64,000 nucleotides of DNA from NCBI GenBank assembly GCA_965112155.1, contig OZ218098.1; one strand, 5' to 3'. This DNA is from Podarcis liolepis. Its lineage: Eukaryota. The translations under genes were made by a program, and so were the position numbers. Below the pieces are notes generated by a model, which saw only the letters and a list, made by a program, of their open reading frames with translations, did no database searches and was not told the DNA's origin. Position 1 is the stretch's first letter, and every line of letters begins with the position of its first letter. Positions 1-64,000 of this stretch are shown here, one piece after another.

Positions 1-2369
1 ACCCATAGTGGTTCAAGGATTTTTTTAAAGAAGTTATCCAACATTTAACCATATTGCAATTTAAAGTGCCTCAAAAAATCTAGGTAGCGTTCATTGTAAG
101 ATGAGTAGCCACCACCTATATTGCAGAGCAATGCATGAGCAATTAATATTTCTCCATAACATTAGCTTCCAAATCTTTTTCACAATGCTGTATCGAAACG
201 GTCACGCTAATTCCAAAATGTATTCCTTGCAGGCAGACCCTTAATGTGCAACTTTTACACAGAGTAGACTCACTGAAATTAATGGACACATTTAAATTGG
301 TTTCGGTGATGTCAATGAGTCTATTATGAGTAAAAGTTGTATACTATTTCCTATGTGTAGAAGAAACTACCTGTCCCAATTGATAGCTCTAGGAAACAGG
401 ACTGCTCTCGCTAGCCACTTTGTAAACTGCAGGACAGGGAACCTTGCTGAGAAACCTATACTGAAACCCCCTCGTACTTTTGCTAGAATATGGTGATCCA
501 AATTATTTAGTCTCACAGACAAATTAGGAGAAGGGGACTTGCTGATACAGGTTAATCGGAAGGCAACGGCCAGGCCTGACAAGCGTTCTACCCATCTGCA
601 TCAAACTGCAGGGTGTAAAAGCACTGTTCTCAAAGAGCAGCCCTCTGTGCCACATAATAGATTGTTTTGTTCTTAAAACTGAGACTCTTGCTAGCCAGGG
701 AAGAAAAGGAGCTGCTTGTTCAAAGTGAAAATGGCTCAGGGTTCGTCTAAAAGTCCCAACAAGAGTGTACACAACACTGAAGCCAGTGGGATTTCTCATC
801 CTTAAAAATTATGCAGACATTTGACTATAATAAATCTGTGACCTGGCAATCAAAATAAAGATTATGAATGAAGTTATACATGCTTGTATAGTTGGGTATA
901 ATCTTTACGGCTGCACCTACACAGTGTCAGTGCCACTATGATTTTATTTAAGCAATAATTTTTTTAAAAGCCTCCAAAAACTACAATGCTCACGTTTTTA
1001 AACGCAACACAAGTGTTAGCAACACAAAGAAGCAGCAAGCCATGCAGCGTTGACACCTGTGTTATTTATTTATATAAAATAATACAGTAAAGCGAAAAAA
1101 CGTTAACTAAATATACATAACGCACCACATAGAGCATGAACACAAAAACCCAAATTCTAAGCAAATAAAAAAATAAATAAAAAGTAAAAATCCACAGATG
1201 CAATGCTGAAATGTTAAATAATGAACAAACAAAAATACAGTGTTTCATCATGTCCATGAATTGTCCCTATACAAATTTAGTAATTTTAGAACAAAAAGTT
1301 AACTAGCTATATGTGACCATTAAAAATTTGGCAAGTGCACTTGTACATTTTTCAAGTTTGAGGCAAGACTGAAGAGAACTGGTTTATTTATGCTTTTCAG
1401 CATTTCCCTTTGCATTCGAATCTACAACTGGTTAATAGCACTAGTATTATTGCAGCACATCTGAAATCTCCTTCGAGAAGGTGTCACTGAGGTAGGAGTC
1501 TTGCTTGATTATATCACTACGCTCACGGAGAGTCTGGGTTTCCTTAAATGTTCAGAAGAACAGTAAACCAAATGTTAACCATGAAGCAGTTTTAGGGATT
1601 AGTAGTTAATCAGAAAATTATACCACCATATTGCGGGGATAGTAGTTAAAATTTGATGGAGTAATAGTTGATTACAGACATGAAGGTGCTGAGAGAGACT
1701 GCTTATCTGGCTCCTTCCTCAATTCAGCCCAACACCCCCCCCCCACCCACAAAAATATGGCTTAGATCCAAAGAACCACACAGTGAGTTCTCTGCACCTA
1801 TGGACCTTGGTTGCTCATCAATAGGACCCTAAAAAGCATGAAAGCTCTTAAAAAGCCAGGTGTTTCAAAACCAGTTTATGTGATATGGCTGGGGGGGGGG
1901 GGGAATCAAAGTCAAAACTCCTTGCTGGGAGTGTTGAAATCATTATGCAATGGCTAAAGTGGCTCTTTGTATCCTAGTCTATACCTGAGGACATTTGGAA
2001 AAGTAGGAAAGCTTCTGACTGCACACATGGGGCGGGGGATCTAAAATGTTTAGCTAAAATTCTTCAGAGCAACACCAATATGTAACGGTTCAGAGTTCTA
2101 TATATTTGTAGAGACTGGTAGAATACCACTTTCATTAGGACAAATCAATATTCACAATGAAGAATGCAAGACTAAGGTTACACACATTGGATAATACACA
2201 ATCTTGCCGTTCATGTTTTTCCCTATCTTTAATTGAAGATACTTAAAATAAAAACTAAGAAGTTTTGAAAAAAAAGAACTATCCCTTTGGGTGGTATGGA
2301 ATTCTAGATGAAGCTTCTAAACTGTTTAATTATGTCCAAATACTTGAAGAACTTTCAGATGGATGAAAC

Positions 2370-2855
2370 TGCATTCCTGAACTGTGGGGGGTTGGACTAG
2401 ATGGCCCATGGGTTCCCTTTCAGCTCTGCAATTCTAGATTTATTTTCGAGATTTATTTTCCGTTGCTCCAGAGGATAGGACCGAAACAAAGAGCTTTAAA
2501 TTACAAGTGGATTTGGGCTAATTATTATTTAGTTATTGAATTTGTATACTGCCCTTCATCCATAGATCTCAGGGCGGTTCACAATATAAAAATTCAAGTT
2601 AAAAACACAAAATAATTAATAAAAACAAGAACAGAAACAAAACAATAAACTCCTCTCCTCCGTTAGGAGGGAAGCACTTTCTTACAAATAAGCAGTTCAA
2701 TAGTGGGAAAGATTGTCTTGGAAAGAAGTGGACTCCCCTTCTTTAGAGGTTTTTAAGCCCCCTATCAGGGATGCTGCAACAATGGATTTCCTACACTAGC
2801 ATGGGATTGAACTAGATTACTTTCCAGGATCCTTTCAACTCTAGGATTCTATGAA
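2370..2855 (+). mobile_element. CR1-like LINE 3' fragments (similar ends at about 11880-12035, 20885-20930 and 54820-54870)
   Basis: GGGTTGGACTAGATG...CCCTTTCAACTCTAGGATTCTATGA-type CR1 3' termini. Confidence 0.7.
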
Positions 2856-3976
2856 CTTCCATAATGATCTGCAGACAAGTGCGTAATGATATAATTCAAC
2901 TCAAAACAACTATTTCCCCCTTTTTAGAGGATCTCCTCCCGAACCGCCAACGTGCAGAGTTCTGTGTAACACTAAATCTTGTACACTATATTATGAGCAT
3001 TGGTTTGTACTAATCAAGTGGTCATTTTACAAGCCCAGCTGACGTCTTACAATAAAACTAACACTGCAACTTGCACAGCAGTGATAGTATTCAACTTCAG
3101 TGAATACAAGCATCAAAAATATCTTCAAGCCTAAAAAAAGGTTCCTGTTAATACTGACTAGTTCCCATTTAGAGAACAGTGGCTATTTACCTGCTACTGC
3201 AGTTCTTCTGAAATTAATCTCTGCACATACACATCATGGATAACAAAACTTGGATAGCTGACTGTTTTGCACAACAAATCCAGTCACATGATCCATATAT
3301 AAGTAAGTCTCAAGAGGAAGACTTATTGGTACTAGTGCCATTCATATTTCTGGTGTATGTCAAGGAGTGGCTGATGTATTTTGCTTAATTTTCATTTCAA
3401 CAATAATTTACACTTGTCTTCTATGCAGAAAGTAGAGTGGCTGATATTAGTATGTAAAAAATGTTGAATGAAAGTGCAAATATTTATCCAGTTAAGTAAA
3501 CATGAAGCATTTCAATAACCTATCGCAATCACATTTATACACACACATTCATAAATGTATGTTAAGTTCTTCCGAACCAAATATGCCCTAACCCTGTTCT
3601 CAGAATTAATATACTCATATTTTATTGTTAAAGGGGAAACTGCTGAAATTCAGCGGAGTGCATCAATATTTTTCCTGTGTGGCAAGACAGAATAGGTAAT
3701 TCTGGGGCAATTCTTTCTGGAGTTTACATAACATTGGAAGTTTTGCTTTTACAGAGCCATTGTTTACAATCAAATTGTTAAGTACAGAGAACAATCTTTC
3801 CAGCTGTTAGGGCTAACTTATAACAAGTGCTACAAACATCCTTTGTGTTACATTTCTGCGAGATCTGCCGTCAGTTTTATGCTGCAATTCACGCACGAGA
3901 TACAGCAGAAAAAGCCATTATACAGCATGATGGGTACAGCACCAAGCGTTCCAGCACATCTAGAAATAAATAATTA

Positions 3977-4162
<186 letters not shown>

Positions 4163-5719
4163 TCAGCAGTTGCTACAACTACAGTCCAATATTCTTACTT
4201 TGCTACCATTAAATGGTAAGAACAAAATTATATCGCTTAATTTCAAACAAAATTTAATGGCGTGTTTTTAAAATTTGCTGTCAACTTCTCTGGTGCTCTG
4301 AGATGAGCACCAGAAATCTAATGAAAAGCATTATTTGTATTTATCAAGCATTCTTCCAGACACAGTCCAATATTATCCCCCCTATGCAACCAGATTCATT
4401 GAGATGAGAAGTTACACAGCTCCACAACATCTCAATGAAGCTTACTCAGGAGAAGGTCCTGAAGGATTGCGTACACTTCCTTAAAGAAACAAGAGATTAG
4501 AGAAAACTCCTAAGTCCCTCACAGATAAAATACAAAATTAACAAATGTATATTAAAACCTTATGGACAGGTGCAGTTTCTTACAGGATATATAAAGTTTT
4601 TATTTGCAGGACCACCACACCACTCCATGCTAACCATGAATACAGTAAAAGACCACCACCAAGCAGTAGCATTACATGTTTAATGAATTCGTTCACTCTA
4701 ACCTGGGCAATATGTAATAAACATGCATATAAACAAGAACAAAAGCATATGCAAGCATTAAGTTCCATAGTGAAGTTATTCTACTTTGTGTCCTTAACTG
4801 TGTTCCAGAAAGATAAAACGTGAATCTAGAGCTTGCTTCACATTACATTAGTTTATTTTATAGTACAGTATTTGGAGACAGTTTTTTTTAATAGTTGTTA
4901 TTTTTCCAGAAGTCAAGTTTGTATGGCCAAAGACCTATTATATTTATTGCTTGACAAAGAAATCCATGTGTACTTAACTGCAAGTTGACAGTGCCTTGCA
5001 GTTTCTAGAAAGCCTCCTTTCCTACAGTAGCTATGCAGAATTCAAAGTACTACACAGCAGACAGAAACAGGCATCAGTTGGAGTGAGTTTATTAGAAGTT
5101 AGAAAGACAAATACACAAAGTCACCCAACACCAAGATTAGTAGAGAAAAGCGTAACTGCTGAACTTTCACATGAAGACTAAACAGCACTGCTACTTTAGG
5201 ATAAGCATAAGTGAAGACATCCAGAGTTCCATATTGATGTTAACCCATGTTATAGGTCTCTAAATACACTTTAAAGCACTGTGAGCACATGCCTTGCTTT
5301 TTTAAATAAAAAACCCCACCTGTATATTCTGTAAAGGTCACCATCATGCCATTTTAATAACACCTTGTGTGATAATTTAAACTACCTTTCATCATAGTGA
5401 AACAGCTACTTATCAAGTTCATTCTTAGTTTTGTTAATTCTCATCTGTTACACAGCAAATGGTTATTAACACCACATTTTGTAAGACTAGATACATATCT
5501 GGCAAAGCTAAACATGTACAGGAAAAAAAGAGGAACCCTTGCCCCAAAGAAAGAGAGACACCAGCACTGAAGAAGTGGCCATTTTTACAAGAAGTGCAGC
5601 TCTGACAAGGATCTTAAGGGATTGCTAAATACACAGCAGTCAGTAGTGGAGAGAAGTTAGAGCTTGAAGACGCTGCACGCCCACCATGCAGGAGACAGTG
5701 TAAGAATCAGAAAAGGCAT

Positions 5720-5725
5720 CTAGGC
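5720..5725 (-). CDS. KLC1: KLC1 alternative terminal exon, coding part GCC TAG (Ala-stop; ...GGEEA isoform of 542 or 551 aa); 3' UTR probably runs to about 4580
   Basis: Long polypyrimidine tract TTTTTTCTCTCTCCATTTCTGTCTGACAG then GCC TAG; minus-strand AATAAA at 4604-4599; fits the recalled short KLC1 isoform ending GGEEA. Confidence 0.75.
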   Translation of the reverse strand, partial: A

Positions 5726-6442
5726 CTGTCAGACAGAAATGGAGAGAGAAAAAACTGAATGAAACTGTTGTGGGGAGAAGTTCAACAGTTTTCCATTTTG
5801 AGCTTGTTAGTCTTAACAGTATTTCTAGGTCACCCGCTAATGTTGCGAACAAATTCTCAAAATCAGCAGAGACAACAGCTTAAAAAATTCATAGTATCCA
5901 TAATGCAAAAGAAAGCCAATGGAGGACAGCAAAGCTTCTGTTGTCTTTCATTCTAGGTTCTATGTTGCACAGGACTTTGAACTTTTAAAGGAATTAATAT
6001 ATTTTCCTTAAATATATATAAAATCCTATTCCTGTGTTTAATAAAGGCAAGCAGATACATTACTTTAAATCAAAGGTGTATATTATGGCATGCGAGATTC
6101 CAATTTTAAAAACTACACAAGCCAAAATAAAAAGTGATGAAAAGAAATCAATTGGGACAAGGTGCATTAATTTAAGCTTTAACTTCTATGAAATAAGTGA
6201 GATGTGCCCACTCCAAAAGCACTATCAACCAACCCATATTACAAAGCTTTAGTGTTTCATTAGTGAGGATTTCCAAACCTCGTTCCTGGGAATGCTGGAG
6301 TTCCCTAGAATTTAGTAGGGGTTCTTTAATGAGATTAGAAACTGCAGACAAGCTCCCCTTAGTACTGAACGTATTCTGAGCTCACATGAAACAACAGTGA
6401 GATCTAATGGGACTGCCCAGTGCAAACATGTCACATAGTTAT

Positions 6443-6593
6443 CTAGACTTTTAGAAGACATCTGAAGGCAGCCCTGTTTAGGGAAGCTTTTAATGTTTAA
6501 CAGACCATTGTATTTTAATATTTTGTTGGAAGCCGCCCAGAGTGGCTGGGGAAACCCAGCCAGATGGGCAGGGTATAAATATTTTTTTAAAAA

Positions 6594-6646
<53 letters not shown>
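6443..6646 (+). mobile_element. Short 3' end of the same L2 family with an (ATT)n tail
   Basis: Nearly identical to 37805-37935 (ACATCTGAAGGCAGCCCTGTTTAGGGAAGCTTTTAATGTTT...GGAAGCCGCCCA). Confidence 0.85.
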
Positions 6647-6647
<1 letters not shown>

Positions 6648-6999
6648 GCACAGGTGTTCCTTAGTGGAGAAGATCTGCTGAAAAGTGCTTTCCTGGAGGT
6701 AAACAGTTTTTAAAACCCTTACACAACCATGCCAGTAAATGGACTGAGATGATTCGAGATCGTAAACCAATGAATGCTAATGAAGAAAAGAGAATCTATG
6801 GCAAGGACCCAAAGAGCCTTTGGCATGCAGCTGAGGCACTTCGACCCATACATGGAAGTTTCCATTCAGTGGCTATCAAACCACTAATGCTAATCATTAA
6901 ATCACGGGCATCCAATATTGTGCCCTCCAGGTGTTGTGGGCTCCAACCCCCATAATCTCTGACCACCAGCCGTGTTGGCTGGCGATCCACAAAATCAGG

Positions 7000-7680
7000 A
7001 GGGCACCACATTGGCTACCCTTGCATGTAATAGCCGTAAGTGAAAAGCACCAAGTAGGCAAAATCAGCTTTGGCTTATGGCAAATGGGGTCACTGTACTT
7101 CAGTGGTTCTGTTCCTACCTGCAAAGTTTGTTTCAGGGAGTAGCACTAGGGAACTGCCCATCAGCCCCCTGGCACTTATGCGATGGGATGCCACAGGCTG
7201 CCAACCTGGCCCCTCCCATGCTGCTTAACATTGATATGAAGCTGTTGGAAGCTGGGGATTTGGAATGAAGTTTGATTAGCACATCCAAGTCAGGTGTGGC
7301 TTGCAATCCCAAGGCCAGCATTTAAATGCTGCAGTAGACTGGATGACATTTAGATAACTTAAATGATCGTGGCAAGACAGAGTCCTTGTGGGTGAGTGCT
7401 TCATCTGGGGTGTAGGCCAGTTACCAGTTCTGGATGTGGTTACATTCTGGCTTGAAGAACAGGCACATAGATTGAAAGTACTCCCTAGGTCATCATTGGA
7501 ACTAGAGGCTCAAGTGGCCTCAGTACCTAGGAGTGCTTTTTACCATAAATGGTATACTAGTCATGCCTGAATAAGGACAGCATGGCCACAGCACTCTATG
7601 CTTTGGCAACCTCAACACTAGATTACTGCTATGTGCTCTATGTGGGGCTGCCCTTTGCCTCAGTTCGGAAGCTACTGGGC
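7000..7680 (+). mobile_element. Old degraded L2 RT fragment
   Basis: GVTVLQWFCSYL..APWHLCDGMPQAANLAPPMLLNIDMKLL resembles L2 RT QWF.SYL...GVPQGS.L.P.LFNIYM. Confidence 0.75.
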
Positions 7681-7754
7681 TGTCATGAGCATTACGGAGA
7701 AAGAAAGGATGGGATACAAAATGAGATAAAATATTAATAATAATTGTTAGATTA

Positions 7755-8072
7755 CAGTGGTGCACCGCAAGACGAATGCCTCGCAAGACGGAAAACTCGC
7801 TAGACGAAAGAGTTTTCCGTTTTGGAGGTGCTTCGCAAAAACGAATTTCCTATGGGCTTGCTTCGCAAGACGACAATGTCTTGCGAGTTCCTGCTGGTTC
7901 CCCCCCTTTTTTCTAAGCCGCTAAGCCGCTTATCAGCTGATCCGATCAGCAGATAAGCCGCTAAAAGCCGCTAATCCGCTAATCCGTCAATGGGCTTGCT
8001 TCGCAAGACAAAAAAACCGCTAGACGAAGAGAATCACAGAACGGAATTTTTTCGTCTTGCGAGGCACCACTG
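7755..8072. mobile_element. Tc1/mariner-type MITE with TA TSD
   Basis: Terminal inverted repeats CAGTGGTGCACCGCAAGACGAA / TTCGTCTTGCGAGGCACCACTG flanked by TA; internal CGCAAGACG repeats. Confidence 0.88.
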
Positions 8073-9666
8073 TACTATCATGGTGAAGAAATGAGCAGAA
8101 CTGAGCACCTGCAAAATTAGAAAAAGTAAGAATGCCAACATGAAATGAGGGAAATGTAAAAGAAAGAAAATCAACTTCAGTTTAGAACTTGAACATGAAA
8201 GTAACCAAAACGGAGTGAAAAAGTGGACATGCAAACCTAAATGAAATAGAAACCCGTTAATGCCACATTATTTTAAAGGTGGAACATTCCACTCTGGAAA
8301 AGTTTACTTTCTGAGTTTTATCAAATGTGAAGAATGTCACTGACCTAGAAATACTGTTTCGTTATTTTCTTGAATGCCCCTGTCAACCCCCCACCTGCAT
8401 GCTTTTTAATTAAAACACAAAATGGATGGGGGGAAATGCTTCCCTCACACTTGACAATTTGAAGGCATGCCAACCACAGAAGAAAAAAGGGAAGAGTACA
8501 GTACACAGTTCTAGTGCCAGGGGGACAAATTAAGGAAGTATTAAGGTGATAATATTTGTATTATATGCTGATTGACTGTCTTAGGACAACACACACCAAA
8601 GCCAATCTGAGAAACAGTGGAAAGAGAAACCTTTTTCTGCATCAAAAGAGCAAAAAAATATAGACAGCTACAGCAGCCTTTAGGATCCTAAAGCTCTGGC
8701 AGATGACAGAGTTATAGCTGACAAGTATTCCACTATGAAACAGAACCTACACACCACAAGACAAACTTAGAAAAACAATCACTACTGCAATCTGACTAAA
8801 CGTGTACTGCATAACTAAACCACCACAAGGCTGACACTGGCAATTTGCATCTCAGAGCCCAGTGCCCAATATAGCCGAAATCAAAAGTAGTAACCATCTC
8901 AGTACTACCAAAATCTTGAACTGGTTTCACTTGTAAAAGACAACATATAACAAGCAGGTACACAGACACATGTTAAACAATGATGGAAAGTTTTAGAAAG
9001 GTTTTGTTACTGTAACCTGTGGCACACCTTCCACGTTAAGCAGTGGAACTAGACGTCGTGAGATAGGAAAGGTCTCACTTTAATCAAGGATCTGGCAGGC
9101 TTCCATACGTAAATGGAAAGCAGCAATTTGTCATCAGCAGATGGGTAGATTTTATGTTTGCACCATCATGATGCCATGAAACAGAAAGAAACTTGCATCC
9201 AGAAACCTATGTTGTGTGCAGTTTTGGGTTTAATTCTCCATACCAATTCCATTTAATTGCACAGCAGTGCTTTCTAGTGAACCAGAGAAAAAGGAAATCT
9301 TCTGAAACAAAGGGGGGATATTTAAAAAAAAGGGGGGGGAGAGATAATAAAGTAAACAAATTGCCATCCTGTTGCATCCAGTATTAAAACAAACCACTGG
9401 TAAGGATTAGGTCCTATACATTAACCAGGACATTCAATCAGCATTCAAACACTTCTATCTAAATCCAAATTTTAGTGAGTTTTTCTTAATTTAAGCTTAA
9501 TTGGTCAGAACTTACCCTCAAAAGCAAGATCTTATTGCTTTTGCTTACATTAAAAACTACAGGTGCTTATGAGCCAAGAACAACCCTGAATACACAACAG
9601 AATGATAACTTAACTGCTATGCCAATCTAGGTTTGGTTTTTTTCTTACACTGTGTACTGTACTTAC

Positions 9667-9828
9667 CCCATTCCATTCTACGCTCATACTCACTTCCTCT
9701 CCTCCGTCAGGGCCACTCTCATACTTTACCACGTCGACATTGAGGCTCTCGCGGCTTCGCCTTCTCTCTATACTTTCTGGGTCATTGAGCACTTCAGCAA
9801 CTCTCTGTTTGTGAACATTATCAAGACC
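9667..9828 (-). CDS. KLC1: KLC1 coding exon 12 (GLDNVHKQRVAEVLNDPESIERRRSRESLNVDVVKYESGPDGGEE[VSMSVEWNG]) with two alternative donors (exon end 9694 or 9667)
   Basis: Donors GAA|GTGAGT and GGG|GTAAGT lie 27 nt apart, both phase 0. Confidence 0.95.
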
Positions 9829-10885
9829 CTGTGAGCCAAGTAAAGGGGAAACAGACATTTTACTTTGCACCAAGTAGTTCAGTGCCATGAGTGAGAAGAG
9901 CAATTATCATCAAGTTACTACGGAATCTACAAAACATTACCGAATAAATAAGCACCCATTAGCTGCATATGAAGCATAACCATGAAGCACATATTACAGA
10001 ATTACAAAGGTAAGTTTGAAGAGAAAACATTGTTTGCTTATTATCTACACCAACAAATTAACGTTTTAGTAAAAGTAACATGCTTTGACTAATTTGTCTG
10101 AAGGTGATAATTTCGCCAACAACCCACTATATTCTAACTAGGCTTGTCAATTCCGTTAACTTAGGCCAGGTTCAAGGGGCTGCATATGGAATTCTCTGCA
10201 AAACATTTGTGTTTTAGTTTCCCACCCTTCCACTGCAGCATACATGCACAGGTTCATACACACAGTCCAAATATGTTCCTGAAGTTCAGGAGACCCTTTG
10301 AAACAGGACAAAGGGCTGCAGTTAGAAAGGAAACATTGTAAGCCCCTCTCCTCAAGTGGAAGTGCTTTCTGCTGGCATGCACAACTCCTTAGATCCTGGC
10401 CTTAACTTACTTCCCCAGTTTAAAAATCCTCCACTAAAGGCAGTTTCAGGATTTCTGTCCTTGTTCCTAGTAGCATCCTTTTTGATGTCAACCCAAACTG
10501 CACACGATACTGCAAATGTGGCCGTATCAAATATTTTATATACAAGTTATTGTTACTCTCCACACATTTTCTTAAAAAGTGAGAATATTTTTTTTAACAT
10601 AATATCATTAATGGGAACATTTAAAAAAAGATCAGAGTAAAAGAATGAGTTATCTAGTTACATATTTCTGAGTGTTCATACTAAACTTCAGGGTGGTACC
10701 CGCCCCCCATGGAAGTTGGGATTTCCCCTCCGGATTATTTTGCCAATATCTGCTTCTGAAAAACAATAAAGGCAGTGCAGACAATCTCCTAACCATGACA
10801 TTTCCTCCTTTTTCATCTGCGTAAGTCCACCCTCATCTACAGTATGTTTTAACCAGGAGATAGCAGTGCCACAGGATCAGTGTTA

Positions 10886-11176
<291 letters not shown>

Positions 11177-12806
11177 TTAGATTCCAACAGGAGACCATTG
11201 CTTCCCAAACTTGAAACAATTCTGTCTAATAGTACAGCAGAATATTCCATTAAAAGCCAACGCTCGTCATAAATTTATAATGGGCACTTACTGCTCACAA
11301 AGAGTTCTGAATAGGTCTGCAAATGCATAAGCAGTTATTTACTAGAAAGACATTTTGCCAGGGTACCATGTATTGCTGCAGCTATTGCTGTCCATTATAT
11401 AACTAGGCTAGTTCTGAAGCAGTAACCTTGACAAAGACACAGATCACATATTCCGAGTGTCCTCCTTATCAGCCCTGCTCAATTTTCCAGTCCCAAAGGA
11501 TTACAAAAAAATGCCTGCTATAAAACACTTAAGTCCGATGCACGATTCTCTGATTCTTTTCTCTTGCTGCCTGAATGCAAGAGAGAACACCCTCACATAT
11601 GCTACTATTTAAAAAGCTATTATATAGCACAGATAAATTAGCAGAAACAGCAATTGCAGCAATATTGCAGCAATGAAAGGACTAAGATTACTGAAACTGT
11701 GACAAGTGACAATTCCTCTGCTGCCCCTTCCCACTCCCCGAAGGAGGACAAGTCCATCCATGCATCAATATACCTTTTAAAATATTATTTATTATTTTAT
11801 TAAATTTGTATCTGTAGCTCTCAGGGCGGTTCACACAATACACAGAATAAAAACAAGAACAAAAGGGAAGCAAAACCCTCGGGAGGTTGTGGACGCTCTT
11901 TCCTTGGATGTTTTTAAGGAGAGGTTGGAGGGCCATCTGTCATAGATGCTTTATCCCAAGTTTCCGGCATTTCAGGGAGTTGGAATAGATGATCTTTGGG
12001 GTCCCCTTCCCACTCTACAATTCTATGATTCTATGAAAACAATAATCCCCCCCTCCCCACCAACACATTTAAAAGGGTACAGGATGCTAATCAGCCATAG
12101 GCTCCAACCCAAAATAAATCCAAGACCCTGAGTCCATTTTGAAGTTGGGAAATGTAGAAATGGTGGGCTTAATTTGTAGCCAGTGATTTCAAACCACCAC
12201 CTCTATAAAAGGACGGCCAGTAGGGTTTTTAGCAGCCACTGAGCATCTCTCCTGACATGTTAGGAAGCTCCAGCCTTCCAGCCAATACTGCACAATATTC
12301 CAGTCACTTTATGCTTCTGTTTCCAAATTTTATCTTTCTAGGTATTTACACAAAGCCAAGTCTCTCTAGGTAGTATTGCAACACCAGTTTCTTTGGATGA
12401 CTGTTTCAGTCACAATCAAGACATTTCCACCTGGAGAAAAACCTGTTCTGGGCATTCTCCTAACACCCCCAGCGAATTTGGAGGGGTGGGAACCTTGTTG
12501 CACTGGCCAAAGTCCTTGTGCAAGCTTCCACTAGTGAGACCAGTTAACTGAATCTGGTTAATTGACCAGTTAATTGAATTAAGGTTATATTCAATTAACT
12601 TTTACTCGGAGTAGACTCATGTAAATTTATGACCACTAATTCTGCTGAGTCTACTGTGCATAAAAGTTAGTTGAACACAACCTTTATTAAGTTTCTCCAT
12701 AAGGACATTTACAATTATCTTCACTATGGAGGTTTCCAGAATTCAACACACTGTCAACAACATTATTATTTTAATACTTTAAATGTTTTTAGGAAAGTGT
12801 ACCTAC

Positions 12807-12874
12807 CTATCAACTTTGCAAGCTTTATACCAGCCTCCATATTCACCAAAAGTAGTGCCATCTTTTTGCTTTCC
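12807..12874 (-). CDS. KLC1: KLC1 coding exon 10 (GKQKDGTTFGEYGGWYKACKVD)
   Basis: 68 nt, AG/GT flanks, follows an 82-nt intron. Confidence 0.95.
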
Positions 12875-12956
12875 CTAAATTGCAAACAGTGTGTTAAATT
12901 GTTATCTTTAACGCTATAAGGACAAAAATAAATTTCTGCTTCAGGTATCCTCTTAC

Positions 12957-13006
12957 TTTGCATTCTTCTCTTTCTTCAGCATGCATCCAGATTGGTTTGT
13001 TTTCAT
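12957..13006 (-). CDS. KLC1: KLC1 coding exon 9 (ENKPIWMHAEEREECK)
   Basis: 50 nt, within ORF 12894-13175, AG/GT flanks. Confidence 0.95.
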
Positions 13007-13845
13007 CTATGTAAAAATAAGGTAAGGGATACTGTGTGAAATAAAATGACCACATTTGGCCAGACCAGCATTGTGAAAGAATGCTCACCAACACAATCCT
13101 ATATCCACCTATGAGGGAGGAAGCCCCACTGAACTGCTCAGTAGACATGTATAGGATTGTGCTGTAAAGAAACATTATAGAAAGCTACAGAGATGTCCAC
13201 CCCCAATGTTCCCAGTTCTAGGACACTTTATTCACTGATCAGAAGCCAGTCACAGTGCTATTGTATATAAATGATGCAAACCTTGAGTTTATCAAATAAG
13301 CTAAACAGAGCAAAGGGTCATCTTATCACACTGTGACAGAACAAAGACATATTACAAGTAGATGTCTTGTTTTTTTCACAGCCTAAGGATAGGAAAAAAA
13401 GAATACCTAGAAATCAGAGTTACAAAATGGTTGCAACTGCTCTTTCAAAGCAGCTTTGATGTTAACCGAATTGCAAGCAGCACATGCAAACAGAAGCTTA
13501 GTTGCCTGCTAGAACATACGGAGACGTCACTTTTATCATAATGACAACTTTGACACTTCAAGCAAGCTGCTTACATAATTAACTCATCACAAGGAAGCCA
13601 GTGCTCTGCAACTACTGCTTGCAAATTATATTCTGCCAAGTGTATTAACAATCCAACCAGTTCCTTAAATCGCCCAATTAAAATGTATCATTCTTCAAGT
13701 CAGTCTTTTCGGCATTATTATTATCATGATAACCTAAAACCCTCTGAAGAATTCTGCCAAGACAAGAGCAACTGCAAGCATGCCCAATAGGATTAGACTT
13801 TGCTTGGACTAAAGAGCAAGTGCTCTCCCCACCTTCCCCCTAGGG

Positions 13846-14398
13846 CAGGCATAGGCAACCTCGGCCCTCCAGATGTTTTGGGACTACAACTCCCATCATC
13901 CCTAACAGTGAAGGGCCTCAGAAATAGAAATTCCAGCATGCTGTTATCAAAGTAAGTGTTACAAGACGGGCAAGACCATAAGCAAGCAGACAAACAAAGC
14001 AACTGTTACAAGACAGGGAAGGCCGTAGGAGGCAGACAAACAAAGAATGAGTAAATTAAGAAGTGTTAACCTTCAAAAGGAGAAACATGGAATGTTAGAG
14101 CCTGATTGGATAAGAATGTAAAGTCTCACTCTCTGTTGTTGTTGTATAGTCTATAAAAAGTGGGCGCACCCTGATTGGGGTGTGCAGATTGCGAGATTAT
14201 CGCGCTGCACCTTTGCTTTGCATATGCATTTCAAATAAACCCTGTTATAACCTGCAAGGATGTTTGCCGCTTTGTGTGAATCTGTGCTTCTGGGACCCTA
14301 TAGCAGATATGGAACAAGTCCAACAACAGGACCAGTGGTCAGGGATGATGGGAGTTGTAGCCCCAAAACATTTGGAGGGCTGAGGTTGCCTATGCCTG
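13846..14398. mobile_element. hAT-type palindromic MITE (8-bp TSD CCCTAGGG) interrupted by a solo LTR
   Basis: Inverted repeats CAGGCATAGGCAACCTC / GAGGTTGCCTATGCCTG; TSD at 13838-13845 and 14399-14406. Confidence 0.88.
13909..14325 (+). mobile_element. Solo LTR (ERV-like), 417 bp, 4-bp TSD ACAG
   Basis: TG...CA ends; ATTGG at ~14105, TATAAAA at ~14152, AATAAA at ~14234; TSD at 13905-13908 and 14326-14329. Confidence 0.85.
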
Positions 14399-15127
14399 CC
14401 CTAGGGGCTCAGTTTGCATACCATATTAAACCATGGCTTAGCACTTGGTGCACAAACTGGAATATGCGTGTGCTGGGATGCACCCAAAGAAAGCCTTGAG
14501 TTTGCATACTCCCTCCTCTTCTTCCCCCACTCCTGACCCACAGGTGGTAGGAGGAGGACCTCTGCAGAACTTAATTTCACTTTCAATATATCCTGGCTTA
14601 TCCTTAACATACAAACTACAAGTTGTGGTTTAAAACAAAATCGAAGCAGTAAACAAGCAAGCTTCAGCCATGAGTTATGCATCTGGTTTGTTCAGAAACT
14701 GACTAGAGTTTGTTTCTAACCAAAATGTCTGGTTAATACTTTAACAAGAAGCAAGGATTTGTGAGAAATGAAATTATATTTTGCAGAAGTTCTTCTGCCA
14801 GCAGGAAAGGACAAGGGAAAGAGGGAGCTCAAGGCTTTGCTTAGGCTTTTGCCAGCTTCTGCACATAGAATTAAACAATGATTTAGCATTACATGCTTAC
14901 TCAATTTATCATTATCAAAAACTGCTTGTGGAAATTCCTCTCAATTTTAAAGATGGTTTGCCATACAGCATGGAGGGGAAAAACACAGAGAAACAATGGC
15001 TAAACAACTTGTCAAAGCACTTCCTGTAACAATTTCTAAAATGATTTCTCAGTATGTTCTGCCATTATTTAAAAGCAGCAACAACCCGTGACCTCTTACA
15101 ATTAACAAAGGACTTGAGTCTCTCCTA

Positions 15128-15310
<183 letters not shown>

Positions 15311-15735
15311 TCAGATTTGAAAGAAGTTCAGAAACATGATATCTGAAGGCAACTTGCTTAGCACATTACAAAGGGTTGGATCCAAATGTGTTTTTCTGCC
15401 TGCATAACAGTCATTGGAAGCTAACTTAAACCATTGGTCTTATCTAACTCAATATTGTCTATGCTAATTGGGCAGCACTACAGAAGGTCTATGTTACATG
15501 TCACACTAGAGCATGGTGTGAAAATAGTGACACTAGATCCAAAGTTGTACTTCATCTGGGCAAGCAGAAGCGCAGTAATTGTAAGACACAGTATAATGTA
15601 TCACTGCTGAAAGTCTTCCTCTAGCACATGTGCAAGTCTTAGTGTGGCAGTCCTGGCACTAGGAACTATTTTCATTTTGCTCGGTGTTTTGGATCCAAGC
15701 CCATGTTCTCAGCAAATGAGAAATACAGTAGCTCA

Positions 15736-15945
<210 letters not shown>

Positions 15946-16679
15946 CTAGAAATAAAGGAACACTAGGTTACCACTGTATCACCTGCTTTTTAAATATAAA
16001 CTTTTTTTAAAAAGCAGTCAGTCATATTTACACTAGCATTGGCTCAACTAGACTCAAGCCCCTATTTATACTCCACCTCTGGAAACATTATATTAAACAA
16101 ATTTAGCCAGAATTATTTACATATTATACAGGGGTATGGGAAATATTCCAGATCATAACTTTCCAGTTATAAATCCTTCAAACCTCCACAAGAAACTTCA
16201 CAAAGAACTTCTGCCTACACTATGGGAGGATTACTACTTTCCACACTAATTCCTTTCCTTTTCTGTCATTCACCCCACTTCTACATGTGCAGACTTCTGA
16301 AAAGTTAGGGTGCTCCCCAATGCCTACTTTTCATCTGTTTTGCATTCCAAATCATATGCACAAGGTAGATTTCCAAAACATATTGCTGTTTTTGAAGACA
16401 GAGAAATAGCATTCAAAGCCAATAGTATGTAGGGCAGGAAAAAGTGGCTCAGAACTGTGATGTGTGACAGCTGTCATGACACTGCTGGAATAAAATATCC
16501 CATCTGAGATGTTCCTTGATACCTGATCTCCCTGCCTGGTAACAAATATGGGGTTTCCTGTCTTTTGAGAGCAGGTTCTGACACATCTTTAAAATACAGT
16601 GAATTGATTTCTAAAAACTTAATAGATCATTGCAATAAAATCCTAAATGTGCACAACTGTACGCACAATCTCTATTTTA

Positions 16680-16895
<216 letters not shown>

Positions 16896-17628
16896 CTACT
16901 AACATACCTGCTGAAATTATCTGGAGAAAAATTAAGCAGCTCCTAGAGCATTCATTTATTTGTAATTCAGATGTTTAAATACTTGTGAAACTAAGAAACA
17001 TAAAATGTGTCTTAACTAGCACAGTGATGCCCAACCTTTGGCGGCCTACAAATAGTAGCAAATTGTTGTTGGATGGTACATATTTACTAGGTTGTTAAGT
17101 AGAACCAAGTAGTAAGATCCTGCAAGCATGGAATAAGTCATGCTAAAGGACTAGGTCTATGTTTTGAAAGTACTGGCCCAGAGCTAAAACCTTAACTGGG
17201 ACAAGCATGTGGACAATAGATTAGTTATAACATACTGGCTGGGAAGCACTGGGCTAGGAATATTAGGAAATGCACAATTTTGCTCGATGAAGCAGAATAC
17301 TATATTCAAAAGATATATATTAGAAAGTGACATAGTTTCATATTATAGAAAGGACATCTGTAATTATCAATGGAGAGTATTTAATAAATGGCTTACACTG
17401 AACAAAAGTTTTTACTATTGCTCCAAAAAAGCAATCCAAAAACACATTTGAAATATTTCAGAATTTCAGGTAAATCCATCATGTAAATGATTCAGAATCA
17501 GACAAGTGTGTAAGAAAGTAATTTAAGTGGACCAATGTTGAAAGAGTTTTGTGCTTAATTATTAAAAGTGCAAGACATTATATTGAGAGTTACCTACCTG
17601 AATGAAGTTAACGATAAACCAGGGCTTA

Positions 17629-17841
<213 letters not shown>

Positions 17842-18329
17842 TTAGAGAAGTCATGATTAAATACCATATCTCATGAACATATTATTTAAGAATTCAGTCA
17901 GGAAAATCAGCAAGAATTGGATTCAGTATCTTAAGTATATGAAACTATCAGAATCCAGTGCAGATTCTGCTCTTTTCATGTCTCAACCCATGAAGCTCCT
18001 ATTATTCAACAGTTACAGCACAGTGGCTAGGTACTAGAACAGAGCAACAAATCTAGAGAACAGACCATGCTGATAATCTGAGGCTGCCCTCTACATCTCT
18101 ATAAAGGACAACAACTGCAGGATACTATGGACAGTATACCCAGCTCTCCTCCCAATCTAAGGTCACCAGATGCACCAACCAGCACCAAAACAAAATGCAG
18201 ATTCAGTTCCTAAGCCACTAGTAGCAAACTACTGCTAAAGTAAGAATGTCTTCATCCCAACTCAATGTATCTAGGAATATTATTCAAGTTGCATGACTGT
18301 CTCCCTAAAAAGGCCATGTCCTCAAACTA

Positions 18330-18671
<342 letters not shown>

Positions 18672-19381
18672 TTAAAATTAATATGTAACTGGCATGAATG
18701 AATTGAACTTCTTTAAGACTACACACTCAAATGTTTTAACTGTCAAAACTATGATTGAGTTCCATGAGGTTATTATACCTAATCATTCCACTCTTGTGGT
18801 TTCTTTTTTAAACACACACATTACTTTGAGCATACTCTGGCACATGTTTTGTTAGCAAGTTCTATTTCTTTTATTCATTACACTTGAAAGTCTCTGGCTT
18901 CCCAGGAGAATGAGATTGGATATAGCCAAACTCATGGAAAAGCAGGAAATCAAAAGTTCAGCCACCATGGTTGCTGATGCAAGTTCCCCCCCCCCCCTCT
19001 CATCTAGCAAGCCAATGTAACTTGGGGAAGAGCCCAAACCTATAACCATGGGGGAGACTTGTTCCTTGCATGCTTAGCTTCAGAACTGGATCCTAGCCTC
19101 AGTATAATTTGAGAGCAAAGTATGATTTCCCCAGTTCAAACATGATAAACCGTGGTTATCACTAACTAGGAAAAAATCTTCACAATGAAGTACAATTTCT
19201 GATTGCCCATCAGAAGTTTCAAGTCTATCATTTTTATTGTTTCTGGCAAGTCAGCTGCCAGGCTTCAATACTGCAGCTACTCTTTTATGCTGTGCACTGT
19301 GCACTAATGACTTAAAGAAGCAGCTAAACTTCCACTAGTCCCCACTCACTCTGTATAATGTATAAAGTTACATTCACTTAC

Positions 19382-19460
19382 TCCCTTGTCCTTGGTCATC
19401 TTCATCATTGGGGAATAAATCATCCAGTGGCTCTTTGGTAGAATCTGTGTCTTTATCCTC
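19382..19460 (-). CDS. KLC1: KLC1 coding exon 3 (EDKDTDSTKEPLDDLFPNDEDDQGQG), contains the LFP autoinhibitory motif
   Basis: 79 nt, AG/GT flanks, manual translation. Confidence 0.96.
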
Positions 19461-19736
19461 CTAGACAAATCCCAAGAAACAACAAGCAGTTAGAACCACT
19501 GAATCAATATGGATATGCGCATCATGCATATCCACAAATTGCAAAAGGCACCCTTGTCTCCCCACCCTACTTCTCAAACTAATACCATTACTGAAAAGTG
19601 TATCATCTACTAAGCATGATATTTAGAAGTGCAAAAAGAGAACTCTAAGTTTATGACCAGATGATCTTGAGAAAAGGGTAACAAAGGTGATCACAGGGCT
19701 GGACAACTCTCCTATGAGGAAAGGTCCCAACATTTA

Positions 19737-20039
<303 letters not shown>

Positions 20040-20231
20040 CTAGAAAGGACCAGAAATTACAAGTATTATTCCTCTTGTCTTGCAATATTTGAACATATAT
20101 GTGGGTTAGCATCAACTGCATCGCTGCTTTACAAATCCAACATTTGAGATTTTAATTGTTAACATTGTTAAAAAACTGTATCAAAGCAAGATAACACTTT
20201 GACACCAGACTAAACAGAAATGGCTTTTCAC

Positions 20232-20492
20232 CTGTGCTTCACTGAGTCCAAGTTCCAGCATTTCCAGAGACTTGCGAATCATGTTTGATTTTTCTTCCAC
20301 CAAATTTGTTTCGTCATCTTTCTTCAAACACTTCAGTGTCTCCAGTAAACTCTGTAAGATGGAATTGTGCTCATTCTTCAAAGCTTCTAGCCCTTGAATC
20401 ACTTGCTTAGTCTTTGAAATAATTTCATCTTGAGTGAGTTTCTCCAACTTGTCTTCCTTTAGATACACCATTGTGGACATGTTGTCATACAT
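20232..20492 (-). CDS. KLC1: Kinesin light chain 1, coding exon 1 (MYDNMSTMVYLKEDKLEKL...LGLSEAQ)
   Basis: Translation matches the KLC1 N-terminus; acceptor AG at 20495-20494 with one UTR base (20493); donor CAG|GTGAAA; 261 nt. Confidence 0.97.
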
Positions 20493-22128
20493 TCTAAGAA
20501 AACACAGAAATGGTAACTTTAGTTTAAAGCCAAACAACATATTTTACAATTCTTATTGGTCTTAATTGAAAACTGATGCAGCAGACCAAAGCATGCCAAA
20601 ATGGCATAAAACATATTGGTATGCATACTCTAGATTTTGAATGTAGGTGTGTCTACAATAACTCCTGTGAAATTTCCTATTCAAAACAAACATTTTCCAC
20701 AATACAAAGCAGTGCTCCAATATTTTGTATCTTGTATACAGCTACAGATTCGTGCAATAAAATATTGTCAATACATTTGCAGTAAATCTTACTATCACAA
20801 AAAGGCTATGCAGTCAACAATATTTTAATTTCTAAAAGGTTTGGGTAAGCTTTGCCGGCCAGCAAGATACATATATTTTAGTAGATGAGCCTCAGGGTCC
20901 CTTTCAAATCTACAATTATATGATTTATGAATTATGAGTTATGTAGCAGCCCATCAATAAATATTCACTGGGCAGCGTACAATAAAACAGTATTAAAAAT
21001 ACAGGATATATAATTTAAATATTAAGACAGTACAAAAACTTCCTTACAATAGGGACAGCATAATTTACAATCCATATTTTAAACAATATTAAAATATTAT
21101 CCCTGGGCCATATTATTAATAATAAAAAATAAATTAACAATATTCAACTAAGTCATCACACTAGTGGAAGCCAGTGCAATAGCCACAACATGCCCTCCCC
21201 AAATCTGCCCTGGAGAGTGAGCAGAATCCCCAGAACAGCAAGGGCAAGGAAGGAGAGACTGTGCTGTCAAGCAAGCAGAAACGCTTGAGCTGATGGACTG
21301 ATCTCCCCAGCATTACACTGAATACGGCCCCATGGTCTCAAAGCTTTTGAATTCTGATATCCTTCCTACACACACACATGGACCAGAAAGCACTTAACAT
21401 CTGTCTGTTTCAGTATTGATTTGTGTGAAATATCCATTTATTAATCCTGTTTTGCAGGCATACATTGTCACCCAACCCAAAGGGATGGGAAATTTTAAAA
21501 ATGACAAGAATATTGAAATGGCTGAGTAAGGGAAACTAATGAAAGACAGGTAAAAGGGATTTTTCCTGTTATTTTATAATATAGCAAACCAGTGCATTCA
21601 GCTCTAAAAGCTGCTGACAGAAGCACTTCTAAATGACTTCCATGGGTCAAAAGCAGTTTACTGCTCTCTCAATAACCTGTAGAGCCTGCTTGGGCACTAT
21701 TCATTTAACCAGTTCTTCCATAGATTTACAATTTCAGAGAGGTATTCAAATTTCCATTGAAGACATGTTTAGGAGGGAGGGAACCCAGTAAGTATATGGT
21801 TATCAGGAGAAATAATAATAATCATGGACCATAAGGGATTATCTCAGAACAGTAAAAAAGAGCCAGCACCTTTATGCTCCTCCTCACTCAGGACAGAGGT
21901 AGATGAAACTATAGTCTCCTGCCCACATGCAAGATGAATCACATTAAAACAATTGAAGTAAACATTAAAGCAGCAGATACCGCGTGGCTTCCAATGTTGT
22001 CCAATTCCCTGATGGAAGAAAGGGGAGAGGAGCAGTTTCTAGCAATTCCCCCTGCTCCCCCTCCATAAATCTCATTTGGAGGACTGAAGGGACCCTGTGC
22101 AACAGAAATTATTTTGCATCAGCTAGAG

Positions 22129-22261
22129 CAGGCTTCCTCAACCTTGGCCCTCCAGATGTTTTTGGCCTACAACTACCATGATTCCTAGCTAGCAGGACCA
22201 GTGGTCAGGGATGAGAACTGTAGTCTCAAAACATCTGGAGGGCCAAGGCTGAGGAAGCCTG
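22129..22261. mobile_element. hAT-type palindromic MITE with 8-bp TSD AGCTAGAG
   Basis: Inverted repeats CAGGCTTCCTCA / TGAGGAAGCCTG; related to the MITE at 13846. Confidence 0.88.
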
Positions 22262-23360
22262 AGCTAGAGCAAATATGGGGAACTTGTGGCTATCTATATG
22301 CAGTGTTCAAAACTCCCATTGTTCCAGGCGTATTTTGCAACAGGGAACTGCATTAGCGAGAGCAGTTTCTGAGCTCTGGGCACAGTACTGTGCCTAAGAT
22401 TTCAGATTAAGACTGCAGAGTGGAAGGAAAGGAGGAACTTTTTCTGTCTCCCCACTTCCAGCTGCTCTCTGAAGACTGGAGAAGAGAACCTTTTAAGAAT
22501 ATTAGGGGGGGTCAGCAGGAAAAGGACTAGACCATGTGAAAAATGAACATAATACTTTAGCTGCAGTTCATTCATTTTCAGCTTTGTATTCTTGTTATAA
22601 AAAGTGCGCCTAGACATTCCATTCTTGTGCCCATAACCTAGGTTTAAGGTGCCATTTAGCTGTCATATCTCAGTTTCTAACACTATATGTTGCTGAACAA
22701 CAACTTCTATAATCCATTACTATTGACCATGCCAGCTTGAGTGATGGGAGTTGGAAGTCTAATGACGTCTGGAGGACCACTGACTCCCCACCCATGAGTT
22801 AGAATGGGTAGGATTGAGCTGTCCTTTCTTTGTTTAAGATGCAATACCAAAATACTTAGTCACCTCCACAGATCTGAAAGCAAAAAGAAGAGTTGAGAGA
22901 CTTGTCACACTTCCCTAATTTGCCAGGAACTGTTTCCTGAAAAAACAAAATTTCACACGGCACAGTCAGACACACATGACTCACTGGGAGGTGGGGTTGG
23001 GGTGAGAGACTGCAACTGAATTTTGAAAAAGGCACAGCAAAAACACAACAGCAATTTCCAACATATTCAACACAGAATATATTCTAATTGTAAAGGACCA
23101 CTCATTAGCAATTAACCAATTTTCTTTTCCCATTATGATACTAAACTTCAACTTGAATCACGAGTGCTATAGACAAGCACATTCACCATTCATAGCTAGT
23201 ACATATCATGGCTTGGATCCAGATATGTCTTGCAAAAGCAAAAAGGGACTTCCACAACGCAGGCTTATATTCTCCAAGTTTCCCTTCCCCACTGCAGCCT
23301 GTGCTCAATTAAAACCTATTCCAGAAGGTCCGTCAGGAATAGCTGTTATAAGGGTAACTA

Positions 23361-23709
23361 AGGTAAAGGTAAAGGGACCCCTGACCATTAGGTCCAGTCG
23401 TGGCCGACTCTGGGGTTGCGGCACTCATCTCGCTCTATAGGCTGAGGAAGCCGGCGTACAGCTTCCGGGTCATGTGGCCAGCATGACTAAGTCGCTTCTG
23501 GCAAACCAGAGCAGCGCACGGAAACGCCGTTTACCTTCCCGCCGGAGTGGTACCTATTTATCTACTTGCACTTTGACGTGCTTTCGAACTGCTAGGTTGG
23601 CAGGAGCAGGGACCGAGCAATAGGAGCTCACCCTGTCGCAGGGATTTGAACCGCCGACCTTCTGATCGGCAAGTCCTAGGCTCTGTGGTTTAACCCACAG
23701 TGCCACCCA
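23361..23709 (-). mobile_element. Sauria-type SINE with 13-bp TSD ATAAGGGTAACTA
   Basis: Reverse-complement of the same family; TSD at 23348-23360 and 23710-23722. Confidence 0.9.
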
Positions 23710-24419
23710 ATAAGGGTAACTATTAGTTGCCAATTCTCTGTTAAAGCAAATACCTCTGTACCACTCACAGAACTCCTTCCCTAGGGAGGCTAACCATGCA
23801 CCCATTCTTCTCTTTTGGCACTGTAAGAAGATCTGCTTTTCTGAAGCCTTTTATGCTTCATGCTTTAACCTATTTTAAATGCATCTCTGTTCCTGGTTTG
23901 CTGTGTACTATTGATTTCATTGTTCTATGCATTTTATTGTGAATTGCCAGGGAGCAAATTGGTTGCATTCAAATATGCAAAATATATCAGAAAATAAATC
24001 TAAACAACAGCCTTTGGGCCATAACATGTTTCCAAACACTGGGTGGAGCTTCTTATTCCTAAATCTGAGCATGTGCATACGTGTGACAGAGCTAGAAAAA
24101 GGTATGCAAAGTATTGTATCTTATTTCTCTTGTTCTTCAATGGTTCTACTTGGAGCACACCTTTACTTGAAGTAGGAAAATAATATTATGAATTTGGGGG
24201 GATGTTGCAGACTACCCATAATCCTAAGTTTAGTAAAGGGGTAGAATTTATCTGATTTTGGAGTATGAAGGGAAGATACCAGTGAAAAATAAAGGCTGAG
24301 CTAGGTCTCCTGGTTCAGGAACTCACTGATACCAATGCCATTAAGATCACAAGGAGAAACAACCACCAGGCATTAAAAACCAATTGACCATGCATATGTT
24401 GTCCTTCCCCCAGTTGTGT

Positions 24420-24950
24420 GTTAGTTAGCAGAAGACAATATCAGAGTTGAGCTATTGGAGAGTTACAGCGCCTGCTGTGGCAGTAGAGACCAAAACGAAA
24501 AATACAGGATCTGTTGCAGCTGAGGCAGATGAAAGTGTTTGGTTGTGCTGACGCAAGTGTACCATGGTGTTTCTTCTTCCAACGGTCATTCCTCCTCAGG
24601 TCACTGCTGTGGATATACAACCTGTTTGTCTGTCTCCAGGCACTGTGGTCGTCTGCAAGGGATTTCCACACCACAGGATTAATGTTGCCAGCCTTCATGT
24701 CAAGTTTGCGGACATTTTTGTAATGAGGAGTTGGTCTAACAATGGGCCCGGTGCCTGAAGCAAGCTCTCCACAGAGCATGTCCTTGGGGATCCTGCCATC
24801 TTTTATTCCGTGGACATTACCAACCTAGCGTAGATGTTGCTGAGACAGGAGTGCAAAGATGGTGAGAATGTGGGCTTGGGAGAGCACATCTTTGTTTAAG
24901 ATGCTCTCCTGCCATGTGAATCCCAAAATCTTCCTGACATGTGTAGAAGA
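24420..24950 (-). mobile_element. Degraded non-BovB RTE-clade LINE 3' part with terminal C2H2-like knuckle
   Basis: DGRIPKDMLCGELASG...LDMKAGNINPVVWKSLADDHSAWRQ...FICLSCNRSC..RFGLYCHSRRC. Confidence 0.8.
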
Positions 24951-25699
24951 CTACGGTTATCACAAGGACTGATGCTGGCAATTGTCCCTTTAATGCCCCA
25001 GCATAAGGCTTAACATGCATGGACTTAGCTTTGTTTGCTATTTGTAACCTGTCCCTTCCAGAGTTAATATGGATCTTTGTCAACAGCACAGCGTTTATTC
25101 AGTAGAAATTAGCAAATGTCACAAGGCTTGTAAAGTATGATAAACAATGCACTAGCTGGAAGAATCAAAGGCTGGTTGTCTGTAACATATAAGCTGAGTT
25201 TCTCACACAACTGCTTTTAGTTTGAAGAACGTAGCTGCTTGGGATCTAGAGCAGTATTCCCTTTTCCTCCCAGGAATGCATAAAGAAGGTAAAGCCCAGT
25301 GACATATAACTCATATGTGTATTATGAACACATGAATTAGCCTTGTCAGCATAGTGAAACAATACATAATAGGGAGCCAGACAACTGGCAAAACCACAAC
25401 TCAGCTGCTGAAACTAAGATGAGGAACTTAAGAGATAGACCCAGAACTAACAGAGATGTTTCAACCCGGCTGTAAGATGCCATGCAGGCTATTGCTTGGT
25501 AGCCTTACGCTTAACTGTTTGTAGTCTTATGCCTTATTTAGTTTTGTGAGGGTTTAGTTAGCTTATTGTATAATTTATACAATTATTATGCTTTTTTCAG
25601 CCTAGCTATCACAAACCTTGTTTGTGATTTTACTTGCTGTACATGAATAAAATTGATAACAAGCACACTTTTGGGTGAAGACTGTTTCCAAATCCACAA

Positions 25700-28080
25700 A
25701 GAACATGAGTCTCCTCTATTTCATCTGCTACATGAGACTGGTACCAAGGCATCATGATCTGTGTACTTGAAGATTCCGAGAGATAGGAATCCTGATCCCC
25801 ATCAAATCCCTCTGTTGTGCACTTTGATTTTCAGTTTTCTAGCTGTGGACTGGACAACAGTGTCTTGCTTTGTGTAGCTTGGGTCCAATTCCATAAATAA
25901 AATTGTCTACAATATCTTCTTTTGAATGACTTGCATGGCAGCACAGTTCTTCCATATGTTCCTATAATTTCACTCATAGGAGAACCACGTTGATTGTACA
26001 CAACTATGAACTTCTGCAGCCTTGCTTCATTAACTAGCTTCAATTTACATGGTTTTAAGCTTTTGTTACCTCATTCCAAATCCAATCACTTTAAAGAAGA
26101 AAGCATGGCTTGTACATTCTCATTTCCTTCCTGAACCTTGAAGGCTGAATCTTCCCTCGCTTAAAAAGGCATCCAGTGAAGCAAAGAAATCCAGATACGG
26201 ATTTGCACATGGTGATCATAAATGAGCTAGCTATCACACATCTATGTAGTACTTCAAACTACTCTTTGATTGCAAACCTACTTCCATCCAAACATTTGCT
26301 TTCAGAATTTCCTAGAAGAATGAGTAACATAGCCATGTCATAGGTGCACGTAATAATGTAATTTAGTGAAGTACATGACATTGCAAGGTAATAAATTAAG
26401 TCAATTATATATCTTCGTCTTGTTTCTGGTCAGTCATTGCCAGTTCAGACTCCACTAGCATACACATGGAAAGAAGGAACATTCCATCAACTCATGTGCA
26501 ATCTATGATAGATAGCTGTCGACTATGGATTCTACTTTTAAGTGAAAACTGTCAGTTTAAAACATGGTTGCATCTATGTGACCAAATCAGAGGTACTAAT
26601 ATCAGGGGATATACCTGTAACTCTTTTTTGTAGTGATACAGGTATTGTCACCTTAAATATACAGTATTTTCTTATTTTTCTTCTGACTGTTGTAAAAGAT
26701 TACACCTTGTAATGGCTGGTTTGAAATGTAATAGATTCTCACAGCAATGAAGTTGTCATAAGCTTTATTTCCCTTGTGGAACATATTCAACAGGAAATCA
26801 GCTGTAGGGGATGGTACAGCTTTCTTGTAGCCATTGTCTCTTGAGACAGATGGATGCCAACAACCATGCTGAACAATGAGAGTTTGATGTATGCTTCAAA
26901 GGGATACAAACTTTCTTCCATCTTTCTTTGATCTTTATCATGAAGATAAACTGTGCACGGTCCTTCCTCATGTTAGTTGCAGTTCAGCAGTAGTATCTTC
27001 CTCTTTGTGGCACCCCAGCTCTTCAAAATTTGGTTTTACTCAAAATGCTTGATCTTAGTAAATGACTTTCTGTCCAGCTTTGTCCAATAGATATGGGTTG
27101 GTAAATGCTAACATTTCTGTTAGATTACTTGCAGCATTAGCATTGCCTATCTGTTCCAATCTCATGTCAACAGCAGATCTTGGGATTTTTTTCCCTTTTC
27201 AACATATGCACAGAGCTGCTTGCCAGGGTGAGGCTCTTACATTTTCAGCATGTTGTCTTGCAGTCAACACAGGCCATCTTGCATAGGTTGGCTGACTGAA
27301 GAAAAAGAACAAGCTGAACACCTGACCAAGGCAATGTACAAGTAGACCATGTCTGTCAATGTGTTTGCTACAGGAAAATGTGTGAAAGAGGCAAATGAGT
27401 CAAATGCTGGTAAACTAGTATGATGCCATTTCACCATGCTCACCTGACTTAAGTTTTCCTTGATAATTCCACGTATGCACTGATGAAATGTCTTATATCA
27501 TCAGTCAACTATTTCCTTCTGAAGGCATGCCTCAAACAGCCAAACTCCTCAGGTTATTTCAGAAGGACAAATGTTACACAGACTCATCTCTCAGCACTGG
27601 TAATTCCTACAGCACATATACTAGCAACATCATAAACGTTGCATCATACAATGTTGATTATTTACCCCAACTGTTCTCATTGTGCACAGAATTAAACTAC
27701 ATCAGCATATTTATTTAAGTACAGTTTGTGTAGCTATTTAACAACACTATGGCCCAAATCCATCAGAACACAGAGTCATCAAAAGATGCATCCAGCCAAT
27801 TTACTGGGGTCCAAATGAGCATGTCCACAGATGGGAATGCACATCTTTATCAATAGGGTGCATGCAATCCTGCTTCTACATGCAGCTCTCCTTTCTTGGA
27901 ACAAGGTGTAAATGGCTGGTGCAATAAATGAAAAATACTTAACAGGTGCCATACATCTGTATCCCAATGAAGCCAGTGAGCTGTCTATTGGGTGATATCC
28001 AACAGTCACTGAGATCAACAAAAATAAATTTGCAGCTAGTTTCAGTTGGACTTAGTGGAGATCACCCATTGTCAGCACAA
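25700..28080 (-). mobile_element. Decayed DNA-transposon coding fossil, Academ-like (transposase plus XPG-type nuclease), with many stops, frameshifts and deletions
   Basis: Ordered minus-strand motifs from manual translation: GEHGEMASY..LFFFFSQPTYARW (27444-27274), RSAVDMRLEQIGNANAASNLTEMLAFTN (~27180-27100), TADFLLN, YPLILVPL/FGHIDATM (~26611-26565), VDGMFLL, VWMEVG (~26294), MCKSVSGFLCFTGC..GKIQP (26210-26140), VNEARLQKF..LPCKS (26035-25925), FDGDQ. Confidence 0.7.
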
Positions 28081-29274
28081 ATAACACTTTCAAGATTAAG
28101 AATTCCCACGTTCAGAGCTATTCCCCTTCAAGCAACCCCCCCCCCCCGCCTTAAACAAATAATTAATCTTGAGTCAGTTATCAACATATCAACATGATAT
28201 TTATTTTGTTATTCAGCATAAAAAGTAGACATTTTTAGGTCAATGCCACTGAACACAATACTATAAAACCATAAGTATATAGAAATACTGACACTACCCT
28301 TGAAATACAGATTTTTTTAAAGCTGCAAGTGTACAGTTTTCCTTTACTCAAATCAAAACTATTGAATGTTCTTACTTTGGTAATATTATTATTATGGAAT
28401 ACTGAGAATTCATCAAGGGCAGATAATCACAGAGTGCCAACAGCAAGGTCATGAGCCACATGGATGGCAATTTGGAACACATATGAAGACTGATGGCAAA
28501 ATAGTTTTATAGCCCTAAAGGTTAGTGAGGTAAGACAAAAAATCATGAGAATCGTTCAAATTCTCATAAAAACATTAAAACTGGCAGAGATGGACATTCC
28601 AAAGCAGACTGGAGGGCACAGGGGGCTGCAGAGGGAGAGGGATTTTTATCACACAACTTTGGGTGCACCATATGAATCTAAAACAATTTCAAAACCTCTT
28701 ACACACTTACTTCAGCTCAGAGATCATGACTTGCTGAAATCAGAGTTTCCAGTCACAGCCAAACCGAGAAACTATGATTTTAATCTTGGTTTACTAATCA
28801 GCATATGATAATTTCCTATGCTAGTTAGTAGTCAGTAATCTAACCTCTTCATTTCAATGTAACAGAAAACTATGGTTTAAAATTGCCATAATCTCTAAAG
28901 TAAAGTCAGTATATGAAGGAAGATTTCTTGCCATGTTGCGCTTATGCAATTTTATTGGACTAAATTATATTGGTAAAAAATATGTTTGAAAAAATGTATA
29001 GAGGCAACATGATAAATTAGTCACTTCTCAGCAATACAAACACAAAGGTTAGTTTTACGCAAAATACTTCAGTAATTTCAGGTACCATACCTATTGATAC
29101 CCCAGTTATTTTGGAAACCAGATGCTGCGTTGAGTTACTCAACAAATGTTAGCGTATTGGAAAATAAAGTGAATGGCGGGAAAAAGCTGGCAAGTGTCTA
29201 TTTTGTACTGGGAATGGAAGTACTGAAGTAAAAAAGTACAAAATTTACTTCCTTGCATTTATGTATATAGCATA

Positions 29275-29417
29275 ACAGAGGACAAGATGGTTGAATAGTG
29301 TTCTCGAAGCTACCAGCATGAGTTTGACCAAACTGCGGGAGGCAGTGGAAGACAGAAGTGCCTGGCGTGCTCTGGTCCATGGGGTCACAGAGTCAGATAC
29401 GACTAAACAACAGCAAC
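29275..29417 (+). mobile_element. Short BovB 3' fragment with 8-bp TSD ATAGCATA
   Basis: Similar to 34965-35095; TSD at 29267-29274 and 29418-29425. Confidence 0.85.
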
Positions 29418-29483
29418 ATAGCATACTGAGTGTTAAAAGTGTTTCAAATATGCTGCAAATAATCTTTACAATAGCCTTGTGAG

Positions 29484-29621
29484 CAGTGGTTCCCCCCCTA
29501 GAAAAATAGGTGCCGGTACTAGCCATTAAGTTGTTACAATAAGTGCCACACTTTTTAGCAACAACAGAAAAGAGGTGCTGGTATTCCGTACCCTTGAGTA
29601 CCCCCTGAAAAATAAGTGCTG
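29484..29621. mobile_element. hAT-type MITE with 8-bp TSD CTTGTGAG
   Basis: CAG...CTG ends; direct repeat at 29476-29483 and 29622-29629. Confidence 0.75.
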
Positions 29622-32600
29622 CTTGTGAGATAGGACAGTATTATCCCAGTGAGGGATGAATAATTGCTAGCAGCAAGTTTATGGACAGAAACCAGAAAAG
29701 CTCACAGTCCTTGCCGCTGCAATAGCGTCAAATTTTATCCATTACAATTTCATCTTTGATTTGAAAAAGCCTAGAATCCCTTATCTGTAGTGACAAGAGT
29801 TTATTTTCTAGAGATGACAGGAAAATTGCACTTAATACAACTACAGAGTAATAAAAAAAATGGGGGGGATATTTCCAAATACTTTCTTCTCTGCATCAAT
29901 GAATATTGCTATTAGAAAAGTTTGACAAAACAATCCATTCTTTCCTGCCTAATCTGTCATCTTAAAAAACCCATTCATCCCCCCCTCCAGGAATATCAAT
30001 ATATTTTGCATGTGCATCAGCAATAAGACATAGAAAATACAGTATGGTAATAAGGACAAACTTCCTCAGGGGATTTTGCTTCCTATGCTATTTTACATGC
30101 AAGCTTATGAGCAGTACATCCTGCAAAGAATAAATTAAATTGGAGGGCCTCCATTTCTTGAAGATTCCAAAAACTGAAGCTTAAACATTTGAAGCTTAGT
30201 TCCTATTATAAAGAAAATGACATATTTGAGCACCATAGATCTTTCAGACAGCTTTTGTTTGATGTTGCCTCGTGCACTTGCTATTCTGAATGTTAAAAAG
30301 CCTAAAATGTATAGAAGCCATGTTGTCACACTAGACAGGGTTATACTGAAAATTCAGAGTAAAAACATATTCTAAGCTAACTGTGCCTCAGAGGTAGAAA
30401 GGTGGAGACTGAAGAGAAGCTGCACTAATCCTCATGTCCAAAGGGAATTTAGCCTGCAGTAAAAAGCCAGAGACTGCATTAGAGGGTACAATGAAACATC
30501 CCAAGGGCACCCAACTGAGCAAAAGAAACCAACAGATACAGCACAAAGGAAGAGAGGCAGGTGAGCATTTTGCCAAAGCCTGATGGAAAACTCAGACACA
30601 AAGCTAACAGCAACTGATCCCTCCTTTAAAATAAAATCATATTACACTGATTTTTTTATATTATAACCCACTTCATCTTCCTTTAATGTTCAGTGTTCTT
30701 GTTCTGTGTTCTTATTTAATATTCAGAGGCTTCGTCTGAGGTTGCAAGTACTATTACTCTTATGCCAGTGACCTAGATTTCTCTTTTAACCTTTCCATTC
30801 TAAATCATTTCTGTTTTTTACTCTGCCTTAGTAAGAAGGCAAGCGTGGACACTGTTAAGCAGCAGTGGACAGAAGGCAGAACAGAATTTACTGGTAGATC
30901 TTTGGCAAGAATTTCTGACTTCTAATTGTTTAACAACAGCAACAACAAATTGACTCTAAATTATACTGCTGAAATAAAGAAAGCATTGGATGACTAGGAT
31001 TCTTCTGTGTCAGGATTGAGAATTCTGTTCAGTTCTAGTACTCAAGAGAAATCCTGGGATCAGATTTTTTTAAATGTATTTCTTTTACACCAGACTCCAG
31101 TAGGTGGGTCTCTGGGTTCTAATAAAAACACAATAGCTTCCTCAAGCCCAAATTCTGTCCCCACTTGCAATCAATTAATATTTCACAATTACTTCAGGTA
31201 ATCCTTTACTTTATTTTACAACAGGACACGCATTTTTAAACAGTACATAATTTTAACAAAATCAAGGATGGAACAATTTTATTTTCATGATCACAAAAAT
31301 ATAGGTAAACATCTGGAACATTATATAAAAATGTTAATTCAGTCTTGGACTTTTTAAAAATAAAAACAATAGATTTTGGCTCCTAAGCATTTCTGAATGA
31401 GCTGTGTTATTACCACACAATTCTCAGCTTCCTAAAATATAAAGTCATCTCAGAACAGTTTCCTGTTAAGCAATATGCTTGCTATAACTCAGTTGTGCTG
31501 CCTCATAGCACATTATAGCTCTGCCTAATGGATCTGTTTTAACTTTACTGTTGATGAATGCTGAATTTATTATTCCAGATGCATTTAAGTCCTATGACTA
31601 ATGTCTTCCACCATGATGCAACCTAGTTTTCAAAATTCTTAGAAAAAGAACTTCTGTGAGATATTTAAAATCAAAAGTAAAATCAAAATATGTTCATATC
31701 ATTTTAAAATAAATGGTTCTTTGGGAAAGCTGAGAATACAATTCTGACATGTACGCAATAAGTAGATGGTTCAACTGTTTTCTATACAACTTAGCTCAGA
31801 AATGCATACTTATTCTATACACAGCACAATCCTATTCATGTCCACTCATAAGTATGAATCACTTAGTTCAAAAGGGCTTACTACCAGTTAGTATTGTAGG
31901 ATTGTATCACTAATTTGTTTATATTTCATTCTACTGTCATATTGTTATGCTTGAATTGCAAGCTCTACAATATATTTTCTCCCATCAAGATACAAAAATG
32001 AAAACTACTTCCTAGATTTTTAAAAGTTTCCCAAGATCCTATACAAGTCATTTGGCAGATTTCCTGTTATTAATGAATAAGGGTTGGTCCTGTTTGTTCA
32101 AAGGGCCTCTTAAGCTTCAGTAGTTTACATGTAATTTTAGGTAGGGAAAATGAGGGCTAATTAGGCTAATTCAGTGGGGCTTACTTCTGAGTAGTAATGG
32201 TTAGGACTGTGGGTTTACTAATTGCAACCTGGTTTCAGTCATCCTGCTTCCATGCGTAAGTATTGCTTCAAAACAGTTTCAGAGTCCAAAATCTTGTAAT
32301 CAATTGAAAAGAAAGCCAGGAGACAGCAAGCTGATGAGCCTGCCTTAACAGACTCAAAAGCATGCCCCACCCCCTCTCCTTTCCTTATTTCAATCAAAAA
32401 CAAAAACCCAGAAGGATTGAGCCACCCTGCATCTAAAAATGCAACTGAGGTAACACATTTCCTCATCCCTAGATGCTACTGTCTAGCCCCCCGAAACTGT
32501 GAGACGAATGTGAAAAGGAAAGAGGGAGGGAGAAAGGTAGGAAAGGGGGTTGTCGCCTCTGTAAAGGAAGCACATCCCCTACATGCAGGCAGATCCCTTC

Positions 32601-33144
32601 CTCTCCTGCATCCTTTCCCCAGCTGCAGGTGGGGGAGAAAGGGAAGAGAGAGCGAGAGATTGAGAGATTCGTGTTGGCTACTTGGCTCTTTGCAAATGAT
32701 CCACGCCTGAACATCCGCGGAATCCCAATGGGGGACCAAGGGACCAACCCGGGACTAATAGGAGCCTGGCTCTGCCTTTTGTTCTGGATGAGTAATCGAT
32801 AGAAAAATGGGGTGGGGGGGCCGCAAGAGAGAAAGAGCCTCCAAGGAAGGAAGACACACATACGCACACTTCCTTCACACCCAGTGCTTAATAAATAAAC
32901 AAATCTGGCTGCTACCAACCTCCTATTACTCCTTCCTCCGCCGGTGCATGTCCCTTTCCACCATCTTCTAGATCTGTACTGTATACAGTTTCAATTCTAT
33001 CAATGCTCCAATTTGTTGTTGATGATGATTGGCGAGAGGGGCATGGTTTTTTGCTGTCCTTATATTTACCTGTAAGCCGCCTTGAGCCCCATCAGGGGAA
33101 AATGAATATATAATAATGACAATAATAACCATATTTTGGAAGTA

Positions 33145-33386
33145 CAGTGGTACCTCGGGTTAAGTACTTAATTCGTTCTGGAGGTCTGTTCTTAACCTGA
33201 AACTGTTCTTAACCTGAAGCACCACTTTAGCTAATGGGGCCTCCTGCTGCTGCGGTGCCACCGGAGCACAATTTCTGTTCTCATCCTGAAGCAAAGTTCT
33301 TAACCCGAGGTACTATTTCTGGGTTAGCGGAGTCTGTAACCTGAAGCGTATGTAACCTGAAGCATCTGTAACCCGAGGTACCACTG
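33145..33386. mobile_element. Tc1/mariner (Tigger-like) MITE with TA TSD
   Basis: Inverted repeats CAGTGGTACCTCGGGTTA / TAACCCGAGGTACCACTG; inverted sister copy at 46488-46716. Confidence 0.9.
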
Positions 33387-33499
33387 TACACCATTCAGCC
33401 CACCCACCCGGCGTTACACCCCCTCCTGTAAGCCGCCCATAGTGAGGCTGGGGAAACCCAGCCACGATGAGGTATAAATAATAAAATTATTATTATTAT

Positions 33500-34330
33500 T
33501 GTCATCCTCATTAGCTGCCACAACCCACCCACGCAGGATCGGGCCCTCCCTCCGGAGAGGCTGCCAGATCATCTGCCTTAGGTGCTCGGGATCAGCATCA
33601 CCTCACGCCTCCCCCGCCCCCCCCTTAGATCTAGCATCGCTCCCCACTATACACGGGACACGCATACACACACACCTTCCCATAAGTGGCGCCCTTTCCC
33701 GGCATCTCTGAGGGGCGGCGGGAGGGGGCGTAGGGAGGGGCGGCAGGCCGCTGGCTCCGGGGAGGGGGGGCTCGGAGGAGGCAGGCGGAGAGGGAACCAG
33801 GATGCCAGAAAAACGGCCACTCACCCCAGCTATGACCTCTCCGCCCAGGCCGGAGTAGCCGGCTGTCAGTCCCGGGGAGGAGGAGGAGGCTGGTCTCCGC
33901 ACAGCCGCCGACGCCACCGCGGCTGTTGCAGTTACAGCCGCCGCTGAAAGAGAGAGAGAGACAGAGGTAAGTCCTTCCCGGCTTCCCAAGGCTGACTGAG
34001 CGGCCTCAGCTCCGCCCCTCTCCTCACCGAAAATGGCGGCCCTCCCTCCCGGCCCACAATCCTCCGCGCGGCGGCAGCAATGATATCAGTGCTGTCAGAG
34101 GGAAGGAGAGAGGCGCGCGCGCGAGGGCGGCCTTTCGCAGCTAGGCGCATGCGCCAAGCTGTGTTGGAGTGGAGAGGGGGCTGGCTTGCCCCTCCGGCCG
34201 CGCGCTGTTCGACCCGTTGTTTTGGCAGGACGGCGCGGCTCTCCGCCTTCGCCTCATGGGCGCCATGGAACGTTCTAGCGCCCAGCTTTATTGACGGTTG
34301 GGTTAGGTGGACTGTGGAGCCCGCCTGATT
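33500..34330 (-). promoter_or_regulatory. KLC1: KLC1 CpG-island promoter with YY1 (AAAATGGCGGC 34030-34040), NRF1 (GCGCATGCGC 34145-34154) and GC-box motifs
   Basis: CpG-dense island in AT-rich background; motifs read directly. Confidence 0.75.
33825..33943 (-). other. KLC1: KLC1 non-coding first (5' UTR) exon; 5' edge approximate
   Basis: GC-rich exon in a CpG island ending in minus-strand donor GGG|GTGAGT (intron starts 33824), upstream of the ATG-bearing exon. Confidence 0.7.
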
Positions 34331-34425
34331 AGGCAGCTGGAAAGAGTAAAAAGTGAGGGAAATACAGTTTAATGAAAAAAGCAGACACACACATATTCAA
34401 TATTTTTTTAAAAAAAATTGGGAAT

Positions 34426-35098
34426 GGTCTGAAGCTCACATCAAAAAAACTAAGATCATGGCCATTGGTCCCATCACCTCCTGGCAAATAGAAGGAGAAG
34501 AAATGGAGGCAGTGAGAGATTTTACTTTCTTGGGACCCATGATCACTGCAGATGGTGACAGCAGTCACAAAATTAAAAGACGCCTGCTTCTTGGGAGAAA
34601 AGTGATGACAAACCTAAACAGCATCTTAAAAAGCAGAGACATCACCTTGCCGACAAAGGTCCATATAGTTAAAGTGATGGTTTTCCCAGTAGTGATGTAT
34701 GGAAGTGAGACTGGACCATAAAGAAGGCTGATCACTGAAGAATTGATTCTTTGGAATTATGGTGCTGGAGGAGACTCTGGAGAGTCCCATGGACTGCAAG
34801 AAGATCAAACCTCTCCATTCTGAAGGAAATCAGCCCCGAGTGCCCACTGGAAGGACAGATCGTGAAGCTGAGGCTCCAATACTTTGGCCACCTCATGAGA
34901 AGAGAAGACTCCCTGGAAAAGACCCTGATGTTGCGAAAGATTGAGGGCAAAAGGAGAAGGGGACGACAGAGGACGAGATGGTTGGGTAGTGTTCTCGAAG
35001 CTACGAACATGAGTTTGACCAAACTGCGGGAGGCAGTGGAAGACAGGAGTGCCTGGCGAAGAGTCGGACATGACTAAATGACTAAACAACAACAACAA
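34426..35098 (+). mobile_element. 5'-truncated BovB (RTE) LINE with (CAA)n tail
   Basis: IKKTKIMAIGPITSWQIEGEEMEAV..KSRDITLPTKV..VVMYGSE and ELWCWRRL.RVPWTARRSN..LKEISPE..YFGHLMRR motifs; frameshifted. Confidence 0.93.
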
Positions 35099-35552
35099 AG
35101 ATTGTTATAGAAAATTAGACATCACTGTCAAACAAAACAGACATTAAGCCAATGTATAGGGCCAGCCCAAGCATGAGGCAAGGCAAGGCAACTGCATTGG
35201 GCGGCAAGATTCACAGGGGCATCAGATCCCAATGTAGAACTTTATTCTGCCATTTTCCTGATATAGATCTTCATTCACCCCTTTTTCCCTGTTGCAGAGG
35301 GAGGCACCGTTTTGTGGTTCGCCTGAGGTGCCAGAATGTCTTGGGCCAGCCATGTGAATGTATTAAATAACACGTTTTAAGGGTTATACAAAATTCAACA
35401 AAATACAGTGCCTGTCAAACAGATCTGGTGATACAATACGCAGTCCATATACAATTATAAATCACTGTCAGACAAAAACGGGTATAAAATAAAACCAAAA
35501 TAAATAAGGCAATAACTGGAACTATTTATAGCATAGACATAACATAAGGGTT

Positions 35553-35922
35553 GTGGGATGCAGGTGGCGCTGTGGGTTAAACCTCAGTGCCTAGGATTTG
35601 CCGATCGTATGGTCGGCGGCTCGAATCCCCGCGGCGGGGTGAGCTCCCGTTGTTCGGTCCCAGCTCCTGCCCACCTAGCAGTTCGAAAGCACCCCTAAGT
35701 GCAAGTAGATAAATAGGTACCGCTTTATAGCGGGAAGGTAACGGCGTTTCCGTGCGCTGTGCTGGTGCCGGCTCGCCAGAGCAGCTTCGCCACACTGGCC
35801 ACGTGACCCGGAAGTGTCTCCGGACAGCGCTGGCTCCGGCCTCTTAAGCGAGATGAGCACGCAACCCCAGAGTCGGTCACGACTGGCCCGTACGGGCAGG
35901 GGTACCTTTACCTTTACCTTTT
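35553..35922 (+). mobile_element. Full-length Sauria-type SINE with 13-bp TSD TAACATAAGGGTT
   Basis: tRNA-like head GGTGGCGCTGTGGGTTAAACC...TCGAATCC; (ACCTTT)n tail; TSD at 35540-35552 and 35923-35935. Confidence 0.9.
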
Positions 35923-36982
35923 TAACATAAGGGTTAAACAGGATGGGGTTACAAAACATGGACCTTATTATACCAAAGGAAAGTAATTAAAATTATTCAT
36001 ATGCACTAAGTCACTGTCAGCCATATTCATTTGTAGGCAAATCAGACCAAAGAGGTATGAAATTGTCACTTTATCTTTGTCCCCTAATGACTCTCAGCTT
36101 ATTAGTTCATTTTTCCAGCAGGGCAATATCCCACACTTTAGTGTACCACTTAGTAAGACTGGCCCCCATCAAAACAAACATTCAAATCAGTCAGCCAATA
36201 ACTCTTTAAATAAAATCAGTCAACACTGGAAGGAGGGAACCAAAATAGACCCAGGAGAGCAGGTTCAAACTCAAATATTATTTCAAATATTTTTATGGTT
36301 TCTTTCCTGACAAAAAAGAGGTAGGGGGGCTTACATAAGAATAATGTAAACCATCAAAAGTACCAGTTCAAAATTTAAAACATTAAAAATGATTTTAAAA
36401 GACCAGTTATTGCTTGGCTAGGAGGAAGCTCTCTTGAATTCAAAGGAACTTGTGAGTGGATTGCCCTAGAATTTTTCTGCATTCAAAGCCAGGAGGGAAG
36501 CTCTGCAATGCACTTAGAATTTTAATTTAGAAACAAATATACCTCCAGTCTAAGAAGTTTGGGGCACACTTCCCAATGTTGCAGATGACCTGTTTAACTG
36601 AGCATTCGTCCCGATCTGTTTGCAGGGAGATTAGACAAAGCTGGCTATTCAGTGAGCATTCTGATTTGTTTGCAGGGAGGTTAGATGGTGTCCTTTCAAA
36701 TCCAGAACAGAACCATGTTCTGGACCAGCTCCATTTATAAGCCAACTTCCATCTTTGATTGTTCCTATCTACCCTACAATATATGGGAAAGTGGGCTTGC
36801 CCATGCCCTGCTATTAAATTATTGCTGGGATGACATTATGTATAATTTAATGTTGATTCATTGTATGTGTTCATTATGTATTATGAACTATATGTATTAT
36901 TTATTACTATGCATTGCTTATCATTATGCATTGTATTTTTTACAGTATGTTTAATTTTTTTGTATTGCATGGATATTAAGTT

Positions 36983-37980
36983 ATTCATCAGGGGGTTTGG
37001 GCTGGGTGTTCATCAGTATGCGGATGATGCCCAGCTCTACCTCTCTTTCAAATCAGTACCAGTGAGGGTGGTGAAGGTCCTGCGTGAGTGTCTGGAGGCG
37101 GTTGGAGGATGGATGGCGGCTAACAGATTGAGATTGAATCCTGACAAAACAGAAGTACTGTTTCTGGGGGACAGGAGGCGGGCAGGTGTGGAGGATTCCC
37201 TGGTCTTGAATGGGGTAACTGTGCCCCTGAAGGACCAGGTGCGCAGCCTGGGCTCATTTTGGACTCAGCTGTCCATGGAGGCACAGGTCAAATCCGTGTC
37301 CAGGGCAGCTGTTTACCAGCTCCATCAGGTACGTAGGCTGAGACCCTATCTGCCTGTGGACTGCCTCGCCAGAGTGGTGCATGCTCTGGTTATCTCCCGC
37401 TTGGACTACTGCAATGCGCTCTACATGGGGCTACCTTTGGAGGTGACCCGGAAACTACAACTAATCCAGAATGCGGCAGCCAGACTGGTGACTGGGAGCG
37501 GCAGCCGAGACCATATAAAACCAATCTTGAAAGACCTACATTGGCTCCCAATACGTTTTCAAGCACAATTCAAAGTGTTGATGCTGACCTTTAAAGCCGT
37601 AAATGGCCTAAGTCCAGTATATCTAAAGGAGCGTCTCCACCCCCATCGTTCTGCCTGGACACTGAGGTCCAGCACTGAGGGCCTTCTAGTGGTTCCCTCA
37701 CTGCGAGAAGCCAAGTTACAGGGAACCAAGCAGAGGGCCTTCTCGATAGTGGCGCCCTCCCTGTGGAACGCCCTCCCACCAGATGTCAAAGAAAACAACA
37801 ACTATCAGACTTTTAGCAGACATCTGAAGGCAGCCCTGTTTAGGGAAGCTTTTAATGTTTGATGTATTACAGTATTTTAATATTTTTTTGGAAGCCGCCC
37901 AAAGTGACTGGGGAAGCCCAGCCAGATGGGCGGGGTATGTATGTATGTATGTATGTATGTATGTATAAATAAATAAATAA
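36983..37980 (+). mobile_element. 5'-truncated L2-clade LINE (RT C-terminal half, 3' UTR and (TATG)n/(TAAA)n tail)
   Basis: ORF 36861-37862 contains HQYADDAQLYLSF, LRLNPDKTEVL, SRLDYCNALY, LQLIQNAAARLV, LHWLPI; near-intact frame suggests a young copy. Confidence 0.92.
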
Positions 37981-38785
37981 TTCATTGACATATATGGTTT
38001 ATTGTGTTCTTTGCTGTAAACCTGTGGTCTTTTAGCAAAGAGCAGTATATACTGGTAATAAATAAATGAAAGTCATGTGTTGTCCTATACTTTCCAATGC
38101 ATTTTCTCATCACTTTCCTTATTGGAGGTGAGGTTTGTTGTACATTACTGCTATTTGTTTCTCCAAGTGGAGTGTGGGCATGCACAGGATTTATGGTATG
38201 TTGGGGGGTCCAGAACCTAACTATTTTTATTGTTTTACTTGATCTGGGGGGACAGCTGCCCCCCACCGGCTATGCCCATGAGCTAGGTCACAGTAGCTGA
38301 GGCAGGTGTACCGAAACACAGCATATACAGTATATTTGTTTACTGTCTCCACACCTTTCTTGCAGAATTATGTATAGAGGAACTCCTATCAATCGTACCT
38401 TTCAAGGACTGACAGCACCTCCCTAGCCTTGTAGATATAGGAGCAGGTCGAGAAATACTTGTTGCACTAGCAACGCGTGGTTTCCAGTTGTAGATTTAAA
38501 TATCGTCAGACTACACCCTCTTCTAGAGTGACCTGATGATGGCTGAAAATAGGTCTTGATATAGGCAAAACGCCAGGACTTGCAAGGTAATAAATACTAT
38601 TTCTTAGGCTGTTTACTCCTGTTTACTTTGCATCCAATGCGCTCCTGCCACTGGTTTCTGAAGCCATGTACGCATAATGTTACCCACAACCCTCGTCTAA
38701 CACAACTGATGTGCCGAGTAACATGCAAATGTGATTTGAAACATGGAGGTGGAAACCAGCCTCACTGCATTTTAAGCAGGTAATG

Positions 38786-39115
38786 TGTTATGTACTGAGT
38801 TGAATAGGATCCAAACTGCAGCAGTCTGATTGGTCCTAGAACAATAGGATCCAAAATACAGCAGTCTGATTGGTCCTAGAACAATGCAGCAGTATGATTG
38901 GTTGGCAGGAACCACCCAATCCTGCTCCAGATAGAAGTGAATCCACAACCTGATTGGCTTACAGTAGAATTCCGGAATTAGCCAATCATGTGCAGCCCAT
39001 TGTGTAAATAATGTATATAAAGCAGATACTGTGAGGGGACTTTCATTCATTCCTCCTCACCACTATGAGCTGAATAAAGAGCATGAAATCACTTTGCGAC
39101 TCTGAGTATATTTCA
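38786..39115 (+). mobile_element. Solo LTR, 330 bp, 5-bp TSD TAATG
   Basis: TG...CA ends; tandem CTGATTGG (CCAAT) repeats; TATATAAA; AATAAA; TSD at 38781-38785 and 39116-39120. Confidence 0.88.
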
Positions 39116-39288
39116 TAATGTGTACAAACCAGCTGCAAACTCTTTTCCAGGAGCCCTGTCCTGTTTCCTGCACAACACATCCAGACAGAGGCTCTTACTT
39201 GTCAGTAAGAAAGAGATCTTTATTCAGGCAAGTACAGGCTCAGCAGCACACACAGCGCTCAGGAGTCATGATTCAGGAGTTCAAGAGG

Positions 39289-39672
39289 CAGCGGTGTAGC
39301 GTGGGTTGTCAGCACCCGGGGCAAGGCAAGTAATTTGCGCCCCCTAACCCCTAACCTGCCGCTGCTGCCAGCTTCTTCTTGCTGCTGCCTGGTCTGGTCT
39401 GGTGTGGTTCTCTCCCGCGCTCAGCGCTGCGCTGGGCGGCCGCTGCACTGTCCCTCCCCCAGATAGTCCCTCGCTCTCTCTCCGCACCGCACGCCTGGCA
39501 CCCCCCCTCCACAGTGGGCGGCGACCCGGCGGCTCGGATTGGATTCGCACAGCCAGCACTGCAGTGAGAGAGAGTGAGTGAGCCAGGTAGGGGCAGAGAG
39601 CTGCGAGTGCGAGCGCACCCCCCCCAGATGTTGCGCCCGGTGCGGCCGGCCCCCCCCCACGCTACACCACTG
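39289..39672. mobile_element. GC-rich non-autonomous hAT element with 8-bp TSD TCAAGAGG
   Basis: Inverted repeats CAGCGGTGTAGCGTGGG / CCCACGCTACACCACTG; TSD at 39281-39288 and 39673-39680. Confidence 0.88.
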
Positions 39673-40209
39673 TCAAGAGGGCAAGAAGTTCGGAACTTGA
39701 CAGAAACAACAAAGATGTCTCAACAAGTTTCCCTGCCCCTCCTCTAGCTTTTAAAGACAAGGTGTGCTACACTCACTTGTGAGACTCTATGGGAAGTTCA
39801 AGATTGCAATCACTCCCTCTGTCAGGATGGGTGGGTCTGCTTCCATCTCCGAAGGTGGCACTTAGTTCTAGGGAAGAAGGTTGCATCCATCCTGTTCAGG
39901 CCCCAGTTCAGTCACTGCTATCTCCAGCCTATCCCCTTGGCTGACCAAAACCTTCCCTAGCCTTCACTGAGGTTCTCTGCTTTGCAGGAAGGTTGCAGGG
40001 GAGAGCTGGGACCCCTGTTCCCCCTCTGAAAGCAACTGAAGACCTCACCGCTCCTTCAATCCAGCTTCCCATCAACCATTCCCCTCTTTTGTTTCTTCCT
40101 CCTGCATCAGAGCCCATAAACCCAAGCCCATTCATCCAGGTCTTGCTAAACCATGGTTTGGCGTAGCATTCAGTGCAAAGTAGGCTGATACATTAGCTGT
40201 TATATTAGC

Positions 40210-40474
40210 TGCCAATCTAGCAGTTCGAAAGCAGGCCAGTGTAAGTAAATACATCGGTACCGCTGTGGTGGGAAGGTAAACAGGATTGCTGTGTGCTCTG
40301 GTTTGTGTCACAGTGTTCCGTTGTGCCAGAAGCGGTTTAGTCATGCTGGCCACATGACCCAGAAAGCTGTCTGTGGAAAAACACTGGCTCCCTCGGCCTG
40401 AAAGCGAGATGAGCGCCGCAACCCCATAGTCACCATCTACTGGACTTAACCCTCCAGGGGTCCTTTACCTTTAC
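40210..40474 (+). mobile_element. 5'-truncated Sauria-type SINE
   Basis: CTAGCAGTTCGAAAGCA...GGTCCTTTACCTTTAC tail. Confidence 0.85.
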
Positions 40475-40970
40475 ATTATATTGTTTTGGGAGAGCCTGCT
40501 ATTTTTTTATATACTTTAACCCATCCATTTGGACTATAACACAATATATTTACTCAGCAGTGAATGTCTTATTGTTATTTTTTGACTGGACCCTACACCA
40601 GCAACCTTTAGCATTCTTTCCAACCGTATTGTGTGCATTTTTTTTTTGCCAACCTTGAGTGTTGTTGAAGCTGAGCAGAGATATGCACTCACATGTTTGG
40701 AAGTTTGACATCCAGTTAAGACTTCCTCTTTGCCTTTTATTTACATTTAAAAATCTGTCCTTGGCTCCACACAAAGCTTCACAGTAGCATTGAGGTCACA
40801 ACCCTGGGAACAGGAAAACAATATTTAGCCCGCAAGAGAATTCCTGTCTGATAAAAATTATAAGGGAAGAGCTTATTTTCATAAAAGTAGAGGGTACTTT
40901 TCAAAAATTGAAAATTGGGGCTATACTGATGTGGAATAATTTGCACACTGAATTTATTTATTTGGAATTA

Positions 40971-41229
40971 CCGTATTTTGCGCTCTATAAGACGCACCAG
41001 ACCACAAGACGCGCCTAGTTTTTGGAGAAGGAAAACAAGAAAAAAAATATTCTGAATTTCAGAAGTCAGAACAACAAGAGGGATCGCTGGGCAGTGAAAG
41101 CAGCAATCCCTCTTGCTGTTCTGGCTTCTGGGATAGCTGTGCAGCCTGCATTCGCTCCATAAGACGCACACACATTTCCCCTTACTTTTTAGGAGGGAAA
41201 AAGTGAGTCTTATAGAGCAAAAAATACAG
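40971..41229. mobile_element. pogo/Tigger-like MITE
   Basis: Inverted repeats CCGTATTTTGCGCTCTATAAGAC / GTCTTATAGAGCAAAAAATACAG, TA flanks. Confidence 0.85.
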
Positions 41230-41806
41230 TATGTCTTGTTCCATTCTAGGGCTTTTGTGAGTCTTCAGAAGAACATTTCAAAGCTGTAGGAGAGCCACCG
41301 AGACCATATATCTGTTCTATCCATCTATCTTGATCTGGCAGACAGATGATGTACTAAAGTGTTCTTTCATACCATAAAGGTCAAGGTGGGATGAAGGTGG
41401 TCTTGTAGCATGCTTGATACAAGCTAATGGATATCAGCAGCACCTATAGATACATAGCTATATTATAGACACCAGGAAGGTCCTTCAGACTCTCACTCTC
41501 TTATTCTCTGCTCCCATCACATGTTCTGATTCCCTACTGAGCTTCCTGGTAAATTTACAGATCTTGTTTTGTAGCAACATAAGGTTTAGAGTGTTCAGGA
41601 GGCACGGAAGAGAATTGGAGTATCCACGCATAAAGAGCACATTCCTGATAATTAAACCATGGCTGCATCTACATAGCTATAAAAAACACTCTGAAAATGC
41701 TCTGACAAAAAAAAAGTAAAGCTCACAATGAAAAATTTCATAGTTCTGATTTCAGCTCTACAGTGCCATCTGGGGCGCAAGTGTTATAACACATTTATAA
41801 CGTGTA

Positions 41807-42068
41807 CAGTCATACCTTAGTTTAAAGTAGCTTCAGGATGAATATTTTCGGGTTGCACTCCGCGGCGATCTGGAAGTAATGGAGCGTGTTACTTCCGGGT
41901 TTCGCCACTCGCGCATGCGCAGACGCTCAAAATGACGTCACGTGCATGCACGGAAGCGGTGAAACGCGACACACACAGATGCGCAGACACGCAGTCGCAT
42001 CTTACGTTTACTTCAGGATGCGAACGGGGCTCCGGAACGGATCCCGTTCGTATCCAGAGGTACCACTG
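41807..42068. mobile_element. Tc1/mariner-type MITE
   Basis: TA-CAGTCATACCT ... AGGTACCACTG-TA; CpG-rich interior. Confidence 0.8.
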
Positions 42069-42109
42069 TATGTGTTTTACTAATGTAGCTGAATCCCATG
42101 GTTTGGGCC

Positions 42110-42112
<3 letters not shown>

Positions 42113-42142
<30 letters not shown>
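42113..42142. repeat. (CA)n microsatellite
   Basis: Read directly. Confidence 0.95.
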
Positions 42143-42144
<2 letters not shown>

Positions 42145-44049
42145 TGCGGTATTATAATAACTGTTCATATCAGTTGGCTTAAAAGAAATACATTTGTTTT
42201 TCACTTTAAAGTGAAATCTGTGCTGTTTTGTACCATAGCTTATCCATAGCTACTTGTGGGTAAACTGATATATTATTGATTTGGATTTTATACATGGTGA
42301 CAGCAGTAAAAGGGTTAGAGAAATTAATAAAAGGTTTCAGCTTAAAGTAAAGAAAACATCTAAGGTATGTGAGACCACCTCCTTCAAAATAGGTAAATAA
42401 TTTTGGAGGTGCAAGGTGGTTTGCCACAGCCACCATCTGTATACACACATACCACCCTTCCTCCTAGAAAACCCCAGGGGCAGCAAACAAATGATACAAC
42501 AATAAAAACATTTAAAACAATTAAGATCCTTTGAGGAGTCCTGCTTTGGACCAATATATTTGGGGAACTGGCAAGCACTGCATCGGTCATTCTTACTGTG
42601 CAGTCAACAGCAGTAATTCATCTAACTGATTAATCAACTAAACATTTGACTGGTAACCATGTCTTTCTTTTCTCCTTCATTTGCATATTATATATTTGGC
42701 AGCGAAAGCTCAGGATTTTTTTTTAAACCGCTGAATTTCCACATCGTGTACTTTTAATTTGACTTGCCAAAGAGCTTTGTTTCAGGAGTAATATAGACGT
42801 CCTGCCCTGCAGGTAACAACAATAGTTTTAAAATAGGAAAGCAACTGGCTGCTTGTTTTTCTTTTCTGCTGTCTTTAAAAATGTCATTTGCGGTCTTTAG
42901 TTAACACCTGCCAGCCAAAGGAAACTGGGAGTGTAACCTACAAGCAACATGAAGTCCACGAGGGACTTCTTTGCTGTTACCTTGGAAGGTCAACTTGGGA
43001 TTGCTACAGACACGGAAGAAAAGCAGAAATATACCCAGGGAAGAAAGACGACAAAAAATGCCTCTTTGGTTGAGAATTAAACAAGGAAGTCCTGTTTTCA
43101 GAGGGCATTGCTTTTTTCTTTTAAAATGTTGGATCAAAAAGTATTTAAGGATCAAACTGCATATGCAGTTAGGATACAGTTCAGTAGAAAATGCAGTTAT
43201 TTTTAGCAAACATTTAAAAACAAACCAACAAACAAACCTGGAGCCAAAATTTGTGGTAAGGACCCCTTGCAAACTTTATCCCCCTCTCAAAAAAATGGGG
43301 GAGGTAATCACACAGCTGAAAGAGGGTAGCCTCTTTAAATCACATGAACATGCCTCAGTGTCCTTCACAGGTTCCTGAATAGACTCTTGCTACTTTCCAT
43401 CTCTGCTTTTCGCACAGACTAGTTTGTCAGCAATCCTGCAGGGAGGTCTTGCTGACTCATTACCAGATTATGTGCCAGCAAAGCAGGTGAAGCCTCATCC
43501 CTCTGGGATGCTGACAAACATTGCAGGTGCATATGCCACTGCTTCTGAAGGAGATTCTTGTTACAGCAGCCATATCTCATCGCTATTATCAGAGGAGCTC
43601 CAATGTTTCCTCTTTATGCATGCATAAAAATGCCAACTACACACTGGTGGAAATCTAGAGCAGAGCTCTCTCACACTTGTTTCTCTCCCTTTTGTCCTTT
43701 GTCATCATTGTAGTTATTTTTGTTTTTGTTCTCACATGACTTCAGCTGAGAGGCAAGAAGGTCACTGCCTTCAGCTGTGTACAGCCATGTGCTGTTACGC
43801 AGAACAATTTAAGTAGACATTGCCTCCTCTCACAGCTAGGTAATTTAGGATGTGACCCAGCCCCATCTTCATGTTTAAAATACAAGATCACAGAAGCTTC
43901 CACACCTACAAAACCTGCTGGCCATCTTTTAACCTCCCAACTAGATTACTGCAAAGCACTTGACATCAGATTGGCTCTGAAGAGTTTGGAAGCTACAGCT
44001 GGTACAAAATGCAGTCTTCTGGATGTTGGTGGGGACCCAAAAAACCTGA

Positions 44050-44910
44050 ACACATCAAATTTGTGCCTGTAGCACTGGCTACTAGTAGGATTTCTGGCCC
44101 AATTCATAGTGCTGGTCTTAATATTAAGATGATTATGGAGCTGTCCCAACATGTCACCAGCCCATCACACACAGTAGGCATATGGACCTTGTTTTCTCAA
44201 GTAAGCAGGATTATCCTCCATCTGAAAGTGGAGGATATTGATATCAGTCCCTTGTTGTGGTTAGATCACTTCCTGGCAGGATCTATTAGGATGGTCCACC
44301 CTCGGAGGCTGATGGAAGCAATGGGTTTCCAGATGGCTCTGGTGGATTTTCTAGGTGATATGACTGGCACTCCTGTCAAAGCCCTGGCCAACTTCTGGAA
44401 CATCCAAATAGCACGGGCCATTGACATTATCACTCCTGAGGGGCCTCTTCTGCTTCATGGAGCCCATTTGACTCTCTGGTATACTCCAGAGTTTAGGGTG
44501 ATAAGCTGGGAGACGGCTCAAATGCGAATGGATGAAAACTCCAGTCGAATGCAATCAAACACAGGAGAGGACTGATAAGCATACCTAGTGGCAGTGAAAG
44601 CAGCAAAGAAGGCATACTTTGCTGCCTCCACAGCATCCTCATTGTGCCATCCAGCAGAGCTATTCTGGGTAGTGTGGGGCTATTTACAGTCTGGCCCAAA
44701 GGAGCTGATAGAACCAACAGTAAAATCGCTTGCATCTATCTGCCTGGACCTTGGCTCCACTGTTAACAGCAGATGAAACTCGAGAGGTGTCCAGAGCACT
44801 CTCTAGTCCTGTTATGTTGGATGAATTTCAGCTAGTAAGGCTCAAGGATGTAGACAAGATGCTTGGATCGGTCAGGCCAACCACTGTGCTCTGAACTCTT
44901 GCTCCTTTTG
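44050..44910 (+). mobile_element. Degraded L2 ORF2 fragment (region between endonuclease and RT)
   Basis: MVHPRRLM..GF..ALVDF..GTPVKALANFWN..ARAIDIITP...WYTPEFR and VKAAKKAYFAAS peptides. Confidence 0.7.
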
Positions 44911-45875
44911 GCTTTTTAAAAGAAAAGAAAATATTAAAAACACATTTATTCGAAAGGTACCCTTCAGCTTTGTCCACTGCCACAATACAACCTCTTTTGA
45001 TGTACTAACCAAACTTACCATCACCCTCAAAATCAGTAAATAAATATTGGTTCAAATGAGTTGGCAATCCAATAGGAAGCCTATGGAAAATCTTGGGGGC
45101 AGGAAAGGTCAGGTAATTGCCAAGCTCTTAATATTAATTTTTTTGTTGCATTGCATGTTAGGTAATGCATTCAATTTATGATTAATGTTCTCATTTTACT
45201 AGAAATGTAGAATTTAGCCAGAGGTCAAAACATAAATGTATGCTAAGCAAACCAGAGTTTCAGGGAGCTGTTGGCTAATGGCTGCAACTGGTTATGAACT
45301 CAATATGGTAGAAATAATCTTTTGTGACTGCAGAGACAATGTCGTTCTCCTGGGCTTAATCTGCTTTAGGCCTAGTCTGTATGTAGGGTTTAGGCATGGA
45401 ACTCTCCTCTTTTGTCATTTTGGGACTACATCAAGTATTTTTGCTGCTGCTGCCAGGCTAGTCAAGCATTAGCACAGACACACAAGGTAAGGTCAGAAAA
45501 TGAGGACATTCTTTGTTAGAAAACAGACCATATTGAAATGATACACAATTTAAAATCTTTCCTAAACTGCCTAATATTTAAAATATCTAAGCAGTGCCCC
45601 CTCAGACCACATGAAAATTGCTAAGGGTCTTGACAGACCACTTAATGATTTTTTTCTGCGTGCTGTAGCAATTGTAATGCACTGTGCTAGATGTTATATT
45701 TGCAGGAAAATGTTTTTATTAGTTTTCAAATTCTTATGGAACCACAGAGACAAGTAAACAATAACCAAAACTCAATAATATGGTGGGGTAGGGAGATGTA
45801 GCTCTCAATCTGAAACTATATGAAATAAAATCCTACCATGCTGAATAGAAATGATTCGAAACTTCTTGTTACTTA

Positions 45876-46185
45876 AGGTAAAGGTAAAGGTACCCCTGCC
45901 CGTACGGGCCAGACTTGACAGACTCTAGGGTTGTGTGCCCATCTCACTCAAGAGGCCGGGGGGCTGTCCGGAGACACTTCCGGGTCACGTGGCCAGCGTG
46001 ACATCGCTGCTCTGGCAAGCCAGAGCCGCACACGGAAACGCCGTTTACCTTCCCGCTAGTAAGCGGTCCCTATTTATCTACTTGCACCCGGGAGTGCTTT
46101 TGAACTGCTAGGTTGGCAGGCGCTGGGACCGAACAACGGGAGCGCACCCCGCAATGGGGATTCGAACTGCTGACCTTTCGATGGG
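45876..46185 (-). mobile_element. 5'-truncated Sauria-type SINE
   Basis: AAGGTAAAGGTAAAGGTACCCCTGCCCGTACGGGCC... homologous to 35600-35920. Confidence 0.88.
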
Positions 46186-46487
46186 TTCCTTAGAGACCCT
46201 TTAACTTATGTGTTATTTTTTCTGCAGTAGCTAAATTCTATATATACTGTATTGCACACATACACAATTGCAGTTTGTTCAGAAACATTGCTAAACTGCT
46301 TAATATTTAAAATTTATAAGCAGTGGACCCCCCTCCCCCCAATCACTTGAATAATGCTGGGTCCTGGCAGATTACTTAATGCTTTTTCTGCCTGTTTTAG
46401 CAATCATAATTCACTGTGTTTGATGTAGTATGATTTTTAATTGTATTTTTGCGGACAGGCAAAACCACCTGAATAAGGTTCAGACTA

Positions 46488-46716
46488 CAGTGGTACCTCA
46501 GGTTACATATGCTTCAGGTTACAGACTCCGCTAACCCAGAAATAGTGCTTCAGGTTAAGAACTTTGCTTCAGGATGAGAACAGAAATCGTGCTTCGGCAG
46601 CGAGGCGGCAGCAGTGGGAGGCCCCATTAGCTAAAGTGGTGCTTCAGGTTAAGAACAGTTTCAGGTTAAGAACGGACCTCCGGAACGAATTAAGTACTTA
46701 ACCCAAGGTACCACTG
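46488..46716. mobile_element. Tc1/mariner MITE, same family as 33145-33386 in opposite orientation
   Basis: Inverted repeats CAGTGGTACCT / AGGTACCACTG, TA flanks. Confidence 0.9.
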
Positions 46717-49700
46717 TACTGTTTGGAACCCCTGGCCTAGGCAAAAATATACATCTTTTAAAAGAAGTCTGAAGCAGCTGATGAATGATACTTCGCATCT
46801 GGCCAAGGGAGAGGCATTCCATACTTTTCATTTACCTTTGATCATATAAGAAAAAGGGTTCTGAGATACCAAAATACGACACATAACCCAGGAGTGACAA
46901 CATTTAGAGGGCAGCAACATGAATACTAATATTGAAACGAACACTTGTTAATGTTTGCAGTGTTACAGGTAGCATGACACGTTCTCAGTGCAAGAGACTC
47001 AAGTCATAACCACATGCCGAGACAAATATATCATTGGCCATAAGCCAAATGTTTTCTACTACTGGCTTCGTGCTAAATACTTAATGCTTTTCTGCTAGGT
47101 GCCTGAAGAAAAAGATGGTGGTGGTGGGGAAGGCATGAAAAACTGAAACACTAACAATATATGCTGCTTATAATTAAGCTAGGAAAGCTCATTTCACTTT
47201 TTATATTAATATGCTGATTTATAAACACACATTATCTAATATAGGAGCTGCATTCACAGAGACATTCATGAGTCTTCAATCAGCCTCTTCATTCCCTTTC
47301 CTCCTCCTCTTTTATTCCACTGAAATGAATACTTCAGTGGAGAGATCCAATGAATAGTAGGAAATAAAAACATGATTGGAATGCAATAATCATTTCTTTA
47401 TCACAGCAGAAACCATCTAGAATTACAAACAATCCGGCATTAGCAAAATAACTCGTTATATCATTGCAAAAAGACTCAAAAGATAACATGGTGATAATTG
47501 GGTTTTTAAAAATGGAAGTATTTAAAAGCTCACTGGAAACAAATCTCTTGTTTTGGCAACCTCTGTGGACAGTCAATGGCAATGTTGCCTTTCACATTTG
47601 GTTTAGACAAAGGGGCTATTACTGCTACAGAGCAGGTGCAAATTTATTTTGAAAAATCCATAGGGAAGTCCATGTTTCTGAATGCTTTGATGTATGATTT
47701 ATGATCAGCAATTATAATGCAGAGCCAATCATTTAACGGCAAGCTAGCTTATGTTTATGAAAAAATAATGACTTTCTTGCTATCACTCTCAGCTGAAGAA
47801 TGATTGTTATAAATCAGTATGGTATTGATGAGTCACCATTCTAAGAGTATTACTTTAATAATATACATTTTTTCCTTCATGTTCTGCCACAAAGATAAAT
47901 TATATTTCAAAGATATACAAATGGGTGGAATCATTGGTGCACAGCAAGGCTGCAGTGGTCTGTATATACAAAACAGAACAGCAAACAACATATCCAATTG
48001 CCTAGAAAACTAGAGGGGAAAGGTTTTTAAGCCGGTTTTAGTATGATCAGGTGGTCAAATGAACCATCAGAACATGGTTAAGCAACATAAGACAAATTTC
48101 AGCAAAAAAGGAAAGGCACTGGGAGATCACAAACTGTGATCCCATAGCATGTTTATGGTTGCTAAATACTGGCTAGTGTGTATTTACTGTGGAGGAGTAT
48201 GTATCTGTCGCAGTTCCACAGAAGTATCCTTGGGAATGTTCCTCTGAAAAACACAATCTTCCAAATATGAACAAATATTTTGTAAGTGAATTTTTGTTAT
48301 GCAATTTTATCTTTTCTGTATATGATTTAGCACTTTTACATCTCCACCTTTTATAGTTTCATTTGCCTTGAATGCTCATGGTTTACAAAGGGGGTCCACC
48401 AATTTCTTTTTTATTTTTTACCATAATTCAGGACCCCATGAATTATGGCCCATTGGTTCAAGCTTCTATCCTGAAATGAAGCCACATATTGGGACAGAGA
48501 AAGTCAAGAGCCATTGTTCCAGGAATGAATAGTTCTTCCTGAGTGAGGACAAATGTTGCCATCATTCATGAGAATATATGCAAATGAAGAAAACACAAAA
48601 CGGTTTAAATGAAACCTTTTATTAAACACAGGAGAAATTAATTCTGAAGTCTCCTCAAATACTTTGATAATTCTCTAGTGTTTATGTAATTCGTCAATCT
48701 GAAAACTGAAAGCTAATTAAAATAAATTATATTCCTTATTTCAATTTTCTTATACTGTACACAAATCCATTTGATAATTGTTCATGTAATAGAAGAATCA
48801 TCAGGATCCATCACTGATTTATTTCATCTTACTTCACAAGTACTATCTGCCTAACCTATGTAGTGGTGCTTACAATGTTACCATTGTTACACCCCTCCAA
48901 ATTTACCTGATGGAAGCTGTTCTTATATAAACTAGGAAGAAAAGCACTTCGACTCTGAGCTCAGTGAGGCGGGAAAAAAATTCCCATGTAAGAGCATATG
49001 TGTAGAAAGTGTGCTTTATGATGCTTTGGCAGCCAGCTTCTGCACAAAAGTACAATATTATTTTGAGATGATTTAGTGTGTCAACTAGGTGGAAGGGAAA
49101 GAGCCTTGACCATGCTGAAGTAGCATGTATGTGGATCTTACTCCAAAAATAAAAGCTGTCTTCCTTCAAATTTATATCCTGAGGAAGTAATATGTAGAGG
49201 AAACTCATTGTCATTTGAAAATGGAGGGAGTGCATGATGTGAGCTTCTCTGAAAAAACAAATTTGGTCTATAGCCAAATCTGACCGAAGTCCTTTCATGT
49301 ACTGAGAAGTATGACTATTGGAGGCTGAATGCTCCTTAAAACAAGAACATTTATGCTTTATCTAGACACAGGATAATAAGCATGCAGTATAATTCTGGCT
49401 TAACACACAACGTTAAGCTAGAACAGACAACTGCTAAACAGAGAGACACACATCATTTATGCTCAGCAGAGCAGTATGCGATCTAAAAGTAATTACCAAT
49501 GTGAACTGATGTCTAGAAGCACTCTTACATTTCTGAGCATATACATTAATTCTCTCTCTTGACAGCAGGGTAATTGGCAATCGGAATACAATGAAATAAT
49601 TAATAATAAAACAACCAGCACAAGATAGTCCAAAGCCATCAATGAGAGGTGCAGCAGTAAACAGACAATATATCCTAAAGCTGTTGGTTTATCTAATTCC

Positions 49701-49858
49701 CAGGAGTGTTAAGAAGACTATTACAGTTGCTTTATTATAAAGAAGTAATTTGAAAAAGTGCCTACAAATATACTTTTAGAAAACACTTTAGAGCTAAATG
49801 AATTTAAGTATTGAATTTTTGCACTTGTTTTAATCATGTACTTTTGTCATACTATGTA

Positions 49859-50088
49859 CAGTCAAACCTCGGATCCCAAACACCTCCATTTTGGAACGTT
49901 TTGGCTCCCGAACGCCAAAAATCCGTAAGTAAATGCTCCGGTTTTCAGAAGCCGATTGCTCAAGGCGGCTTCCGCTTGAGTGCAGCAAGCTCCTGCAACC
50001 AATCAGAAGCTGTGCCTCAGTTGTTGAACATTTCGGAAGCTGAACAGGCTTCCAGAATGTATTACATTCGACAACCGAGGTTTGACTG
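49859..50088. mobile_element. Tc1/mariner-type MITE just downstream of the COA8 polyA signal
   Basis: Inverted repeats CAGTCAAACCTCGG / CCGAGGTTTGACTG, TA flanks. Confidence 0.88.
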
Positions 50089-50468
50089 TATAATTTAATC
50101 CCCCCATCCTGCCCAAGTTCACCTGAAGTGTAGCTCACATGCTTTCCTTTTTCTTACTACAAAATAGTTGCTCTGGAACGTAAGTGCCAGCTTGTAGATC
50201 AAGATGGCAATGAAATAATGGAGCATACAAACATATTTTTCAGATCAGGAAGAAAGATTCCTTTATTTGGTGCAGTTCATCTCTCACCAAGGATGCTTTT
50301 AACTACGGTTCTGTAGCATAAACAATGGTAGTTGAAGTAGAATGGGAAGTGCTGTTCAACTTGCATTCATGTAGCTTCAAATATCTGATTTTAAGAAACA
50401 GCCACGGTTGCCACTTGATTCCAGTAATAATTAGGCCTTTCATCAAATATATACAGCACTGTGACCTA

Positions 50469-50574
50469 CTAGCTTTCAGCTTCACTCTTTTTCAATCCAA
50501 ATCTCTTGCAAGCTTTCTCAAATGCCACTTGTCCCATGAGAAATGTGATGGTAAAATTTCGTTTATACCAATCT
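50469..50574 (-). CDS. COA8: COA8 exon 5 (DWYKRNFTITFLMGQVAFEKACKRFGLKKSEAES*)
   Basis: DWYKRNF motif; acceptor TTTAG; stop TAG; AATAAA at 50267-50262. Confidence 0.94.
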
Positions 50575-51542
50575 CTAAATTTCAGAACCAAGGAAACAAA
50601 GCAACATAAAACACAATTAGCCATCTTGAAATTATTACTGACAGTAAAAGATGTAAGATTTTGAGTTGACTTAATCGGTGCTTTTTCTTTCCTTGCCAAT
50701 TAAAGCAAAATTACTTTAAGTTTTTAAAGTGCTTATTCAGATGCCCTACTTCATAATCCATGTGTGATAATGCATGGCTCCAGGCAAGTATCTACATATT
50801 GCAGATAGACTTTTAAAGAAACTTGATGACTAATTATATCTGTAGTTACATAAGCTATAATAATGTGATACCAATGCAGTGCGGAAAGAATTAGCTTAAG
50901 GGACATCCCAGTTATTTCTGTTTAAAGGATTATTGTACACTTATGTGTAAAAACTAAACCAAAAAATATTTATCAAAGACTTGACCCAGTATATCAAAAC
51001 CATTGACCTAAGTAAACACCAGGATAGATGAATATCTTTTTAATGACGGAATAAACATTTATAATGAAGTGAATCTATGCACATCTACTCAGTAGTAAGT
51101 ACCATTAAGTTCAATGGTACTTGCTCCCAGGGAAGTGAGTATAAGTCTGCAGACTAATATTGTGTTAAAATTCCTTAGAAAGTTGCTTGGTTACGTGATT
51201 AACATTCAATGTTATTCCCCTCCTTCCCAGATTCCTTTCTTTGTATGCATATTTGTTTTATTAAATTGTGAATTTGTAGAGAGGATTATGCATTATAAAT
51301 TGCTGTATGATGCCTAGCATAACAGTAGGAAAAGCATAAATAATTAATTATGGTAAAGCAAAGATTCTGACTCTTAATGGAATAGCAAAATGCGGAATCA
51401 GGTGGCAGCAAAGAAACAAGATCTGTGTGGTTCAGAAAAGGTTTTGCTAAAAAAAGTGGTTTTAAAGGCAGACATGAACAAGAAAGATAGAACTGCCTAC
51501 ACAGATAAAGAGACACAATTGTTCCAGGAATCATATTCTCAC

Positions 51543-51633
51543 CTGTTATAATAGAAATGTTTTTTAAAGTTTTTACTTAAAAAGGCTTTGTAAAATTCAG
51601 CCATTTCTTCTGCAGACAATGTTATTTTCTGGC
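51543..51633 (-). CDS. COA8: COA8 exon 4 ([29 protein letters not shown]), ends in phase 2
   Basis: 91 nt; AEEMA.FYK.FL..N motif; donor AG|GTGAGA. Confidence 0.94.
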
Positions 51634-52175
51634 CTGAAATAAAAAAAATCACAATACCTAAGTCAGAATGTTTTAATCATCATACCAGTACAAACATTTA
51701 AACATAAATCCCTTGCAAAAACTGAACTTGACTTTTCAAACACTCAGACTGTAGTCTAAAGTTTTGCTATGGATTTCATTTATCTTCCATAAATCACAAA
51801 CTCTTAGCTTCCTTTCCTATATGTAATCAATGAATAATAGTGACTTTTTTAATGGGATTTTTGAGAGTGCACTACTAAGGGCAGTAAAAAAAAAAATTCC
51901 TTCTTAGAAACTGAAGATTCATAGCACAACTTGGAATTCAGGTGTAACCTCTCTAGGCTTCTGCCATAAACTATAAGATTCTCATTACACTCTTCTCTGA
52001 GTTCTCTCTGTTTTGTAAATTAAGTGCCAAGGAGTAACATAACACCCTTATACTGAAAGACAAAGTTTGCTTAAGAAATAATTATTATTTCTGCTAGATT
52101 AGAACATTTTCTAAAATGTAAATCAGAATCCTCCCCATAAGAAAATGCTGTGAAATATAGAAACAACAATCTAAC

Positions 52176-52239
52176 CTTTTTCATCTCTCAGTTGTAGACC
52201 TTTGGATTTCAATTTGGAACAGACAAATTCTTCTTTTTC
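52176..52239 (-). CDS. COA8: COA8 exon 3 (EKEEFVCSKLKSKGLQLRDEK)
   Basis: 64 nt, AG/GT flanks, manual translation. Confidence 0.93.
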
Positions 52240-52814
52240 CTGTAACAGTATCAGGAAATTTTAGAATATAAGGTTTTTGGCATCTTAGTTTGCTTATTTC
52301 ACCTCAGCAATAACTGCTACCAAGTGTAGGACTTTTAATGATCCCTGATCCCACTCCATCAAATATATTAACTGGCTGACTAGACGATCTTCAGCAAACA
52401 ATTTATGGATTATTTTGCAAATAAGCAATCTGTAATGCAGGAAAATTACTGGGGTAACTTCTTACTAGCCTACTTATCTATTTGGTTGACCTGCAGGCTT
52501 GGGAAAGGGTCATACAGCAGTACATTCAGTTCTCTGTCCCTTCCATCTGTAACAGGAGAGGCTGAATTTGTTCCTGCAGGCAGTGATTCTTACCAGAGTG
52601 ACATCATAAAATATATTATTGGGGGCATTTATGTATTAAAAATTATTCTTCTGATTCTATTTTATTCTTAATAACTACGGGGTGCAAAGATCAGGCCTCA
52701 TACAATAAGGCAAGAGCAAAAAAATATGCTGGATGCCTCTCAGCAATTCTCCCCACAAACTTTTAAGGACTCCCAGCACCACCAAGTGGTTTTACACTTC
52801 CTCTGCATGCTTAC

Positions 52815-53012
52815 CTTTCTAAATGATATATTCTGGTCTGCCCAGAACTGTTGATTCCAAACCTGAGTTTCCTGTCTAAGCTCTCTAAGCCTTCGTTCCA
52901 GGGGGGATTCGTGTTTGGATATATAAAATATTACTGGTCGGAGGTTTGAACATCGATCAGGAGGACCAATCCAATCGTGGCAAGAGTGTGAAGGAGGGCA
53001 AAAACTTGCAGC
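52815..53012 (-). CDS. COA8: COA8 exon 2 ([66 protein letters not shown])
   Basis: 198 nt; DWIGPPD..SNLRP and WNQQFWA.QN family motifs; AG/GT flanks. Confidence 0.95.
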
Positions 53013-54664
53013 CTTAAAAAAAGAGAGGGTTTTTTAAAATAGTAGGTTTTTCTCCCCAAAGGCACCACAAACTTTTTCAATTTTATCTGAAAACCTAAGG
53101 TACCCAAGACACTAAAAGTTAAGAAGTGAGTATTAACAGGTCTACAGATCACATTTGTTCCAGTTCACATTGGGAGAAAAATCTATGATATCAAAGATAA
53201 TTTATATGGTCCATAACCATGTATTTCCTAGCCTATCTTTGTAGCCAAAAGGACTAAAAATGTGTTTAAAATCAACAAATTAAAGCAGAGGTACTCACAA
53301 TGATGATTTGCACCCAGCACCAATTTCTGCATTTGTGCAATACAGGATTCTAATAAACGGCATATGCATAGTAACTGAAGAACATAAACTGAAATTAAGC
53401 CTATGTTTTCAGTATCTCACTTGGTAGTAAATCCATTTTAAATGAATAGGCCTTACTTCCAAGTAAACTTGGCTAGGATCATCATGCAAGAATACTGTAT
53501 AATATCCACTGTGTCTACCTACTAAAACCTACAATCTGCCATGTTTTCTAAAAATAAAAAAAAAGAAAGACGATAAGTAACAGTATGTAACTACAGTATT
53601 CAAATCAGCATAGCCTGCCAGTTCTTTATCATTTTGGAATACAGCTCATATGTGTTGATAGTTCCCATCCCAATCAGACTTTGAGATACCATCATATGCA
53701 AGTATGTTAAAAGGATCACAGTAATAGCGTTCAGGCACCTGCCTTTATAAATTATTTTTAAAAGCAGAGACGGGAGGGGGGAGTGCTGCTACTCACACAT
53801 GCTCTGCCCACAGCAACCCAGAGCACATTGCTCCCAGCTGTGCGGAGTGTGTGTGTGTGTGTGTTTTTAACATACATTTGCTTGAACACAACGCAACATA
53901 CATTTATTTAAGTTCTACTTATGTTCAAGCAATTTCAAGCAGAAGTCCTCTGCAGACCTACCCTGTACAACACAGGGAAAGTAGGGAAATGAGGAGGGTG
54001 CAAATGTGTTGAGGATGCTGGGGGCTGGGTCTTGCTAACCCAGGCCTAAGATAAGCCCTTCTGGCTGTCTTGTCTGTGGGGATGTAGCCATCTCTGTAGT
54101 GGTGTCCTGACTATAGAATCCTCCCTACCTACAGATGCAGTCAACCTGTAAATTGATAGGCTTCTGGTGCCAAATTGAAATGCACTTATTCATCCAAACT
54201 TTTAGTGGTGCCAATTAGACAGGCCAAGGTTTTGGAATTTGGGGGATATTATGTCTGTTGATAAATTGTATCTGTATTTGATGCTAATTTTTGTCCTTAT
54301 GTTTTATTGTTAGTATGCATTTTTATCTGTATTTTACTTATTTGTTTGTGAACTGCCCAGGGATTCATTTGAATGATGGACTATTTAGAAGTGTGACGAA
54401 CTAAAACTGGGAAACGCTAAGTGCACAAGCAGCACTGGATTCAGCTAACAGTTATTTGTGCTTATTTTGTCTCATATAAATAAGACCAAAAAGTGGTTAC
54501 CACCCATCATCTGAAAGCCATTGATGGGATTTGCTGAGCTGCTCCTGTGATGTCATGGAATGCTCACAAACACGCTAACTGCTTTTTGAAGGAAACGGTG
54601 ACAGAATGTTAATAATAAAGTGGAAGAGTGAGTTGCCTGGGGAAATGGTTCAAGGGGCATCTAG

Positions 54665-54757
54665 CAGTGTTTCTCAAACTTGAGTTCCTAGCTGTTGTTG
54701 AACTATAATGGAGTTGTAGTTCAGCAACAGCTGGGCACCTATGTTTGAGAAACACTG
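54665..54757. mobile_element. Short palindromic MITE
   Basis: CAGTGTTTCTCAAAC ... GTTTGAGAAACACTG inverted repeat. Confidence 0.75.
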
Positions 54758-55164
54758 GAAGAGGTAGCTCACAGAAACATGTAGAGCAACAAATTTGTTG
54801 TGGGTTCGAACCCCACATGGGGTAAAAAGATTCCTGCATGGCAGGGGGTTGAACTAGATGACCCTTGTGGGGTCTGTGAAATCCTTCCCCATTTTATCTT
54901 CATAATCTTGGGTCACCCACTACACCAGCTTTTTCTAACCTTAAACCCTCCAGGTGTCTTGAACTCCTCCCACTGCATGCAAAAAGTCCCACGTTTAATG
55001 TCTAGCAACTACAGGTAGGGCCATGGAAGACTCCTGCCTGAAACCCTGAAGTGATCACCACTGCAGTGACCCAATGGTTCAAAGCAGCTTCCCACATGCC
55101 CATCCCTCAGCCCGACCTGCTTCACAGTTGTTATGAAGACAAAATGGGGATGGAAAGGAACCGG

Positions 55165-55370
55165 TATTGTGTAGTGGTTTGCTGGTCTTAAACCAGGATG
55201 GGGAGGGGCAAGATCCAGGTTCAAATTCCTGCTCCGGCCACAAAGCTCACCAGGTGAGCTTGAGCCAGTTACTTCCCCTGCAGCCTCACCTGCCTCACAG
55301 GGCTGTTGTGAGGATACCATGGGGGGGGGGAGAGAAGAGAACCAAGCAGGCTGCCTGGAACTCACTGTGG
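55165..55370 (+). mobile_element. tRNA-derived squamate SINE
   Basis: A-box-like TGTAGTGGTT, B-box-like GGTTCAAATTCC, and core CCTCACAGGGCTGTTGTGAGGATA. Confidence 0.6.
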
Positions 55371-55837
55371 GAAAAGCAGAATATAGGCTGTAATGAGTAA
55401 GAAAAGACACGTAGGTTCGGACCTCCTTGAATAATGGGATATAAATAGCCAGTTTGAGTCCCCTTCAGGTGAAACAGTGGGTATGAATAAACATGATAAA
55501 TAAAAATAATAGGAGAAATGAAACGGAAGAATTAGGTTGGAAAGCAGAGGCCTCAGTTTGAAACAAATACAAGCAGCAATAACCTCACCCAAAGTTTCCT
55601 TGGAAGTAAGGCTCGCTGTGCTGAACAGGGCTTACTCCCGAGTAAATGTACTTAGGACGCACCACCGACTTTGGTCGCATAGTTGTCAACTTTTCTCTTT
55701 TCTTGCGAGGAATCCTATTCGGAATAAGGGAATTTCCCTTAAAAAAGGGGAAAAGTTGACAGCCATGCTGGTGTCTCTGAGGGGAAACCCCCGCCATACT
55801 TTCCCTCGCCTCCAATCTCCGCCACAGCCCCCATTAC

Positions 55838-55999
55838 CCGGCTTTCGTGGGGCGGAGATACACCCCCGGCCTCAGGCCCTCCGCCGCGAGGGGAATCCCC
55901 GGGGGAAGAGGAGGAAAAACGGCCGCAACATGCGCGTGAAGTCACCACCGCCGTCGCCGGGCGGCTGAGGGAAACTCGGCTCTTCACAGCCGCCGCCAT
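55838..55999 (-). CDS. COA8: Cytochrome c oxidase assembly factor 8 (APOPT1) exon 1 (MAAAVKSRVSLSRPATAVVTSRACCGRF...HESR), resembles a mitochondrial targeting peptide
   Basis: ATG in AAGATGG context; Arg/Ser/Ala-rich N-terminus; best phase-0 donor is CGG|GTAATG (weaker alternative ends at 55862). Confidence 0.75.
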
Positions 56000-56289
56000 C
56001 TTTCGGCGCACGACCGACGCATGCGCACGTCGACCCCTTCCACCCGGTCGCCGGGCAGATAACCGGCGCGCGCAAGGTCCGCTCCAACCCTCGATAACAG
56101 GCAACGGTCGACTTCTGCCGTTCCGCTTTACGGCAGGGCGTCGCGAACGCCGAACGTCGCGATCCCTCTCCAGCCTCAACAAATAGCCGTAGGGCGGGGA
56201 AGGCGGAGAGAGAGAGAAAAAAGGACGAGGGCGCATGCGCGCACGCGCCAAGAGAGGCTCAGGTTAGTCCCCGCCTCAGGTTAAGGCAG

Positions 56290-56499
56290 GCTAAGCTGAG
56301 GGAAAGGAGGAGGAGGAGGAGAAGAGTGTGAGGCGACGGTGGGTTGACCGGCGGAGTCCGGAGACGGCGGGGCTGAAAGGAGCCTGGTAGCTGTGGCATG
56401 GCCGGCGTGGCACGGCTGGCGCAGAGGGAACGAGGCCGGAGTCGCCTCACTGCGCCTCCCCGGCGCCCCTGAAGGAGAGGCGATGCGCTGACCAGAAAG
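56290..56499 (+). other. BAG5: BAG5 non-coding first exon (5' edge approximate)
   Basis: Donor AAG|GTGAGG at 56500 in the CpG island; acceptor TTATTTCTAG at 58950 ahead of the CDS. Confidence 0.6.
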
Positions 56500-58978
56500 G
56501 TGAGGGGCCGGGTGGGCGAGGGGCTAAGAGGCCTGTTGTTGTTTATTATGAGTATCCCCTGAGGAAGGCAGAACAAGGCGAAGCTAAAATAAAAATGGAG
56601 CCCCCCCCAGCAACCTCACGCCCTTGGTTGCGGGTTCAGAGAGACTCGTGACAAGTGGTCGTGGGAACCCGGTGCGAGGCACTCGGTGTTGCAGCGTAGC
56701 GGCTGGTAGGTTCTTGCTCCGCTTGCGTGTTGAGGGAGAGATAATTCACCAGAAGATGGGAAGCCATAGTAGTGGGGGCTGGAATAGGGAGGCGAGTAAG
56801 TGCGGGCTTTAAAACGGCTACGTGTGAGTGGTAAGTGAGAGGGAGATATTGCAGCCAGGGTGGCAGGAGAAGGGCTTTCACCTGATAAGAAAGAGGGGCA
56901 GGGCTCGTGCCACCTTCATGCTCACAACAACCCGTGTCTACTGGAAGTTGTCATTATTTATTAAACTTCTATACCACTGGGCGGTTTGCAAAAAAAACAC
57001 ACACACCAACGTGCATAGTAACAAGTTGCTCCAGTTGGTGAGGAGAATAGTAATCCTTACCTCTCGCTTTCGCACATTGGCTTCCTTCCAGACGTAGACG
57101 CTGCTGCGTAGGGTTGTAGATCTCATATTGCCTGGTTTAAAAACAAATAAAAAGTGAAAAGTTCCAGGCCTGGTCCTATTGGGGCAACTTGGGAAGGGCC
57201 CGACCTGGGTAGGGGAGGGTCTCGGGACGCAGAGCGGCCGTGGCGCGCCTCTTTTGCTCACCCGGTAATTTCACCCTTTTGCCAAAGCGGATTATACGCA
57301 GGAGAGGTTGGTCGGTAGGCGCAATGGTTTGATCCGAGGGAACGATCGCTTTGGGCAGGTGGGAAGAGGCCGACCCTACCTACTTGCGGGGACGGGCAGA
57401 GGAGTTGTTGTTGTTGTTGTTGTTTAGGGGGATTCAGAGCTGCCTGGGCCACGTTGCGCGGATTGGAAACCGCGGCGTGGGCATCATGGCACGCGCGGGC
57501 GCATTTGGACACCGGTTGTAGGATTGCGTGGCGGGGAGAGGAGGTGGGGAGCAGCTGGGTGGCGTCTCTGTAGCGGGGGCAAGGCATAGTAGGGCTGGGC
57601 GAGTGGCTACACCCTGTAGGGGAGAGGGAATCCCCCTGTGGGGCGGGAAAGGGAGCTTATGGATTTTAAAGTTGTTGGGAGAGGGAGATGCCAGCCTAGG
57701 CCTGGCAAAACGCGGCGAGGGGAATTTTCCTTCCTTTCTCTCCCCCCCCCTTCCTCCATCGAGCTCCTTCTGGCTGCTGAAGCTGCTTCCCGTTTTCCTG
57801 GCGCCAAGCTCCGGCTTTGAGCCGCTCCCGGAGAAGCGACTCGGCTGCCCCAGGCGGAATTAGAGTGTCCGGCATTGTGAAGTCACTGGGGACCGAGGGC
57901 GGCGAGGGAGGCTGCCCGCGAGCTCCGCCTGGGGGGAAGCGGCCCGAGCTCGGGGCTGATTCCCGGCTTCCTTCCTGCAGGAATGTAGGGTTGATATAGG
58001 GGGCGGGGGATCAAGCTCTGTGCACGGGGACTCGCTTCCCCCAAGGGGCTTCTCGCTGGGGTGAGAACGGGGCGGGCGCCGCTGGCTTTGTGTGTATGTG
58101 GGGTGGTGGGTGGGGCAGGGAAGGGGAGCTCCCGGGTGGGAGGGCGGCGGCAGCAAGAGGCAGATGAACTGGAGACAAGGCCATATAGGCAGGGAGGGAA
58201 TTGGGAAGATCCCAAGGAGGTATTCAGATGTTGCCTGGCCAAAGGTCTGCTTGCTGTGGTTTGAAATGTTGAGAGGGCACAGCTGCCTTATTGCTGGGGG
58301 CGTTGGAGACAGGAAAGTGAAAGTGTAGTACTGACTGTACTGCCTATATTATCATGTATCTCATTACTAGCCTGACCAGGGCAAGTGAAGATGAGCGGTA
58401 TCTTCTTTTCCTTGTTTAGCTGCTGCCTTTTTCTGGCACCAGAAGAGTAATGTTTGGGAAGCAGATGGCACTATCATCTTTCATTTTCTTCCTCAGTGCA
58501 TCAGCTACTTTGTTCTGCCTCGCCTGTGATGTCTAATGACAAAGGAAAGAAAACCCTCTTCTTGGTGTGCATATGATTGGGGGGGGGGGGCAGGAGAGGC
58601 TCATGAAACATACTGTTTGCTGCTTTAGTTAAAATGCACAGGATCAAGCCGTTAGTGTGTGACAGTAAACAAAATTCTAGGAGATACCCTTTTAAAATAT
58701 TTTTTTGAAAAGATCCAGAGATGTCATGCTTTTTAAACTGTCATTTCATGAAACTCAATGGGACATACATAGGGTAAGTCCTCTTTTGTTTGTGGACAGG
58801 TATTTCCAAGACTAGATGTTGGTAAAAAGTGAAATGTTAGGTCTTTGTAGAATTAGAGCAGAAAAGTTGAATTTTCAAAATATTGACTAACAAGCAGACA
58901 TGTATTTCAAGCATCAGTTATATCTGATTGTATATTTGCATTATTTCTAGCTCTGTTGGAACTGGATGAAGAAAAAGT

Positions 58979-60331
58979 ATGGATATGGGTAACCAACATC
59001 CTTCCATTAAGAGGCTACAAGAAATACAGAAAGAAGTCAAAGAGTTTGAGTCACAAGTAATATCCTTCAGTGGTCTGTCTAGTGACAGAGCTTACAAGAA
59101 ACTAGAGAGAGTTTTGACTAAACAACTTTTTGAAATCGATTCTGTGGATGCTGAAGGCAGAGGTGATGTTCAGCAAGCCAGGAAGAGGGCTGCCCAGGAA
59201 ACTGAAAGACTGCTTAAGGAACTGGAGCAGAATGCAAACCACCCCCAAAGGTTGGAGATTGAATCCCTGTTTAATGAAGCACAATCATTGGTGGAACAAG
59301 AAATCACAGCTTTTTACAAAGGAGGCAATTGTGTAACTGAGGAATTTGAAGAAGGTATTCAAGATATCATCTTTAGGCTCACTCAGGTGAAAACTGGAGG
59401 GAAACTCTCTCTACGGAAAGCCAGGTATCGCACTCTGACCAAAGTGTGTGCTGTTCAAGAAATTATAGACAGTTGTACAAAGCAGCAGCCTTCACTGCCA
59501 TTGTCCAGTGATGCACATCCTTCTGTCTCTAAGATTAATTCTGTCATGGTTGATGTGAACAAAGCGAAAGGGACCCTTATTGCTGTTTTAATGGGAGTAA
59601 ATAACAATGAGACCTGTAGACATTTATCTTGCGTGCTCACTGGCCTGATTGCTGATCTGGATGCCTTAGATGTATGTGGCCGTCCAGAAATAAGGAACTA
59701 CCGTAAAGAAGTTGTGGAGGAGATCAATAAATTGCAGAAATACCTGGATCTTGAAGAAGAAGCTGATGCCACTTCTGCTTATGACTTGGCACAAAACAGG
59801 TGCATTATAAAAATTGAGGAAATCCGCAAAAAGATGAAAGAGATTCATGCTTCTCTTTTAAAAGTAGAGAGAGCTTCAGATTTATACCTGAAGTCAAAAG
59901 CAGAACTGCAAGGGTTAATTGCACAGTTGGATGAAGTGAGTCCAGGCAAAAATCCTTGTATCCGAGAAGCCAGGAGGAGAGCAGTGATAGAAGTACAAAC
60001 CCTCATAACATATATTGACTTAAAGGAGGCACTTGTCAAGCGACAAATGTTTGCAGAGCAAACAGAAGCAGAACCCGCATCACATAAAGCTGTTTGGAAT
60101 ATTCTTGGAAACGTGTCCCAAATTCAGCAAGAGGTGCTGTCTTTCGATGGAAACAGAACTGATAAGAACTACATGAGACTAGAGGAGCTCCTCACCAAAC
60201 AACTTCTAGCACTTGATGCTATAGACCCACAAGGGGATGAGCACTCAAAAGCAGCCAGGAAGCAGGCAGTGAAGCTTGCGCAGAATATTCTTTACTACTT
60301 AGACATGAAAACAGATGAATGGGAATATTAA
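58979..60331 (+). CDS. BAG5: BAG family molecular chaperone regulator 5 (tandem BAG domains), 450 aa, single coding exon
   Basis: Intact [13 protein letters not shown]...[10 protein letters not shown] with repeated BAG motifs ([11 protein letters not shown]...RKRA; [12 protein letters not shown]...RKQAV). Confidence 0.98.
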
Positions 60332-61068
60332 ATAACAGAGGTCTTGTGCTGGACATTGCTTTCTCTCTTGCACTTTACGTCGACCAATCTCCCATAGACG
60401 ACACAAGACCAAAAGTATATTTGCTCATCACTTACAGGCCACGTAAATGTTGGACTGAGCTATGCTGCAGCTGTCTTGTGTTGTCGCAGTCGGGCAATGA
60501 CAGCAATCATGCCATTTGTGTTAGTTTTGGTCACAGCCATCTTTCCCCCATGATTTGTGATGAAGTGTTGCAGAACTGCCAAACCATCCTGTATAGAATT
60601 CTTCTACACAGTGAGAGAATGCTATCTGTCCAACATGTTTTGTTTAAGGAGTCAAAGTGAAACTGATGGAGAGAAGACAAAGAGCTAATGTCTGTTAGCC
60701 ATAAACCACCTTAGATGTCACATTTTTCTGCCACTGCCCAGTTACAATCCAAAGGATTAAATGCAAATTGGTCATGGCCTTTTTTGTATGTGCATTTGAT
60801 TTAGTCTCGCTGATCTCTTGCCTAAGGTTTGGCTTGATTACATACAGTGTTTAATAGTTAGGGCCTAATATAGGACTGTGTGTAGTAACAGTTTTTGCAC
60901 TTAGGCATAAACTGCAGGCTGCATTTTGAAGCAATGTACTGATTCATATAGGCGTAGGTTGTTTGCAGTTACACTATGACTAGTCATTCTGAAAGCAGTT
61001 TTCTGTTTTTAAACCAGGGCTGACAGCATTGGCTGAAAAAAATTCTATATGTATGTTGTTGAAAAACC

Positions 61069-61074
61069 AATAAA
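61069..61074 (+). terminator. BAG5: Candidate BAG5 polyadenylation signal AATAAA (others at 61754 and about 63728)
   Basis: AATAAA hexamers in a U-rich 3' UTR. Confidence 0.4.
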
Positions 61075-64000
61075 ATATAGCTTTTGAAGAATTAAGCTGA
61101 ATTCTTCAATAGTCAAGAGACACCTCCCTTCACCCCTCCCCCCAAAAACCTGGACTCTTAACGTTTGTAGAACTACTTTAGCCAAATTTTGTGATGTCTA
61201 AAATAACTTGCTTCCTGACACACTGGGCAGCTTCTAAATGACTCCTTTGCATTTTTCTGGTTTGAATGATATTATTACAGCTTTTGGCATGATAAAAAAT
61301 GAAGTAAGTGCTTTTACACATGAATTTGGCCGGAAACCATTAGTGTTCGTCACAGTTTCATGTGTTGCTGATACGCTCCAAATCCTTCTGGACTTAGTTC
61401 CTTTCAGTTATTTTGGTGAGCTATGATAGTATCCTTAGCTATGTGTGATGGCAAGATGTTTGTACTTATATGCCTTAGATGTGTGTGGTCTGCTATACTT
61501 ATATAGTTTTGAATCTTTCAGGCAGTTGGAATGGCAAACACTTCGAAGTGTTTCTATTTTTGATTGAAGCATAGTTGTCTATTGTGTTAGCTGTATTGAT
61601 TTAGTTGCATGTATTGTTATCATTTGGTAATTGCTGCTGTGTGTTTCTTTCTCCTCCGCCCCCGCCCCATTAACCCAATGGATTCCCTGAATCCTTAGAG
61701 GAGCCTTACAACTTAGTAACTGTCAGATCTTTTTATGTCTGACCATATTCCTAAATAAACTGAACTCATGTTCAGTGTAGATTGTATGCTATCCTGTTAG
61801 TAGTTTTGGGAAGACGAAACCAGCATCAATCAAAGTATTTGTAGAGTGCATTCTTAGTGGCATGCAGAAATCAGCAGTAGATAGAAATAAGTTGTAAAAG
61901 AAGTAACCAGAGTTTCTCAGATAGCTCCTGTAAACAAAATTGCTGACTTACGGAAGATTATTTCTTTGAAATGGCTTATAAATGTAGATCTTGGATTTGT
62001 AAATAGAGTTTCAATATGCAATTAAAAGAAGCAAGGCTATCCTTAGGAGACGTGCCTTTTTAAGCGACACTTGAATTTACAGCACCTTATAGCTATGACT
62101 AGCTGGCTTCATGCTGCTTCCCAGTGAAGTAGTCTACCCTTTAGACTGCTTCTACCCTTCAGCTCTAATATGGATAAAAAATATTCCTCCACATTTGCAG
62201 GACAAGAAGCTTGTTCAAAGCTTGGTGTTACCTCTTTGTGTTTATAGGCACTTGCTTAGCAAATTTTTGTCAAGGAAATTTATGGATTCAGTTTCAGTCT
62301 AGGTTAAATAGAACCCAATGCTAAACAATAGACTTGTTGGATCCTTCGCCATGAATGTCTTTCCTTTGCCCTTTTCTGCTTTTTTCCAGTTTGAGTCCTT
62401 AATGAATTGGTTAGCATCTATAACTAAAAGTAGTTCACTTTCAGTAAGTTCTTTTAGCCATAAAGGTTTTGAACCCAAGTGGTGTGCATATAGAGTTCCC
62501 ATGTGCCTTGGATTCCCCAAGTCACTTTATTTTCAAAACATGCATGTTTCCCCTATTCCCCTTTGCATACACTGCTGCCCTGACTTCAAATTCATTGATG
62601 AAGCTATTGTTTATATGAGAACTTCAGATGTACAGAACTCATTGTTTAAGGAGCTCCTAGATTCGGCTTCAGATGGAATGTTTACTTCAAGAGGTGACAA
62701 CTAAACAATGCTTATTAATGTTTCAGTAACAGATTCATGGTACTTATTTTTTCCTAGTGATTTCATCTTTCATTATTATTTTTTTTGTAAACATACTTAA
62801 ATGTTCATATATTACCTGCCAGGGGAATGCTGCTCTTTAACTATAGACTCCCATTATTTATTCCCATTCCTAAGATTTGCTTCTCATAGTTATGTAGCAT
62901 GTCATAGGTGCTGATTTAACAGAAAATCATATGATGAAGACATATTCCAAAAGCTCAACGCCCCTGGTTTTCTTTTTAAAGAAGAATGCCTATTTCATGA
63001 GTTTCAATGTACAGCATTTAAACTTATGTTAAGATCTTTGGTACAGTATAATTAATCAGTTTATGCATGAATTAAAATAGTGAACTAAACAAGCTAAACC
63101 AAAAAGTCTGTTAATGTGGATTGTAAGAAATCCTTGTTTTGTGCTTTGAAGAATGTACTTTTTGTATTCAATATGCAACCAGGCTGGGAAATATGCTTCT
63201 TTCCATTTCAGTGGGCTAAAGATGTTTCCTGCTTTTGAATTACTCAGTACTGGACCAGCTCAGTCTGCATTTTTAAAAGAATTAAAATCTTTTCTGTATG
63301 GAGTGCCATGACATTGTAGCAAAATAAGCATAGTGATGTGATTTTGCTGAATCTTTAAACATCATGATACTATTTTTTTTCCAGATTATGATTGTATTGC
63401 TTTAGGAAAAGGGTTGATCCAAGCAGCCTTGTTCTGATATATTTGCCAGCAACCATGATCAGTTAATCTTTCATCTGATCTGTTGACTTTAACTCTTCTT
63501 TTGCTGTGATCAACAAACTCTTGAAATGAGTCCCTGCACTTACGCGGCTTCTAGGTCCCAGCACTTGGTGGTACAGATTGTGCTTTTGTTCCTCATTTTT
63601 TCTTAAAATTTAATTGACATGTTAGACTTTGTATAAATACAATACTGCTTTTCAGAAAGTGTATTGACTTCATTTTTATGTACAGTATAGAATTGTTTTG
63701 GTGTGTACAAATTCATCAGATATTCCTAATAAAGCATTTTTATGCTTTTCTTCTTGATAATTCATTTCAAGATCAAACTCTTTTCCTTCTTTTGATAATG
63801 GACTTTCCATATAACAGTGAAAGAATGACACTTTTCTTCTGTACTTAGCAAACTGGTCTAGGTGTATGTTTAAAATGAAGATTTGCCTTCCCCACCTTTT
63901 GATAAAGAATGGAAATGTAACATCACTAACAGCGGCGTATAATAGAACACCACAGCTTAGTGAAAACATTTAGGCACCTTATCTTTAGGCTCTGGTTAGC

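Follow-up and report, generated by a model that had tools for sequence, protein, structure and literature searches.

A 1.7-kb stretch of lizard DNA that precedes the first coding exon of KLC1 is, judged from its sequence, what is left of a broken, 5'-truncated DNA-transposon gene in which a cut-and-paste transposase is coupled to an XPG/FEN1-like nuclease. The stretch lies on the minus strand of 64,000 nucleotides of the Podarcis liolepis assembly GCA_965112155.1 (contig OZ218098.1; hereafter the window) and is colinear, in a frameshift-aware profile alignment, with a family of animal proteins of about 1,500 residues. It is very probably the non-functional remnant of a single insertion of an autonomous Academ (AcademX) transposon, which shares the orientation of KLC1 and sits in its long 5' intron or upstream region; it is now apparently neutral and vertically inherited. 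As an insertion it is unremarkable, being dead and of an element type already described. With it a squamate gains an Academ-type protein fossil whose identification is secure, from a superfamily rarely annotated in amniotes, and squamate repeat libraries could gain an entry.

Detection of the remnant

A hidden minus-strand fossil of a transposase and a nuclease had been proposed from a sequence-only reading, in which peptides were stitched together across stops and frameshifts around a 70-residue scrap. Those peptides are found in the three minus-strand frames, the scrap (25831-26043) is the sole sizeable open reading frame there, and profile alignment and tblastn both confirm the fossil. Aligned with a profile of its closest clade, the fossil reaches 250.1 bits, compared with 26.3 ± 5.5 bits (maximum 42.6, n = 49) for the other 2.5-kb chunks of the window. 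A broader profile, made from 86 metagenome-derived family open reading frames and aligned to the DNA by a custom frameshift-aware dynamic programme, gives 57.5 bits for the target chunk against 21.6 ± 2.7 (maximum 30.7, n = 49) for the other chunks and 21.6 ± 2.5 (maximum 29.4) for 60 dinucleotide shuffles. The transposase-side part of this profile alone scores 43.3 against a null of 20.0 ± 2.6, and the full chain, once gap extension is made cheap, scores 98.0 against 27.8 ± 5.4. In plain tblastn, P0210 matches the window at 27465-26977 (E 2.4e-15) and P0216 at 27465-26746 (E 2e-11), with second matches at 26345-26109 that are colinear with the first ones.

Single stop-free pieces of the region, in contrast, are barely recognisable. 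Ten of them gave zero Pfam matches even at E 10, a 79-residue piece yielded zero candidates in a word-indexed protein search, and a 47-residue piece found no usable match in the ESM Atlas. The four phmmer matches of the 79-residue piece among 1.84 billion representatives were all tandem-repeat proteins, none of them a family member, and were rejected as weak repeats summed along such proteins. When the long family profile was run against the stop-free pieces by hmmsearch, the top two did fall in the region, at only E 0.39 and 4.9, and it was this weak result that led to the frameshift-aware aligner. Such silence is what might be expected if motifs had been picked by eye over three frames of AT-rich intronic DNA and merely resembled a protein by chance. 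This reading is refuted by a colinear alignment of 250 bits where the null reaches at most 43 and by the tblastn E-value of P0210, with shuffled, reversed-sequence and other-chunk controls in agreement, and its probability is negligible.

Organisation of the lizard copy

The identified fossil, whose parts are listed in Table 1, had been placed at 25700-28080; it does lie inside this interval, which is somewhat too wide for an aligned span of 27502-25785. The alignment to the clade profile contains 532 matched codons, 190 of which encode the consensus residue, and the heavy decay noted before is borne out by at least 21 frameshifts, seven in-path stops and the deletion of catalytic motifs. Twelve of the 13 motifs previously described as colinear coincide, in order, with conserved residues in the clade consensus; the thirteenth, YDVA (near 27630), falls beyond the aligned span and has no support. 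VNEARLQKF had been equated with the VDEAR motif of the family, and the clade profile agrees; its placement at a neighbouring motif, as given by the alignment of a distant-clade profile, was rejected on the same evidence.

Table 1. Parts of the lizard copy, in window coordinates.
Feature	Position	Strand	Recognised by
Whole detectable fossil	25785..27502	-	Clade-profile positions 645-1378 of 1,428, colinear; tblastn
Transposase region, remnant of helical insertion domain	27274..27502	-	GEHGEMASY..., LFFFFSQPTYARW versus consensus LFFALNQQNYARW
Block with invariant D/E pair	27130..27174	-	AVDMRLEQIGNANAA versus consensus PIDLTLEQTINADAA
Linker between transposase and nuclease	26660..27129	-	LTNxxxxRxW, EELGCHKEEDTTAEL, ESLYPF, ADFLLNMFHKG
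In-frame insertion of 33 nt relative to family profile	26835..26867	-	Coincides with 26831-26864
5' nuclease domain, N-terminal half	26307..26611	-	YPLILVPL, VDGMFLL, yDMAMLLILLGN
Nuclease core, second half, with helix-3-turn-helix region	26142..26299	-	NVWMEVG, SGFLCFTGC, LFKRGKIQP
C-terminal helical region of nuclease module	25785..26070	-	VNEARLQKF versus VDEARLEIF, LPCKS, WTQA, FDGDQ versus WFDGDQLP

Both the transposase and the nuclease regions are present in the lizard copy, colinear and on one strand. The copy is without the first approximately 644 profile positions and starts at position 645, the LEQ block included. Of the transposase region it retains just the C-terminal third, in which the third catalytic residue is kept; the first two catalytic aspartates are absent. 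The kept residue is most likely one of the D/E pair in the block at 27130..27174, an assignment that follows from the invariance of D470/E474 in the family (alignment A3) and from the position of the pair after the helical insertion in the structural model. Each run returned thousands of contigs that match the segment 26831-26864 within the linker, and the 33-nt insertion is taken on this ground to be a piece of a high-copy repeat.

In the nuclease region, VDGMFLL retains the first acidic motif, and yDMAMLLILLGN is the remnant of the DTD motif, here reading DMA. The remaining three acidic motifs in the set of five have been lost to deletions: VFD with profile positions 1015-1061, EEAD with positions 1098-1148, and GCD through the loss of five residues that include its aspartate. 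The complete acidic metal-binding set, present and invariant in the relatives, is accordingly broken in the lizard copy, and the lizard nuclease is, on this reading of its motifs, a dead remnant and no enzyme. The 70-residue open reading frame sits inside the C-terminal helical region. Upstream of 27502 and downstream of the fossil, nothing scored above the null when more of the element was looked for. Around 25.8-27.5 kb the search for inverted repeats returned just short, chance-like pairs and none that convince, as expected of a truncated fossil, and no target-site duplication is recognisable.

The protein family in intact relatives

The motifs cited in the sequence-only reading were said to come from a family of large 'uncharacterised' animal proteins. 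The family is real and abundant: HAFTGCD, written as a degenerate DNA pattern, retrieved more than 120 loci with open reading frames of up to about 1,580 residues. A motif scan of viral contigs gave one match, a phage glycosyltransferase, which was dismissed as chance. The nearest relatives found, insect proteins among them, share 31% identity over 175 residues with the lizard copy; no vertebrate relative of the closest clade was recovered, and the ESM Atlas searched with P0211 gave no vertebrate taxa. In existing annotation some family members pass for ordinary genes or carry the name of Tesmin/TSO1-like CXC proteins.

The coupling of a transposase to an XPG-like nuclease, likewise claimed in that reading, was recovered by structural comparison, with VIA-align for the former and Foldseek for the latter, and both regions occupy a single open reading frame of about 1,500 residues in the relatives. 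The intact protein would consist of three modules, the first being an N-terminal Cys/His-rich region. The second is predicted to be a DDE transposase whose RNase-H-like core is interrupted, ahead of the final catalytic residue, by a large insertion of helices, as in the P element transposase (PDB 6p5a), Hermes and other hAT transposases, RAG1 and Transib. Its model (pLDDT 87) aligns with the P element transposase over 334 residues at Z 12.0, ahead of ISCth4 (9.1), Hermes (8.6), Tn5 (8.0), RAG1 (7.3) and integrases, including retroviral ones (about 7), although Foldseek found no significant match for this region. D81, D253 and D470/E474 are invariant in the family (alignment A3), and the modelled region thus bears out the DDE/RNase-H-like catalytic core for which it was examined. 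The resemblance to the P element transposase is one of fold, identity being about 10%; unlike that protein, the family has no THAP or GTP-binding module that could be seen, and only the family carries a C-terminal 5' nuclease.

This third module is, in its predicted structure, a 5' nuclease fold of the FEN1/EXO1/XPG/XRN type. The model (pLDDT 91) has 47 Foldseek matches at E <= 1e-3, and among the matches listed all are 5' nucleases, comprising XRN1/XRN2/Rat1, EXO1, FEN1, Rad2/XPG and bacterial flap endonucleases; the nuclease-domain profile found no match among PDB sequences. With FEN1, EXO1, XPG (Rad2) and XRN the domain shares a PIN-like fold with a helix-3-turn-helix and the full set of five acidic motifs, namely IDG, VFD, EEAD, DTD and GCD, and D41, D84, E176/D178, D202/D204 and D261 are invariant in 16 nuclease sequences (alignment A1). 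It differs from these enzymes in sequence (9-17% identity) and in residing within a transposon protein, and the lizard copy differs further by its deleted acidic motifs.

By analogy with these enzyme classes, the transposase may cut and paste the element, while the nuclease may process flap or overhang intermediates, either where the element ends or in the target. The lizard copy, having lost the parts described above, would be neither mobile nor coding, drifting as neutral intronic DNA that is passed on by vertical inheritance in this group of lizards. More broadly, the analysis shows that the 'uncharacterised' animal proteins of 1,500 residues are transposon proteins in which a P-element-like DDE transposase is fused to a FEN1/XPG-type nuclease.

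Relationship to Academ

The assignment of the family to the XPG-encoding lineage of Academ (AcademX) is supported by predicted architecture, element size, host taxa and an uncharacterised Pfam domain found below its cut-off; the Academ-like label of the sequence-only reading holds on that architecture together with circumstantial links. For the AcademX lineage of the Academ superfamily, PMC10045372 cites Kapitonov & Jurka 2010 and Kojima 2020; AcademX encodes a nuclease and AcademH a helicase, and target-site duplications of AcademX are 3-4 bp (PMC10045372). Curated Academ elements of bivalves have a mean length of 5,565 bp, and Academ open reading frames occur in Capitella teleta (PMC10294476). 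The Repbase element Academ-1_NV has Nematostella vectensis as its host (PMC9004415), and the superfamily reaches its highest abundance in Pucciniomycotina (PMC5751038). One study of the rust Puccinia striiformis reports the Pfam domain DUF6589 as enriched in pathogenic fungi.

The intact relatives resemble AcademX in that a DDE transposase and an XPG/FEN1-type nuclease are encoded as parts of a single long protein, in their elements of approximately 5.5-5.7 kb with inverted repeats, and in their cnidarian, annelid, mollusc, echinoderm, amphioxus and insect hosts; proteins of Capitella teleta and Nematostella vectensis belong to the family. A short target-site duplication, possibly of 4 bp, is present. 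An element of about 5.5 kb with terminal inverted repeats is represented by the full-length relative L056, which spans 5,737 bp (28-5764) and has imperfect inverted repeats of about 56 bp. It is flanked by TATA on both sides, which fits a 4-bp duplication (TATA) or equally a 2-bp duplication (TA, with termini that include TA); of a second copy, L096, the right end is visible. DUF6589 (PF20231) is matched by five of six full-length relatives at 12-21 bits, below the Pfam cut-off of 27, and is precomputed on several database relatives. The lizard copy, by contrast, is a 1.7-kb, 5'-truncated and frameshifted piece without recognisable ends, and is likened to AcademX by architecture.

The fossil could belong to this same family and the family still not be Academ in the Repbase sense, representing instead an unnamed superfamily or a P-element-like branch that acquired a FEN1/XPG-type nuclease independently. 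The P element transposase is indeed the top structural match, the name Academ was assigned by architecture and circumstantial links, and Pfam names nothing above its cut-offs on the family proteins. However, neither a THAP nor a GTP-binding domain is among the Pfam matches. Elements of the P superfamily carry both, together with 8-bp target-site duplications. No superfamily other than Academ is known to carry such a nuclease, and element size, host taxa and the possible 4-bp duplication agree with Academ. In the literature found, the nuclease is reported for AcademX alone (PMC10045372). A family outside Academ is accordingly unlikely, and AcademX is the reading retained here.

Setting, neutrality and age of the insertion

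The placement of the fossil in intron 1 of KLC1 is likely and has been shown in part: the ATG exon lies at 20184-20543 on the minus strand and a GC-rich island, the putative promoter, at 33.6-34.4 kb, while exon 1 itself is putative. KLC1 is a conserved gene, and a sense-oriented insertion between such a promoter and its ATG exon might have been exapted in part, to serve the KLC1 5' region in regulation or as an alternative exon, and many very old protein fossils do survive through exaptation (Frith 2022, PMC9004415). Within the fossil, however, close relatives differ by about 0.5-2.5% per contig piece, no less than in the flanks, and indels segregate there, including a 9-bp deletion and 1-bp insertions, which makes exaptation very improbable. 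The remnant is dead and, as rough counts in contigs of very close relatives suggest, apparently neutral, and it is probably irrelevant to KLC1 biology.

A check of copy number and inverted repeats, as had been proposed, found the fossil to be single-copy at >=85% identity by contig depth. It is common to at least four closely related taxa, with a divergence of about 1%, much the same as that of its flanks. A very early origin of the insertion, in the ancestor of lepidosaurs or even of amniotes and with orthologues in the KLC1 5' intron among distant reptiles, is unlikely. Were the insertion that old, a second Academ fossil would have a date, in the Palaeozoic or Mesozoic, and it could mark a vertebrate Academ lineage absent from repeat libraries, part of it possibly retained by exaptation.

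Academ had been called atypical of amniotes, and the superfamily is indeed seldom annotated there, but it is not unheard of: one amniote-age Academ fossil was found in the literature, a remnant of the Academ-1_NV_tp protein near human NDST4 that dates to the amniote ancestor (Frith 2022, PMC9004415). Like the lizard fossil, it is what age and decay have left of Academ-type coding sequence in the genome of an amniote, and it takes frameshift-tolerant protein comparison to detect; unlike it, the NDST4 fossil lies at another locus, was found in human and is amniote-wide, whereas the lizard fossil is seen in close relatives.

Homology of the lizard stretch to a transposon protein family

The decayed remnant upstream of the KLC1 ATG exon (the lizard fossil) is homologous, beyond reasonable doubt, to a family of animal proteins of about 1,500 aa, a reading that is notable because standard piecewise searches detect nothing at the stretch. 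Ten stop-free pieces of the region gave no Pfam match at E values as high as 10, and neither a word-indexed protein search nor an ESM Atlas look-up, each with a single piece, gave a match. No long open reading frame (ORF) occurs on either strand in 25.5-28.3 kb, the largest being the 70-aa ORF that the sequence-only reading had named as the sole scrap, as the ORF listing bears out; three-frame translation recovered the peptides quoted in that reading, spread across all three minus-strand frames and interrupted by stops. When a long family profile was run against the stop-free pieces with hmmsearch, the top two both came from the region (E 0.39 and 4.9), and tblastn with the first, marine invertebrate, family members gave weak but colinear matches to it. 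Because frameshifts fragment the signal into short pieces, a local profile-to-DNA aligner allowing frameshifts, stops and affine gaps was written for the task; all remaining 2.5-kb chunks of the window, both strands included, served as the null.

The family was sought by scanning public metagenome contigs for a degenerate DNA encoding of [FL]HA[FL]TGCD[TS], which gave at least 120 loci; in nearly all, the motif sits in an ORF of a single family, and six of these ORFs measure 1,520-1,580 aa. The family consensus contains in order the blocks that the earlier reading had named (...PWFFALDHTNYARW...; ...IDQALEQ.NA..KG.GG..GL...; ...P.SL...G.LRK..KS.L...; IIDG; VVFD.Y; HEEADTR; DTDV.VL; ELW..FG.G...RY; FHA.TGCD..S.F.G.GKK; VNEAR..LF; LPPT...L..H..RA.YQ..W), and database searches with two family members as queries returned hundreds of relatives; the motif family named in that reading is real. 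All are annotated as hypothetical or uncharacterised, some as 'Tesmin/TSO1-like CXC domain-containing', and their hosts include hagfish, amphioxus, cnidarians (among them Nematostella vectensis), Capitella teleta, molluscs, echinoderms, a sponge and insects. One member (P0158) appears in databases as a hypothetical protein from a bacterial MAG (Sedimenticola sp.); the likeliest source is DNA of a eukaryotic host that ended up in the bacterial bin.

Bit scores of the target with the broad family profile
Setting	Target	Comparison
Fixed a priori penalties	57.5	Null chunks, 21.6 +/- 2.7, maximum 30.7, n=49
Same settings	57.5	60 dinucleotide shuffles of target, 21.6 +/- 2.5, maximum 29.4
Same settings	57.5	Reversed target, 21.1
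Transposase-side part alone	43.3	Null, 20.0 +/- 2.6
Cheap gap extension, whole chain	98.0	Null, 27.8 +/- 5.4, maximum 42.0

Scoring each relative separately placed one clade, which had surfaced among the distant matches of a search with the motif-scan locus L007, much nearer the lizard copy than the other relatives, its members reaching 133-184 bits against 37 +/- 6 on reversed sequence. Plain tblastn with two of its proteins matched 27465-26977 (P0210; E 2.4e-15, 31% identity over 175 aa) and 27465-26746 (P0216; E 2e-11), with second, colinear matches of clade proteins at 26345-26109. A frameshift-aware translated comparison, the type of search for which the sequence-only reading had called, gave, with a profile of 19 clade members, 250.1 bits on the target against 26.3 +/- 5.5 (maximum 42.6) on the rest of the window.

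Domain architecture and relation to Academ

The C-terminal ~400 residues of the family, modelled from a 16-sequence alignment (pLDDT 91), gave 47 Foldseek matches in the PDB at E <= 1e-3, those listed all being 5' nucleases of the PIN-like/H3TH class (XRN1/XRN2/Rat1, EXO1, FEN1, Rad2/XPG and bacterial or plastid flap endonuclease). The invariant residues D41, D84, E176/D178, D202/D204 and D261 are what we take, by the motifs IDG, VFD, EEAD, DTD and GCD rather than by computed superposition, to be the FEN1-type acidic clusters. The model of the central ~550 residues (pLDDT 87) had no significant Foldseek match; VIA-align against 48,161 chains placed the P element transposase first (Z 12.0, 334 residues, rmsd 5.2), followed by ISCth4 (9.1), Hermes (8.6), Tn5 (8.0), RAG1 (7.3) and a run of retroviral integrases at about 7. 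The region is accordingly modelled as an RNase-H-like DDE core with a large helical insertion, in which the invariant D81 (..VDNIDHN..), D253 (..TFDQPLY..) and D470/E474 (..DQAHEQ..) lie where the DDE triad is expected and would presumably form it. The pairing of a transposase with an XPG-like nuclease, which had been proposed from motifs, is thus supported in predicted models of relatives, the nuclease fold by Foldseek and the transposase fold by VIA-align.

Academ has counted as a superfamily since 2010, and its AcademX lineage, as Kojima is said to have described it in 2020, carries transposase and XPG nuclease in one protein. An apparently complete family element (L056:28-5764) of 5,737 bp holds one 1,560-aa ORF between imperfect inverted repeats of ~56 bp that start (TA)GTRCAGCRGCTTA; in a second copy (L096) similarity breaks off no more than a few bases from the right repeat. 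TATA flanks L056 on both sides, which a 4-bp target-site duplication (TSD) or a 2-bp TA fits equally well. According to PMC10045372, citing Kojima 2020, AcademX has a nuclease and 3-4 bp TSDs, and AcademH a helicase and 9-10 bp TSDs. The length of L056 compares with a mean of 5,565 bp for curated bivalve Academ elements, and Academ ORFs have been reported in Capitella teleta (PMC10294476); the family also has a member (P0175) in Nematostella vectensis, the species to which Repbase's Academ-1_NV belongs. Many relatives have weak or precomputed matches to Pfam DUF6589, which one study of the rust Puccinia striiformis reports as enriched in pathogenic fungi, and Pucciniomycotina is where Academ is most abundant (PMC5751038). 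The family very probably belongs to Academ, on the circumstantial evidence of architecture, size, taxa and DUF6589 rather than direct comparison with Repbase or Dfam sequences. The lizard fossil is not without precedent, since a frameshift-tolerant survey has already published one human Academ protein fossil of amniote age (Frith 2022, PMC9004415); it adds to a known type of remnant.

The annotation of three sawflies (P0222-P0225; Neodiprion virginianus, N. pinetum and N. lecontei) treats full-length members of the closest clade, of nearly equal length (1,456-1,548 aa), as ordinary multi-isoform genes, e.g. 'uncharacterized protein LOC124299714'. These members represent either an Academ-type element that was active recently or a copy that has been domesticated. 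In one gene model of Brenthis ino (P0227) an Academ-type protein is fused to a zf-BED finger of hAT type and a hAT dimerisation region, probably through a chimeric annotation spanning two transposons.

Anatomy of the fossil

Features in and around the fossil
Feature	Position	Strand	Remark
KLC1 later exons	19737-20039; 18330-18671	-	
KLC1 ATG exon	20184-20543	-	starts MYDNMSTMVYLKEDKLEKL...
Downstream repeat	24500-25035		high-copy interspersed repeat, probably a SINE or LINE fragment
Fossil	27502-25785	-	clade-profile positions 645 to 1378 of 1,428
Largest ORF	25831-26043	-	70 aa
Low-copy piece	26376-26509		depth 280 vs 38
High-copy match	26831-26867		depth ~35,000
Insertion	26867-26835		33 nt
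G/C homopolymer	28135-28150		13 G on minus strand
GC-rich island	33600-34400		67% and 62% G+C

The alignment covers 532 matched codons, 190 (36%) of them identical to the consensus, and its best path crosses at least 21 frameshifts and 7 stops. Twelve of the 13 motifs listed in the sequence-only reading fall on conserved blocks of the clade alignment in the order given there (lizard / consensus: LFFFFSQPTYARW / LFFALNQQNYARW; AVDMRLEQIGNANAA / PIDLTLEQTINADAA; YPLILVPL / YPLTPVPLSL; VDGMFLL / IIDGFFLL; LLILLGN / VLVILLGN; NVWMEVG / KIWMELG; GFLCFTGC / GLHALTGC; KRGKIQP / RKGKIRP; VNEARLQKF / VDEARLEIF; FDGDQ / WFDGDQ), while 'YDVA' near 27630 falls outside it. Both the observation and the interpretation of that reading were essentially right. 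No further homologous pieces were detected upstream to 35 kb or downstream to 23 kb, and the lizard copy therefore lacks the N-terminal ~644 positions. It keeps the helical insertion from its middle on and the LEQ block, the two aspartates of the presumed triad being absent; in its nuclease part, three deletions (profile positions 1015-1061, 1098-1148 and 1228-1232) remove the acidic motifs VFD, EEAD and GCD, and DTD reads DMA.

The insertion adds exactly 11 in-frame codons to the family profile. A fragment of a very abundant repeat landed here in the fossil, since thousands of contigs match the same stretch in all four runs; beyond it, the other copies run on into a GC-rich consensus in one direction and into AT-rich tails in the opposite one, and the fragment perhaps comes from a LINE or SINE 3' end. 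The moderately raised depth elsewhere in the fossil suggests a short low-copy repeated piece.

Genomic context, copy number and state

The fossil lies on the same strand as KLC1, 5-7 kb upstream of its ATG exon. Its reported placement in KLC1 intron 1 is probable, because the GC-rich island ~13 kb upstream of the ATG exon is likely the promoter and non-coding first exon; strand and position between island and ATG exon agree, exon 1 itself being deduced from the island rather than from transcripts.

The stretch is present in sequencing runs of seven organisms, one of which, presumably the source species, holds 0.95-0.97 of sampled words and the other six 0.50-0.75. In contigs from four of the seven the fossil is at single-copy depth, and contig searches of the runs showed no other copies at >=85% identity. 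Per-piece differences in these four are ~0.5-2.5%, matching those of the flanks, and the four also vary in small indels; comparison with the flanks gave no sign of constraint. The density of frameshifts and stops would suggest, as a rough guess depending on assumed indel and substitution rates, an age of ~10^8 years. The repeat just downstream reaches a summed contig depth of 7,000-20,000 in the source run, where single-copy sequence has ~38, and shows numerous joints and loose ends; the homopolymer run varies in length among contigs of different runs.
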